The translations under genes were made by a program, and so were the position numbers. Of a DNA stretch of 64,000 nucleotides, positions 1 through 64,000 are shown piece after piece. The stretch is from Eledone cirrhosa (Eukaryota). Where the stretch lies: assembly GCA_964016885.1 (NCBI GenBank), contig OZ024743.1:369582001-369646000 (forward strand), in the 5' to 3' direction. Position 1 is the first letter of the stretch; every line of letters begins with the position of its first letter. The notes under the pieces were generated by a model that was given only the letters and a program-made list of their open reading frames with translations, ran no database searches and had not been told where the DNA came from.

Positions 1-535
1 AAACTATACTCCAAACAACATTTAAAACATTTAATATATCAAAATATTAAAACTTTAAAATATATCCCTCATTCATCAACATTTCAGAACCACACCATCT
101 AAACATAATGTCTTGCTTAGCTGCCTTGGCTTATACATGGGGTTTGACTTTTTGCCTATTTCTCAGATATAAAATATTTGGATTGGCTTATATTTGAGTA
201 AAAACAGTATGTCAACCACAGTGATTTAGCCCAATGTGCTACTGTCCCCACCACCATCCACAACAGCAACAACAACAAGGATAAAAATGGTTTCTAACTT
301 GGGCAGAAAGCTAGACTTTAGGCATGGTGGAGTAGTAATTTAAATCATTCGATTGAACCTTAGAGGAATTGAATTCAGAATGTAGGACAGAGCTAATACT
401 ATAGGCTTTTTTTAACCATCTCTGTTAACTCATACTCTAAAACAACAACAATTAGAATTGAAGAGTATAGCAGTGACTTTTTTAATAATTATATTTGAAA
501 GAGAAGCAAATGTATTTATTTTATTTATATTTTAA

Positions 536-731
536 CCCTTTAGTGTTCAAACCGGCCAGAATTCTCTACGTTTTTCTGTTGAAACTGGCTGTAACTGGTC
601 GCTCAAACTGATGTTACGGTATTGTTCTCAAAATAAATACTTTAAAATATCATAGATTCGATATTATGTGAGGTAAAGCCTTTACCATGAAAATATAATA
701 GTATATATAAAATAATGTGAATGCTAAAGGG
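536..731. mobile_element. piggyBac-like MITE
   Basis: TTAA-CCCTTTAGTGTTCA...TGAATGCTAAAGGG-TTAA. Confidence 0.75.
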
Positions 732-2978
732 TTAAGGAGGACTTACTATATTTTAAACAAGTTTTGTTTTCTGTAAAAATATAGCTATATTTTAATATTC
801 TATTAATTCATGATATATTAGTAAACTATACAGAGGGAGAGATATAGATTCATGTGAAATTATCAATATCGAATCGAAAAGTAAGGAATTTTTATAGAGA
901 AATTAAACCATTTGTGCTTGTATGTGCATACACGTACATTAGGTTTTATCTTAGCTAATGGATATATTTTTTATGCTTAAGAAATGTTATTTTTCTTTTG
1001 GATAAAGAAAGTTTATATGTATCCATTCCTGCATTAAGTTTTCCACTGGTCTTTCCCAATTGATATGTAGGATATGAACCTTTAAAAGCATTGAAACTTT
1101 TCAATGTTACCATTTTTTATTTAAATAAACCTTACGCTAGAACATCAGAAGGACATATCAAGTATACAGTGCTTTCTATGTTCAAAATATATGACATCTA
1201 TGATTATTTTGCAAGTGATAAACATATTTCTAATAGTTTATAAAAGATGAATGAAATTTAACAAACATAAAACTATTTCTTACTCAATGGATTGAGATAG
1301 CTGATTGAGAAATGTTTAAGAAGCTGAATAACTGTCTCAAAAACTCATTCATATTCTTAATTGCATATCTCTTTGAAGATCTGTTGCATGCACGGATATC
1401 ACCTTCTTATTTTCTCTATTTTATAAGTGTTTAGCTTCATGTTTGTGTGAAATATGCATCTGGTCTACTGTAACAAGCTGTTTATTTATTCCAGCTGTTA
1501 CATTGAGACATGCTTGAAAATTGTATATTTGATGAATTGGAGGAATATTGCTTAGCAGAAATAAAAGAGGGGCTTATTTAAAGTTACAACTTATATAGAA
1601 ACCATATATTAATTGATCCATTGAGGAGAGCCTCTACACAGTCAATCAATCTGCCAGATGGGGAGGGGAGGGCACGTACAAGAATAATTAGAATACACAC
1701 CAAACCCCCAATTCTACATATCAAAGTTAACTGGCACAAGTAACTGGAATTGAAAGTTATACATAAAGGTATTAATTTCAAAATATTTTCATTCACTTTC
1801 CACACTGGCATGTGTTGGACAGGTTGTTGCAGTCTAAGACCAGACATATCGGAACAATCTCATCTTGCACATACATTACATATTCAGCATGGTTTCTATG
1901 ACTGGAAGCCCTTTCTAACATAACCACTTTAGAGTGTTTATTGGGTGCATTATTTTTACAATACCAGCATAACCACGTTACACAGTGACATCAAATAGTT
2001 TTTATTAGAATATTGTTCTGATAAGAACTTGATGTTTCTAAAGTTGAGAAAATTTGATGAATTTTTCTACAGTAAGGACATTAAATACTTTTTGTTATAA
2101 ATATAGTTCTCGTTGCCAAAGGGATAAAACTAAGAAGTCCAGCAGCAGGCAGAAATAAATTGCTACAACTGTTGCTGGTGGCCCCCCCCCCCCCCCCACA
2201 CACACAGCAAGGAGCCCTGGGAAATTGTCCTCATTGCCCCACCCCCATTAAATCCAGCCCTGACTGTACTAGAGAGGTTGTCGTATCTTTGACACAACTG
2301 AAGAGTCCTCCTGATCCTTTGTTTAGCAAGTTATTTATGGATGGATCCCTTCCTATCACCAACCCCTGTACAGGGTGCATTAATTATGTAGATCACCAAC
2401 ACCAGAAGGATTAACGGGCCCTTACGACAACTGAATCACACATTGTATAAATATACAAAAGACCCAGGGAGGGGTAGACTCCGAACAAGACCTCGAGCGA
2501 GATGGTTTGATAACATCCATGAACTCAGATGACCTCGCTTGGGGATTCAGCCAGATCAATTGGAGACAGTTGCTTCTGATAGGACCCATGGGAAGGCATG
2601 CTTGAGGACTCCTCCAAAAATAAGTGAGTAAAGAAGGGATGTAAGTTCAAATTTTCTGTCAGTAATTAAGCTTCTCAGTTCCCCTATTTCTACAATAGTA
2701 AAAATGTGGCAAACAGCTTGGTACAATTGAAATCCCTTTTTGCACTGGTTTAGTACTACAAAAGGTAGATATGTTTTTGAAGCTCATTTCAAATAATCTC
2801 TTGTGTATGTGAATGTTGGAGGTTTATGGAAGGGATTATTGAGAACAAATTTGTGCTACTAGTATCAGAACATTGAGTGAAGAAATATTGTAAATATCAA
2901 TGAACTTCTGTTGAAGTTCTTTTACACTGAAATCAAATAACATTAAAAACGCTAATGGTGATGATTATCATCATTTAA

Positions 2979-3018
<40 letters not shown>

Positions 3019-3744
3019 AAATTGTTTAATGTAAAATTCTTGTCATTCGACTGAATTTTTCTGATCTAATGGAAATTATTTTTCTCTGGATTAGCAATAT
3101 TTCCAAGCGGTGGCAACTGATGTTCCGGAAAAGCCAGGGATCTGTTGTATGGTTTCACATTCTCCTTAGTGCTCAGGGAAGGTTGACATGTCTTTGACAT
3201 AACTGAGGGTCCTCCCAACACTTTGTTTGGCAACCTTTCTATGGCTGGATGCCCTTCCCATTACCAACAGTCTTTTCTCATGCACACTACATCCAATACC
3301 TCTTATGCTACATTTTTCTCTCAGTTTGCTTATGCTATGTCGTTCATGCACACTAACATTACACAAACCATCGTAGCATATTCAACTCATTTATTTCTAG
3401 CCTCCACAGATCTTCTGCCATCAAGGCCCTTGTTTCACTGCCACATGACATTGCAGTTCATACACAATCATCATACAGTCTACCCTTGACTCGGAGTGAA
3501 AAGCATTTTGTTGTTAGCAGATTTTTAATGTTTTAACATGTCTGACTCCTTTGCACATATATACTACCATCTCAAAAGTGTAGTAGAATGTATAGCATTG
3601 TTTTCAAGATTCCACTTATTTGTCTGGAATGGGGTTTGTTCTGTCCCCAGACTAATCTTAACTATAATAAAGTAAGGAGTGCGGGACTGCATCCAGAATA
3701 AATTTTTTTATCCCGTTTGTAAAATAAGTTCGATTACTTTGAAT

Positions 3745-4130
3745 AAATAATTGTTTCTACTTTTGGCACAAGGCCAGCAATTATTCAGTGCATTACTGGT
3801 ACTTTATTTTATCGACCCCCATAAGGATGAAAAGCATAGTTAACCTCGGCGGGATTTGAACTCAGAATGGCAAGGGCCGTAACTCAATGCGTCAAAGCAT
3901 GGCGTCCGACCCTCTATCGATACTGCCAATCCACCGAATAAATAATTGTTTCTACTTTTGGCACAAGGCCAGCAATTACCCAATGCATTACTGGTACTTT
4001 ATTCTATCGACCCCGGAAGGATGAAAGGCAAAGTTAACCTCGGCGGGATTTGAACTCAGATCATACAGGGAGGTAACTCTATGCTTCAAAGCATGGCATC
4101 CGATCCTCTACCGATACTGCCAATCCACCT
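3745..4130 (-). mobile_element. Tandem dimer of a second tRNA-derived SINE (resembles octopus OK/OR-type SINEs)
   Basis: Two units of about 190 bp. Minus strand TGGCAGTATCG...GAGTTCAAATCCCGCCGAGG...GGGGTCGATAAAATAAAGTACCAGT. Other copies at about 58585-58770, 45335-45500 and 11300-11405. Confidence 0.8.
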
Positions 4131-4879
4131 CCTGTGATTATGACTTTCTACACGCTGACCCGTATGATTGTGCACATACATACATCTATATTGATGAGTA
4201 TATAACTATAATCGCGCAAACACAAACTTATAAAAATACACCCTCACGGACATACATTCAGATAAATACACATACTTTCACACATATACATACGTACATT
4301 CACACATGCATACATGCATTTACACAAACACACGCATACAGTCATGATAGCGTTCAGTGAATTGGAAACGGGAGGGTAAAACAAGTATAACCTTTTATTT
4401 ATTTATTATTAACACATTTTAACTCTTTTTCTTTTTTTTAAAAATGCATTTGTATAAAAATTTAATATAATGCTTACAGAATGAAAACACTAACAAATAT
4501 AATATATATGCTGTAGCTTTCACCCTTACTGCTGCATCTAGGATGTGGGAAGAAGCAAAAGAGTCACTAATATATACATTTACACAAACACGCACACACA
4601 GTCATGATAGCGTTCGGTGAATTGGAAATGGAAGGGTTAAAAGTACAACTTTTTATTTATTTAGTTTAACTCTTTTTTTTTTTTAAACTCATTTATATAA
4701 AAATTTAATATAATGATTACAGAACGAAAACACTAACAAATATAATATATACAAAGGAAAGGGAAAGGAAAAAAAGAAAGAGAAAAATACACAAGCACGT
4801 AATACCCACATCTTAGATCCAATAGAACAATATGCAGACAAAAGAATGGAAAAACAAGACGCTACCAGAGCAAAAGATA

Positions 4880-5370
4880 GCAATATAGCGAGGAGCACTG
4901 GGAAACCTCTCTAATAATTTTTGAGGCAGGCCAGAACGCTCGTGGCGTTACCTGGGGTGATGGCGAGGCTGAGGTGCTGGAACAACCAAGTGCTCTCACG
5001 AGCATCACTAGTTACCTCTGTTTGGCGAGCCACCAGTGAAGATAAGAACCTCCCTGTCAGTAACCCGACTCCCCCAAACGTCTCGAATGCCACAGGCTGG
5101 ATAATGTAATTAGCTGACAGAACACAGTATTTTAGGATTTTGTTCCGTTCAGCTGCGGATGCTGTAGCTATCGCCCTTACCGCTGTATCCAGAATGTGGG
5201 AAGAAGCAAAAGAGTCACTAACTGTGACGTCCCAGGTAAGGCACCTGCCTCTTAACCAGGGGCACAGAGTAAGACTGTCAAGTCTTTTCCCATCAATTCA
5301 GGACAACCCAGACAGTTTCAAAATTGAGGGGATGTTTGCCCGGGGCCAAAGCTGTTGAGGGGTAATAGGA
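4880..5370 (-). mobile_element. CRE-like non-LTR retrotransposon 3' fragment (restriction-like endonuclease), with duplicated 3' pieces at about 4317-4750
   Basis: Minus-strand peptides DSLTLCPWLRGRCLTWDVTVSDS, AERNKILKY and AFETFGG...WLFQHLSLAITPGNATSVL. 4509-4570 duplicates 5160-5221. Confidence 0.75.
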
Positions 5371-5699
5371 CAGTGTGTGTATGTGCATGCGCAAGTTTGT
5401 CGGTGTTCTTAAATTAGAGACGTGTGTGTGCCACTGTTTTCAAGTTAGACATATATGTGTGTATCCTTTTCCTTCCTTTTACACACACATGCATTCATAC
5501 AAACACACATACACATTGTGTGATGGACGGGTGAACAGAAGTTCCTCAAATTTATATACATGTGAATGGAGCTCTTCTGAAGTAGTTAGAGGAGTTCAAG
5601 TATTGTGGAGCCGTGTTCATGGGTGATGGAATGCAGGAGGCTGAATTAAGTGCAAGAATTGCAAAAGCTGATACATTAATGCGCCAATCTCAGCAATCA

Positions 5700-6200
5700 G
5701 AAGAAGGGGGTAGGTGTAAAAGCCAAATTCGCTGTCTTCCTGGTATTCCTGCCAACTCTTTTTGAGGATCATGAATCTTGAGTAATGACCAAAGGAATAC
5801 AATTGCAAATAAAAGCGGCAGAAATGGGATTCATTCGAAGGGTCTTTGGAGTAACGTTACTCGATAAAGTGCATAGCTCAGAGACTAGAGAGTCACTCCT
5901 GGTAGAGCCGCTACTTCTCCGAATTGAGAGATCACAACTCCGATACTATGTACATGTAGTTAGAATGTCTCAGTAAAGAATCGCTGGACACATTTTACAG
6001 GCAAAAACCAACCGTCAAGGGACCCAGAGATAGATCCTGAGCAAGATAGTTGGATAACATCCATGAGCTTGGCTGGTTGCGCTTTGGGATCCAGCTGCAT
6101 CAGTTAGAGATGTTTGCTTCTGACAGACTCGCTGGAAGAGTGTTTGAGAAGGACTCTGCCCCCATGACCCTCTCAGAAATAAGTGGGCGAAGAAGATATT
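5700..6200 (+). mobile_element. RTE (second family) 3' fragment
   Basis: KAAEMGFIRRVFGVTLLDKV...IERSQLRYYVHVVRM. Confidence 0.75.
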
Positions 6201-6684
6201 GTCAATTTACTTTTTAATTTACATATATATATTTGCGTATAATACCAACATGCACACTACATATGCTAGTTGAAAACTGCCCGAAGGGCGGATTGTCTGC
6301 TAGTACTGATAATTAAGAAAACAAAATAAAAATATATAATGAGTAGTTCCGGGAGATTTTATTTGAAGTCTTTTCTCTGGAAATGAGAACAAAGCATTTT
6401 TGTTGTAAATGTTTCATGAAATATCTACTGCACAAGAAATAAGTGCTTTTTCAGCTTTATCTCATGGAAGTGCATAATACAGGCGCTGGCATGGCTGTGT
6501 GGTTAAGGAATTAACTTCGCAATCATGTAGTTCTCGGTTCATTTTCATAGCAGTGTCTTGGGTTCACTTATGCTTTGTGAGTGGAATTTCGTAGATGGAA
6601 ACTGCAGAAGCCAATCGTGTGTGTGTGTGTGTGTGTGTACATACGTACATGTACACACACACATACATACAGGCATATATATAT

Positions 6685-6879
6685 AAGAGGGAGCGCTGAA
6701 AAGTTCCTGGCTTTAAGGGTATTGCAAAAGGGTAGGGCTGTTACATTTACAAGAATGGTATGACTGCTGCAATTAGTGTGTGTGAATCTGAGAGGAGAAT
6801 ATGTTGAATAAAATCATAATTAACTGATTCTCCTGTATTTTCTTTTATCCAAAGCCAGGAATGTTTCAGCACCCCCTTG
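6685..6879. mobile_element. mariner-derived MITE
   Basis: AGAGGGAGCGCTGAAAAGTTCCTGGCTTT and AAAGCCAGGAATGTTTCAGCACCCCCTTG form imperfect TIRs. Confidence 0.7.
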
Positions 6880-7149
6880 AATCTCACACACACATGCATA
6901 TATATATCCACTACTTTGGCCTTTAGCTAAAATGTTGAGAGCTTTCCATTGATAAAGCAATATAGTTGATGGTCTGCACTTTTTGCACAGTGCAGCCACT
7001 GAGAAATGCAATGCATTTACTCAATCAGTCTATGTTGTGGAAACTATGACAAATAGCCTATGGTAAGCACTCTGATTTCGAAGTTGTTGTCACCTTAAAT
7101 TCTCATATGTCTGTGATTAATTTCAACAATTCTATTTAGTTTAAAACAT

Positions 7150-7525
7150 CCAATCATACCTCCTTTTGACATGAACATGGGTGCCAGCGATTTGGCAGCA
7201 ATCACAGACCATATTGGTCTATTTTTACTCTTTTCCATCAAGGATAAATTCCCTAACATAGACAGAGGTCTTTACCGTGATGATGGTCTTTTGACTAAGA
7301 CTAGGTGTGGACCCCGGGCTATTGATATGTTTAGAAAGGAACTTATCAATTTCTTTAAAGGCTTCAACCTTTCCATTCAAGCTGAGGCCAACCTAACTGT
7401 TGTGAATTTCCTAGATGTGACACTCAATTCATTCAATGACCTGTACTACCTATATAGAAAGCCTAATGATATGTGAAATAACATTAGTAAGCATTCTAAC
7501 CATCCAGACAGTATAACTAAAAGAA
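7150..7525 (+). mobile_element. Penelope-like element reverse transcriptase fragment (Naiad/Chlamys-like), degenerate
   Basis: FDMNMGASD...GLYRDDGL...VNFLDVTLN...YRKPN..*..SKHSNHP are PLE RT and thumb motifs. Confidence 0.85.
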
Positions 7526-7862
7526 GCCAGAAACAATTCTGTATGAGCAATACACAGTCACGTGACCTGACTTTCCTCAAACAGGACAATCTGTCTAACC
7601 CTTGCTAGTGTGGAAAAAGGACATTAAATGATGATGATATGTATGTATATTGTATATGTATTGTATATGTCTATACAATATGTATATATATTTATGTGTG
7701 TGTGTATATATGTATATATATATATACACACACACATACAAACATACATACACACGTACATACAAACATATGTATGTAAAAGGTAAACAGAAATAACAAC
7801 ACAATCGGTACAGTATATGGAAGGTATATATTAGGTTAACGCTTGATATAGCTGGAAGAGGG

Positions 7863-7898
7863 TCTTAACGTTTCGGACGCTAGTCCTTCATCAGAAAA
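7863..7898 (-). ncRNA. Minimal type I hammerhead ribozyme of Penelope type
   Basis: Minus strand TTTT-CTGATGA-A-GGAC TAGC GTCC-GAA-ACGT-T-AAGA, in a short island between simple repeats. Confidence 0.7.
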
Positions 7899-8828
7899 AA
7901 GAATGAGAAATAGGATAGATTGAGGGGACGGGCTGGTTGGAATTGGAAAAAATGTCTTATACACATACATGTATATATATTTATATATATATATATATAT
8001 ATATATGAATGTTATTTGTTAGTAGGTGTATGTATATGCATGTGTGTGTGTATATACGAGTATATGTATGTACACATTTGTGCGCTCACATGCAATCACA
8101 CATGTGCATATGTGTATACATACATGTGTATATATGTGTGTGTATAATTTTTATATACTATATCTTCACTTACAGATGCATCCACGCCGGTCAGGGCATA
8201 CTCATGTACGAGCCTACATCCGAAAATATTACTATTAATGTTTTCATTATTATTATTATTACTTTTGCTATCATTAATACCTTCAGTATTTTAATGTTTA
8301 ATCATTTTCCTTATATGGTAGTTGGAAATCATTTGGCTATTCCAAAAAGAATGTTTGGTCTCCTGATATTTTAATACTAAAAATATGCTTTTACCATAGC
8401 AAGAATTTATTCTCACTCCACATAATGACGTAATTATTCTTGCATACATTTTGCCTATCTCAAGAGAACGTCCTCACACGTTACCGTTATGTCTTTTTTT
8501 TTTTAAGGCAATATTTGGTTGCAACTTTTTTTACTTCTGCATCTACAGATTAATTTTGTGTGTGTATATATATATATATATATATAACAATATATTTAGA
8601 AACACACAGATACATGCGGACACACACATATATACATGAATGCATCCGTACCCAACTGTGAGTTAAGGGTGCCAACTTCACCGATGTTGCTCAATGAATG
8701 ACTGGGACAGACCAATTCAGTTGAACTAGACTGAACCAGTATCAGAGTTAAAAATACATTATGAAGAGAGAAGAAACATTTAGATATAATTAGTAATAAA
8801 ATGTATCATACCCAAACTGCTCCTAAAT

Positions 8829-8916
8829 TCCTCGACTACGTAGTTTCGTGGCATAAACAAAAACAATATATCAAAGATATAGAGTCCTTGCGAGGTCTGC
8901 CAACTTATCAAGAGGA
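8829..8916 (-). ncRNA. Type I hammerhead ribozyme, U3-A8 core variant, long stem II insert (family A)
   Basis: Minus strand: UCCUC-UUGAUAA-GUUGGCA...UGCCAC-GAA-ACUACGUAGU-C-GAGGA. Stem I UCCUC/GAGGA, palindromic stem III, GUC cleavage triplet. Confidence 0.75.
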
Positions 8917-9421
8917 TACCTCATTTTACTAGTCTCAAGAACGCGTCTACACGACGTGAGAAAGAATCTCAAAAGGCGGAGGGGGCGATAGTCACGCGAT
9001 ATAACGGTCGAGAAACAGAGCTAAGCCTCTTATAACCACGAAGAAAATACCACGGAGGCGGAGGGGGTATTCATATCGAGGCCGTAGAAGAGGTGGTGAA
9101 GAAGGCGAGAAGTATGAGTAATGGAAGCTTTCCAGTTGTCCCCACACTTCAAAGATTGCTCGACCAGAGGGAGTTATTAACAATATATTTAGAAACACAC
9201 AGATACATGCGGACACACACATATATACATGAATGCATCCGTACCCAACTGTGAGTTAAGGGTGCCAACTTCACCGATGTTGCTCAATGAATGACTGGGA
9301 CAGACCAATTCAGTTGAACTAGACTGAACCAGTATCAGAGTTAAAAATACATTATGAAGAGAGAAGAAACATTTAGATATAATTAGTAATAAAATGTATC
9401 ATACCCAAACTGCTCCTAAAT

Positions 9422-9509
9422 TCCTCGACTACGTAGTTTCGTGGCATAAACAAAAACAATATATCAAAGATATAGAGTCCTTGCGAGGTCTGCCAACTTA
9501 TCAAGAGGA
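9422..9509 (-). ncRNA. Second tandem copy of the family A hammerhead
   Basis: Same motif 593 nt from the first copy. Confidence 0.75.
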
Positions 9510-9789
9510 TACCTCATTTTACTAGTCTCAAGAACGCGTCTACACGACGTGAGAAAGAATCCCAAAAGGCGGAGGGGGCGATAGTCACGCGATATAACGG
9601 TCGAGAAACAGAGCTAAGCCTCTTATAACCACGAAGAAAATACCACGGAGGCGGAGGGGGTATTCATATCGAGGCCGATATATTGTTTTTGTTTATGCCA
9701 CGAAACTACGTAGTCGAGGAATTTAGGAGCAGTTTGGGTATGATACATTTTATTACTAATTATATCTAAATGTTTCTTCTCTCTTCATA

Positions 9790-9848
<59 letters not shown>

Positions 9849-10783
9849 AGGTATACGAAAAGTTATTGATATTATTTCAGCAATCTCCGGCCATGACTCA
9901 CTCACTCAATGAATCAATAAGATTGCAGTAGTGAAACTGCATCTCAATGTTCAGAGTACACACACAATAGTTAATAGCGAATACAATAACTGTGTTTTGG
10001 TAAAGATATGTCATGTATCTATCTCCTGGATGGAATCTGTTTCTGTGCAATATACTTCACAACCACAGATATTAAAACTGCAGTGTGCAGAATATTGTGT
10101 ATTATCAGCAGATGTTTCACAATTGGGCAATTGTACTTCCTCAGCACACACGCACACACTGTGTAGCCGTGTCTGTTTATTTCTAACAAAAATGAGATCG
10201 ATGAAATAAGTACTAGACATGAAAAATGAAAAGTACTGGGTTTGATAGGCTCCAGCATGGTCACAGTCAGATAACTGAAACCACTAAAAGAATAAAAGAA
10301 AGAAAGAACATGAGCAATAGAAATTGTATGTGTACGTGTGTATTTGGCAGGGAGATTATAACATTTTTAAAATCGTTTAAATTTCAAAATTCTGTTCTGT
10401 TAATTAATTTTTTGGCTCTTGTTATATTTATGTATACAGCCATAAATAATTGGGGTGGAATAGGATGGGTGGGGTATAAAACCTACAGCCAACATGTCTC
10501 AATCTCTCTCCCTATTTCACTCTCTCACTCTTTTAATCTCTTTCTCACTTTTCTCTTTTACATTCTTGCTTACTTTTTCACTCCTTTACACTCCCATTTG
10601 CAAGAACAGTTTACCCATACCCCACCCCCTTCAAGACACCAACACACACACACAGTATACACATCTGCATGTACATATTTTACTCATGCCCACACACACG
10701 TTCACATGTACATATTTTAGTCATACACACACTCACACATAGAGTATACACATTTGCATGTGCATGTTTTACTCAGTCATGCA

Positions 10784-10842
<59 letters not shown>

Positions 10843-12386
10843 GAACTTTCACATGTATTCTACTCACATATTTACTCATGCATACACACATACATGTAGA
10901 CAATTACTCATACATGTGCACTCACTCACTGACACAAAATCTAACAAAGCTTTTTTTAAGTCAGACTGTTCTGACTGTCTATGGCAGTTGTTGTTGCTGT
11001 TGTTGTTCCTATGAGTAGTTAAATCCTTCTAAAATCACATTCTTGTTTTTTAACTCTTTCATTACCATATTTCTAATGAAATACACCATACTTCACTTAA
11101 TAAATGAGGAATTTAGAGGTGTTTGCTAAAATTATTGTTTCATTATTAAGATAGCATTTATAATGAATGGTTCTAAGATTAAATTAATTTGGATGATTTT
11201 AATTTTGGCCATGTTGATATTAAAAGGGTTAAAAAATGATTACAAGGATACATTGGATAATGTAGTTCTAGATACACACACAATATCTTTCAATATCCTT
11301 ATGGGGGTCGATAAAATAAAGTACCAGTAATACACTGGGGTCGATTTAATTGGCTTTCTCCTCTCTCAAAATTGTTTGCCTTGTGCCTAAATTAGACAGC
11401 ATTATTAGGGCCAACCTAGTGCTAAACCTCAACATAACCACAGCCAATTTAAACAACATCTTATTAGTTTTTCTAGTAGGTTGGGTTTAAAGAATCACAT
11501 ACGTAAATGCATTTTAATGTACAAATGAGAGGGGAAAAGTACTCAATGCTTGTACAGTTATTCAAAGCTGAGGGGTTGCTACTCATTTATGCAGCACTTC
11601 CACTTTGAGTGGTGACAAAGGGAGACCTCAGCTTCAAGTAAAATGTTTAGCATGCAAACATTTCTTGTAATCAACTAAAGAAAAAAGTACTCAATATATA
11701 ATGTACAGTATAATTATATTATTCTATTTATTTGGCTGATTCCTGTATCCTACTTCTTAGACAGTTTTAACAGTTATTTTCAAATTTATTTATTTTTTTA
11801 AATTTAATTTAGTTTGAAATGTTTCTTTGTTTTTTAATGTAAATCAATTTTGTTGGCCATGATCAAGCAAACCTCAGATCAGAGGTTTTCATTCAAACTA
11901 TGACCATCCCATCTTTTTTCCTATGTACAGGGAACCAGGACACATTATCCAACATGTCTTTTTTTAAGATAGTGGGATATTATTTGAGGGAAATTTGGCT
12001 GGTGGTTATGCTAGCAGCTATGATTATATTGCAGTGATTATATTGTCTTACTGACCTCCTGATAATATCTTGGTTTTATCTTGAGAGAGAGAGAGAAAGC
12101 AAGCAAGCAATGTTCATTTCTGTATGAGCCATTAGCATAGGCATGCGTGCAAAATGCATGCATGCATGCATTTTCACTTACTCACACATGTCCTACATAC
12201 ACACCTCAATATAATGGATGCATATGCTAAAAAGAAAAAATTAACATATAGTACATGCAATATGCTGTGTGCACACACTCACTTGCATACATATAGATTC
12301 CACAAGCTACTCACACAGACACTTAAAAGTATTTACATGCTTGTATACATATACACACAGTAGTTACTAGTGTAGCTATTAGAGAC

Positions 12387-12419
<33 letters not shown>

Positions 12420-13325
12420 ATTGAGAATAACAGTTGTATGAAAGAGTGTAGGTTAGTCAGTGCTTCCTTTTCAATCTTTCCATATAGTTATAGACCAGTT
12501 ACTCCAGCTGTCAGCACTGCTGGGCTCTCTTTTATCTAGCAGTTTTTGTCTATCTATCATTCTTTCTTCTATACCTATCTCTCTTTCTTACACGCACACG
12601 CGCGCACACACATACACACATTGGTTATTTTTCTTCAGAATTTCTATCAATATTATCATGTACACATGGCATTATATATTAAGATATATTAATATTAATG
12701 GACAGGTGAGAACAACAACTTGTTTGTATTTTCTACTGCACACCAAGTTGCCTTTCTTGGACAACACTGATACTTATATAAACTTTCTTTGTTAATTTGT
12801 TACATTTTATTCTTTATTCTGAACCAACTGGTCTTTAATTCATATATCTTTTTTGACTTTGTCTATTTTACTGTTTTCTTGTCATGGTGTTTTCACTCTG
12901 CCCAACTATTCTTTAATTAGATTTTCTTTACTCTCAAAATCTTTATCTCAATATATTTTTCTGATGGAATCTTCAGTTGGGAATCTTATTTTATTTTATT
13001 AATGTTTTAGTCTATTGGTATATAGATGCTTTTATTATACCATGCAAGGAAACTCTACCTCCCTCCTCCTGTCCTATTTTATTATTATTTCAGAATCACC
13101 TTGCAAGTAACAAAATCGTTTTGGAGTGTGTTGTAAATGGTAGTCGCTACCACTAACACAGAAACACAAAGAGAATGTTAAAATGCAAGTGTCTCTCCCA
13201 TTTCATTTGGGTAACAAAGCTAGCAACATGAGAGAGGGAGCATTGATCTTTCTTTTCTACTGTTATTAATCAATCTCCTCTTTTGTAGTCATTGATGCGG
13301 CTTGTTAATGATTGAATGAAAGTCT

Positions 13326-13648
13326 GTATATATATATATTTATATATATATTTATATATATATTTATATGTATGTATGTATATATATATGTATGTATATA
13401 TATATGTATATATGTATGTATATATATATGTATATATATATGTATGTATATATGTATGTATATATATATGTATGTATGTATATATGTATGTATATATATA
13501 TATGTATATATGTATGTATATATATATATGTATGTATGTATATGTATGTATTTATATATGTATGTATATATATATGTATGTATGTATGTATGTATATATA
13601 TGTATATATGTATGTATGTATATATGTATGTATATATGTATGTGTATA

Positions 13649-13721
<73 letters not shown>

Positions 13722-13802
13722 ATATATATATATATATGTATGTATATATGTATGTATGTATGTATATATATATATATGTATGTATATATATATATATGTA
13801 TG

Positions 13803-13833
<31 letters not shown>

Positions 13834-13850
13834 GTATGTATATATGTATG

Positions 13851-13886
<36 letters not shown>

Positions 13887-13905
13887 TGTATGTATGTATA
13901 TATAT
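13326..13905. repeat. (TA)n/(TATG)n compound microsatellite
   Basis: Direct reading. Confidence 0.98.
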
Positions 13906-14249
13906 CATCATCATCATCATCAACATTTTACGTCCGCTTTTCCCTGCTTGCAAGGGTGGGGCGGGAACTGATTCTGGCAGGATTTCTACAGCTGGATGCC
14001 CTTCCTAACACCAACCTCATTTACAGTGAGTGCTGGGTGCTGTTTTGCCGTGGCACCTCCACGACCAGTTTGCAGTGGAATGATAGGGACCCCAGTCCCT
14101 ATCATCTCATTTCTACAGCTGAGTAAACTGGAGCAATGTGAAATAAAGTGTCTTGCTCAAGGAAACAGCACATCACCCGGTCTGAGAATTGAACTCACAA
14201 CCTTTCGATTGTAAGGCCAATGCTCTAACAACTAAGCCATGTGCCTCCA

Positions 14250-14250
<1 letters not shown>
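13905..14250 (-). mobile_element. tRNA-derived SINE with RTE-derived 3' tail
   Basis: Minus strand: A box TGGCTTAGTTG, B box GAGTTCAATTC, tail GTTAGGAAGGGCATCCAGCTGTAGAAA...GGACGTAAAA(TGA)n shared with RTE 3' UTRs in this window. Confidence 0.88.
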
Positions 14251-17170
<2,920 letters not shown>

Positions 17171-17295
17171 GTGAAGATAGACATAGAATATTCGAAAATA
17201 TTCTGTATGTTTATAATAAACATTTTGAAGACCTAATCGCTATAGAATAGAATACGTCACGTATTACAATTAGATTCTCGATAAAAGCAAGGGAA

Positions 17296-17338
17296 GTAAC
17301 CTACGCGTTTCATTCTTATTAGAAATCTTCAGGATTAC
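17296..17338 (-). ncRNA. Inverted copy of the family B hammerhead
   Basis: Reverse complement of 17607-17649. Confidence 0.85.
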
Positions 17339-17606
17339 ATTCCCTTGCTTTTATCGAGAATCTAATTGTAATACGTGACGTATTCTATTCTATAGCGATT
17401 AGGTCTTCAAAATGTTTATTATAAACATACAGAATATTTTCGAATATTCTATGTCTATCTTCACATATATATCGCTACTTCAGAGCATTTATTCCAATTT
17501 CTAATTTCTGCCGGACCGGCAACCGCTCTTTCAAACCAGTTCCTGTACACAGCTAAGTATTCTATAAGTCTCTAGCTGTGTCATTCTCGATAAAAGCACT
17601 GGATAT

Positions 17607-17649
17607 GTAATCCTGAAGATTTCTAATAAGAATGAAACGCGTAGGTTAC
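17607..17649 (+). ncRNA. Minimal type I hammerhead ribozyme (canonical core)
   Basis: GTAATC-CTGAAGA-TTTCTAATAAGAAT-GAA-ACGCGT-A-GGTTAC. Stem I GUAAUC/GGUUAC, stem II UUCU/AGAA, GUA triplet. Confidence 0.85.
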
Positions 17650-17979
17650 TTCCCTTGCTTTTATCGAGAATCTAATTGTAATACGTGACGTATTCTATTC
17701 TATAGCGATTAGGTCTTCAAAATGTTTATTATAAACATACAGAATATTTTCGAATATTCTATGTCTATCTTCACATATATATCGCTACTTCAGAGCATTT
17801 ATTCCAATATATATGTATGTATATATATATATGTATGTATATATATATATGTATGTATATATATATATGTATGTATATATATATGTATGTATATATATAT
17901 GTATGTATATATATATGTATGTATATATATATATATGTATGTATATGTATGTATATATATATATATATGTATGTATATT

Positions 17980-18010
<31 letters not shown>

Positions 18011-18209
18011 ATATGTATGTATGTATATATATATGTATGTATATTTATATATATATATATATGTATGTATGTATATATATATGTATGTATATATATATGT
18101 ATATGTATGTATGTATATATATATGTATGTATATATATATGTATGTATATTTATATATATATATATATGTATGTATGTATATATATATGTATGTATATAT
18201 ATATGTATG

Positions 18210-18272
<63 letters not shown>

Positions 18273-18357
18273 GTATGTATATATGTATATATATATGTAT
18301 ATATCTATATATGTATGTATATATATATGTATGTATATATGTATATATCTATATATG

Positions 18358-18636
18358 TATTTCGTTTCTGAATTTGACAAACAAAATGGCGTAGGATAGA
18401 AGAAAGGAAAGGCACAGAAACGAAGAAAGAAATCCCCAGTCACTGAAGAGGTCACAGAGTGTGTGACGAAAGAACTATGACTATATATATATAAACAACT
18501 ATCTGGTTGTGGAACCAACCAACCAGAAATTTATAAATTTGTAAATTTATAAATATTTAATAAATTAAATTGAAGTGAAAGCAACTGGTGCGTGTGTTTC
18601 TTATTGGCAACATGATCCTCCCAAAGTATAACAATA
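18358..18636 (+). mobile_element. Family C short PLE-like pseudo-LTR element between microsatellites
   Basis: Homologous to 22396-22621. Its left end (TATTTCGTTTCTGAATTTG) is the reverse complement of the 3' tail of the 22.6-kb copy. Confidence 0.75.
18438..18482 (+). ncRNA. Minimal type I hammerhead ribozyme (family C)
   Basis: AGTCA-CTGAAGA-G-GTCACA GAGTG TGTGAC-GAA-AGAACT-A-TGACT. Stems I and II pair perfectly; one extra base after A9; CUA triplet. Confidence 0.8.
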
Positions 18637-18858
18637 TCTATATATGTATGTATATATATATGTATGTATATATATATGTATATATATATATGTATATGTA
18701 TCTATATATATGTATGTATATATATATATGTATATATATATATGTATGTATGTATATATATATATGTATGTATATATGTATGTATGTATATATATATGTA
18801 TGTATATATGTATGTATGTATGTATATATATGTATGTATGTATGTATATATATGTATG

Positions 18859-18924
<66 letters not shown>

Positions 18925-18926
18925 TA

Positions 18927-19268
18927 TGATGGAGGCACATGGCTTAGTGGTTAGAGCATTGGCCTTGCAATCGAAAGGTTGTGAGTTCAATTCTCAGACC
19001 GGGTGATGTGTTGTTTCCTTGAGCAAGGCACTTTATTTCACATTGCTCCAGTTTACTCAGCTGTAGAAATGAGATGATAGGGACTGGTGTCCCTATCATT
19101 CCACTGTAAAGTGGTCGTGGAGGTGCCACGGCAAAAAAGCACCCAGCACTCACTGTAAATGAGGTTGGTGTTAGGAAGGGCATCCAGCTGTAGAAAATCA
19201 AGCCAGCATCAGTTCCCATCCCACCCTTGCAAGCAGGGAAAAAGCGGATGTAAAATGAAATGATGATG
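18927..19268 (+). mobile_element. Same tRNA/RTE SINE, opposite orientation
   Basis: High identity to the reverse complement of 13905-14250. Confidence 0.88.
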
Positions 19269-19312
19269 AATGAAATGATATGTATGTATGTATGTATGTA
19301 TATATATGTATG

Positions 19313-19379
<67 letters not shown>

Positions 19380-19515
19380 ATATATATGTATGTATGTATG
19401 TATATATATATATATGTATGTATGTATGTATATATATATGTATGTATGTATGTATATGTATGTATGTATATATATATATGTATGTATGTATGTATGTATA
19501 TATATATATATATAT

Positions 19516-20759
19516 ATCAAAGTACTAGTTTGTAGGAAAGAAAACAAGGCGGCGGTCCCTTCTGGGAAATGGTCGTGCTCGGTGTGTAGGAAAGGCGTAG
19601 GTAGAAACTCCATTTTATGTCCTAAATGCAAAGTATGGGTGCATAAAAGATGTAGTGGGATCACAGGTAAGCTAACTAAGAACATAGATTTTACATGTGG
19701 CCGGTGCTCTGGTGCAATAAGTAGCAGCAAGTGCCCACAAACTACTAGCTCTTTCAATTGCGCAGAGGGTTCTATAGAAATAGTGGACAGCTTCCGTTAC
19801 CTGGGCGATAAAATCAGCAGTGGGGGAGGGTGCTCTGAAAGTACTGTAGCTAGAGTCAGAACTGGTTGGAAAAAGTTCAGAGAGCTTATACCACTATTAG
19901 CTGCTAAAGGGTTCTCACTAAAAATGAAAGGCAGGTTGTACGATGCCTGCATACGAACAGCAATGCTGCATGTCAGTGAGACCTGGGCATTGTGTGCAGA
20001 GGATATACGCAGACTAGAGAGGAACGAAGCTTGCATGCTCCGCTGGATGTGTAACAGTAATATACGTGAACGGCAAAGCATAAACGAACTAAGGAATAAA
20101 TTAGAGATAAGAGGGATCAGATGTTGTTTACTCGAGAGAAGGCTACGTTGGTATGGACACGTGATGCGCATGAAAGTCGATAGCTGTATAACAAAGTGCA
20201 GGGCAATAAAGATAGACGGTAGTCACGGAATAGGCAGACCTAGAAAAACCTGGGACGAGCTGATAAACTCCGACATCACACACTTACACCTCTCCAAGAC
20301 AATGTCACTGGACCGAGACCTTTGGCGGTACTCAGTAACAGAGAAGACCCGCCTTACCTAAATATATAGTAAAACCTACTCCAGCCAGTAGGCATCTCTA
20401 ACAAAATACACCCCGTCCCACCACCCCCACCCCCACCCGATCCACACCACCCCGTTCTATGTAAAGTTATGTTGGTGCCGCGCCATCGAGGCCGAAACAA
20501 ATGAGATCGTGTAGGTGTCACGACAAAAAAACACACAGTCCACGCTGTAATGTGGCCGTGTAGGCAACACGGTAAAAACCTCCCAGACCCACACTGTAAA
20601 TGTGGTTGGTGTTAGGAAGGGCATCCAACTGTAGAAAACCTGCCAGACAGTCCTATGCGAGCAAGACAACCACTCTTGCCTCAAGTGGGACTACCCCCGT
20701 CCAAACCCATGCAAGCGTGGAACACGGACGTTAAACGTTGATGATGATGATGATGATGA

Positions 20760-20760
<1 letters not shown>
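19516..20760 (+). mobile_element. RTE-clade LINE, 5'-truncated (ORF C-terminus with Cys/His finger, 3' UTR, (GAT)n tail)
   Basis: KVLVC...[28 protein letters not shown]...FRYLG...RLRWYGHVMR...GRPRKTW, stop at 20361. Confidence 0.93.
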
Positions 20761-22395
<1,635 letters not shown>

Positions 22396-22402
<7 letters not shown>

Positions 22403-22621
22403 ACGAAAGAACTATGACTATATATAAACAACTATCTGGTTGTGGAACCAACCAACCAACCAGAAATTTATAAATTTATAAATTTATTATAATAAATTGA
22501 AGTGAAAGCAACTGGTGCGTGTGTTTCTTATTGGCAACATGACCCTCCCAAATTATAACAATATCGGTTTCAACACACGATTTCAGATAAAGAATCTTGC
22601 TAAACAAATTCAGAAACGAAA
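22396..22621 (+). mobile_element. Family C copy, 5'-truncated inside the hammerhead stem II
   Basis: Starts GTGTGTGACGAAAGAACTATGACT and matches 18459-18636, then continues into an extra tail and (TA)n. Confidence 0.75.
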
Positions 22622-22625
22622 TATA

Positions 22626-22675
<50 letters not shown>

Positions 22676-22723
22676 CATCAGGAAAGAAGGTTTACATGGT
22701 TTGCTATACAAAAAAGTTTTTAA

Positions 22724-22842
22724 TCACATAGCTTACATTTGTTTCACTGGGCTGGTATGTCTAGAGATCGCTATCCGCCTAATTTTGCGTCACTCGATCG
22801 CCAATACAGAATTATAACCAGTCAGATCTTCGGAGCATGCGA
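22724..22842 (-). ncRNA. Hammerhead-like fold with long stem II insert (core CCGAAGA, U4C) in a short element between (TA)n tracts
   Basis: Minus strand TCGCATGCT-CCGAAGA-TCTGACTGGT...ACCAGCCCAGT-GAA-ACAAATGT-A-AGCTATGTGA. Stem I is 9 bp with one bulge. Confidence 0.55.
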
Positions 22843-22844
22843 GA

Positions 22845-24508
<1,664 letters not shown>

Positions 24509-24733
24509 CAAACAGCACGGACACTCTATCTCAAAATTATTTTTGAAAAGCATTTAGAAATGCGCAACCGGTAAAAACTTAAAAACTTAAAACCACAACT
24601 GAATACTAACCCATACAATCACTAATACTCTTTTATTCCTAATTAAACCATTTTTCAACTGTGAACAATTTGTCAGCATTTTCTATTCCGTTTACCAATA
24701 TATAATAACGTGTGTGTTACACCTCTATTCTTT

Positions 24734-24782
<49 letters not shown>

Positions 24783-25155
24783 GTCATCATCATCATCATC
24801 ATCATCACCGTTTTACGTCCGTTCTTCCACGCTAGCATGGGTTAGACGGGTTGTCCTGTTGTGGGCAGTGTCTGGTCGGCTGACCATGCCTTGCTCATAC
24901 AGGAACTGATCTGGCTTGATTTCTACAGCTGGATGCCCTTCCTAACACCAACCTCATTTACAGTGAGTGCTGGGTGCTTTTTCGTGGCGCCTACACGTCC
25001 ACTTTACAGTGTGGGCTGGGTGCTTTTTTGCCGTGGCACCTCCACGACCACCTTGCGGTGGGGGGGGGGGGGGCATATTGTTTATATGCTTCAGCATGTA
25101 CCCATGGGAGGTCGGGTACCCTGTATTACTGCGTGACGCCAGAAGTCACGGTCGT
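24783..25155 (-). mobile_element. RTE 3' end of a different subfamily (near-identical to 33633-34002)
   Basis: Direct sequence match; (CAT)n tail on +. Confidence 0.85.
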
Positions 25156-25158
25156 GTA

Positions 25159-25197
<39 letters not shown>

Positions 25198-25246
25198 ATA
25201 TATATATATATATATATGTATGTGTATATATATATATATATATATG

Positions 25247-25276
<30 letters not shown>

Positions 25277-25277
<1 letters not shown>

Positions 25278-26946
25278 CCAAAGATCTCGGTCCAGTGACA
25301 TTGTCTTGGAGAGGTGTAAGTGTGTGAGGCCGGAATTTATCAAGGGTCTGCCTACTCTGTGGCTACCGTCTATTTTTATCGCCGTACACTTTTTTATACA
25401 GCTGTCGTCTTTCATGCGCATCATGTGACCATACCAACGTAGTCTTCTCTCGAGTAAACAACATCTGATCCCTCTTATTCCTAATTTCTCACTTAGTTCC
25501 TTTATCCTTTGCCATTCACGTATATTACTATTACACATCCAACGGAGCATGCAAGCTTCGCTCCTCCAGTCTGCGTATATCCTCTGCAGAGAATGCCCAA
25601 GTCTCAGTGCCATGTAACATTGATGTTCGTATGCAGGCATCATATAGGCTGCCTTTCATTTTTAGAGAGAAACCTTTAGCGGCCAATAGTGGTATAAGCT
25701 GTCTGAACTTTTTTCATCCCGTTCTGACTCTAGCTACTGTACTTTCAGAGCACCCTCCACCACTGCCTATTTTGTCACCTAGGTAACGGAAGGTGTCCAC
25801 TATTTCTATAGAACCATCTGTGCAATGGAATGAGCTAGTATTCTGTGGGCACTTGCTGCTACTTATTGCACCTGAGTACCGGCCACATATAAAATCTATA
25901 TTCTTAGTTAGCTTACCTGTGATCCCACTACATCTTTTATGCACCCATACTTTGCATTTGCATTTGGGACATAAAATGAAGTTTCAGGCTACTCCTTTCC
26001 TACACACTGAGCATGGCCATTTCCAAGATGGGTCTAGTGCCCTATTTTCCTTCTTACAAACTAGAACTTTAGTCTTAGACAGGTTAATTTTAAGGCCTTT
26101 TAATTCTAGGCCATGCTTCCATGTTTGGAATTTCTTCTCTAGTTCAGCCATTGATTCAGATATGAGCGTTAGATCATCTGCGTATAGCAGTTCCCATGGG
26201 CAGCCGGTCCTGAACTCCTCTGTTATAGCCTGAAGGGCAATAATAAATAGGAGGGGGCTAAGGACGGAGCCCTGATGAACACCAACTTTTACGCTAAACT
26301 CTTCACTATATTTGTTGTTAATTCTAACCTTGCTGACTGTTTCTTTATACAGGGCTTGTATAGCTCTCACAAGCCATTCGTCAACACCTAGTTTTCTGAG
26401 AGCCCACCAGATAATCGAACGGGGGACTCTGTCGAAGGCTTTCTCCAAGTCGACAAAAGCTAAGTATAGGGGTTTACTTTTAGCTAGGTACTTCTCCTGT
26501 AGTTGTCGTACAATGAAAAGAGCGTCTGTGGAACTTTTGCCTGACACAAACCCGAACTGCATTTCATCCAGATCAATTCTCTCTCTGATTAGTTGTGCTA
26601 TTACTTTTTCCGTGACCTTCATGACCTGGTCGATTAATTTAATGCCTCTATAGTTACTCCTATCTAGGGCATCTCCTTTACCCTTGTAGCAGTTAATGAT
26701 GATGCTGCTACGCCAGTCCTTCGGAACAACCCCATTCTGTATGACTTGGTTTACTATCCGGGTGACCATGGTGTGTCCCACCGAACCAGATGCCTTCAGC
26801 ATTTCAGCAACTATTTCCGAAGGCCCAGCCGCCTTACCTGTCTTCATATCTTTGATTGCCTTACTTATTATACTACCTTCAACTAACACTGCTGGTCCCT
26901 CTATTGGGTCGATGTGGGGGAGACTGTCTTTCTCCCATTTATTCTC

Positions 26947-26948
<2 letters not shown>
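25277..26948 (-). mobile_element. RTE-clade LINE RT domain fragment, frameshifted
   Basis: [32 protein letters not shown]. Both ends abut (TA)n. Confidence 0.93.
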
Positions 26949-26983
<35 letters not shown>

Positions 26984-27313
26984 GTATATATGTGTATATG
27001 TATATGTATATATGTGTATATATATATGTATATATATATGTATATATATATGTATATGTATATATGTATATATGTGTATATATATATGTATATATATGTA
27101 TATATATGTATATATATGTATATGTATATATATGTATATATATATGTATATATATGTATATATATGTATATATATGTATATATATATATATGTATATATA
27201 TATGTATATATATGTATATATATATGTATATAGAGAAAGAGAAAGAGCGAGAGAGAGAAAACACTGGAAGGTAATTTCCGTAGTGGTAGAGCACTCAATC
27301 CATGGGACGAGTC

Positions 27314-27375
<62 letters not shown>

Positions 27376-27682
27376 ATCATCGTCATCATTCAACTGTTTT
27401 TTCCTGCTAGCTATGCTTAAATACATGCAAACACATATGTACATATGCGTAATGTTACACGTGTGCCAAACAAAGAAATCACATTCTTTGCACCACATGT
27501 GCCATGAATGTAAGTCTTTGTAGACTTTTCATGCCATATAAATTAAACCATGTTGTGAAAGGAAAGCAGGAAAAAAATGATCTTGCAATTTAGATTTGTG
27601 TATTGTGTATGAATGAGTTAACATGAGGCAATAACTTGCCAACAATTATATATATATAAATATATAATCGTTATTTTATTAT

Positions 27683-27771
27683 ATGACTTCTACAGGACTA
27701 GAACTGTTTCGTTTGTAGGAAATAATGGTGATTTCTTACAAATGAAACAGCTCTAGTCCCGTAGAAGTCAT
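27683..27771. repeat. Fold-back inverted repeat containing only the 3' half of a hammerhead (GAAACAGCTCTAGTC)
   Basis: ATGACTTCTACAGGACTAGAACTGTTTCGTTTGTAGGAAAT pairs with ATTTCTTACAAATGAAACAGCTCTAGTCCCGTAGAAGTCAT. TA runs nearby on both sides. Confidence 0.55.
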
Positions 27772-28603
27772 TTCTGTAATAAAATAAATATACCTTAACG
27801 TATCGAGTACCTTTTTTTAACTGGTCACCTCTCGATAAACATTGGGAATCCAGTTATTATGTATATATATCCAGCTGTAAAGGATACATCCTATAATAAA
27901 TTATAGGTATTCGTACAGAATTTATATAGTGTTGCTATTATTCAATAATAAATGATACACATGTTGAAATATCTAATAATAGCCGATATGCAAAGTGTTG
28001 ATGGACCCAATAATAAAGTTTATACAAATAATCTTGATATTATTCAGTAATAAAGGATTCTCTACACATCTCATTTAAAAGATATCAAATGGATCATCTT
28101 TAATTGAAAATAATCATATGTACTTTAACAACCAAATATCTATATTTCATTTGATGTAGATGAACAAAAATGTCCACCACAGCAATATTTGAAACCACAT
28201 TTGTTCCACTTGTAGCATCTGCTGCTGTGCTAGTTTTCCTACTTAATGGCTGATAGTTTTCATTACTGTAAAATATTTAATCAATTTCCTCTCTTCCCTG
28301 GTGAATGCTCCGCAGCCTATATTGCTTCATTAGCAATCATATTTTCTGCTTACATGAAAAATGACTCTGCCTGTGCATATCTCTCTCTCCTTTTTACTCA
28401 TACCTCATTCTCTGTCTTCTCTCTCCCATGCTTTTCTCCCACTCACTCTCCTACTCATTTCTCACATTCCTATTATTGCTTTTCTCCCCTTCTTGCTTTT
28501 TATCTCTCCTTCCATACCCTAGCACTCCTTATTCCCACCCCCACTAGGCTCCTGCCTCTTTTCTGGCTATTTTCTGTGATTCTTCCATCAGTCACAGACC
28601 ACA

Positions 28604-28647
<44 letters not shown>

Positions 28648-29099
28648 AAGGGCATTCCTTACTGATCTTCAAAGTAGTTTGTAAAATCTGATCAAAGTTC
28701 AAATTCTCACAAATTTTGTCCCCTTAGGAACAATATTGGTGGCAGTAAATTGCATTCATCTTTTTGTTTTTTCTTCTAATAAATATACTCATGTCATAAA
28801 TCTGAACAGATTTGTTCTGAGTTTAGTTGAAAACTCAAACATCTCTAAAAAAATATATTTATGCATGAGTATTTTACAAATCTAGGCAAAAATAACTCTT
28901 ATTTTCCTTTTAATCCTCCCCCAAAATAAAGTTAAGGGAGATGATTCAGAGCAATGTATGACTTTATGTAGGCTCTTCCAGATTGTTTTGATATAGTTGA
29001 CATAGTGGGGCTGTTATTTTCTCCATCTCACATAACAAATGTTGTTTTACATCAGCTTCAGTATTCGGTCATTAGAAGGGAGATAGGTATAACAGCCAA

Positions 29100-30060
29100 G
29101 CTCGCTATCTTCAATTCACTGTTAGCATCAACGACTGCTTCAATACGAGGTCTGAAACATTGACGTGTTTGAATCAGATGATCTTTATCTATTTTGGACA
29201 TTGTGCTAGTTATGGCCAACTTCAGAGATTTTATAGTGTTACAGGAGCATTGATTGATTTCCCTCTTGACTACACTCCATGCATAGTAATCCTACGGATT
29301 GAGTTCTGGAGAGCAAGTAGGCCATGTTTGGTGTGATGTGATTGTGGATATTGTAACTCATCTAATCTTAGGTCATATTGGCCTTATGAGATGGCACAAA
29401 GTCTTGTTGATAGCTGTACGATTTTCTTTTGTTTATGCTCTCTATCCAAGGTTTCACAACCCTCTCGAACACCTTAGAGTCAACAGTATTGGCCCTTAAG
29501 CCCTGAGAAAAAAACTGAGGAGGCATGATATCTCCCTCATTGCTCACAACTTCCAGAACTATCATAGTTGCTGGAAACTTTGTGTTTGGGGCTGCCAGAA
29601 CAGCTTTAGGGTGTCTGCATAAGTATCTTTCATTCCTTCAGTTGACCTTTTGGTCTTGATAAAGTTACCTCAGAAAAAATCAAAACAAAGCATTCCAACC
29701 AACACTTTGCGTGTTTCAGATGGCTATCTTTTGTCTTCGCAGACATGAATTGGCCTCTCTGCATCACATATGGCTTGTATCCAAGGTTCTCATGCACAAT
29801 TCTTCTGATAGTGAGCCTTGAAACCTACCTTTCATACAAATTTGAATACTCTGATGGTATTATGACCGTTAGCAGTTGTTTTATGTTTGGCTACTGTTGT
29901 AGAATCCCCATTAGTGATTTCCAGCTCATTGCGAAGTTTGACAACAAACGACCATGCAATTTTCAGGAAAGGAGCAATCTCTAAATCACTATGCTCTACC
30001 TTTAAGGCAATGATTACAGTATGCTTTTTATTTGCTGAGTTAGCTTGATGTCTCTCATCA
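29100..30060 (-). mobile_element. Older degenerate maT-like transposase relic
   Basis: KFPATMIVLEVVSNEGDIMPPQFF, YQQDFVPSHKA, SPELNP*DYYAW. TIRs not recognised. Confidence 0.8.
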
Positions 30061-31059
30061 TTTATCTGAAAAGAAATGTTAAACAGAACAAGTTAGAAAA
30101 AAAGTTAGAGCTATTAAAAGATGTGTCTTCAACGAACTGAGCAATCTTATATGTCCTCATTGGCAAGTACAATAAATTGATATGTGCAAAGGAAGATATT
30201 CAACAAGGAAAGATTAAGTGTTTAGTACAAAGTTTGTTGACAATGTTCAATAGAAAGGATAGTTGAGAAAAAGCAGGGGAATTAATTGGTTGACAATCTC
30301 ATAGTGTAGAAGAGTAAGAAACATTTAAGTAGCAATAAAAAAAAAACAGAGCAGGTAGAAGCATTACAGCTTTGAATAGAATGCCTTGTATTTGTTCCAG
30401 ATCTCTGTATTCATGTTCAAATCCTACCAAAGTCAACTTTCCTTTTTATTCGTACAAGATAGATAAATACTGGGGTCCATTCATCTCTCTATTCTCCCCT
30501 CTCCTCTCTCTCAATCAACTTGTGCTGTGCCATGAGAAGGATTATGGGGACTACAGCATCCCTGTCACCAGAACTTTTACACTCAGTATTAAAAATTATG
30601 TTGTTGTTTGGCCTCAGGTTATCCCTGAGAAGAGCTAGAATAAAACACATTCCAATGATGAACATCCTTTGAACTTATGACAACATTGTTGAAAAGTTCT
30701 TTTTCTAAGATGGTGCATGTGATTTTAGGAAAATTCACTGCTATTTCTTTCAGGACAATTACCAACCTCTTCTTTTGAAAAACCTCATAAGTTAGAAAAA
30801 TCTATTAGTTTAGTAACATTGGCTATTGAATCACATATATCCCATGTGTACACCAGTTTTTAGAACAGGTACAATATATCTCTGTGTGTTGTAAGAGATG
30901 TCTAAAAGGTTTGGCATCAGGAAGTGCATCTGAATGTGAAACATTGCCTCTAAACTTCCCATCCAAACCATACCAGCATAGAAAAATGGACATAAAACGA
31001 TGATGAGCATACAATATAGGTACATTTAAAAAAATTAACTACAATTGGTCTTTCCCAAA

Positions 31060-32450
31060 TTAGGGTCTGTATTAGAGTGTATTCCAGAATACACTTCCTA
31101 CTCTCAGTTTACTGACAGCTCCTCTGTAAATGGGTTTCACTGTGTTCACAAACATTTTTTCTACACCTAATTTTCTTAAGGACCACCAGGTAATTGATCA
31201 AGGTACTCTGTCACAGGCCTTCTCTACATCAACAGCATCTCAACAACTATTTCTGATGGCCCTGTAGCTTTACTTTTTTTCATCTCTTTGATTGTGTCTT
31301 TGACTCTAAAACTATCAATTTCAATAGCTGGTCCTTTCTTTGGGTAAGTTAGGGATAATTTCTCTTTCTGCCATTCATTCTCTATATTCATTAATCTCTT
31401 ATTGCCTAGCTTCTTTCTTAGCTACTTGGTACCAGTCTCTACTACCACCATTTTTCCAGTCTTTCTATACCTGTCTCTTGGCTTTAATGGCTATATCTAC
31501 TGAGCTGTTCCACCACCAGGTCACCCACTGTCTGGCTGGTGCTTTACTCCAGCTGCAAGTCTTGCCAGTTGTTCGCATAAGGTTGTCGCGTAAGAATTTC
31601 CAGTTGTCCTCTATGGTGTATGTATCTAGCTTGTCATCCCCCTCATCAAGTGCATCCTGTAGGGCCTTTCTAAACCTATACTTAACCAAGTGGTCCTTTA
31701 GCTTCCACACCTGTCTCTATATTTTCCTGCGTGTCTTGGTCTGTTTTTTGTTTATTTTGATGTCACTAATCACGAACTTGTGCTGGGCAGTGCATTCTTC
31801 CCCAGGGAACGCCTTAGTATTATAGACCATTTGTCTTGTTTTACAAGTAAGAAATCAATTTGGCTTGTGTGTTCACCTGACTGAGATGAAATTAGGTAGT
31901 TGGCTGGTTTCCTGAAATTTGTGTTGCAAATGGTTGATTTATTTGGACACTGAGTTCCAGGAGTCGCAGCCCCTTGTCATTCCCATAACCATAGCCGCCA
32001 TGAACTCTGCTGAATCCATCCTGGTACTGTCCCACAAGTCCATTGAAGCCGTTTGCCAGGATGATGAGGTCCCTTTCATCAGTACCTGAAGTTGTCAGTA
32101 AAAGTTCCTCATAGAACTTGTCCTTTTGTTCTTTACCCAGTCCTGTGATTGTCACCAGTCTATTTCCAACAGTTAATCTAAGCTTGATGATTCTGTCACT
32201 TACTCTAACCACCTCTATCACCTTATCTATCCATTTCTCAGCTAGTAGGATGCCTACGCTATTGTCATTTTCTATCCAGTAGAGTTTATATCTAAGTTAC
32301 TTGCCCATGATTAGTCTCGCTGAGGAAGCCCTCCATCTCACTTTGTGTGCACAGCATGCATCTACTCCTCTTCTCTCTAGCAGTTCCACAATTTCACCTG
32401 ATCTGCCTTTCAGGGTACCAACATTGAGAGAGGCAGTCCTGAGATTTGTA
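31060..32450 (-). mobile_element. Degenerate RTE LINE: AP endonuclease and linker
   Basis: LNVGTLKGRSGEIVE, EVVRVSDRIIKLRL, GFNGLVG...HGGYGYG, TWWWNSSV. Confidence 0.8.
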
Positions 32451-33035
32451 CCTTGATAGTTGTTGTTACAATCATCAATGAAAATTTATTATTAAAAATT
32501 GTTTCTGTATCAGAAGAATGGAGATGGGTGTAAAAGCCAAAGTCGCTATCTTCAATTTGGTATTCATGCTAACCATTAACTATGATCATGAAAAGGTAAT
32601 GAACTAAAGAATATGATTGCAAATATAAATGACTAAAATGGAGATCAGAGAGTCGCTACAGGTAGAGCCACTACTTCTCCAAATTGAAATATCACAACTC
32701 CAATATTATGGGCATGTGGTTAAAATGCATAAGGAAAGAATCACTAGACAGATTTTATGGGAAGAACCAACCAGTAGGAGACCCAGGGGTAGACTCTGAG
32801 CAAGATGTATGGATATCATAAGCTCAGCTGGTCTTGCTTGGGGATCAAGGCAGATCAATTGGAAATAGTTGCTTCTGACAGGACTCACTGGAAGTCATGC
32901 TTGATGACTGCCTCCACAACTCACCGAGGAATAAGTTGGAGAAGTAGATGTTTGCGTATTCCTGTCAGCAATGAATTAATTATAGAATATTTTCTGACTT
33001 TGTGTTTATATTTTGCTTTGTTTTGTTTCTAACAG

Positions 33036-33162
33036 GGAGATTCCAGTGAATAACAGGCCTGTGATGAGTTCAAAAAATGGAACTAAAGCCCCTCTCTGTA
33101 AAGTCTGTGGGGATGAGTCATCGGGCTTCCACTATGGAGTTGATTCCTGTGAAGGATGTAAG
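33036..33162 (+). CDS. Exon of a nuclear hormone receptor gene: first C4 zinc finger of the DNA-binding domain (NR1 subfamily-like, Rev-erb/E75/E78/ROR neighbourhood)
   Basis: Translates [42 protein letters not shown] with P-box CEGCK. Preceded by a pyrimidine tract and AACAG acceptor (ends 33035), followed by AAG|GTAGGA donor at 33163. In-frame ATG at 33064 could be the start. The next exon (GFFRR...) was not seen. Confidence 0.93.
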
Positions 33163-33632
33163 GTAGGAAATTTAGTTTTATTTTATAGATTTTTATTTTT
33201 TATTCTCCAAAATGGGTAAAAAAAGAAATCAATATTCTCTTGTAGTCTTTTACTAGTTTCAGCCATTTTGGTTTGTGTTTATGTTGGGATACTACCATCA
33301 TAACATGTGTGTTCGTGTGTGTAATATATTATTAATGGATGTTAAATGATTATGATGATTATATATGTGTGTGTGTGTGTCTGTGTATCTGTGTGTGTGT
33401 ATACATACCTTGTGTTCAGAATAGATACACCTTATCTCTGTGTCGTAAGAAGCATCTAAAGGTGTTAGTGTCAGGAATGGCGGCGTCTCAAGACGTTCCA
33501 TCAACCCATGTTAGCATGGAAATATCAATGTAAAAATGATGATGATCATCCCCACTTTTTCCTTGTTCACATGAGTCAAACTGCTTGTCTGTGGTCTGAG
33601 ACTGGATGAGATCAGGAGAACCATTTTGCTTC

Positions 33633-34228
33633 ATCATCATCATCATCACCGTTTTACGTCCGTTCTTCCACGCTAGCATGGGTTAGACGGGTTGTCCTGT
33701 TGTGGGCAGTGTCTGGTCGGCTGACCATGCCTTGCTCATACAGGAACTGATCTGGCTTGATTTCTACAGCTGGATGCCCTTCCTAACACCAACCTCATTT
33801 ACAGTGAGTGCTGGGTGCTTTTTCGTGGCGCCTACACGTCCACTTTACAGTGTGGGCTGGGTGCTTTTTTGCCGTGGCACCTCCACGACCACCTTGCGGT
33901 GGGGGGGGGGGGGGGGGGCATATTGTTTATATGCTTCAGCATGTACCCATAGGAGGTCGGGTACCCTGTATTACTGCGTGACGCCAGAAGTCACGGTCGT
34001 GTGTCATTGACTTTGAGAGGTGTAGTTGGGTAAGATCGGCTTTTATCACCTCATCCCAAGTCATCTTGGGTCTCCCCACTCCGCGGTTTCCATCAACTTC
34101 TAGTGCTCTGCACCTTTTTATGCAGCTGTCATCCTTCATACGCATCACATGTCCATACCAGCGCAACCGCCTCTCCTGCACGCAGCATTTGATTCCTCTT
34201 ATGCTCAGTCTCTCTCTCAATTCCTTTG

Positions 34229-34230
<2 letters not shown>
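33633..34230 (-). mobile_element. RTE LINE 3' fragment
   Basis: [18 protein letters not shown]...GRPKMTW. The 5' end stops at (TA)n. Confidence 0.88.
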
Positions 34231-34277
<47 letters not shown>

Positions 34278-35157
34278 AGGGAGTGTAACACAGAGTTACT
34301 GTAGGTTCACCCAGGTGAGCACTCGATGTTTAGGTTCACTTCTGTATCGAGGTGTAGAGCTAGACAGAGTGTAGTATAATAAAATAAAACAAGGACAAGT
34401 GGTTACTCCTTCATTACGTTTATTGGTTGGTGACGCGCATTTCACCATTTCACCACCGATCAGCTGAAGGTTCGGTCTGTATCAATCCAGCCCGACTCTG
34501 TAATCTGCAGCTCGTCACAAATGAAAAAATGATTATACATGCTGTAGGAAAAAGTCTGATGTTCATATGCTGGTCAGTGAAATTTGTTTTGATTGGTGGA
34601 TTAATTCTGAGGGCTGTTTTCACCTGTAGTGAAGGGGAGGGTATGAGTGGTGATTATTTGGTGGAGCGGGACATAGATTTAAGTGGGTGGCTGTGTATGG
34701 CGGTTTGACTGTCATTAGACAGTTTGGCGTGTACGTTGGGGCTGATTCTCAGTGTGAGGTGTGGGTGTAGTAGTGGTGCGGTGTATGATACTGGATGGAA
34801 GATTGCAGTGTTTAAGGTGGGGTGTTAGGTGTGGTAGGGGATTGTTAGGGGACTCATGTTATAAGAAGTTAGTGATCAGAGTTTATGTACAGGCATATAC
34901 ATAGATATATACACGCACATGCACACACATTGGATATACATACACGTGTGTATACACGCTAGTAGGGAAAGATGGTGTGGGCATGTGTGTAAAACATACG
35001 TACACACAGACACACACACACACCCATCCCCATCCGTGCATGCACAAACTATATGCATATGGGTCTACACACACACTCGCATGCGCACACACACACACAT
35101 ATAAGTAGGATAAACATATATCTGTGTGCACACACACAGACACGCATATAAATCCAT

Positions 35158-35278
35158 GCCCAATATTGATCATATCTTCAAATTGTAAGAGGGATCAAAT
35201 CACCTGAAGAATAGGCCACACATTTGATCCTTCTTACAATCTGGAGATATGATCAATATTGGGCCTTGAAACCTTGTA
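35158..35278 (+). other. Fold-back inverted repeat overlapping a truncated long-stem-II hammerhead-like motif
   Basis: Arms at 35158-35200 and 35222-35264. CTGAAGA(35204)...AGGCC[insert]GGCCT-T-GAAACCTTGTA. Stem I does not pair. Confidence 0.45.
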
Positions 35279-35638
35279 CACTTATAAAGAACCCCTTCGG
35301 TCAAGAATGACCATGAGATTTGTGCCTAGAAAGTTTCCCTCTGACACGCAAGTCTGGGCTTGGTTGTTTGTGGCAGACCAGCAATCACTTATGCATACCA
35401 GTCTCTTCTCTCCGTGCCACTGATAATGTCCAAGGGAAAGGCAATGGCTTTGATTCAGCTCCTTAATTTAGTTGTTGTCAGAGTTTCTTTGGCTCAATGA
35501 TCTGAGCATTCAGCTGGTATCTTTTTCCATCTCTAGGGTCCTTTACCTCATTTTTATAAGCTATTTTATAGCAACTGACTATGATTACGGTTATTTTCTG
35601 TTTCCTCAGTTTGAATGCTCAAACTTCATACATGTCAC

Positions 35639-35672
<34 letters not shown>

Positions 35673-35675
<3 letters not shown>

Positions 35676-38360
35676 ATCATCATCATTGTCGTTTTAATGT
35701 CCACTTTTCCTGTTCATAAGGGTTGGCAAGTCTACATAGACCAAGTCAGTACTGCAGCGGTGGCTTCTGATCTCCTTGACAAACCAAGGATCTGTTATCT
35801 TGATTATGTGTGGTCTCACATTCCCCCTAGTGCACAAGGGTGGTTGTAATGTCTTTGACACAACTGAGGCTCCTCCCAACCTTTGTTTAGAAAGTAGCAG
35901 CTCTACCTGGTGTGACTCTTTGATCTCTGAGCTACACATTCTATCAAGTAACGTTACTCCGAAACCCTTTGGAGGGACCACTTTTCGGCCACTTGTATTT
36001 GTGATCGTATTCTTTTGGTCATTACCCAAGATTCATGAACATAGGTATGGGTTGGCCCGAAAACCGAATTGAAGATTGAGAGTTTGGCTTTTACACCTAC
36101 CTCCCTATTTCTGATTACCGAACGCTGAAGCTGGCACATTACTGCACCAGTTCCTGCTATTCTTGATTTTAATTCAGCCTCTTACTTTCCATCACTCATG
36201 AACACGGCCCAGAGATACTTGAACGTCTCTACCTGCTTCAGTGGAACTCTATTCACATGTAAAGTGCAGGCTTCCTAAAGAGGACGAGTGATTCAGTTTC
36301 CGCAGAACTGATTTTCATTCCAGCCATAGGCACTCGACATCAAACCTATCAAGTAACACCATGTCGTCTGCAAATTTCAGCTGACTGATTCTACACCCGC
36401 CAGTCATGATACCCGGCTGTGCATGTCAATCCTAGGATAGTCCAACTCCCACATTGAATGGTTTTGATTTATCACCATTTATCTAAACACAAATACTTGG
36501 GCATTCTTATAGCGGCACCAGGGCAGCAAGTAGCTGACCATCCATCCCATAGTTCTGTACAACCTTCCACAGCAAGTCCCGAGGAACGCGGTCATATGCC
36601 TTTTCAAGGTTGACAAAAGAAGAATATGCTTCTTGGCAATACACCCATGATTTCTCGAAGATCTGCCACAGTGTGAATATTTCGTCGGGGCGAAAACTCG
36701 ACTGTTCATCAGCTAGCTCGAACTCAAAAATCTCCCTGCATCTCTTTGCCAGACACTTAGCATAGACTTTACGGGGGGATCCCTCTGTAATTGGAACAAT
36801 CCCTCTTGTGTCCCTTTCTGAAAATTGGGATTATCACTCCCGATTGTCATTGCTTAGGTGCCTTTCCAGAGATCCAAGCCACTCAGCACACACGAGTCAG
36901 CCAGAGAATACCTTCTCTATTTAAGGGATTTAACATCTCTGACTGAATTTCATTTTTCCCAGCCTATACCACATTTGAGATCTTTAACTGCACTTGTGAC
37001 CTCAACCCCTGAGAGATTAGTCACTGCTTCGAGATGCAACTCATGTACATTAGAAGATGCTGTTGTGATTGGATTTAGGAGATCAGCAAAGTATTCCCTC
37101 CACCTTGCGAGGAAGCACCTCTCTGAAAAGAGAACCCTAGACGTGTTCCTGATAGGTGTGGAGGACTTCTTATTATGAAGTCGCCGGATGGTCTGCCAGA
37201 ACACTTTATTTGCTGATCTGAAGATGGATTCCAGCTTATACCCAAAGTCCTTCCATATCTCAACTATGGACATTTTTACTGTCTCTGCTACGATTCTTTG
37301 TGCTTGCTTGTACCGCAAGTGCAAGAAGGTGGACTTATTTCCAAGCCAAGCTTTGTAGGCCTCCTTCTTTGCTCGGTTGCCATCTTTGACCCCTTCATTG
37401 AACCAAGGTGTCCTCCTGCCATCCGGTGCCACACCAAGCCTCCTTCACCCGCAGCATTTAACAGCTGAAGCAGAAACTGCTTATATGGACAAGCTCCTCT
37501 CTGTCTCAATGTCCTCAGTTTGCTGAATTTGGATGCAATAGTATCTGCATACTTGGTCCTGACTCTCTTAACCATCAACGCTTCCAATTTTATTCCGTAG
37601 GTCACCCTGGGCCTGCCAGTTCTGTGGGCTTCTTTGGCTTTAGGTAGTCTCAAGTTTCAGATAACTAGATGGTGATCAGTTGACAGCTCAGCCCCTCTCT
37701 TAACATGAACATTAAGCATAGAATTGAAGAATTCAGAGACAATAACAAAATCAATTATTGATACTGTCCCGGATTGTACCATGTATATTTATGGATGTGT
37801 CTGTACTGGAAGGTGTTCGTAATAAAGAGCCTATTGCTAGGACAGAAATCTAATAAGACCTTTCCATTCATATTTAGATCGGGGTCACCATTCCTGCCAA
37901 TCACTCCTTTCCAGGTCAGGTCGTCAGTGCCAACATGTGCATTGAAGTCTCCTATCAGGTTATATGACTGTCTTAACTACATCTAATGCTGCAGTGACTT
38001 CATCAAAGAAGGACCTGTATTCAGACACCTCGTTTAGTGCATAAACTTGCAACATCGACAGAGACCTATCTTTTAGTCTAAGCTTGAAGAGGCAAATCCT
38101 TCCTCTTAATGGGATCTAGTCCATAACACATTCTGACAGCCATGGATTTGTGAGTATCTCCACTCCTGCTTATGCAGTCATTTCTGTCCACACCTGAATA
38201 GTGGAGTTTCCATCCTCTATCTCAATCTACAGTACCAGAGCCACGGAACTTTGTTGAGCAAATCCTGACTATATCTCTCCAGTAGCATCTTGACTCTTTC
38301 ACTAGTTCCTGTTCCTTACCTGTAAGGGTTGTGATGTTCCAGGTTCCAATTGTCAAGGTT
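35673..38360 (-). mobile_element. Long degenerate RTE LINE of a second family (APE + RT)
   Basis: [54 protein letters not shown] motifs across frames. Related fragments at about 2460-2630, 5700-6200 and 32520-32950. Confidence 0.8.
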
Positions 38361-38672
38361 TTGTTCCCTTCCAGACCCTCTTTGCAATATTTGTGCATCC
38401 ATCCTACGCCTGCCAGGACATGTTGCAGGCCTTAATTGTTTCAATGATTACATATCTCTTATATTAAAGTAATGTTAGGATCCCCACTTCTCTTTAATCT
38501 CTATCTTTTTTTCTTCTCTTTCCCTCATCTCTTTTCTATATCTCCCTCTCTACCTTTCCCATATCCTCACCTCTCTCTCTCCTTCCCTCTCATCCATCTC
38601 CCTTTCCTTCACCCCTCTCTCCTCCTAGTTCCATCCTGCCACACCCATCATCCCCATATCATCTCTCTATAA

Positions 38673-38705
<33 letters not shown>

Positions 38706-39950
38706 CAGGGTGCGGACGATATTTGTTCGCAAGATTACTGTCTAGGAAAAAATAACACAGTAGTTTTATTTTTTAAGATATATTTATCAAACTTGGGTCA
38801 GTTTGTCTTCATGACTTGTTCTTTCGATCTCACTCGATAAACCCACCATTGGCTTTGATGACGGCCTCGGAACCGGCTACAGGCCTTCGTCACTGTCCCC
38901 CAACTTAGACCCCTAAAGGCACCTGTGATCCTGGCCTTCAGATCGTCTTTCGTATTGCAGCTAGATCTGTTGGTGTCTCGTTCCACTGCGCCCCACACAA
39001 AGAAGTCGAGGGGGTTGCAGTCAGGCGAGCTGGGAGGCCAGATGTCAGGTGAAGTGTAGTCGACGAAGTTCTCTGACAGCCAGGCTTGGGTCGTTTGGCT
39101 GGTATGGGAGCCACATGTACGGCCTACCTGCAGCTACCTGGTCGATCCAGGGCTTTACTACCTCACTCAGAACGCGGATGTAGCCATCGGTGTTCAGCTT
39201 GAGGCCCTCAGGAAAGAAGTGAGGTGGCATGATGTCACCTTGACTGCTGACGACACCTAAGACCAATGTTGTCACTGGAAACTTTGTCTGCATGACTCTG
39301 GGCACGTCTTTGGATGAGACAGTCAGCCACCTGTTGTTCTGGGAGTTGATCTTCTGGTCTTGGCAGAAGTTTTTCTCGTGGGTGTTTCAACTTGTTGATC
39401 AGCTTCTTTGCGTGCTTCAGTCGCTTTTCTTGCATCACCTTTGACAGAAATTGTTCTTTCCTCATCTTGTATGAAACGTAGCGAATGTCTTCATGTACCA
39501 CCAGCCTAATGAGCTTTTCATCCATGCCATTCTCCCTTGCAATGGCACGCATCGACTTGCTAAGTTCATTGTTGATGATATCCTGAACTTCAGCGACGAA
39601 CTCGGGTGTTCTGAAGGTGTCAGATCATCGATCATGTGTTTTCCTCTCTGATGTTGCTTCGTAGTCGAATCCTGAATCTTCCAATTCCCTTCTGACCTTT
39701 TCCACCATTCTCCTCCTGACGCTGAGAAAGTCTGAAATTTCCTTATTTGTCCTCCCGGCGCGGATTCCAAGAAGAACTCAGTGTCTCTTCCACAAATTTG
39801 GAGGTTCAAAATTATTCATAATCAATTATTCTGAAAATAAATAATGGAAATATAGTCAGTTTTAATGAAGACAAGAGTGACAACGGAAGTAAACAAAATT
39901 TGCATAAAATTAGCAGTTGAAAATTGCGAACAAATATCGTCCGCACCCTG
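38706..39950 (-). mobile_element. Full-length Tc1/mariner-superfamily transposon (maT/DD37D-like) with frameshifted transposase
   Basis: Perfect 27-bp TIRs CAGGGTGCGGACGATATTTGTTCGCAA (38706-38732 and 39924-39950), TA flanks, TKFPVTTLVLGVVSSQGDIMPPHFF and WPPSSPDCNPLDFFVW. Confidence 0.95.
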
Positions 39951-40025
39951 TATATATATATGTAGATATAGATATAGATATCTGTCTGTAAAATTGTCTC
40001 CTGTGTTTTGTTTGTTTCATTTATT

Positions 40026-40083
<58 letters not shown>

Positions 40084-40537
40084 TTTAAGTAAAAAGAAAT
40101 TCAAACACAAACTGGCACGAAAGCTAATGTGCTTATTCACGTGACTGCATCAACCAACCAAACTTCACTCATATTTGAAAAAACAATCTGAGCCCCCCTT
40201 TTTTTGAAGGCAAATACAATAAGAACTGGTGCAAAATTTATTATACTTATTCACCAACCAAATTACTTCTCTAAAAACCTAGCATTTCGAGCCACTTTTT
40301 TCCATATAAAACAAGTAACACCAACCAGATGTGAGAAAAACCACAAACACTCCATCTCAACTCTACTTTTGAAAAGCACAAGAAGTGCAAAACCGGTCAA
40401 GAAACCAAATAAATATATTTTAAAAAAAAAAGACTCCAGTTGCATTTTCGATTTCATCTTTTTTCCTTATACTTTCACTCGTGTAGGTCACCTCATTTTG
40501 TAAAAAAACCTCACTTTCTAATATATATATATATATG

Positions 40538-41186
40538 TATCATCAGCATCGTTTAACATCCATTTTCCATGCCAGCATGGGTAGGACGGTCTGTCCCTTT
40601 GTGAGAGATCAGGTCAGATGACATGTTTCGTTCACACACACCTGATTTTGGCTTGGTTTCTATGGCTGGAAGCCCTTCCTAATGGCAACCACATAGCGTG
40701 TGCTGAGTATTCTTTGTCGTAACACCTACACAACAACTTTACAGTGTGTGCTGGGCACTTTTTGTTGCATTGCCAACATGACCACTTTACAGTGGCACTT
40801 TTGTTGTGGCTCCAGGGTGACCACTTTATGTGGAGGGGTGGGGGTGGAAAATATGCCTGGGTAATTGGGGGCATAGTTATAGGGGTGGGATGATTACAGA
40901 AAGGGAGATGTATTGGAGGGGTGATGGTAGGGAAGGTGTTGCAGACTAGATACATGCCTCAGCTGGAGCATATGAGAGGGTAGGTCTTCTGTAATACTGC
41001 ATAGCGCCAGAGATCATGGTCCTGTGTCATCACCTTAATGAGGTGTACTTGTGCAAAGTCAGCGTTTATTACCTCATCCCAAGTCTTCCTAGGCCTGCCT
41101 ACTCCAGGGCTATCGTTAACTTAGAGCGCTCTGTACTTTTTTATACAGCTGTCGTCTTTCATACACATCACATGTTCATACCAACG

Positions 41187-41187
<1 letters not shown>
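40538..41187 (-). mobile_element. Degenerate RTE 3' end
   Basis: Shared 3' UTR motifs (GGCTGGAAGCCCTTCCT, TTTAACATCCATTTTCCATG) and ORF-end remnants. Confidence 0.7.
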
Positions 41188-41222
<35 letters not shown>

Positions 41223-41464
41223 CAATATATTTAGAAACACACAGATACATGCGGACACACACATATATACATGAATGCATCCGCACCCAACTGTGAGTTA
41301 AGGGTGCCAACTTCACCGATGTTGCTCAATGAATGACTGGGACAGACCAATTCAGTTTGAACTAGACTGAACCAGTATCAGAGTTAAAAATACATTATGA
41401 AGAGAGAAGAAACATTTAGATATAATTAGTAATAAAATGTATCATACCTAAACTGCTCCTAAAT

Positions 41465-41552
41465 TCCTCGACTACGTAGTTTCGTGGCATAAACAAAAAC
41501 AATATATCAAAGATATAGAGTCCTTGCGAGGTCTGCCGACTTATCAAGAGGA
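41465..41552 (-). ncRNA. Family A hammerhead (U3-A8)
   Basis: Same fold as 8829-8916; the bulged stem II base is C instead of U. Confidence 0.75.
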
Positions 41553-42347
41553 TACCTCATTTTACTAGTCTCAAGAATGCGTCTACACGACGTGAGAAAG
41601 AATCCCAAAAGGCGGAGGGGGAGAAAGTCATGCGATATAACGGTCGAGAAACAGAGCTAAGCCTCTTATAACCACGAAGAAAATACCACGGAGGCGGAGG
41701 GGGTATTCATATCGAGGCCGTAGAAGAGGTAGTGAAGAAGGCGAGAAGTATGAGTAATGGAAGCTTTCCAGTTGTCCCCACACTTCAAAGATTGCTCGAC
41801 CAGAGGGAGTTATTAACAATATATTTAGAAACACACAGATACAGCGGACACACACATATATACATGAATGCATCCGCACCCAACTGTGAGTTAAGGGTGC
41901 CAACTTCACCGATGTTGCTCAATGAATGACTGGGACAGACCAATTCAGTTTGAACTAGACTGAACCAGTATCAGAGTTAAAAATACATTATGAAGAGAGA
42001 AGAAACATTTAGATATAATTAGTAATAAAATGTATCATACCTAAACTGCTCCTAAATTCCTCGACTACGTAGTTTCGTGGCATAAACAAAAACAAAAACA
42101 ATATATCAAAGATATATCAAAGGGACAACTGGAAAGCTTCCATTACTCATACTTCTCGCCTTCTTCACTACCTCTTCTACGGCCTCGATATGAATACCCC
42201 CTCCGCCTCCGTGGTATTTTCTTCGTGGTTATAAGAGGCTTAGCTCTGTTTCTCGACCGTTATATCGCGTGACTGTCTCCCCCTCCGCCTTTTGGGATTC
42301 TTTCTCACGTCGTGTAGACGCGTTCTTGAGACTAGTAAAATGAGGTA

Positions 42348-42435
42348 TCCTCTTGATAAGTCGGCAGACCTCGCAAGGACTCTATATCTTTGATATATTG
42401 TTTTTGTTTATGCCACGAAACTACGTAGTCGAGGA
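42348..42435 (+). ncRNA. Family A hammerhead (U3-A8) in the inverted arm
   Basis: TCCTC TTGATAA GTCGGCA...TGCCAC GAAACTACGTAGTC GAGGA reads directly on +. Confidence 0.75.
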
Positions 42436-42504
42436 ATTTAGGAGCAGTTTAGGTATGATACATTTTATTACTAATTATATCTAAATGTTTCTTCTCTCTT
42501 CATA

Positions 42505-42554
<50 letters not shown>

Positions 42555-42979
42555 CTCCTCTCCCCCCGCACCCTGTACTTCAGTTCATCTACATCTTAAT
42601 CCATAATTTTCTACATTAAATCAACTGACATTTCTCAATCTGTTTTATTATATTTAGATTGAAATTATTATTGTTGTTGCATCCTGTTGCTGTTGTGCTG
42701 GGGAAGATCGGTTTTTGCTGCCAATATATTTATAATGAGATCTTTAATTATCTCCCTTTACATTCTGAGTTCAAAACCTATTGTGATCTACTTAATCTTC
42801 CGTTTCCCAACATAGATAAAATAAACATAAGAAATACAAATGTGGTAGGGTGTTCAATCAAATTAACTGCAATCTTTTCCCCAAAAATATGTGGCCTTAT
42901 ACCAATAGTGAAAAAATATGATTATTATTTGTAGTAGTAGTAGTAGTAACCTTTATTATTATTATCTAAGTTACTAAAG

Positions 42980-43990
42980 GCATCACAGCCAACGTGTTCG
43001 TGGCAAGATTGGCCCTGGATCTATTCTTCAATGCTAAACATGAAGGCTACATTTTCAGAGCTAAGGCGCATGATCTTAGGAGGGAGGGGGCTAAAGCCAT
43101 TCAATGGGCCTGAGTGGCAGAGGCAAGGCATGGCAACAAAGTCACAATCTGGTTTTTGGCAGACAACAGTGGACACATAGTACTTGATCCTAAGCAGATA
43201 TGTGAGGTTTTTGAACTACACTTCACTCAAATGTTAGGGTTTGTTCAAGGGATGAATTTCGGAGCCTATTTCGTTGCCCTACCACGGCTTTTGATGAGGG
43301 AGGTAGAGTGTTGTGAAAAACCAATAACAGTCGAGGAAATATGGGATGTAATGGCAAACATGCCAAACTTGTTCGGCGACATCCTAGTGGACATCCTATG
43401 CCAACTGGCAGCAGAACGGGAGAATTCCCATTTCTGTGAGTCGAGGGGTGGTAGCACTGTTGAGAAAGGCCCCAAACAAGCGGACCATATAGACAATTTC
43501 AGGCCCATGGTGTTAGAAAAGAGGTTGGCGATTGTCGTTGGTGGTCTGGTAGGGGAGGCGCAAACACGCTTTTCTGGACAGATCCATCCATCACAAACTC
43601 CTCCTCATGCGATACATCATAGAGAGGGTGGCTAAGGAACCAGGCACGGGTTCGTCTCTCATCAATTTAGATCAATCAAAGGCTTTCGATGGAGTCAACC
43701 ATCACTACCTTGTGGCTGTCCTCAAAGCAGCCAGATTTGGGCCCATTTTCAGGGGCTGGATCACGGCAATGCACAGCGACATCTGCTCTGTGGTTAGAGT
43801 GAACAGTCACCTTTTGAAACCCTTCAACATCATGTGCTTTGTCCGCCAAGATTATTCCCTCTCCTCCCTTTTGTATGTATTGACTCTTGAGCCAATACTA
43901 CACAATTTGAAGACTTTGAGAGGCATCCCGTGCAAACTAAGATGGGGGAGATCCGTGTCAGCATTTGTTGATGATGTCACCATAGTGAGA
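42980..43990 (+). mobile_element. Degenerate Tx1/L1-group LINE RT fragment
   Basis: LINLDQSKAFDGVNH, VRQDYSLSSLLYVLTLEP, SAFVDDVT. Confidence 0.8.
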
Positions 43991-44502
43991 GCTACTGTCC
44001 TTCCAGATGAATTGGAGGAGCACATCTCATTGAATATGTTCTTTTTTTGTCATGGTTTCTTTAACTGGATGCTCTTCCTGATGCTAACCACTTTACAGAG
44101 TGTACCAAGCGTATTTCATTGTGGCACCAACACTCATTCATAGTTGGAATTACTTCATAACACAAATACTCTTGAGAAAAACATGAATGCTGCAAATACC
44201 CATTTCTACTTCTTATATAATTCTGACATGTAAGTGGATAAAGTGTATGAATATTTTGAGTTCAAAATCAGTATATTGAAATTAACATATCTCAACTGAC
44301 TGTCTCAACAGCCTATCACCCACACACCCCAGAAAGCTACCAGTCCTACTTTATAGTTCTTTCTAAGTTATCTAAAAACTAAGTTGTCCCACATTAACTC
44401 ATAACATCCTGTAATGATTTAGAAGAAAATATGGTTTTATTAATTCAAATGTTTATAGTACAGACAAATCATTGGGAAAATTTGTAGTAAACTAAAAATA
44501 AA

Positions 44503-44640
44503 GATATTGTTATATTTGGAGATGGTCATTTTACCAATAAAACACATGCACTATTTGACTTTCACTTCAGCTTTATTATTAGTTATTAGTTAATTCGTCA
44601 AAGCTCTTTTGTTGCACAATCTGTGACCTTCTCAATGACT
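44503..44640 (-). mobile_element. Diverged family C relative with decayed U3-A8 hammerhead (44597-44639)
   Basis: Minus strand GTCA-TTGAGAA-GGTCACAGATTGTGCAAC-AAA-AGAGCT-T-TGAC, then TGAAGTGAAAG...TATAACAATATC matching family C. G12 is mutated to A. Confidence 0.6.
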
Positions 44641-46547
44641 ATTTTTCTTCTCTGAGTCTCCTTTTCTTTTTGATCTAAACATAAAAATAAAGCCTTAAAT
44701 TGTTAACACGATGCAGTCATTGTGGTGTTTTGTGTTTTTCAAGAAATTCTTGCTGATGTGGTTTCATGTGGTTAACATACCTTTCGCATGAACCACCAAA
44801 AGAATGACATGTTGTTAATGCAAACATAGCTTTATGTCAGACAAATCATGTGACTTGAACAACGTATGTTAGTCAAGACCTAACACAATTATCCTTGAAA
44901 TAGGACAAAAAGTTAGCATACTTCACCCTCTTTTCCTAACCATTCTTTTGCTGTCTTTGAAATTGTCAGTCAATGAATTTACCAAAGGGTGCTACCAGCT
45001 GCTTTTCAACATTTTCCTTTCTTCAATTATTCTCCAAACAATATTTATTTTCTTTATATCTTTCCTTTTTTTCAACTGTAATTCTATTCTTAAGTCTGAC
45101 CTTTGTGTTTGTATTTTTATTTTTTGTTTTACTTTTATTTATTTTGAAAAATTCTTCAAACTTCCAGTTGTGTTTAAGAATCAGATATTTTGCAGTGATA
45201 TGCCAAATATTTAGGTAGCAGTAGTAGCAGCCATAAAAATATATATTAAAATGAATATATTGCAAAATTTGCATCTTTGTAAAATTGATTACTATTCACT
45301 TTATTATTATTACAAAATGCTCTATGGTATATATTCTGGCCCTTTGCCTTCTGAGTTCAAATCCCACTGAGGTTAGCTTCGTTTTTCATTCTCAGTGGTC
45401 GATAAATAAAGTACCAGTAACACACTGGGTTGATTTACTCAACTTTCCTCTTCCCTTCAAATTGCTGGCCTTGTGTCAAAAATAGAAACAATTATTATTA
45501 TTATTAGTTGCCCAATTCTTTTTTTTTATGGGCTCATATTTTCTTTCTTCCTATTGTGTAGTTTCTTAGTTGTGTTATATGTGTGTGACTAATATTCAGA
45601 ATAATCGACTGGACACTTTTTGCTACCAGTTTTAACTGCAATGTAGCTCCAATCTCTCTCCTTTTAGCTGAATTATGTTGATCTCATTACACTAGATCAA
45701 ATATCGAAGATCGACAAGTTTTTCCAACTAGGAGGTTGTATTCTCAGTTTATTTGCAAGCTGAAAATTTAATTTGATTGCTTTGTTACTTATTGCTGTTG
45801 TTGTATTGTTGAAAACTGAACATTTAGATTAACTTTTAGCTCTTTTCTAACTGTTGAATATTTTCTACTGCAGGCCTTTGTAACAAATGCCTACATGGCC
45901 TCAATAAAGATGTGGAGGAGAATACTTTACTTTTTTAAAAAACAAACAAACATTGCAATTAAAACAGCATCAACAATCTGAGCCTGTTAATTATATAGGA
46001 GTGTTTGTTATGAATAGTTTTTAACTAATGATTTCTCTGTCTTGGATAACCATAACTTTATTAGTGAAGAATTGCACATTTATTTGTTTAATATCATTGA
46101 TAAAAACATTAAGTAAAACAAAAAAGAAAATCTTAAATCATTAAGTAATTATATTTAATGAATAAATAAGCTGGGGCCTACCAATTTGTATCTCAAAAAT
46201 TCTGCTTGCATTCTTTAGACCACTGGGTCCCACCACTGCACATCAGTGGGTGTTCTAATATATTTTCTCTCTTAACCCTTTTGTTATCGTATTTATATAT
46301 ACGAGCTGGACCCGTGAAAAAATTAACGGATAATCCCCGCTCTCTATATTATAACCCCCTCTCTCTAAATATGTTAAAGCCCCCCCCCCCTTCTCTATAT
46401 TATAGCCCCTCTCTCTATATTATAACCCCCTTTTCTCTATATATTATAACCCATCCCTTTCTCTATATTATAAACCCCTCTCTTTAAATATAGTATAACC
46501 CACTCTCTCTATATATATATTATAACCCCCCCCCTCTCTCTCTATAT

Positions 46548-47876
46548 ATCATCATCATCATCATCATCATCATCAACGTTTAACGTCCGTGTTCCATGCT
46601 TGCATGGGTTTGGACGGGGGTAGTCCCACTTGAGGCAAGAGTGATTGTCTTGCTCGCATAGGACTGTCTGGCAGGTTTTCTACAGTTGGATGCCCTTCCT
46701 AACACCAACCACATTTACAGTGTGGGTCTGGGAGGTTTTTACCGTGTTGCCTACACGGCCACATTACAGCGTGGACTGTGTGTTTTTTTGTCGTGACACC
46801 TACACGATCTCATTTGTTTTGGCCTGGATGGCGCGGCACCAACATAACTTTACATAGAACGGGGTGGTGTGGATGGGGTGGGGGTGGTGGCGGGACAGGG
46901 TGTATTTTGTTAGAGATGCCTACTGGCAAGGCGGGTCTTCTCTGTTACTGAGTACCGCCAAAGGTCTCGGTCCAGTGACATTGTCTTGGAGAGGTGTAAG
47001 TGTGTGAGGTCGGAGTTTATCAGCTCATCCCAGGTTTTTCTAGGTCTGCCTATTCCATGGCTACCGTCTATCTTTATTGCCCTGCACTTTGTTATACAGC
47101 TATCGACTTTCATGCGCATCACGTGTCCATACCAACGCAGCCTTCTCTCGAGTAAACAACATCTGATCCCTCTTATCTCTAATTTTTTCCTTAGTTCGTT
47201 TATGCTTTGCCGTTCACGTATATTACTGTTACACATCCAGCGGAGCATGCAAGCTTCGTTCCTCTCTAGTCTGCGTATATCCTCTGCACACAATGCCCAG
47301 GTCTCACTACCATGCAACATTGCTGTTCGTATGCAGGCATCGTACAACCTGCCTTTCATTTTTAGGGTGAACCCTTTAGCAGCTAATAGTGGTATAAGCT
47401 CTCTGAACTTTTTCCAACCAGTTCTGACTCTAGCTACAGTACTTTCAGAACACCCTCCCCCACTGCTGATTTTATCGCCCAGGTAACGGAAGCTGTCCAC
47501 TATTTCTATAGAACCCTCTGCGCAATTGAAAGAGCTAGTATTTTGTGGGCACTTGCTGCTACTTATTGCACCAGAACACCGGCCACATCTAAAATCTATG
47601 TTCTTAGTTAGCTTACCTGTGATCCCACTACATCTTTTATGCACCCATACTTTGCATTTAGGACATAAAATGGAGTTTCTACCTACGCCTTTCCTACACA
47701 CCGAGCACGACCATTTCCCAAAAGAGCGTCTGTGGTACTTTTGCCTGACACAAACCCAAACTGTATTTCATCTAGGTCAATTCTCTCTCTGATTAGTTGC
47801 GCTATTACTTTTTCCGTGACCTTCATGACCTGGTCGATTAATTTAATGCCTCTTTTAAATTAATCGACCAGGTCAT
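46548..47876 (-). mobile_element. RTE LINE, same subfamily as 19516-20760, with internal deletion and terminal fold-back
   Basis: 263-aa ORF nearly identical to the 19.5-kb copy. Jump to upstream RT sequence at about 47720. 22-bp inverted repeat at 47825-47876. Confidence 0.92.
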
Positions 47877-48035
47877 AATAACCCCCTCTCTCTCTTCTTT
47901 CCAAACGTTGCAACGCTCTTTGATTTTCTTTGGCTGTAGATTGTCGTAGATTGTTTACCACCCTACTTCCATTGTTTTACTGAAAGCGTGACACACACGG
48001 CCGGACGTACGGTACACAGGTATAAGCGTATTAAT

Positions 48036-48420
48036 ATCATCATTTTACGTCCGCTTTTCCCTGCTTGCAAGTGTGGGACGGGAACTGATTCTGGCTTGAT
48101 TTCTACAGCTGGATGCCCTTCCTAACACCAACCTCATTTACAGTGAGTGCTAGGTGCTTTTATTCCGTGGCGCCTACACTTCCACTTTACAGTGTGGGCT
48201 GAGTGCTTTTTTGCCGTGGCACCTCCACGACCACTTTTGTAGTGGAATGATAGGGAACCCAGTCCCTATCATCTCATTTCTACAGCTGAGTAAACTGGAG
48301 CAATGTGAAATAAAGTGTCTTGCTCAAGGAAACAACACATCACTCGGTCTGAGAATTGAACTCACAACCTTTCGATTACAAGGCCAATGCTCTAACCACT
48401 AAGCCATGTGCCCCCACATA
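48036..48420 (-). mobile_element. Same tRNA/RTE SINE family
   Basis: Matches 13905-14250 with one more internal repeat unit. Confidence 0.85.
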
Positions 48421-48793
48421 TATAGATATTTTAAAAAAAAGAAACAGAAAAATGACACGGCTTATTTTCATATAATTTTGGAAATAATCAAGAAATTGTA
48501 GGGATTTAGTAAAATAATGTTCTCATTCACCTGGTGTTTGGAACAAAACCTAGTAAGGTTCTTACATAAAATTTAATGAAAGGTTTTTAAAATAAAAATC
48601 TTTGTATCATAGATGTGAGAGTGGTTTGGTATTCAAAGATTTACACATCAGAATCCCAAAGGCATTTATATATTTTGAGATTAACTAAAGCATCAGTGAA
48701 TATTTATATACCTATCTAATGTGTAATATTTATTGAAATTACATTAAAGATGACAGTATGGTAATTGACAAAAAGGATTCTTTTTGAGAAATG

Positions 48794-49503
48794 CAAAGCT
48801 CACTACTCTCCCTGTTTGCTGAAAATTATGTGTGTTGGATTCTAATAGAATTCCAGTAATAATGAGGAACTGATTATACAGAGCGGTCGCTGGTCCAGCA
48901 GAAATTGAAAATTAGAATTGGTGCTCTGAAATAACGATATATATATGAATGTATATATAGTGTGTTTTGCAATACATTGTATGCTTAATTAAAAGCATTT
49001 TGAAGACCATACGCTATTGTTTTAAAGTAGTGGCAATGTCACTTACTTAAATTTTCAGCAAACAGGGGAGATAAGCCGATAGATCTCTGTTTCGTACTTG
49101 TTGGTACTTATCAAAGCTCACTACTCTCCCTGTTTGCTGAAAATATGTGTGTTGGATTCTTATAGAATTCCAGTAATAATAGTCAGGAACTGATTATACA
49201 GAGCGGTTGCCGGTCTAACAGAAATTGAAAATTAGAATTGGTGCTCTGAAATAGCGATATATATATATATATGAATGTATATATAGTGTATTTTGCAATG
49301 CACTGTATGCAAAGTATGATAAGTACTGGAATTCTATAAGAATCCAACACACATAATTTTCAGCAAACAGGGAGAGTAGTGAGCTTTGATAAGTACCAAC
49401 AAGTACGAAACAGAGCTCTGTTAGCTTATCTCCCCTGTTTGCTGAAAATTTAAGTTAGTGACATTGCCATATATATCGCTATTTCAGAGCACCAATTCTA
49501 ATG
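48794..49503. mobile_element. Family B-related element: 318-bp tandem unit plus inverted arm
   Basis: CAAAGCTCAC at 48794 and 49112. About 49325-49503 is inverted. The segment GAGCGGTTGCCGGTC...TGCTCTGAAATAGCGATATATAT aligns to the reverse complement of family B. Confidence 0.8.
49381..49427 (+). ncRNA. Type I hammerhead, U3-A8 core variant
   Basis: GAGCT-TTGATAA-GTAC CAACAA GTAC-GAA-ACAGAGCTCTGT-T-AGCTT, with palindromic stem III. A second copy lies on minus at 49073-49119 (triplet AUC). Confidence 0.75.
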
Positions 49504-49846
49504 TAAATAATATATAATAAATAAAACCATTAATTTATATATTATGTATAATATAATAAATACTATGTATAAATAGATATATATTTTTTATTTTACTATA
49601 TTTATATATAATATGTATCATTTGATATTTAATATATATTATTATATAATATGTATACAATACTATAATAATATTATAAATAAAAAAATCCATAGCATCC
49701 CCCAATCCACCGCCATAAAGAGACCTTTCTACATATGCAAATATATTCTTACTCAATAAAATAATGCACAAATTTACAACACATATTGGAGAAGACAATA
49801 GTATACCACTAAAACAGCCCATCCAGATAGGTTCTTAGGGAAGGGG

Positions 49847-50200
49847 TTCAATGACAAGGATGAGTTTGGTGAATTGAAAGTAGCCTCTCAAACTCAGGCT
49901 CGTTTGTATTAAGAATAAGTCTGAGATCTCCACGTTATGTAATTCAGAGCTTGCTCCGCTGCTTTGTAAGAAGGTAGGCGACCGCACTGAATCCTCTCTC
50001 AACCAAATATGATGCTGGAAAGGGAATGAAGAATAATTTGACTTTCCTCCAGCCCTCCGGATAGCAGTCACAGATAGCCTCCTCTTGTAAATCTCCACTC
50101 TTTTCTCCACCTATGTCAATGAAGGGGTTGACAATCCATTCAGGGACTCGAAGAGCAAACATCATGAAATTGTTGCTCCATATCTTCGTGTAGTTCAGTT
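49847..50200 (-). mobile_element. hAT (Charlie-like) transposase C-terminal fragment
   Basis: WIVNPF...FFIPFPASYLVERGFSAV..LLTKQRSKL...GDLRL...HQTHPCH*. Confidence 0.82.
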
Positions 50201-50354
50201 CAGCTGCTCTGGGTGGACATTATTGGAATAAAAAATGTTTTGGATTCCTTTAAAAATGCTTGTGGACTAATTTGAAAGTGTCTCATATATAATTCATATA
50301 TATATATATATATATTTTAGTCTTCAAATTTATTATTATTACTATATATAAATA

Positions 50355-51970
50355 TCATCATCATCGTTTAACGTCTATCTTCCATGCTAGCATGTGTTTA
50401 GACGGGAAGTGTCCTTCTTGAGGCAAGATTGGTCATCTCGCTCGTATAGACTGTCTGGCAGGTTTCCTAACACCAACCACGTTTACAGTGTGGACTGGGA
50501 GGTTTTTACCATGTTACCTACACGGCCATATTACAGCGTGGACTGTGTGTTTTTTTTGTTGTGACACCTACACAACCTCATTTATTTAGGACTGAATGTT
50601 GTGGTACCAACATAACTTTACACAGAAAAAGGTGGTGTAGATGGGGGTAGGGGTAGTGGGATGGGGGTGTATTTTTGGTTAGGAGGCACCTACTGACTGT
50701 AGGTTTCGCTTTGTACTTAGGCAAGGTGGGTCTTCTGTATTACTGCGTAGCGCCAAAGATCTCGGTCCAGTGACATTGTCTTGGAGAGGTGTAAGTGTGT
50801 AAGGTCGGAATTTATCAAATCATCCCAGGTTTTTCTGGGTCTGCCTACTCCGGGGCTTCCATCTATTTTGATGGCCCTGCACTTTTTTATGCAGCTGTCG
50901 TATGTCATGCGCATCACGTGACCATACCAACGTAGTCTTTTCTCGAGTAAGCAGCACCTGATCCCTCTTATTCCTAAGTTCTCACTTAGTTCCTTTATCC
51001 TTTGCCGTTCACGTATATTACTATTACACATCCAATGGAGTATGCGAGCTTTGTTCCTCTCCAGTCTGCGTAGGCCCTCTGCACGTAATGCCCATGTCTC
51101 ACTGCCATGTAACATTGCTGTTCGTATGCAGGCATCATACAGCCTGCCTTTCATTTTTAGAGAGAAACCTTTAGCGGCTAATAGTGGTATAAGCTCTCTG
51201 AACTTTTTCCATCCCGTTCTGACTCTAGCTACTGTACTTTCAGAGCAGCCTCCACCACTGCTGATTTTGTCACCCAGGTAACGGAAGGTGTCCACTATTT
51301 CTATAGAACCATCTGTGCAATGGAATGAGCTAGTATTCTGTGGGCACTTGCTGCTACTTATTGCACCTGAGCACTGGCCGCATATAAAATCTATATTCTT
51401 CGTTAGCTTACCTCTGATCCCATTACATCTTTTATGCACCCATAAAATGGGACATAAAATGGAATTTCTACCTACTCCTTACCTACACACTGAGCATGGC
51501 CATTTCCCAGAGGGGACCAGTGCCCTGTTTTCCTTCCTACATACTAGAACTTTAGTCTTAGACAAGTTAATTTTAAGGCCTTTTGATTCTAGGCCATGCT
51601 TCCAAGTTTGGAATTTCTCCTCTAGTTCAGCCATTGATTCAGCTATGAGTGTTAGATCATCTGCGTATAGAAGTTCCCATGGGCAGCCGGTCTTGAACTC
51701 ATTTATTATAGCCTGAAGGGCAATAATAAATAGGAGGGGGCTAAGGACAGAGCCCTGATGAACATCAACTTTTACGCTAAATTCTTCTCTACATTCGTTG
51801 TTAATTCTAACCTTGCTGTTTCTTTATACATGGCTTGTATAGCTCTCACGAGCCATTCATCAACACCTAGTTTTCTAAGAGCCAGATAATGGAGCGGAGG
51901 ACTCTGTCAAAGGCTTTCTCCAAGTCAACAAAAGCTAGGTATAGGGGTTTACTTTTAGCTATGTACTTCT
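50355..51970 (-). mobile_element. RTE LINE, 5'-truncated at (TA)n
   Basis: 240-aa ORF plus upstream RT motifs ([24 protein letters not shown]). Confidence 0.92.
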
Positions 51971-52189
51971 ATATATATATATATACATATATATATAATA
52001 TATAAATTAATAAAAATAATGAATAAAAACAAAGAAACAGTTCCTTATATTAAAAAATTCATCATTTTACGATTGTTTCTAGGATATATATGTTTGTGTT
52101 GGTATGTATATCATATAGATCTATGTAAAATTTTTACAAACTTTTACATATTTTTACATACTTACACATATATATGCTGTCTTCAGAAA

Positions 52190-52253
<64 letters not shown>

Positions 52254-52455
52254 GATAACAAGTTATCATTATAGGTAATCTAGTTAAAGGTTGTGAGTAC
52301 TCTGTGTTGTGGATACCTTTAATGTACGGCTCTCTTTGACTCAACAAGATGCTTCCATAGTTATGCAGCGAGTTCGCGGTAATTTCTATGCAGGTTATAC
52401 TTGGAGTAATAATAGTTAAAGAATGAAGAGTAACATAGTGTACATAGATATCTAC

Positions 52456-52566
52456 GTACTCTGATGTGTTGACCAGATGTAAATAATGTATTGGAGATCA
52501 AATGACGCAACCTTAAGCGATTAGCGAACTCTAGACTTACCTGATCAACGAAACAATTATCAGTAC
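52456..52566 (+). ncRNA. Hammerhead-like fold with long stem II insert (core CTGATGT, A9U) in mini-element 52413-52621
   Basis: GTACT-CTGATGT-GTTGACCAG...CTGATCAAC-GAA-ACAATTAT-C-AGTAC. The element has 27-bp inverted ends (52413-52439 and 52595-52621) and abuts (AT)n. Confidence 0.55.
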
Positions 52567-52851
52567 TTTAAATAAAGCCCTTATCGTACAGCCAACTATG
52601 TTACTCTTCATTGTTTAACTATATATATATATATATATATATATCAGATAGGGTGTGGTAAAAAAAAACCAGGTGGACCATAACCCACCAGAGTACTCGA
52701 TACTTGCGGTAGTAGAGTGGGTATTATGAAATATTCAGGACCCCGATGGCTGAGCTCCGGCTGTTTCGAAAGTTAGATCCAGTTTGGATCTAGCTGTCGA
52801 AATGGGTAGAGTTCAGCCGTCGGGGTTCTGAATCCTTTCATATATACATAT

Positions 52852-53555
52852 ATTGAAGGGGGCATGTTCTGGCCTTCTGCAAGAGCATTCTGGGAGGGTT
52901 GAGCTCTTGGGGTTGGTGGTGATGTGGGCTTTCATATTTTTAGCACAGGAATAACTAAGTTTCACCCTGTGTCTATTGAAGATAGGGCTGTATTTATGAC
53001 CTGTGGGGAAGTGTTTATCTAGGAGTGCTAAGAATTTGCTACCTACATTGGTTCTAACTCTGAGGGAGAAGGGTGGGCAGAACCAAATTATTTTTTTTAT
53101 TTCTACTTCTTTTCTTGCTGGTAGTGTGATTTGGAGGGGAGTAAGAAATTTGTCAGGGAAGCTGCTGTTGTCTTCATCAACAACAGTGTAATGTATCCAC
53201 AATAGTCTAGGAAGCTGAAGTTACGTCTACTCGACTAAACCAACAACAGGAGGTCAAAACATAAGTGGGTATGACTGAGAGTCGGTTTAAAGAATGCTTC
53301 CTTAACCATGAGACGACTTTTAGACACTCAGATAAGCTATCATCTATGAAGCTGACAATCCACATATGGTTACTCAAAGATGCATACATGGCTTACTCCA
53401 TACAATGGAAAGTTCTAACCAAACTAGGCCATATGGAAATGGGAACTTGTCTTGTGGGCTGTGGATCGATGAACGAATAAATATCTTACAGAGATTATGT
53501 AATAGTACTTGTCTCATTACAAGATCTGACTTTTTTAATTGTAAGCAATATTAAA
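52852..53555. mobile_element. Penelope-like element 3' fragment with 5' inversion: RT-EN linker on minus, GIY-YIG endonuclease on plus
   Basis: Minus: IIWFCPPFS..V.TNVG.KFL.LLDKHFP....IFNR..VKLSYSC..NMK...CSCRR. Plus from about 53183: QCNVSTIV*EAEV...T*VGMTESRFKE...NHETTFR...HIWLLK...IQWKVL. Confidence 0.85.
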
Positions 53556-56500
53556 TACTTTTTATTAGAATATTGTTATGATAGCAATCTGATGTCTCTA
53601 AAGTTGAAAAGAGTTGATGAATCCGGCCTTTGGTAAAATGTAAAGTAGACATGACAAATTTTCACATTTACCGGCATGTTCACTTGCATGGGCAGATTGA
53701 CATTTACAGCCTCTCCGTTCCTCTCAATGCCCCCTTTTCTCTACCCCCACACCCTCTTAGGCCCCAGCACCCCTTGGAACTGCCCCCCCCCCCCCCCCCA
53801 GGGGTGGTAGCGGCCACTTTGAGAAACTCTGGCCTAAACTATTCTATCTTAAGAACAGGAAAGAGAAATCTGTAAAAGTAATTGCATTTAGCTCTATTGT
53901 ATTTATCCCAAATCTAGTGGGTAATATAGACAATTGAGTAAAGATAATGGGTAATATAGTGGGTAATAGTGGGTAATATAGACAATTGAGTAAAGATAAT
54001 GCAGTTAATGTGTAAATTTTGAATATCTATTCTTAGTGGGTGAGAAGAAGAGATGAACAATGTTCCACCAGGTTACAGTACTAGAATGTAAGGAGATTGG
54101 AGGAAAGCTTAGTGCAGAGTTTACTGGTTGATACATAGCAAGAATGGTTGATTTTTATGGTGATTAGTGTGATGGACTGATAGAAGTGGTATACATTCAG
54201 TTAATTAAGAGGAACGGAAAACATTGTAGCAGTAATAGAAGAAACTGAGACAGAACTATGTATATTCCTCAACTAGTGGTTGTACTATATAAATGAATAT
54301 AAATATTTTCCATGAAGTCTACAATTTTTGACTTTGTGAATAATGAGTACTATGTTGAGTGTACTTATATGCTTCATATTTGGCCACCAGTTCAGAATTG
54401 AAGTATTTTTTGACACTCAAGAAGGAATTTAACCTTTGAATTGAATGCACTGTTAGTTACTAGACTTAGCATTTGGTGGATGAGTGGGGATTTTAGCTAT
54501 TTATTATTAAGGAGTAGTGAGTGTATGGTGTGTATGCATAAGTTGATTTGTATAAATATCTGTTGCTTCTTGCTATTGAATGATACTAGGTTGTCAGGTT
54601 TCTCCAGAAAGATGTATTTAAGATTTCTGTTTGTAGAAGTTATATATGCTTGGTAGGAGGTATCAAGATTAGTGTGAATGAAGCTCTGGTAGGTGTGTAT
54701 TCCATTGTCTGCTTTGGAATGTTTGTGTGTAGCTAGAGGTGAAAGCAAGTAAGTCATTTGATGTATAAGTGAAGAAGAGTGTTTGAATATTTTTACAAAT
54801 TAATAGGTAATTCTTCTCACTGTAAACCCTGAATTTACTTGCTTTCCTGTTGAATTATCATCTCTGCTCCCTTCACACCTGCCCTGTTGCAAGATAAATG
54901 CAGTAACAAGAGCTCAGAACCTTGTTTAACATCCCAGAAACAGTAATAGGATTTGATCTGACTTCCTTCACATCTAAATCCACTTGGCCATTACAACTTT
55001 CCACATAGTGTGCTGAACACAATTTTCATGGATGTTAAATGTGAAGAAGAGATGATGTAGTGATTGGGATATACTATAAGTATTTTTGAAATCTGTTCAT
55101 CATTGACTGAGTAGTATATCTAGGTGAGTAGGCTCATCGTATACAAACAGCATATCTTAAGGGACAATCCGCCTCATCCTTCTGGCCAACTGTTTGGAAA
55201 AGACATTACCCTGAAGGACAGCGAGGGAAAGACGCTGGAACAGCCAAGACCACAAACATATTCAATCAGCATCAATCCCAGTACATGACTTGTACTTATG
55301 AATACCAAGAAGGAAAGATAACAACTATATTGATTCTGGCAGTGTTTGAACTTGGAATATAAAGGGACATAACTAAATGTTTCTGTCACTCCATCACCAA
55401 AAGTGAACTACTATTAAAAATGTAATAGCTGTAAGGATGTTTTCTATTTTTTAATGGAAATATTTGATCAAGACTAATTTAATAAATTGCTAGATATATT
55501 GATATTCTGATTCTTAAAAAGAATTAAATATTGAGCAATTGATATGATGTGAAGTGGGGAGGGGCAGAATGTGTTTTCTGTTGCTAATGTTTATTCTTGT
55601 TAGTGTATTTTTGATAAATCTCCATATTTTCGCTTATACTATCAATCCTGTATTTTCTCTTCTCTCTTCTAACCTCTCTCCTTCTCTCTTTGTTAATGCT
55701 GCACTATCTCATATTCTTTCAATTATTCTCCATTATTTTTCCCTCTAATTTCCCCTTTCTCTTGCCCAACATTTCTCTTTCTTCCATCTCACATCTCTCC
55801 TTGCTCCTATTTGTTAAATTCAGTTATACCTCTCCCTTCCTACAGCTCCACTTCTATTAAATCTCTGCCATTTTCTTCCATTTACTACAATAGATTTTAA
55901 ACTGTTCAATATCTTCTCTCAATTATCTTATTTTCATTCACAATTTATCATTATATTGTCTAACTTGATTATATATTTTTCATTTTATCAATTTCATTCC
56001 AATATTTTTTCTTTTCTTTTTTTCTTGTTCAGTACTCCCTTCCACTGAAAAAAAAAAAAAACGTTCTCCATTTCTTTCTTCTTTCTGCCTTCAATTAGAA
56101 TTTCCTCCCATATTTCATCCAATAAAAGTGGGGATGATGATTTTTTTTTCCTCTGTCGTTCATTATTTTTAACATTCCCTCTTCCATGTTACCTCTTTTT
56201 TTATTGCTAAATTCTGATCCAGATATATATCAGTAGTATTACAAGAATGGCAACCATTTTGTACTGGCTAGATAGATAATAATCTGTTTGATTAATTGCT
56301 AGGCATTTTTACCAGACATGACCAAATCTCTTTTCTCTAGCTCATATTGAAATCACTTCAAACATCTGACTTTGGGTTTGATATGAAAAGAATTTAAGAA
56401 ATAAATTACTAAAAGATACAAGTAAAAAGGACCCCTCTCCTACCCTAGATATTTAATTTTGTAATAATTTGGTCAGGTTTGTTTAATTTTGTTCACTTAG

Positions 56501-58584
56501 ATTACACTATGGCTGTTTTACACTACAATTAATACAGAAAACCATTTTTATATTTAAGTGGTTTCAGTTTTTACTGTTGTTTTTACTATCTTTGCTGTTG
56601 TTTACTATCTTCACTGTTGTTTTTACTATCTTTGTTTGTCATTTGTTTTCCTTTATTTACATGCTTACATGGGCGGGATGGTTTAATTGTTGGAAGAATT
56701 TTTGTTTTGTTTTTGTACTGTAGTAACTATTCAACTGTAAAGTAGATGAGAACCTGATTTGCTAGTTAGGCAAACTACTGTCATTAGAACTATTCACCTT
56801 GTCAGTTCCTAGTTAGGCGAACTAGAGCTAGTTTTGTTGTTTCTGGTGTTATTTTAGTTTTTTCTCTTGTGTAGTGTGTGTTGTGTTATTTTGTTGGGTG
56901 ATAAATGTGTTGTGTAATCTGTGTTATGCATGTGGCTTGTGTTGCATCTGTCTTGAGAGTTGGTTGTGTAAGTTATTGGCATTACAGTGTTGGTTATAAA
57001 TTATGTAAGAATGTATGTTGTTGGACAGCCTCTATCAGTAATAACAACTATCTTAGAAGGGTGGGAAAAATATATGCCTAAGTATGATTTTAATTAAGAA
57101 TATAATGAAGAGGCATTATGAAACACTACAAAACATTTAACCCAGTGATATTTTATTGTTTCTGACATTCTACCTTATTATTTGGAATGTTGTAGTTGAG
57201 CCTAAAGTCAGTTCATGGGTAAATTGATGAATGACCAAAATGATGCAGCAATGACCATTCAGTTTTTTTAAAGATGGTAAATTTAGCTGTTGTTTTTAGC
57301 AGGTAGATTGACCAGGTAGAGGCGTTTTCATTGGCTTACCCTCCCTTATTGGAATTTCTTATAGAGGTTGAAATAAATGATTACATTATAGCTGCAGGCT
57401 TCATGTCTTTTAAAACTATATGAATGGTTCCAAATCAAACTTAAAGGAACATTTAATCCATTTAGTAACATCTGATTTCTCTATAAGAATTCTACATTAG
57501 AGATACAGTTGGGATCGTGACTTAAAGACTGGTGCACTTGCAGGCATTCCTCATCATCTTTGTTATGTTGTTCATCATCATCGCCATCATCATTATCTTT
57601 CACTGTATTTAGAATTACTTCCCACAAATTTGAACCATATTCACTGGTTTTGCATGGCTATAGTATATTATGCCTAGGAGCAAATATGTCATTTGAAATA
57701 GTTTTTTGAGATTGATTTATTCTCTTATATATGCTTTTTATTCATTTATTAGTTTTAGTCTTTGGACTACAGCCATGCTGGCACACAGCTTCCAGTGGCT
57801 AAGTCTTCCTTGGCACAGAATGATAAAAGCATAATGGTGATAGAAGAGGGAGTGAAAGAGTGATAGACAGCTGTATGATGGGGTGTTTTTAAGTATATTG
57901 GATAGAAGCAACATGACTGAGAGGGTGACAAAGAGAAGTAGAGTGATACAAAAGAGATTAATAGAAGAGCAATAGAATAGAATCAGTGTGATGTGAGCAA
58001 GAGAGAGAGAGAGTAGTAAACAGGTACATGGTGATTGTTGATAAAGGGATTGAATAGAAGCAGCATAAGTTGCATGCCAACAAGTTATAGAGTAATAATG
58101 TGAGAGAAAAGGAGAGTGATCATCATCATTATTTAACATCCGCTTTCCCTGCTAGCAAGGGTTGAAAGGGTCTACTTAGACCAAGTCAGTGCTGAAGTGG
58201 GGGTACTGAGTTTCCAGACAGGTCATGGGAGTCTGCATCTTGCTTATGTACAGTCTTATGTTCTACCAGGTGCACAGGAGAGGTTGTTGTATTTTTGACA
58301 AAACTGAAGTGATAGATGCCAATAATGAATAGTGAAGAGGGATTAATGGGAAGGAGAAAGAAAGTGTTATGGCTAATAATAAAAAAAGGAGTGATGGCAT
58401 GAGGGAGTGTCATTGAATATGGATAGATCCAATGTCATATCATCTCTTATTACATTAGCAATGGGGAGGTGGAGGTGGGATAACGATGTTAAGGAGACAC
58501 ATTGATAGGAGCAGGAGTGTGTGATAGATATAAGAGTAATGATAAGATGGGGAGAGTGGTTTTTAGAAACTGGATATGATAATG

Positions 58585-58770
58585 ATTATTTCTACTTTTG
58601 GCACAAGGCTGGCAATTATCCCAGTGCATTACTGGTACTCTATTTTATCGACTTCGTAAGGGTGAAAGGCAAAGTTAACCTCAGCGGGATTTGAACTCAG
58701 ACCATAAAGGGCCGTAACTCTTTGCTGCAAAGCATGGCGTCCAACCCTCTACTGTTACTGCCAATCCACC
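58585..58770 (-). mobile_element. Second SINE family copy
   Basis: Matches the 3745-3936 unit. Confidence 0.8.
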
Positions 58771-60530
58771 AATAATAATGATTAAGAAGCTCCAAATGAA
58801 GTTATTATACATCCCAGTTTCCACCACCATCACCATTTTGATGGCTGTTTTTCCCTTTTTGCATGAGTTACCATATTCATATATAAGCCGAGAAATATGT
58901 GACAAAAATATTGATGGTAAAATGAAGGGTCGGCTTATATTCTATGTAAATGAAGTACTAAAATGTTTTCACTTTAGAGGCGAATATTACACTGGTTTCA
59001 CTTTTGACATGAAATTGGTTTTTCTTATTGATTTTGATCTGTTTTTAATAAATATGGCCTTCAAAACAGTTGGAAATTGATAAAAAAAAATCATTACATG
59101 GCTTGGCTTACAAACAGGGTTTGGATTTTTGCCTATTCCTCTTACATAAAATAGGTGAGGTTGACTTATATTTGGATTGACTTATATTCAACTATACACG
59201 ATAAGTTGGTCTTCTCTAGTACAGTGTCCTGCCATATGGCACAGTACTTTGTCATTTCCTTCATGCAATTCAACCTTTTGAGATCAGTCTTCCTCATTTC
59301 ATTTTGTCTTCCTAAGTACCCCTCTTCCACAAGTTCTATCCACATGGAACATTTGGCACTTCTTTATATGACTTGCACCCTCCATACGCATCTCATACCC
59401 ATATTAGCCAAGTTCTCTTTCTTGCTCATCACATCCTATTTCTGTTATACACACACACATCTTTGTGTGTGTGTATATGTATGGGTGTTCATTTTGGCTC
59501 TCTGCACTCTGATTTCAAATCCTACTGATGTCAACTTCACCTGTCATTCTTTCAAAGTTAGTAAATGAAATACTAGTCCAATACGGGAGTCAATTCTTCC
59601 TTTGTTACTCATCTTCACTTCCTCATTCTCTCTATATTTCTCTAGAAGAAACCAGCTGTGTTCAGACCTGGAGAGGGATGGGCTCCACCAGGTTTAAATG
59701 TTTATGTCAAGATGGCATTCTTGCAATTCCATCAGGAGTTAAGAGTCCAAGTGAAGTGAAGTGACGGTGTGTGTGTGCTTGCGCGTGCATGCATGTCTTC
59801 ATCCTCTTCTTGTATATGAGACTGTTGCTGTCTCAGATTGTTGTTATTCACCTAATTGAGATCAGAGCCCAGTGATCAGATTTTAGGGCCCACCACGAGG
59901 AGGTCAACAACTTGGGCCTCAAGTTGTGTGCATGTGTGTGTATGTATAGATGTGAAATCACTTGCCCATGGTACTGTGTTGTGTATAAAATCTGTAACTG
60001 TATTGGGGTGACAGTTATATAGAGAGACCTTGATCAGAAAAGCTGGAGCAAATGGCAAAATACATTAATTTATTTGATAGTACTGGCTCAAACCTACTTC
60101 TGGTTCTATGAAACATAACCATTTAAATTGTCTTCCCACTTAATTTTATATTTGAACCTTTTGTTAAATTATTTTGCATATACCATCTTAACGAAATAAT
60201 TAATGATTTTAGTAAATCTCTTCAAATTCTTCATTAACTAATTGAAATAGAATTTATATCATTGGAACTATGGTAATGAAAGTGTGGCAGTAAATAACAG
60301 AGGGAATGTTTAGTATCACTGATATAAGGAATTCCTTGTTGACTGAAAACACTTTATAGTTGTTGTTTAACCTCCAGTTTAGCCTTCCAGTCATGACCAT
60401 CCAGCTTTTTGTATATCAGGCACTACATTCTTTAATGTACCCTTCATTTTTTATATACTCTCAATCTACCTTGCACTTTCACTCACAATCTATCTATTGA
60501 TTTCATACTTTTCATGCTCTATCGTTCTGC

Positions 60531-60750
60531 CTATCTTTTTCATGCCCTATCTTTCTGTCTATCTCTTTCACATTCAATCTATCTGCCTATCTTTTTCACA
60601 CTATCTTTTTCATGCCCTATCTTTCTGTCTATCTCTTTCCCATTCGATCTATCTGCCTATCTTTTTCACACTATCTTTTTCATGCCCTATCTTTCTGTCT
60701 ATCTCTTTCACATTCAATCTATCTGCCTATCTCTTTCACACTATCTTTTC
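60531..60750. repeat. 70-bp pyrimidine-rich minisatellite (about 3 copies) decaying into CTAT-rich sequence
   Basis: CTATCTTTTTCATGCCCTAT at 60531, 60601 and 60671. Confidence 0.85.
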
Positions 60751-61978
60751 CATTCTCTATCTCTGTCTATTCTCTATTCTCTATCTCTATCTTTCTATCT
60801 ATCTGTTTCATGCTGTTATACTCTCTATCTTTCTGTCTATCTGTTTCATGCTGTTATTTTCACACTCTATCTCTTTATCTATCTCTTTCAAATTTAATCT
60901 ATCTCCCTATCTCTTTCACACTATATCTCTATATCAATTTCATTCATATTCAGTCTATCTGTCTCTATCCACCAATCTCTTTCACACTTTATCACTGCCT
61001 ATCTCTTTCACAATATATCTCTTACTTCAGCACATTTCTATGAATTTTTTAATTGTGTGTATTCACACATATTTATATAAATATAATTTTTATGTGTGTA
61101 CATTTGGGTGTGTGTCTGTATGTGTGCACGTATGTGTCTGTATATAAATATAGTATCATGTGCGTGTAAAGGCAGTGAAAATTGCAGTCATTTGTTTTCA
61201 GTCCTGTACTGGGGTTGATTCTTCCTCTATATCTCTTTCTCACTTCCTCTCTTTTGCTATCTGTTTCTCTGGAAGAACTTTGCTGTATTTAGATTGGAGA
61301 TGGGTGAACTCTGCCAGGTTTAAATGCTCAAGTCACTCCTGTGATACAATCAGGAGTTGAGGTCCCCTGCATGGTTGTGTGTGAAAATAAAATGTTACTT
61401 GCTACATATGTACACATAAAACAATTATATATATATATAAAAATATATTTATTTATTTATTTATTTATTTATAATAATAATGAGCAGGAACAAAGTATCA
61501 ATATAACACCATTATGTTTATTCGCATGTGACACATGTTTCTCAATCGATCAGCTCAAGGTACGATTGGTAGTGATCATGCTGGACTCTGGAATCAATAG
61601 CTCATCAGGCGTGTGGATTCTCAATTATATATATATATATATACATACTCACACACACATATATATATATATACAAATGCACAGTACTTTGTCATCTCCT
61701 TCATATGATTCAACTGCGTGCGCACACTCACATGCGCATGCACACAAACACACACGCACACATACACACTCTGTGAACATTTATCAACAAATAGATAGTG
61801 ACTACACACATAAACAGGCAAACACTCATACACATATGCTGCACAGGGCTATCTTTTCAAACCATTGACATCAGTTAATACACATAAACACATATATGCA
61901 AACTCCCATATGTGCTGCACATGGTCCCTCATCAAAGCAATAACATCAGTTACTACACACACAGATACCCCCCCCCCC

Positions 61979-62040
<62 letters not shown>

Positions 62041-62177
62041 CTTGTGTGCTCTGCATGGTCTCTCATCAAAGCATTGACATCAGTTAGTTCAACTAATTTC
62101 TTCAGCAACTACAGTAAAGTATATTCTTTATTGATGAGATCATAAGAAGATTGAAACAAATCCAGGCACACTTGCTG

Positions 62178-62214
<37 letters not shown>

Positions 62215-62483
62215 TTAACCTCCATTTTCCATGCTAGCATGCATTCAATAGATCATCACAGCTTATTGGAGCTACTGACCTCTCAGATGAGCTAGGGACC
62301 AGCTTCTTGCTTACATATGCTCCCATACTGTACAGAGTGCACCTGGTGCATTTTATTGTGACACCAGCTCTAAGGAGCTTGTTATGTCTTTGACACAACC
62401 GAAGAGTTTGTATTAGGATGGATGTTTAGCTGTAGAATACAGCCTCAAAAGTCTCATCCAATCTATAACTATATAGAAAATCA

Positions 62484-62653
62484 TATTGTATTTCCCGGCG
62501 TCGAATATGTTACTTTTTTTCCTAAAATAAGTCTCAAAAATCTACCAAGTGTCCTGGAGGCTGAAGGTTTATTATCTTTTTTCATATTTTTGGTTGTCAA
62601 AATTAGGGCGCGTCCTCGAGGACGAAGCATCTTTGACACTGGGAAATACGGTA
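62484..62653. mobile_element. pogo/Tigger-like MITE
   Basis: TATTGTATTTCCCGGCGTCGA and TTGACACTGGGAAATACGGTA form imperfect TIRs. Confidence 0.6.
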
Positions 62654-63017
62654 CTTAAAAATAATAATGATGTTAGTAACTCGATTACTAATGAGGTGGC
62701 CTTATTACTAGAATAATGGTTTAAATATATCATATCTATTTTATAGCTATTATAGATCTATATGGCCAACAGTTTTACTTGGTACATTGTTTCATTTATG
62801 AAGATTTAAAAAAAAATAACAATAACAACTGATCAGCTGACACATTAATCCTTTTCATACCAACCTGACCCAAACCACCCCCAGTTCTGTGGAACAAAAG
62901 CATCCATTTTTAAGAATTCTTATTTAAATTAAAATCTTCCAAAGATCCCAGGTCAAAAAAAAAGGGAAACCATATTTCTGTGATGGATGGACTCTGGGAA
63001 ATGGTCCAGTTACAAAA

Positions 63018-64000
63018 TTGGTACTTTCAGTGCCTGGACTATGTGTTGAACAACAACAACAACTAAAGCCAATCATGTCTTCCTCTCCCATTACTGTTCA
63101 ACAACAACAAAAATCAACCATCAATAAGGAAGTTGCAGAAATTCGACAACTGATGTCTGACCTAAGTCTAGAAATAGCAGGAATTAAAACAAGCCATCGT
63201 GTAAAACCTCTGAATGAGGGATCTTATTGGAGTACCTTGCTTAAAAATCTACACATAGCTCTTGCTGAATCTAGATGCATCAAGAAAGCTACTGAATCTA
63301 CCATCCATGAAGTAATTGCCATTGGTGTATCAGAAGACTTAACTGATCTTCAGGTATTTGCTGGCAACTCGTCCAAGGACCTAGACTGTTTTCCTCCAAA
63401 AAGTGCTCTCCAACTTAATCAATCGTGTCCCAAACCCTGACTAATTAGGCTGTCATTTGCAAGCTCTTCTGAGGCACGTGCATTCCATTTAGCCTCTGAT
63501 AAGACTAGGCGTGAACAACGAATTACCTTTCAAACTTGCCCTGGCTTACCACCTGATATATGCCCAAAGCTACATGCTGTAGCTCCTTAAATAACAACTC
63601 AACACCACAAGAAAGTTTTAGCCTATGTGACGATGGGCACATATGGAAATTTATTAAGTCTGGTGAGACATAGAAAAGAGATATCAGCTGGTCTGAACAT
63701 ATTGTACCCACAATAACTGGCAATGAAAAAGCTGTGGGAAACTAAACAAGAACAACCTGCCATCCCCTATATATCATCATAAGCTGAAATCCAGATACAA
63801 ATTGTTGTCCTTAAATGCTTGTAGTTTATGCAATAAGATACATCTTTTTGATTCCTGCGTCAAAAATATTGACACTGATTTCATTGCAGTCACGAAAATA
63901 CAGGTGTAATCTTTATTTTGTGATGGTGTTTTTAGCATAGCTGGCTACAACTTGTTTCGCAAAGACTGCATTAATCATCATGGTGGTGATGTGATGATCT
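63018..64000 (+). mobile_element. 5' part of a degenerate CR1/L2/Jockey-group LINE (ORF1-like region and start of AP endonuclease)
   Basis: Near the window end: LNACSLCNK, DFIAVT and FSIAGYNLFRKDCINHHGG. The upstream 140-aa ORF is ORF1-like by position only. Confidence 0.6.

Follow-up and report, generated by a model that had tools for sequence, protein, structure and literature searches.

Metazoan non-LTR retrozymes are non-coding repeats whose tandem units, with a GC content below 50%, each contain a type I hammerhead ribozyme, and their mobilisation is proposed to involve a circular RNA template and Penelope-type enzymes (PMC7229834; bioRxiv 10.64898/2026.07.22.740005). In the first of these reports (Cervera and de la Pena 2020, PMC7229834), the use of retrozyme circles as templates of reverse transcriptase (RT) is put forward as a hypothesis only, and the word "inverted" is absent from its main text. 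Moreover, the hammerhead motif alone is an insufficient guide to activity, since 8 of 9 predicted Xenopus elements failed to cleave (Li, Clavereau and Pollet 2026, bioRxiv 10.64898/2026.07.22.740005). The insertions of Penelope-like elements are described as partial tandems with an inverted 5'-truncated copy and often a tail at one end, located in (TA)n targets and without a discernible TSD (PMC8557442, PMC3846280). The published account of the inverted structure is self-priming or EN-mediated resolution (Craig et al. 2021, PMC8557442; Arkhipova et al. 2013, PMC3846280), and the origin of tandem and inverted structures with a one-sided tail is treated as an open matter (PMC8557442, PMC11167929). 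The purified Poseidon protein PAc nicks and extends both strands at AT-rich DNA, starting at two internal RNA sites downstream of the hammerhead that define the tail, and was modelled as a dimer; its two sites adjoin each other, and the strands were not seen to differ in where extension began (Frangieh et al. 2024, PMC11167929).

The window, meaning the whole 64-kb stretch of DNA that was analysed, contains two copies of a repeat in which AACAATATATTTAG occurs at 8586 and 41221, with internal repeats at 9179 and 41815, and CTTCATAATGTA terminates at 9794 and 42509. Both copies are ordered as (TA)n, direct arm, inverted arm and (TA)n, and all four of their outer ends adjoin (TA)n. On a unit ruler set at window 41222-41814, the left termini of both copies fall at 590-4 (site A) and the right termini at 169 (site B), the spacing between the two sites being 168 nt. 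The first-pass annotation had described identical outer termini bounded by (TA)n, and both the sequences and the positions were reproduced; its two fixed sites about 170 nt apart correspond to A and B, at which priming would take place. The direct arms do break at different points (9677 and about 42116) and the inverted arms do differ in length (117-119 and 389 bp), as it had also stated. The 593-nt tandem unit, the hammerhead motif and the direct, non-inverted form of about half of the copies, all described below, go beyond that annotation. The features of the two copies are as follows.

41188..41221, no strand: left (TA)17 half of the target microsatellite
41221..42116, minus strand: direct arm of copy 2, 1.5 tandem units from site A (unit 590 -> 593 -> 296)
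41222..41814, minus strand: single 593-nt unit, 41% GC
41465..41552, minus strand: predicted type I hammerhead with U3-A8 core UUGAUAA, long stem II and palindromic stem III
42058..42116, minus strand: second hammerhead, 3' half only
42117..42121, no strand: inversion junction of copy 2, a 5-nt filler repeating nearby sequence
42122..42509, plus strand: inverted arm of copy 2, 389 nt from site B (unit 169 -> 557), RNA sense on the plus strand
42348..42435, plus strand: complete predicted hammerhead in the inverted arm of copy 2
42508..42551, no strand: right (TA)22 half of the target
8586..9677, minus strand: direct arm of copy 1, 1.84 units from site A
9677..9794, plus strand: inverted arm of copy 1, 117-119 nt from site B

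In copy 2, the ribozyme (RNA-sense) strand of the direct arm is the minus strand, and the hammerhead at 41465..41552 has its predicted cut between 41470 and 41469. Because the second hammerhead of this arm is present by half, release of a monomer from the arm is likely impossible. In the inverted arm, the hammerhead is predicted to cut after 42430, a point that lies 79 nt upstream of site B, and a 6-nt slippage duplication (42084-42089) lies by the inversion junction. The direct arm of copy 1 has two complete predicted hammerheads (8829-8916 and 9422-9509), and TA runs surround this copy at 8565-8586 and 9793-9846. An older RTE-like fragment (40528-41187) sits between the left TA run of copy 2 and a further TA run at 40522-40535, so that the TA tract likely predates the insertion of copy 2. 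Between the two copies, 10 of 593 positions differ, and no alignment was obtained between their 2-kb flanks, except for a 136-nt inverted repeat fragment of 70% identity shared by the left flanks; since flanks and haplotypes differ, the copies are separate insertions, and the segmental duplication against which the first-pass annotation had cautioned is excluded.

The unit is non-coding, its longest ATG ORF being 81 aa in sense and 36 aa in antisense, and with no unit ORF above 81 aa the RT plus GIY-YIG ORF of an autonomous Penelope-like element is absent. The 593-nt units lie head-to-tail, with arms reaching ~7 units (L202), and LTR-type direct termini were found in none of 95 copies. The hammerhead, first recognised by eye against the hammerhead consensus, comprises stem I and the core UUGAUAA, which carries the U3-A8 exchange, together with an extended stem II that contains a bulge, GAAA, stem III as a palindrome and a GUC cut. 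Its descriptor fits one of the two strands only, and none of 3000 dinucleotide shuffles satisfied it. The hammerhead-constrained fold has -20.7 kcal/mol against -21.8 for the MFE, a cost of 1.1 kcal/mol, and all 39 essential positions are intact in 229 of 260 unit copies. L159, a copy of the sister subfamily that was encountered by chance, has changes at 1 of 39 essential and 68 of 293 other positions (p=0.001); this copy was used in place of L212, whose conservation test (p=0.026) was set aside because L212 had been found with the ribozyme pattern. Inherited variants in the ribozyme of the young family (4/111 vs 15/199) lie in the direction of depletion, not significantly (p=0.22). An Rfam scan gave 14 weak matches, none to a hammerhead family and none at the gathering score, covariation in the hammerhead pairs of 18 copies consisted of one-sided G-U changes only, not above shuffles, and a search with a short-stem-II hammerhead pattern returned family variants and one chance match only.

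Judged by its sequence, the repeat fits a metazoan non-LTR retrozyme with predicted hammerhead activity. As these elements are characterised in the reports cited, it shares with them the non-coding tandem unit, the GC content below 50% and one type I hammerhead per unit, and its unit length lies between the limits of 51-972 bp reported by Li et al. (bioRxiv 10.64898/2026.07.22.740005). It differs from them in a 593-nt unit longer than the validated retrozyme circles (170-400 nt), in the U3-A8 core and an atypically long stem II, and in its fixed two-site ends and inverted arms. With the published Penelope-like footprint it has in common the partial tandems, the inverted truncated copy, the one-sided tail, the (TA)n targets and the absence of a discernible TSD, whereas the 593-nt unit is without an ORF, the tail measures 168 nt instead of the 30-40 bp reported for Penelope-like elements, and the one-sidedness of the tail is a strict rule here and an option there.

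Across the 3.0 Gb genome, the ribozyme core has 6,872 exact matches. Exact (TA)-B ends number 2,628 genome-wide and (TA)-A ends about 2,070, the latter figure being derived from 1,036 on the reverse strand, the forward-strand count of 2,334 being inflated through overlapping matches. Reversed control patterns of the end motifs have 0 matches genome-wide, which, set against thousands of exact ends, excludes chance as the source of the end sites. About 3,500 insertions would follow genome-wide from the 1.36 listed ends per copy. The main sample, C1 0-77 Mb, consists of 93 fetched loci that gave 95 copies. As one exact end was demanded per locus, the ribozyme-core list was also examined as a second anchor (C1 0-54 Mb, 50 loci, 46 of them already in the main sample). 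The termini are non-random, as the first-pass annotation had it: each of the 50 core-list loci ends at A or B on one side or both, the 4 outside the main sample included. Duplicate views (L006, L008, L019, L021, L028, L029, L319 and L320) were dropped from the counts, as were the compound L005 (the same as L318) and, where stated, the second copies of L076 and L309. Apparent ends at unit positions 542 and 52 were BLAST breaks at small indels and were rejected.

Inverted and direct copies are about equally represented in the main sample (49 and 46 of 95), and the direct copies end at A in 20 cases and at B in 26. TA is present on both flanks of 47 of the 49 inverted copies, the priming registers at the ends show TA microhomology, and a convincing non-TA TSD was found in none of the 95 copies. 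The median divergence within an insertion is 0.41% (n=93), which bears out the earlier suggestion that the copies are recent.

Sites A and B are paired strictly in inverted copies. Facing pairs of listed termini in C1 0-77 Mb are A+B in 34 of 34 cases (p about 6e-11), and the inverted copies of the same interval are A+B in 47 of 49, 2 having a truncated end, with 0 A+A and 0 B+B. A held-out set (C1 77-103 Mb, 28 loci with 29 copies), which was B-anchored and in which A+A is undetectable by design, gave 16 A+B, 1 truncated, 12 direct and 0 B+B. Each set counts one locally duplicated copy twice; taken together, the sets contain 66 inverted copies, of which 63 are A+B, 3 have a truncated end and none is homotypic. 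Every inverted copy with both ends intact pairs A with B, which supports the two-primer reading of the first-pass annotation. In the sister subfamily (79% identity), A and B recur at homologous positions, and the 20 inverted copies among its 30 loci comprise 15 clear A+B, 1 interrupted, 4 unassignable and 0 homotypic. This subfamily is older, with a unit of ~587 nt and an identical ribozyme core (L159:6830-7395; L247-L276). A Neptune-like Penelope family of the same genome, taken as a control, has 4 heterotypic and 5 homotypic inversions (Fisher p=4e-5); as it breaks the rule, such pairing is not an automatic outcome of having two sites. An autonomous Hydra-like Penelope family with a spacing of 88 nt between its two ends has heterotypic inversions in 7 of 8 cases. 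The element class and the qualitative footprint are already published, whereas searches of open-licence papers listed none on strict end pairing, shared-template arms or edited retrozyme insertions; in PMC7761336, nothing further on inversions was found.

The best explanation is probably that a Penelope-type RT-endonuclease complex cuts both target strands and primes two cDNAs on one RNA, itself probably circular. Tandem copies would be transcribed on the ribozyme strand, cut into monomers and ligated, and the complex would nick a TA tract on both strands. Of the two 3' ends, one would prime at A, about 245 nt past the ribozyme cut, and the second at B, 79 nt past it. Each RT would then circle the template with strand displacement over a random distance, the two cDNA 3' ends would be joined through microhomology repair, and priming by a single end only would give a direct copy. 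As each site occurs once per monomer, the A+B rule would be forced. Two internal RNA sites downstream of a hammerhead, extension of both strands and an AT-rich target are likewise features of the published PAc reaction; unlike there, the present family has its sites at a distance of 168 nt, each strand excluding the site used on the other, with TA microhomology at the priming registers.

The arms of an insertion share their haplotype. At 16 common non-CpG sites, arm differs from arm in 9 of 456 comparisons (51 informative of 66 inverted copies) and, in the held-out set, in 0 of 130 (27 further copies), against a discordance of 34.6% between copies at common sites; in 44 matched copies, divergence between arms is 0.50% vs 0.43% between tandem units. 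Rare variants at sites covered at least three times occupy all units in 17 cases (in 10 copies), one unit in 74 and some of the units in 7 of 98, one of the latter alternating (L305), and the partial patterns are not expected of a pure monomer. A mutation that arose once and fills all units argues for a unit-length template copied repeatedly. There are 31 haplotypes, with a denominator given as 46 doubly covered or 91 fully typed copies, so that many loci serve as sources. Arms exceed one unit in 38 of 92 cases, inner ends lie near the ribozyme cut in 2 of 138 vs 2.3 expected, and the cut is passed without an indel in 288 of 288 passages. A arms run through site B in 36 of 46 cases, for which strand displacement would be needed on a single template. 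These sequence data point to a single RNA of unit length, likely a circle, as the template for copying from the two sides of the break, and they fit one RNA molecule or two monomers of the same source locus alike. Some pairs among the 16 common polymorphic sites show all four combinations, which suggests recurrent change or template recombination, and 9 of the 16 are A/G on the ribozyme strand. In L305 (unit position 298), L205 and L047, variants alternate or fill a block of tandem units, a hint of dimer-length templates, of errors copied onward or of local duplication.

The A+B pairing and the shared haplotypes would be explained equally well by an asymmetric dimer that holds two RNAs of one source locus, or an uncut multimer, the geometry of the protein setting A against B without any circle. 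Heterotypic inversions likewise prevail, at 7 of 8, in the autonomous Hydra-like family, whose unit measures 3.3 kb, PAc is reported to insert in vitro without ribozyme cleavage (PMC11167929), and a few partial variant patterns (the 7 above) do exist. Nevertheless, a single-unit mutation of the source should then stay single-unit in the daughter, whereas the 17 rare variants are found in every unit; the 31 haplotypes would demand many long master arrays; and, in the pooled data, rare variants found in both arms are A-to-G in 8 of 29 cases vs 2 of 55 for those in one arm. We consider such a dimer unlikely.

A single, probably circular template is therefore preferred here, and its RNA may in addition bear a mark of editing. 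Among 28 private non-CpG variants that are fixed across every unit of their copy, 11 are A-to-G when read on the ribozyme strand (first 126 copies), compared with 5 of 103 single-unit variants (p=1e-5). In 45 further copies, the strict test gave 1 of 10 vs 1 of 33, which is not significant, and variants present in at most 4 copies gave 6 of 23 vs 2 of 51 (p=0.009), with U-to-C as frequent as A-to-G (6). Pooled, the counts are 16 A-to-G and 7 U-to-C, against a base ratio of 118:194 (p=0.002), and a 5' U is enriched (14/23, p=0.03), the depletion of 5' G not being significant. ADAR has a neighbour-base preference, and transcription-linked mutation bias is an alternative source of an A-to-G excess. 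ADAR editing of the RNA intermediate is best taken as a lead, replicated partly and weakly. The fuller claim, that inverted insertions are the product of two RTs rolling round a single, sometimes ADAR-edited, ribozyme-made circle from fixed and mutually exclusive starts, is held tentatively, with a little more doubt than belief.

The inner junctions are uniform around the unit (Rayleigh p=0.58, 138 ends), and the two arms have median lengths of 516 and 518 nt that are uncorrelated. The arms overlap in 43 of 46 pairs; 3 pairs are disjoint and 6 overlap partly without nesting, so that non-nested pairs amount to 9 of 46, compared with 9.5 +/- 1.9 expected under independence. Overlaps of at least 2 nt are found at 26 of these 46 junctions, 0-1 nt at 11 and small fillers at 9. 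In L1 twin priming, both target strands prime on one RNA and the 5' inversion is joined by microhomology, the sites being the poly(A) end and a variable internal site and the arms barely overlapping. The present insertions share with it the two-strand priming on one RNA, the inversion and the joining by microhomology; unlike in L1, both sites are fixed and internal, and the arms overlap in nearly all pairs and run past one unit.

The self-priming or fold-back model of Arkhipova 2013 has a single cDNA reversing direction, either along itself or along an antisense template. It has been published for Penelope inverted repeats with palindromic junctions (PMC3846280) and would account for the shared haplotype. 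Exact fold-back, with both arms turning at the same position, is indeed seen at 3 of 46 junctions, more than uniform ends predict, but inner-end offsets spread from 0 to 296 nt and the outer ends are different sites, not one site. As arm lengths are independent and the non-nested pairs match independence, a single folded cDNA fails for most copies, which the 3 disjoint arm pairs also contradict; it is very improbable as a general account, although it may hold for a few palindromic junctions. Least credible of all is that rearrangement after insertion, gene conversion, segmental duplication or misassembly made the inversion and the arm identity: local duplications spanning whole copies do occur (L076, L309), inverted repeats are hard to assemble and the locus was read from the assembly, the contigs of four sequencing runs not reaching across it, but the flanks and haplotypes of the window copies differ, the same two ends recur thousands of times, and gene conversion predicts many partial patterns where 7 of 98 are seen.

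For priming from both sides of the break on one probably circular RNA, a Hydra-clade enzyme is the best guess as partner, given the TA targeting and the heterotypic ends. Among 107 loci reached with three Penelope-like queries, a small part of the 22,000-36,000 candidates per query, no autonomous element was related in sequence to the unit, and neither the Hydra-like L103-L118 nor the Neptune-like L119-L168 nor the older Hydra-like L217-L246 have any sequence in common with it. The Hydra-like Penelope family L103-L118 (e.g. L106:2922-5063, L109) is young, with intact ORFs of ~713 aa, a 3.3-kb unit and TA targets. No canonical hammerhead was found in it by the descriptor, a core-like motif lying about 60 nt before the first end, and Pfam gave no significant match to its ORF, the clade being assigned by the motifs given in PMC8557442. 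The Neptune-like Penelope family L130-L168 is very young, with a frame of 775+ aa, a 4.2-kb unit and a canonical-core hammerhead; its ends are about 55-60 nt apart and pair both ways.

If the circle model is true, the family would give direct genomic evidence for retrozyme circles as templates of Penelope-type enzymes, and Penelope inverted repeats would stem from programmed double-strand twin priming and not from self-priming. Additionally, the family offers thousands of young natural reaction products with countable rules, namely that A pairs with B only, that the arms share a haplotype and that the cDNA crosses the ribozyme cut seamlessly, and a retroelement enzyme able to write into a break from its two sides, with no separate priming of the second strand, would be relevant to RNA-templated insertion tools.

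Some minor observations concern the genome and the window. At window 41448 (minus strand), 22 nt after the predicted cut, two contigs of sequencing run X7 leave the unit exactly at the donor-like AG/GTATGA, which is followed by a branch-point-like motif and a pyrimidine tract spanning site B; splicing or the remnant of a Penelope-type 5' intron is possible, and the loose-end motif of these contigs has no exact match in the genome. L318 (C3:334.12 Mb) consists of two complete A+B inverted copies joined via one short TA run; its label as B+B was rejected, since these are two adjacent A+B copies sharing that run, likely through re-insertion into the flank of an earlier copy. The duplications at L076 and L309 are local tandem ones about 2.6 kb apart, each including a whole inverted copy. 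Unrelated hammerhead-like repeats were met by chance in the flanks of L107:1980, L108, L128, L148, L155, L157, L161 and L162, which suggests that the genome holds many retrozyme-like families.

Within the window, decayed Hydra-like Penelope ORF fragments at 7117-7476 (plus strand) and 52813-53220 (minus strand) were used as queries. Fragments with RT-like ORF pieces and (ATC)n tails, which we take to be an RTE-like LINE, lie at 19279-20821, 25278-26649, 46543-47853, 50284-51970 and 40528-41187; they mostly adjoin TA-rich tracts, and the longer copies are 83-95% alike. Finally, in the interval 13327-24508, degenerate arrays of (TA/TATG)n run to great length and are separated by inverted repeat blocks.

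Follow-up and report, generated by a model that had tools for sequence, protein, structure and literature searches.

The closest described systems to the element reported here are the metazoan non-LTR retrozymes (Cervera and de la Pena 2020, PMC7229834; Li, Clavereau and Pollet, bioRxiv 10.64898/2026.07.22.740005). These are described as noncoding tandem units of 170-400 nt, each with a type I hammerhead, which occur in thousands of dispersed copies and have a proposed Penelope origin; circular RNA and cleavage are demonstrated for published members. Endonuclease-bearing Penelope-like elements target microsatellites and are described with partial tandems, an inverted 5'-truncated arm and, at one end, a tail of about 30 nt (PMC8557442, PMC3846280, PMC11167929), and the tail has been traced to two reverse transcription (RT) start sites, with both DNA strands extended (PMC11167929). 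Two further reports concern the hammerhead core. The Cercyon Penelope-like elements of Schistosoma mansoni carry a U3-A8 core in a Penelope context (about 1,300 hits), in minimal hammerheads that lack helix III, have a long helix II and occur mostly as single motifs (PMC4209133). U3-A8 covariation is also described in several natural ribozymes, where such cores are reported to be active in vitro, as is a palindromic helix III that permits dimers in repeat-type hammerheads (Perreault et al. 2011, PMC3088659).

In a 64-kb stretch of DNA from Eledone cirrhosa, here called the window, we find an element that shows the testable features of a non-LTR retrozyme, together with the insertion features listed above for Penelope-like elements, and works like a retrozyme. 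Both the element type and the U3-A8 swap were already known; here the known core variant is the majority form. Compared with the published retrozymes, this family is known from genomic DNA alone, and it has U3-A8 in most subfamilies, an outer helix of 16-18 bp and a 12-nt palindromic helix III. Unlike Cercyon, it combines a canonical-like motif and a 4-bp helix II with noncoding tandem units and close sisters that have either core, and unlike the endonuclease-bearing Penelope-like elements, its units have no reading frame. It also offers a series of close subfamilies that spans the swap, together with a conserved alternative helix, neither of which is found in the portion of PMC3088659 on which we draw. 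A literature search of main texts, with few subscription papers among them, returned no published account of this family, of such a subfamily series or of the alternative helix, and the supplements of PMC4209133 and PMC7229834 may list similar elements. We consider it probable that the family consists of noncoding tandem elements of about 320 bp, with one type I hammerhead per unit, that are likely mobilized by a Penelope-like reverse transcriptase/endonuclease and have fixed U3-A8 as a compensatory swap, likely under selection for a ribozyme that is predicted to self-cleave and that the element would need in order to spread.

Two head-to-head insertions in the window

A first-pass annotation had described a 318-bp tandem element at 48794-49503 (here family C) as homologous to family B, with a 310-bp unit at 17171-17808. 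The units do repeat at these periods (48794 to 49112 in C, 17340 to 17650 in B), but both elements are head-to-head insertions and not simple tandems, and the outer helix cited for family C lies in the inverted plus arm. The parts are as follows.

48794-49310, minus strand: family C minus arm, about 1.6 units of the 318-bp repeat, with its 3' end cut off inside a second hammerhead core
49052-49143, minus strand: complete hammerhead hairpin of the family C minus arm, with core UUGAUAA at 49114-49108 and a predicted cut after 49078
49200-49215, minus strand: conserved motif just 3' of the distal insertion end, with a second copy at 48880-48895
49324-49502, plus strand: family C inverted plus arm, whole extent, carrying the outer helix cited in the annotation
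49324-49469, plus strand: first segment of the plus arm, from unit position 220, across the cut site, to 47
49461-49502, plus strand: last segment of the plus arm, unit positions 126-167 after an internal jump, stopping at the family-wide distal (tail) 3' site
49355-49372, plus strand: 5' arm of the outer helix, which extends helix I; exact reverse complement of the 3' arm
49433-49450, plus strand: 3' arm of the outer helix; exact reverse complement of the 5' arm
49386-49392, plus strand: core U3 U4 G5 A6 U7 A8 A9, with the U3-A8 pair
49393-49406, plus strand: helix II, 4 bp, with closing pair G10.1-C11.1 and a 6-nt loop
49407-49422, plus strand: G12 A13 A14, then the 12-nt palindromic helix III (49410-49421); predicted cut after 49422
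17163-17808, no single strand: family B insertion, head-to-head, within a long TA microsatellite; the left arm extends to the proximal 3' site and the right arm to the distal one
17583-17671, plus strand: family B hammerhead hairpin, with a 16-bp outer helix, a 6-nt palindromic helix III and a predicted cut after 17643
17613-17619, plus strand: family B core CUGAAGA, within the hairpin at 17583-17671

Both strands of the 64 kb were scanned with a type I hammerhead descriptor in which positions 3 and 8 were free to form any Watson-Crick pair. The scan returned exactly four type I hammerheads, two per family: 17613(+) and 17332(-) in B, with core CUGAAGA, and 49386(+) and 49114(-) in C, with core UUGAUAA. 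These cores and the four outer-helix arms read as the annotation had them, and the arms are exact reverse complements. Hairpin folding of all four gave z scores of -6.4 to -12.2, and none of 200 shuffles folded as well. In Rfam, the hammerheads matched Hammerhead_HH9 only, at 13.5-20.4 bits, below the gathering score of 52; this excludes only that Rfam family, and the threshold is no defining feature of the ribozyme class. Other Rfam matches in the window (150 listed of 283) were set aside, being sub-threshold matches to miRNA families that lie nearly all on simple repeats.

Opened at the predicted cleavage site, the B and C units are identical at 210 of 330 columns end to end (64%), with an alignment score of 192, where the best of 200 shuffles scored 47. 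The hammerheads lie in register within the aligned units. The proposed homology extends over the full unit, and the hammerhead regions are themselves positionally homologous. Both window copies of family C are slightly decayed relative to the family state: their cleavage triplets are GUU and AUC where the family has GUC, and the minus-arm hammerhead has a C-A mismatch in helix III.

Several other features were recorded in and around these insertions. The fixed state of family B includes a U-U mismatch at 10.1-11.1 (window 17613-17640), and an axolotl retrozyme is described with a mismatch of this kind in helix II (PMC7229834). In most C subfamilies the outer helix starts with a splice-acceptor-like TTTTCAG and is followed by a donor-like GTAAGT (window 49355-49460); the acceptor-like signal is missing from one C3-G8 subfamily, and neither signal is clear in family B. 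Introns near the hammerhead are known in Penelope elements (PMC4209133). Mobile-element fragments separate very long, impure TA microsatellite tracts of about 2.9 and 3.7 kb at 14249-24508, and RT-like frames lie at 19279-20358, 25987-27294, 43114-44140, 46913-47767 and 50720-51478. At 3741-4129 there is a 194-bp tandem duplicate of a dispersed repeat, which we take to be SINE-like, and its sequence also flanks several of the loci sampled elsewhere in the genome.

A superfamily with eight invariant core positions

The search was extended to the 3.0-Gb host genome, where a motif outside the ribozyme has 2957 matches at no more than one mismatch, giving a superfamily of about 3000 motif matches. 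Loci were taken from most of the first 100 listed motif matches, together with loci picked through family C, and 178 units were extracted. Of these, 145 passed anchor filters that lean toward C and dropped some C3-G8 copies. The sampled units form ten subfamilies. A further search, with 25 letters fixed and positions 3, 7 and 8 left open, added another two.

In the 13 consensuses, which include that of family B, three helices surround the core in type I order. U4, G5, A6, A9, G12, A13, A14 and A15.1 are invariant, A15.1 pairs with U16.1, residue 17 is not G, and the cleavage triplet is GUC or GUA. Position 7 is free (U, G or A). Positions 3 and 8 always form a Watson-Crick pair, U-A in 10 consensuses and C-G in 3; within the superfamily, 10 of 12 consensuses are U3-A8 and the other two, close sisters, are C3-G8. 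The tandem units of 310-320 bp, each with its type I hammerhead, fall within the size range of retrozymes (about 170-400 bp). No frame of at least 170 amino acids with a recognizable coding role was found inside the units, and a unit is too short for a reverse transcriptase.

Insertion ends and the probable link to Penelope

The ends of the insertions carry Penelope-type traits, namely an inverted 5'-truncated arm, a tail at one end and two fixed 3' ends. Among 357 mapped 3' ends, 307 fall at two sites about 27-30 nt apart, and the sites are the same in B and C. Where both arms of a head-to-head pair end at fixed sites, 87 of 93 pairs use one of each. Distal ends adjoin (TA)n in 116 of 144 cases, compared with 264 of 3000 random flank windows. 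Conservation between B and C peaks at 34 of 40 columns in a stretch immediately 3' of the distal site. The minimal RNA of PMC11167929 offers an analogy that makes this conserved motif 3' of the tail a likely candidate for a Penelope protein-binding site. A search for an autonomous partner that shares the motif found none, as all 28 motif matches are B or C copies.

Direct fusions to the coding sequence of one Penelope family, recognized by RT and GIY-YIG matches, were found at 2 of 90 free 5' ends among 221 loci. We treat the fusions as a lead only, because the tail of this Penelope family differs from the retrozyme tail and because the fusions are accounted for equally well by insertion where a TA run common to both comes to an end. 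At both loci (L302:2883-3510 and L303:1164-4100) a retrozyme 5' end is joined to Penelope coding sequence at the conserved motif. The left arm of L303 begins with retrozyme sequence at the short end and then passes into Penelope; the right arm consists of Penelope sequence and stops at its long end. This is possibly one event on two templates. The same Penelope family is abundant (1621 candidates). In its minimal hammerhead, position 4 of the consensus core is C, as it is in 27 of the 28 copies listed (L272-L301), with a query that itself carried C. In one example, L273, the hammerhead lies near 1611 on the minus strand. The 3' ends of this family also fall at two fixed sites, about 40 nt apart, at (TA)n.

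Predicted cleavage and the role of the hammerhead fold

Self-cleavage by these hammerheads is a prediction. Insertion 5' ends do not pile up at the predicted cut site in the U3-A8 class, with 15 ends at +1 to +15 and 10 at -15 to -1 (p=0.42), nor in the C3-G8 and B classes. A pile-up had been suggested by a coarser first mapping; it weakened with subfamily-specific references and was dropped.

The lack of a pile-up is consistent with a different role for the hammerhead, in which the fold is preserved so that the Penelope protein can bind or package it, with cutting vestigial or so slow as to be of no consequence. In the same direction, cleavage was dispensable in vitro for the anole element, the one purified Penelope system, where hammerhead mutants had no effect on insertion and no reads ended at the cut site (PMC11167929). 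The minimal hammerheads of Penelope elements cut poorly in vitro (PMC4209133). Such a role fits less well with eight core positions that are invariant across elements only 64% alike, or with a cleavable triplet retained in 13 of 13 consensuses. It also leaves the 3-8 pair to be accounted for, as this pair is a contact of the active hammerhead fold, for which rescue of mutants is described (PMC11167929). On balance we regard binding or packaging in place of cutting as unlikely, and a self-cleaving retrozyme remains our preferred reading. Counter-evidence to that reading comes from one locus (L241, G000:C1:56078396-56078904), where a 163-bp deletion derivative from which the hammerhead is entirely absent formed a tandem array with a normal tail end; a search of the genome for this derivative found no other locus, and its restriction to one locus counts in favor of the reading.

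Covariation of the hairpin helices

Among the consensuses, the 3-8 pair has changed on both sides, and so have one pair in helix I, three pairs each in helix II and the outer helix, and two in helix III. Changes on one side only lead to G-U, except at the outermost helix I pair, at the helix III center in the C3-G8 group and at a terminal gap, and the G-U states are intermediate between Watson-Crick states. The proposal that structure is kept while sequence turns over is borne out, since helices I, II and III and the outer helix all covary.

To follow this among individual copies, we used 39 distinct real copies, four per subfamily nearest their own consensus, in a covariation test. Pairing extends to 93.7% of cells, and 9 of 28 pairs change on both sides. 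None of 500 shuffles reached the pairing or the covariation score of the 39 copies, with the caveat that related sequences can exceed shuffles without structure; slid controls gave 30-46%. Simple counts of covarying pairs and of pair types in these copies are not above shuffles (59 and 205 of 500).

Copies differ from their own consensus at 2.5% of core, 4.5% of paired and 3.4% of other positions, and genomic copies have decayed 2.5-4.6% from their consensus. Because these within-subfamily differences look close to plain decay, selection appears to act on the replicating source elements and not on genomic copies. The suggestion of selection on a functional ribozyme thus stands as regards constraint, which is seen on source elements, but not as regards the genomic copies, which decay, and cutting itself keeps the status of a prediction.

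The first-pass annotation had also called the extended stem I "sequence-swapped," which the comparison of B and C contradicts. The 5' arms of the two outer helices both lie 14 nt from position 3 and have 8 of 16 letters in common, and 6 of the 8 differences are transitions. Swapping of the hairpin as a module was considered and rejected, since the hairpin tree and the tree of the remainder broadly agree across C subfamilies. Judged from the equal distance to the core, the common letters, the transitions and the agreeing trees, the outer helix diverged in place and was not swapped.

Across the 12 superfamily consensuses, 53 of 97 hairpin columns are variable against 30 of 167 outside, although columns are not independent. 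This concentration of subfamily differences in the hairpin might instead reflect copying, with one arm rewritten from the other by hairpin-templated repair or template switching. Template switches are indeed frequent, and in the inverted B arm the outer helix has been rewritten perfectly. However, the complements produced by arm-to-arm copying are perfect, whereas several subfamilies have G-U states as their fixed form. Positions 3 and 8 are not in hairpin arms but within a single strand of 7 nt, and covariation also extends to the short helix II, where 3 of the 4 pairs show it. Copying may contribute to the outer helix and the palindrome, but as the source of the paired changes we find it improbable, and we continue to read the 3-8 change as a compensatory swap.

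State of the 3-8 pair across the genome

With positions 3 and 8 left free, the exact family C context has 201 matches, 194 of them U3-A8 and none C3-G8. The family B context has 1190 matches, and the first 100 listed are all C3-G8. The best 40 family B matches are 100% identical, many of them in long arrays at 310-bp steps, which indicates that family B is very young; family C copies are 88-97% like the window copy. In a set of 103 copies chosen blind to the ribozyme, by the motif outside it, 87 are U3-A8, 11 C3-G8, 3 C3-A8, 1 U3-G8 and 1 A3-G8. U3-A8 is the family state of C. The covariation that had been proposed between the related elements is confirmed, with U3-A8 fixed in a C-family consensus that is not canonical and C3-G8 fixed in B. 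That each UUGAUAA copy decayed separately from a canonical core, as the private changes of the two window copies might suggest, is refuted to near certainty by 194 exact U3-A8 matches against 0 C3-G8 in the C context and by 87 of 103 copies in the ribozyme-blind set. One copy (L092, G000:C1:93473380) carries A3-U8, a third Watson-Crick form, together with helix III damage, and is probably a product of chance decay.

Within the superfamily, the identical 25-letter context has 119 matches, and a hand count of the first 100 listed gave 70 C3-G8, 24 U3-A8, 2 C3-A8, 0 U3-G8 and 4 others. A second, C3-G8 context has 249 matches, with 90 C3-G8 and 0 U3-A8 among the first 100 listed (hand count). Between the nearest U3-A8 and C3-G8 sisters there are 12 differences in 264 columns, every one of them inside the 97-column hairpin. 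The U3-A8 and C3-G8 copies in the 25-letter context represent one evolutionary event, not 94; the close sister pair is a far better witness of covariation than the comparison of B with C, and it is still a single event.

The swap had been given a direction, from C3-G8 to U3-A8, and this was not sustained. In our attempt to polarize it, AU tests that left out the core columns rejected none of the root positions (p 0.07-0.74); once the core columns were included, one root position was barely rejected at 0.047. Family B is too distant to root the C-superfamily tree. The two C3-G8 subfamilies may nest inside the U3-A8 set when the core is masked, in which case the canonical core would be a reversion.

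Half of the sampled family B words also occur in sequencing runs of three other organisms, although the copies of B in this genome are nearly identical to one another; this may reflect close relatives, transfer or mixed samples. The C unit was compared with contigs of four runs, three of them from other organisms; in these three, single low-depth contigs cover the core and show no 3/8 difference among those listed, and these are not counted as evidence.

A palindromic helix III and an alternative helix

Helix III is a symmetric palindrome in every subfamily, with a 12-bp self-duplex in the U3-A8 subfamilies, and it fits the dimer model described for animal type I hammerheads (PMC4209133). In monomer folding, the active secondary structure is predicted to be disfavored by 3.2-7.5 kcal/mol in the U3-A8 subfamilies, which counts against the self-cleaving reading, and the predicted preference is for an alternative helix that takes in residues 3-5. 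This helix of 7 bp pairs the helix I 5' strand and core residues 3-5 with the 5' half of helix III. It is 95.9% paired over the 39 copies, with slid controls at 28-59%, and position 3 takes part as U-G, U-A and C-G pairs. Among 189 copies, a perfectly palindromic helix III center is absent from 30 of 30 with C3-G8 and present in most with U3-A8. In silico, C3-G8 beside a perfect palindrome costs a further 2.2-3.0 kcal/mol in four of four backgrounds.

These predictions suggest, tentatively, a built-in lock. The alternative helix would disable the core of a monomer, and in tandem a 12-bp intermolecular helix III would displace it, with the 3-8 swap coupled to the tuning of this balance. The lock draws on computed energies and on few independent changes, mostly transitions through G-U, which by a rough reckoning would have about one chance in four of arising without selection, and we put it forward as a rather doubtful possibility.

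Proposed cycle and implications

In the cycle that we favor, tandem arrays would be transcribed, and the palindromic helix III would pair two neighboring hammerheads, so that both cut and release unit-length RNA that may circularize. A Penelope protein would then bind the conserved motif 3' of the tail and nick (TA)n DNA, and one cDNA started at each of the two fixed sites would give a head-to-head insertion with a tail on one arm. Because only source elements would pass through this cycle, constraint would be visible between subfamilies while genomic copies decay.

The rule of one arm per start site (87 of 93) means that retrozymes are linked to Penelope-type priming not only through phylogeny but also through mechanism. 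For surveys of such elements, searches that demand CUGANGA would miss most copies of the superfamily, and the two sisters that differ by 12 letters and have opposite 3-8 pairs provide a ready-made pair for assays. As to the role of the hammerhead in the Penelope life cycle, insertion in vitro can do without it in the only system studied in this way. In the family described here, the subfamilies keep the catalytic core intact while the surrounding hairpin changes faster than the remainder of the unit, a pattern that speaks for the ribozyme being of importance in vivo.

Follow-up and report, generated by a model that had tools for sequence, protein, structure and literature searches.

Long conserved arms in stem II of hammerhead ribozymes from Hydra-clade Penelope-like retroelements of Eledone cirrhosa

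Known relatives and two long-armed hammerheads

The hammerheads of Penelope-like retroelements (PLEs), and the Hydra clade to which the elements described here belong, are already known; the variant with a long arm in stem II is apparently undescribed. In the portions of Craig et al. (2021; PMC8557442) drawn on here, Hydra-clade elements share with ours a single RT-GIY-YIG ORF, the motif marks, insertion at (TA)n and, at the 3' end, a type I hammerhead, in which U.U closure of stem II is common. In the part of their File S2 used here, Hydra hammerheads have a stem II of 3-7 bp with loops of 3-10 nt, whereas the stem II regions found here measure 79-82 nt (and also 56-63, 85-92 and ~100 nt). 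Unlike the elements in those portions, ours have a fixed U4C or A9U, a 3' UTR of ~730 nt, and a tail of ~165 nt rather than 30-40 bp. Enlargement of loop II is not without precedent: two Selaginella PLE-X1 hammerheads have loops of 35 and 29 nt (PMC8557442 File S2); these are of another clade and shorter, and the same part of the file reports no conserved internal motif in them.

The minimal hammerheads described from metazoan PLEs (Cervera and de la Pena, 2014; PMC4209133) likewise lie in the pLTR and have a short stem I and a palindromic stem III, which points to dimer formation. In the sections of that paper drawn on here, they have a helix II of 7-8 bp with a highly conserved G10.1-C11.1 pair, whereas in our elements an irregular arm of ~25 bp is added and positions 10.1-11.1 are G-C or G.U in 4 of 16 aligned rows; the same sections describe the minimal hammerheads as weak and suggest a need for additional factors. 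The Poseidon element PAc (Frangieh et al., 2024; PMC11167929) also combines a hammerhead with two 3' ends that delimit a tail (two reverse-transcription starts), and is a model for help by protein, because its hammerhead cleaved only once the element's protein was added. In the portions of that paper used here, no arm is described, the ORF starts within stem II and the binding site lies downstream; in our elements, by contrast, the ORF starts ~390 nt after the hammerhead box.

No description of such arms was found in the literature that we covered, a search that left aside supplements such as the figures of PMC4209133, the work of Lunse et al. on PLE hammerhead variants, and Repbase. Two open questions are addressed, i.e., why PLEs keep weak hammerheads, and how a telomerase-related enzyme recognizes its RNA. 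One element's ribozyme has been shown to need protein, but the RNA handle is unmapped there. In engineered aptazymes an add-on domain is placed on stem II, as it is here, although here the domain has no known ligand.

We analyzed a window of 64,000 nucleotides from Eledone cirrhosa (contig OZ024743.1, positions 369,582,001 to 369,646,000), in which a 55-nt domain inserted in stem II of two hammerheads had been proposed. The two 55-mers, at 52487-52541 on the plus strand and 22754-22808 on the minus strand, match without gaps at 45 of 55 positions (next-best ungapped match over the whole window and both strands, 29/55), and each is flanked by the 5' and 3' halves of a type I minimal hammerhead (a CYGANGN box, then GAAA-palindrome-UH). 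As had been noted, stems I and II differ in sequence between the two copies with their pairing kept, an apical CGC/GCG hairpin is present, and each core has one deviation, A9U in the copy at 52.4 kb and U4C in that at 22.8 kb.

At 52.4 kb, a 5'-truncated pLTR of subfamily A (52448-52622, plus strand) runs up to a (TA)n tract and matches the family-A pLTR at 95% identity over 175 nt. In front of it lies an inverted piece of the same insertion (52241-52439, minus strand), comprising a pLTR 3' end and the ~165-nt tail, with 91% identity to the family-A tail. The 5' strand of stem I (52456-52460) and the box CUGAUGU (52461-52467), carrying the A9U that is fixed in subfamily A, are followed by a stem II region of 82 nt (52468-52549), made up of a lower stem of ~9 bp, an A-rich 5' bulge and the conserved 55-nt arm, an irregular hairpin with 17 modelled pairs. 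The arm contains a lower 2x1 loop (52489-52492/52533-52535), an upper 2x1 loop (52500-52503/52523-52525, with a private G>A at 52500 in this copy), and an apical stem of 3 bp (52506-52508/52517-52519) closed by a variable loop of 8 nt. The remainder of the ribozyme (52550-52576) comprises the GAAA box (52550-52553), stem III, which reads CAAUUA here against a family majority of CAAUUG, the 3' strand of stem I, and AAUAAA at 52571-52576; from hammerhead anatomy, cleavage is predicted after 52561.

The second copy (22673-22847, minus strand) is a 5'-truncated pLTR of subfamily B within a (TA)n tract, and is 98.9% identical to the pLTR of an intact element at locus L061. Its hammerhead (22734-22833) has the box CCGAAGA (22833-22827; U4C), a stem II region of 81 nt, a U.U closure, GAAA (22745-22742), a near-palindromic CAAAUG and a predicted UA cleavage site. 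The arm at 22754-22808 has its lower loop at 22806-22803/22762-22760 and its upper loop at 22795-22792/22772-22770. Fold-back inversions are common in these elements. Adjoining the 52.4-kb copy are an ORF fragment of another Hydra-type element and, in inverted orientation, a ribozyme-like 3' piece from a different PLE family (52813-53220, minus strand, and 52647-52835).

Element identity and the ribozyme core

The two elements had been described as otherwise dissimilar, but they are the 5'-truncated pLTR ends of sister subfamilies of a Hydra-clade PLE. Subfamilies A and B are identical at 33/46 positions just 3' of the ribozyme, at 67% of the tail and at 75% of the ORF DNA, with the upstream UTR at shuffle level (51% vs 49%), and in the RT tree A, B, B2 and I group together with support of 100/100. 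The arm was therefore not a module common to unrelated elements, but was inherited by descent in sister subfamilies. Longer copies have an RT/GIY-YIG frame upstream of the ribozyme, and at locus L061 there is a complete subfamily-B element, whose frame is open over 808 codons and which has an armed hammerhead in each of two pLTRs, 3.5 kb apart.

In that frame the RT precedes a C-terminal GIY-YIG domain (YRDD at 365, YIG at 702). Homologues carry PF01541; a Pfam scan returned no family, a PDB sequence search with the ORF gave no hits, and no relative was found in the viral collection. Among the Hydra marks, RWK is present at 51 and DKT at 134, while GxKF/Y is absent; a DKG string at 58 is off the motif position. 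The linker has CxCX5C at 668 and no CX2-5CxxC, and CxxC and CxH follow at 766 and 794. Insertion at (TA)n, pLTRs and the hammerhead are also as in the Hydra clade. Assignment was by the motif marks listed in the portions of PMC8557442 used here, our RT trees being without named Hydra references, and the same motifs occur in Hydra elements in the part of the supplement consulted (Craig et al., 2021; PMC8557442). A Neptune-clade label, considered at first, was dropped because the linker lacks CX2-5CxxC.

First-look candidates for the repeat families of the two window copies numbered 1,880 and 1,285 in this 3.0-Gb genome (40 scored for each), and a pattern for the core of the insert gave 1,447 exact matches, compared with none for a control. 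Family B copies are 98-99% identical, and the family is young. A set of loci anchored outside the insert yielded 135 distinct, complete candidate copies, two of them false. Twelve subfamily lines were drawn from the clusters, 11 with 2-39 copies and G with a single copy, and the arm is retained in all 12. Copies have 3' ends at two places, ~70 and 230-240 nt after GAAA, and the tail between them is ~165 nt in both A and B. In PLEs a tail of 30-40 bp is usual; this one is far longer, and may hold the real protein-binding or RT-start structure. In three runs of RNA data, matches made up small shares and were short pieces outside the ribozyme, or nothing.

A test of whether the insert is always enclosed by hammerhead halves had been suggested, and all 30 insert-anchored loci inspected lay within a pLTR hammerhead, intact or truncated. 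The 3' half was intact in 29 and singly mutated in one; the 5' box was intact and in place in 23, shifted or decayed in three, and lost by truncation or deletion in four. With the structural selection described below, this bears out the view that stem II houses the arm as an accessory domain of structured RNA.

In both A and B the GAAA box and UH site are intact, and the first box carries the fixed deviation: all 30 family-A loci have A9U, and all 30 family-B loci have U4C. These loci were chosen by likeness to the window copies, and loci anchored on other features agree. Among the 16 aligned rows, U4C occurs in eight and A9U in four, and sister subfamilies with the same arm (H, J, K and A3) have an intact CUGANGA-type box. 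Because the deviations are fixed in subfamilies and the box is intact in sisters, we regard them as variants carried by transposing lineages rather than as decay. Of the two readings first offered for these cores, variant therefore stands, while dead does not fit family B, which is young and has an intact ORF. The stems also covary, with two-sided changes in 3/5 pairs of stem I and 1/5 pairs of lower stem II; stem III is the palindrome CAAUUG, or CAAAUG in B. In the portions of PMC3088659 used here, U4C is reported to lower activity in vitro, yet to be tolerated in a viroid. Among the Hydra hammerheads in the part of the supplement to PMC8557442 consulted, stem II often has a U.U at its base. 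For Poseidon PAc, the portions of PMC11167929 used here report that insertion in vitro did not depend on cleavage. In the CAAUUG lineages A/B, E-G and S, the cleavage site together with stem I (52559-52564 and equivalents) mostly reads GUHAGY, a likeness to a splice donor that may be coincidence.

A comparison with Rfam, as had been proposed, gave no family match for either hammerhead, only unrelated hits with E values of 8.6 and 3.2. Rfam is blind to these hammerheads because the long arm breaks the covariance models, and long-armed hammerheads escape the usual descriptors as well, even though there are thousands in this genome. In a scan of the whole window, the 150 of 283 matches listed were microsatellite-driven miRNA hits below the gathering score.

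Constraint on the arm and its internal loops

Between the majority sequences of A and B, the arm is identical at 44/55 positions (80%), compared with 99/186 and 75/150 fourfold-degenerate sites (53% and 50%); on this comparative evidence, the arm is under selection. We aligned 16 real copies, i.e., 14 representatives plus the two window copies. Columns 38-86 are gap-free in all 16 rows, and the flanking bulge has indels. The 17-pair model of the arm has 91.9% of its cells paired, with two-sided changes in 5/17 pairs, compared with 28-42% paired when the model was slid. Between A or B and E, 16/17 pairs are retained, against a null mean of 10.0-12.9 when substitution types were kept (P 0.0001-0.018); with the same type of null, A versus G gave P values of 0.006-0.06. 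For A versus B, P ranged from 0.02 to 0.28, the value of 0.28, which is not significant, coming from a paired-only null. A single branch (E/F/G versus A/B) accounts for most of the two-sided changes, and two of the changes are at CpG sites. RNAalifold alone predicted six pairs, single-sequence folding z-scores were modest (-0.5 to -2.8), and conservation of the arm does not exceed that of the pLTR sequence 3' of the ribozyme (mean pairwise values, 0.75 and 0.79).

The conserved feature of the arm is a 2x1 internal loop, 5'-X-A-N-U / A-G-X'-3', which occurs twice, 11 nt apart, with the lower loop ~11 bp from the hammerhead core. In the lower loop, A, U, A and G are present in 16/16 rows; in the upper loop, A, U and A are present in 16/16 and G in 15/16. 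The N of the loop and the flanking R-Y pair vary among the rows. The bulged-G (sarcin-ricin/loop E) motif has AGUA opposite GAA with a sheared A.G, and is similar in having an A-N-U strand with a bulged N opposite a purine strand. We rejected this identity because the pair above U-A is G.U in nine, A-U in four and G-C in three of the 16 rows, and the bulged base varies. That pair covaries as G.U/A-U/G-C/C-G, and is not a sheared A.G.

The original prediction had seen RUGA before the apical hairpin, as possibly tandem G-A or kink-turn-like. A kink-turn or box C/D motif has conserved tandem G.A and A.G pairs following a bulge of 3 nt, and in subfamily B alone a kink-turn, box C/D or SECIS-like module can be drawn, with U-G-A opposite G-A-U. 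In whole subfamilies, however, the supposed RUGA is GUAA or GUGG, so that UGA becomes UAA or UGG, and the opposite 3' GA is mostly missing, that pair reading AU, GA, AA, GG, AG or UU (columns 70-71 are A10 G4 U2 and U9 A4 G3; column 54 is G12 A4). A SECIS element would be expected to have a quartet of RUGA and GA and a long helix II, but the apical helix here is 3 bp and the intact ORF has no in-frame UGA; nor is there any Rfam match. Since neither RUGA nor tandem G-A is conserved, the arm is no kink-turn or SECIS element, and we give a module of this kind almost no credence.

Alternatively, the arm might be a tolerated outgrowth, produced, for example, by fold-back during reverse transcription and kept since stem II must pair, with the loop a coincidence. 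Fold-back inversions are frequent in these elements, there are arms of 50-101 nt with unrelated sequences, several without the loop, and template-switch repair of palindromes could mimic covariation. We nevertheless consider an outgrowth improbable, because the invariant positions are unpaired or wobble, which palindrome repair would erase, and because arm length is fixed in 16/16 rows. In addition, the seven internal deletions seen in family A are all different single copies, and the sole multiplied deletion lies inside a larger duplicated segment. The latter is "family D", ~30 near-identical copies without the apical hairpin, which we rejected as proof that the hairpin is dispensable: the flanks were common to 25/25 loci inspected, indicating one old copy within a multiplied segment. 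Its copies are found on most large contigs, several near contig ends (L196-L220; G000:C19:106890-107090, C15:9450-9650, C13:86433-86633), and the segment is a candidate for a recently multiplied subtelomeric segment or a large, so far unnamed mobile element.

The invariant ends of the arm also raise the idea that it is, or ends, a spliceosomal intron, with GT...TRAC...YAG spanning 47 nt and removal leaving a short stem II. GTATT and TAGAC are invariant in the 12 subfamily lines, and the portions of PMC4209133 used here note that PLE pLTRs can hold introns beside the ribozyme. Yet GT and an A at +3 are the only donor features, which makes for a poor site, none of the seven family-A internal deletions removes the 47 nt, and 0/30 family-B copies anchored on the ORF start have a 5' end at AG, those spanning the arm aligning as one piece. 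The lower loop explains the same letters, and family N has the loop without the GT, so we judge an intron very improbable. Two further candidates were set aside. Kissing between self-complementary apical loops was rejected because, by eye, the loops are neither palindromic nor conserved. A bZIP-like site acting at the DNA level, TGACGCAA, was the other; it was dropped, since whole subfamilies lack the site while pairing persists.

The loop recurs in three other long-armed groups of this genome (M, N and C), whose arms differ in sequence; its chance rate in shuffles was 0-3% per sequence. Group M was found through hammerhead boxes alone, not through the loop, using a spacer of 45-75 nt (7,858 matches vs 366), and by reading, 25/30 loci fetched in this search belong to the group. 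Its arms are 56-63 nt with a covarying lower stem and one loop per arm, in which A is present in 20/21, U in 21/21, A in 19/21 and G in 19/21; a copy in the window, at 61530-61608 (minus strand), has an arm of ~60 nt with one 2x1 loop. Group M (L417-L446, L447-L516) consists of abundant PLE-like repeats with two 3' ends and a tail that has a short block in common with family A. No ORF was found in 20 + 30 + 20 loci, the shared upstream part being at most ~1.15 kb and microsatellite-rich, and the group is possibly non-autonomous. In family N (arms of 85-92 nt), one representative has the loop twice and the other once; an ORF was looked for in this family and not found. Lineage C, another Hydra-type lineage, has a stem II arm of ~100 nt that cannot be aligned to that of A/B above shuffles, save for a weak score for B; a decayed copy lies in the window at 52068-52186 (minus strand). 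The loop occurs once in its arm, with both sides intact in 19/23 copies, by a motif that was defined after sight of A/B and M and loosened (U.U above allowed) after sight of C.

Five other long-armed families lack the loop, with arms of 95 nt (L164, L088), 84 nt (L493), 51 nt (L033), 50 nt (L433) and 56 nt (L462), and the single subfamily G copy failed the loop test. In two cases stem II is branched, and its lengthening looks recurrent in this genome. In the short-armed lineages S (20 nt) and T (~30 nt), no loop was found in ~700 nt around the hammerheads, by a scan of limited sensitivity that also missed the upper loop of B. From the absence in S and T, we infer that the loop is not a general need of Hydra RTs.

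Possible roles of the arm

The stem II region is 79-82 nt in the A/B subfamilies and 11-31 nt in relatives from other animals. Among 94 loci of related elements in metagenome and genome collections, none has the arm. A covariance model found short hammerheads only, and in a descriptor search of the same loci the stem II region measured 11-31 nt in the credible hits, two longer ones (34 and 69 nt) being judged false and dropped. As these relatives and the published Hydra hammerheads are short, we take the long arms to be derived within this host lineage. A/B, C and S together make up one RT clade with an open fork, S being as close to A/B as is C, and the short-armed S and T thrive in the same genome. 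Sixteen loci (L364-L379) in bacterial genome records that are mostly metagenome-assembled encode Hydra-like PLEs, many with hammerheads; most likely, these represent animal host DNA mixed into the bins.

Our best guess for the nested arm remains a protein-binding or tertiary role, as originally proposed. We tentatively favor the idea, at a little under an even chance, that the two 2x1 loops are a candidate binding handle for the element's own reverse transcriptase, which would help a weak, dimer-dependent ribozyme. In a transcript running through tandem pLTRs, the arm would fold within each ribozyme, and the element's protein, bound to the arm loops, would favor pairing of the two ribozymes via the palindromic stem III. 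A protein-aided dimer could offset the weak core (U4C, A9U, unpaired 10.1-11.1). In addition, or instead, the protein might select its own RNA for reverse transcription from the 3' ends ~70 and 230-240 nt downstream. Its own enzyme is the simplest binder, given that one PLE hammerhead needs protein and that minimal PLE hammerheads cleave poorly alone. Against the arm as handle, the protein-binding site of Poseidon is placed in the first 172 nt of the ORF in the portions of Frangieh et al. (2024; PMC11167929) used here.

The position of the loop bears on a second reading, in which the loop, or else the A-rich bulge, would form a tertiary RNA-RNA contact, either to an extended stem I or to the dimer partner. 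Such a contact would stand in for the usual one of loop I with loop II and steady the deviant core without protein. In A/B, M and N, the loop falls at arm positions 12-21, a similar spacing from the core in each; stem I continues past a bulge in subfamily B; and the portions of PMC3088659 used here suggest that tertiary contacts outside the core compensate for its natural variants. However, the loop of lineage C is at arm position 37, far from stem I, and the second loop of A/B and N, 11 nt further out, could not also reach stem I. By eye, there is also no covarying complement nearby for the 8-nt apical loop or the bulge. We consider a tertiary contact unlikely, and the loops as a handle for the reverse transcriptase the better guess.

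Binding of the arm by a host protein, serving nuclear export, germline localization, or double-stranded-RNA binding or editing, would explain the repeated rise of long arms in this host only. It would suit a loop common to several lineages of one genome with unrelated arm sequences, and an arm found in 0/94 loci from other animals and set against short-stemmed published Hydra hammerheads; bulged hairpins can also be localization signals of retrotransposon RNA. This reading has no named candidate protein, and it sits badly with the short-armed S and T thriving in the same genome; we regard it as distinctly unlikely.

Returning to the reverse transcriptase as binder, a broader version is that these are natural protein-gated hammerheads. 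The long arms of several PLE lineages would have converged on, or kept, the loop, which A/B and N carry twice at a spacing of one helical turn. The telomerase-like RT would dock on the loop, switching on dimer cleavage and claiming the RNA; group M, which looks ORF-less, would keep the loop so as to borrow the enzyme. We offer this as speculation, and think it unlikely in its full extent. With a young family that has an intact ORF, a selected arm, a recurring motif of four nucleotides and short-armed sister lineages as natural controls, the question of protein help is directly testable.

Other repeats in the window include ordinary short minimal hammerheads of other PLE families at 17302-17332 (minus strand), 17613-17643 (plus strand) and 7867-7894 (minus strand), the first two forming an inverted pair. 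Several near-identical fragments of a non-LTR retrotransposon, which we take to be RTE-like, lie at 19279-20361, 46910-47767, 50717-51478 and 25984-27294, and have a PHD-finger match inside the RT frame.
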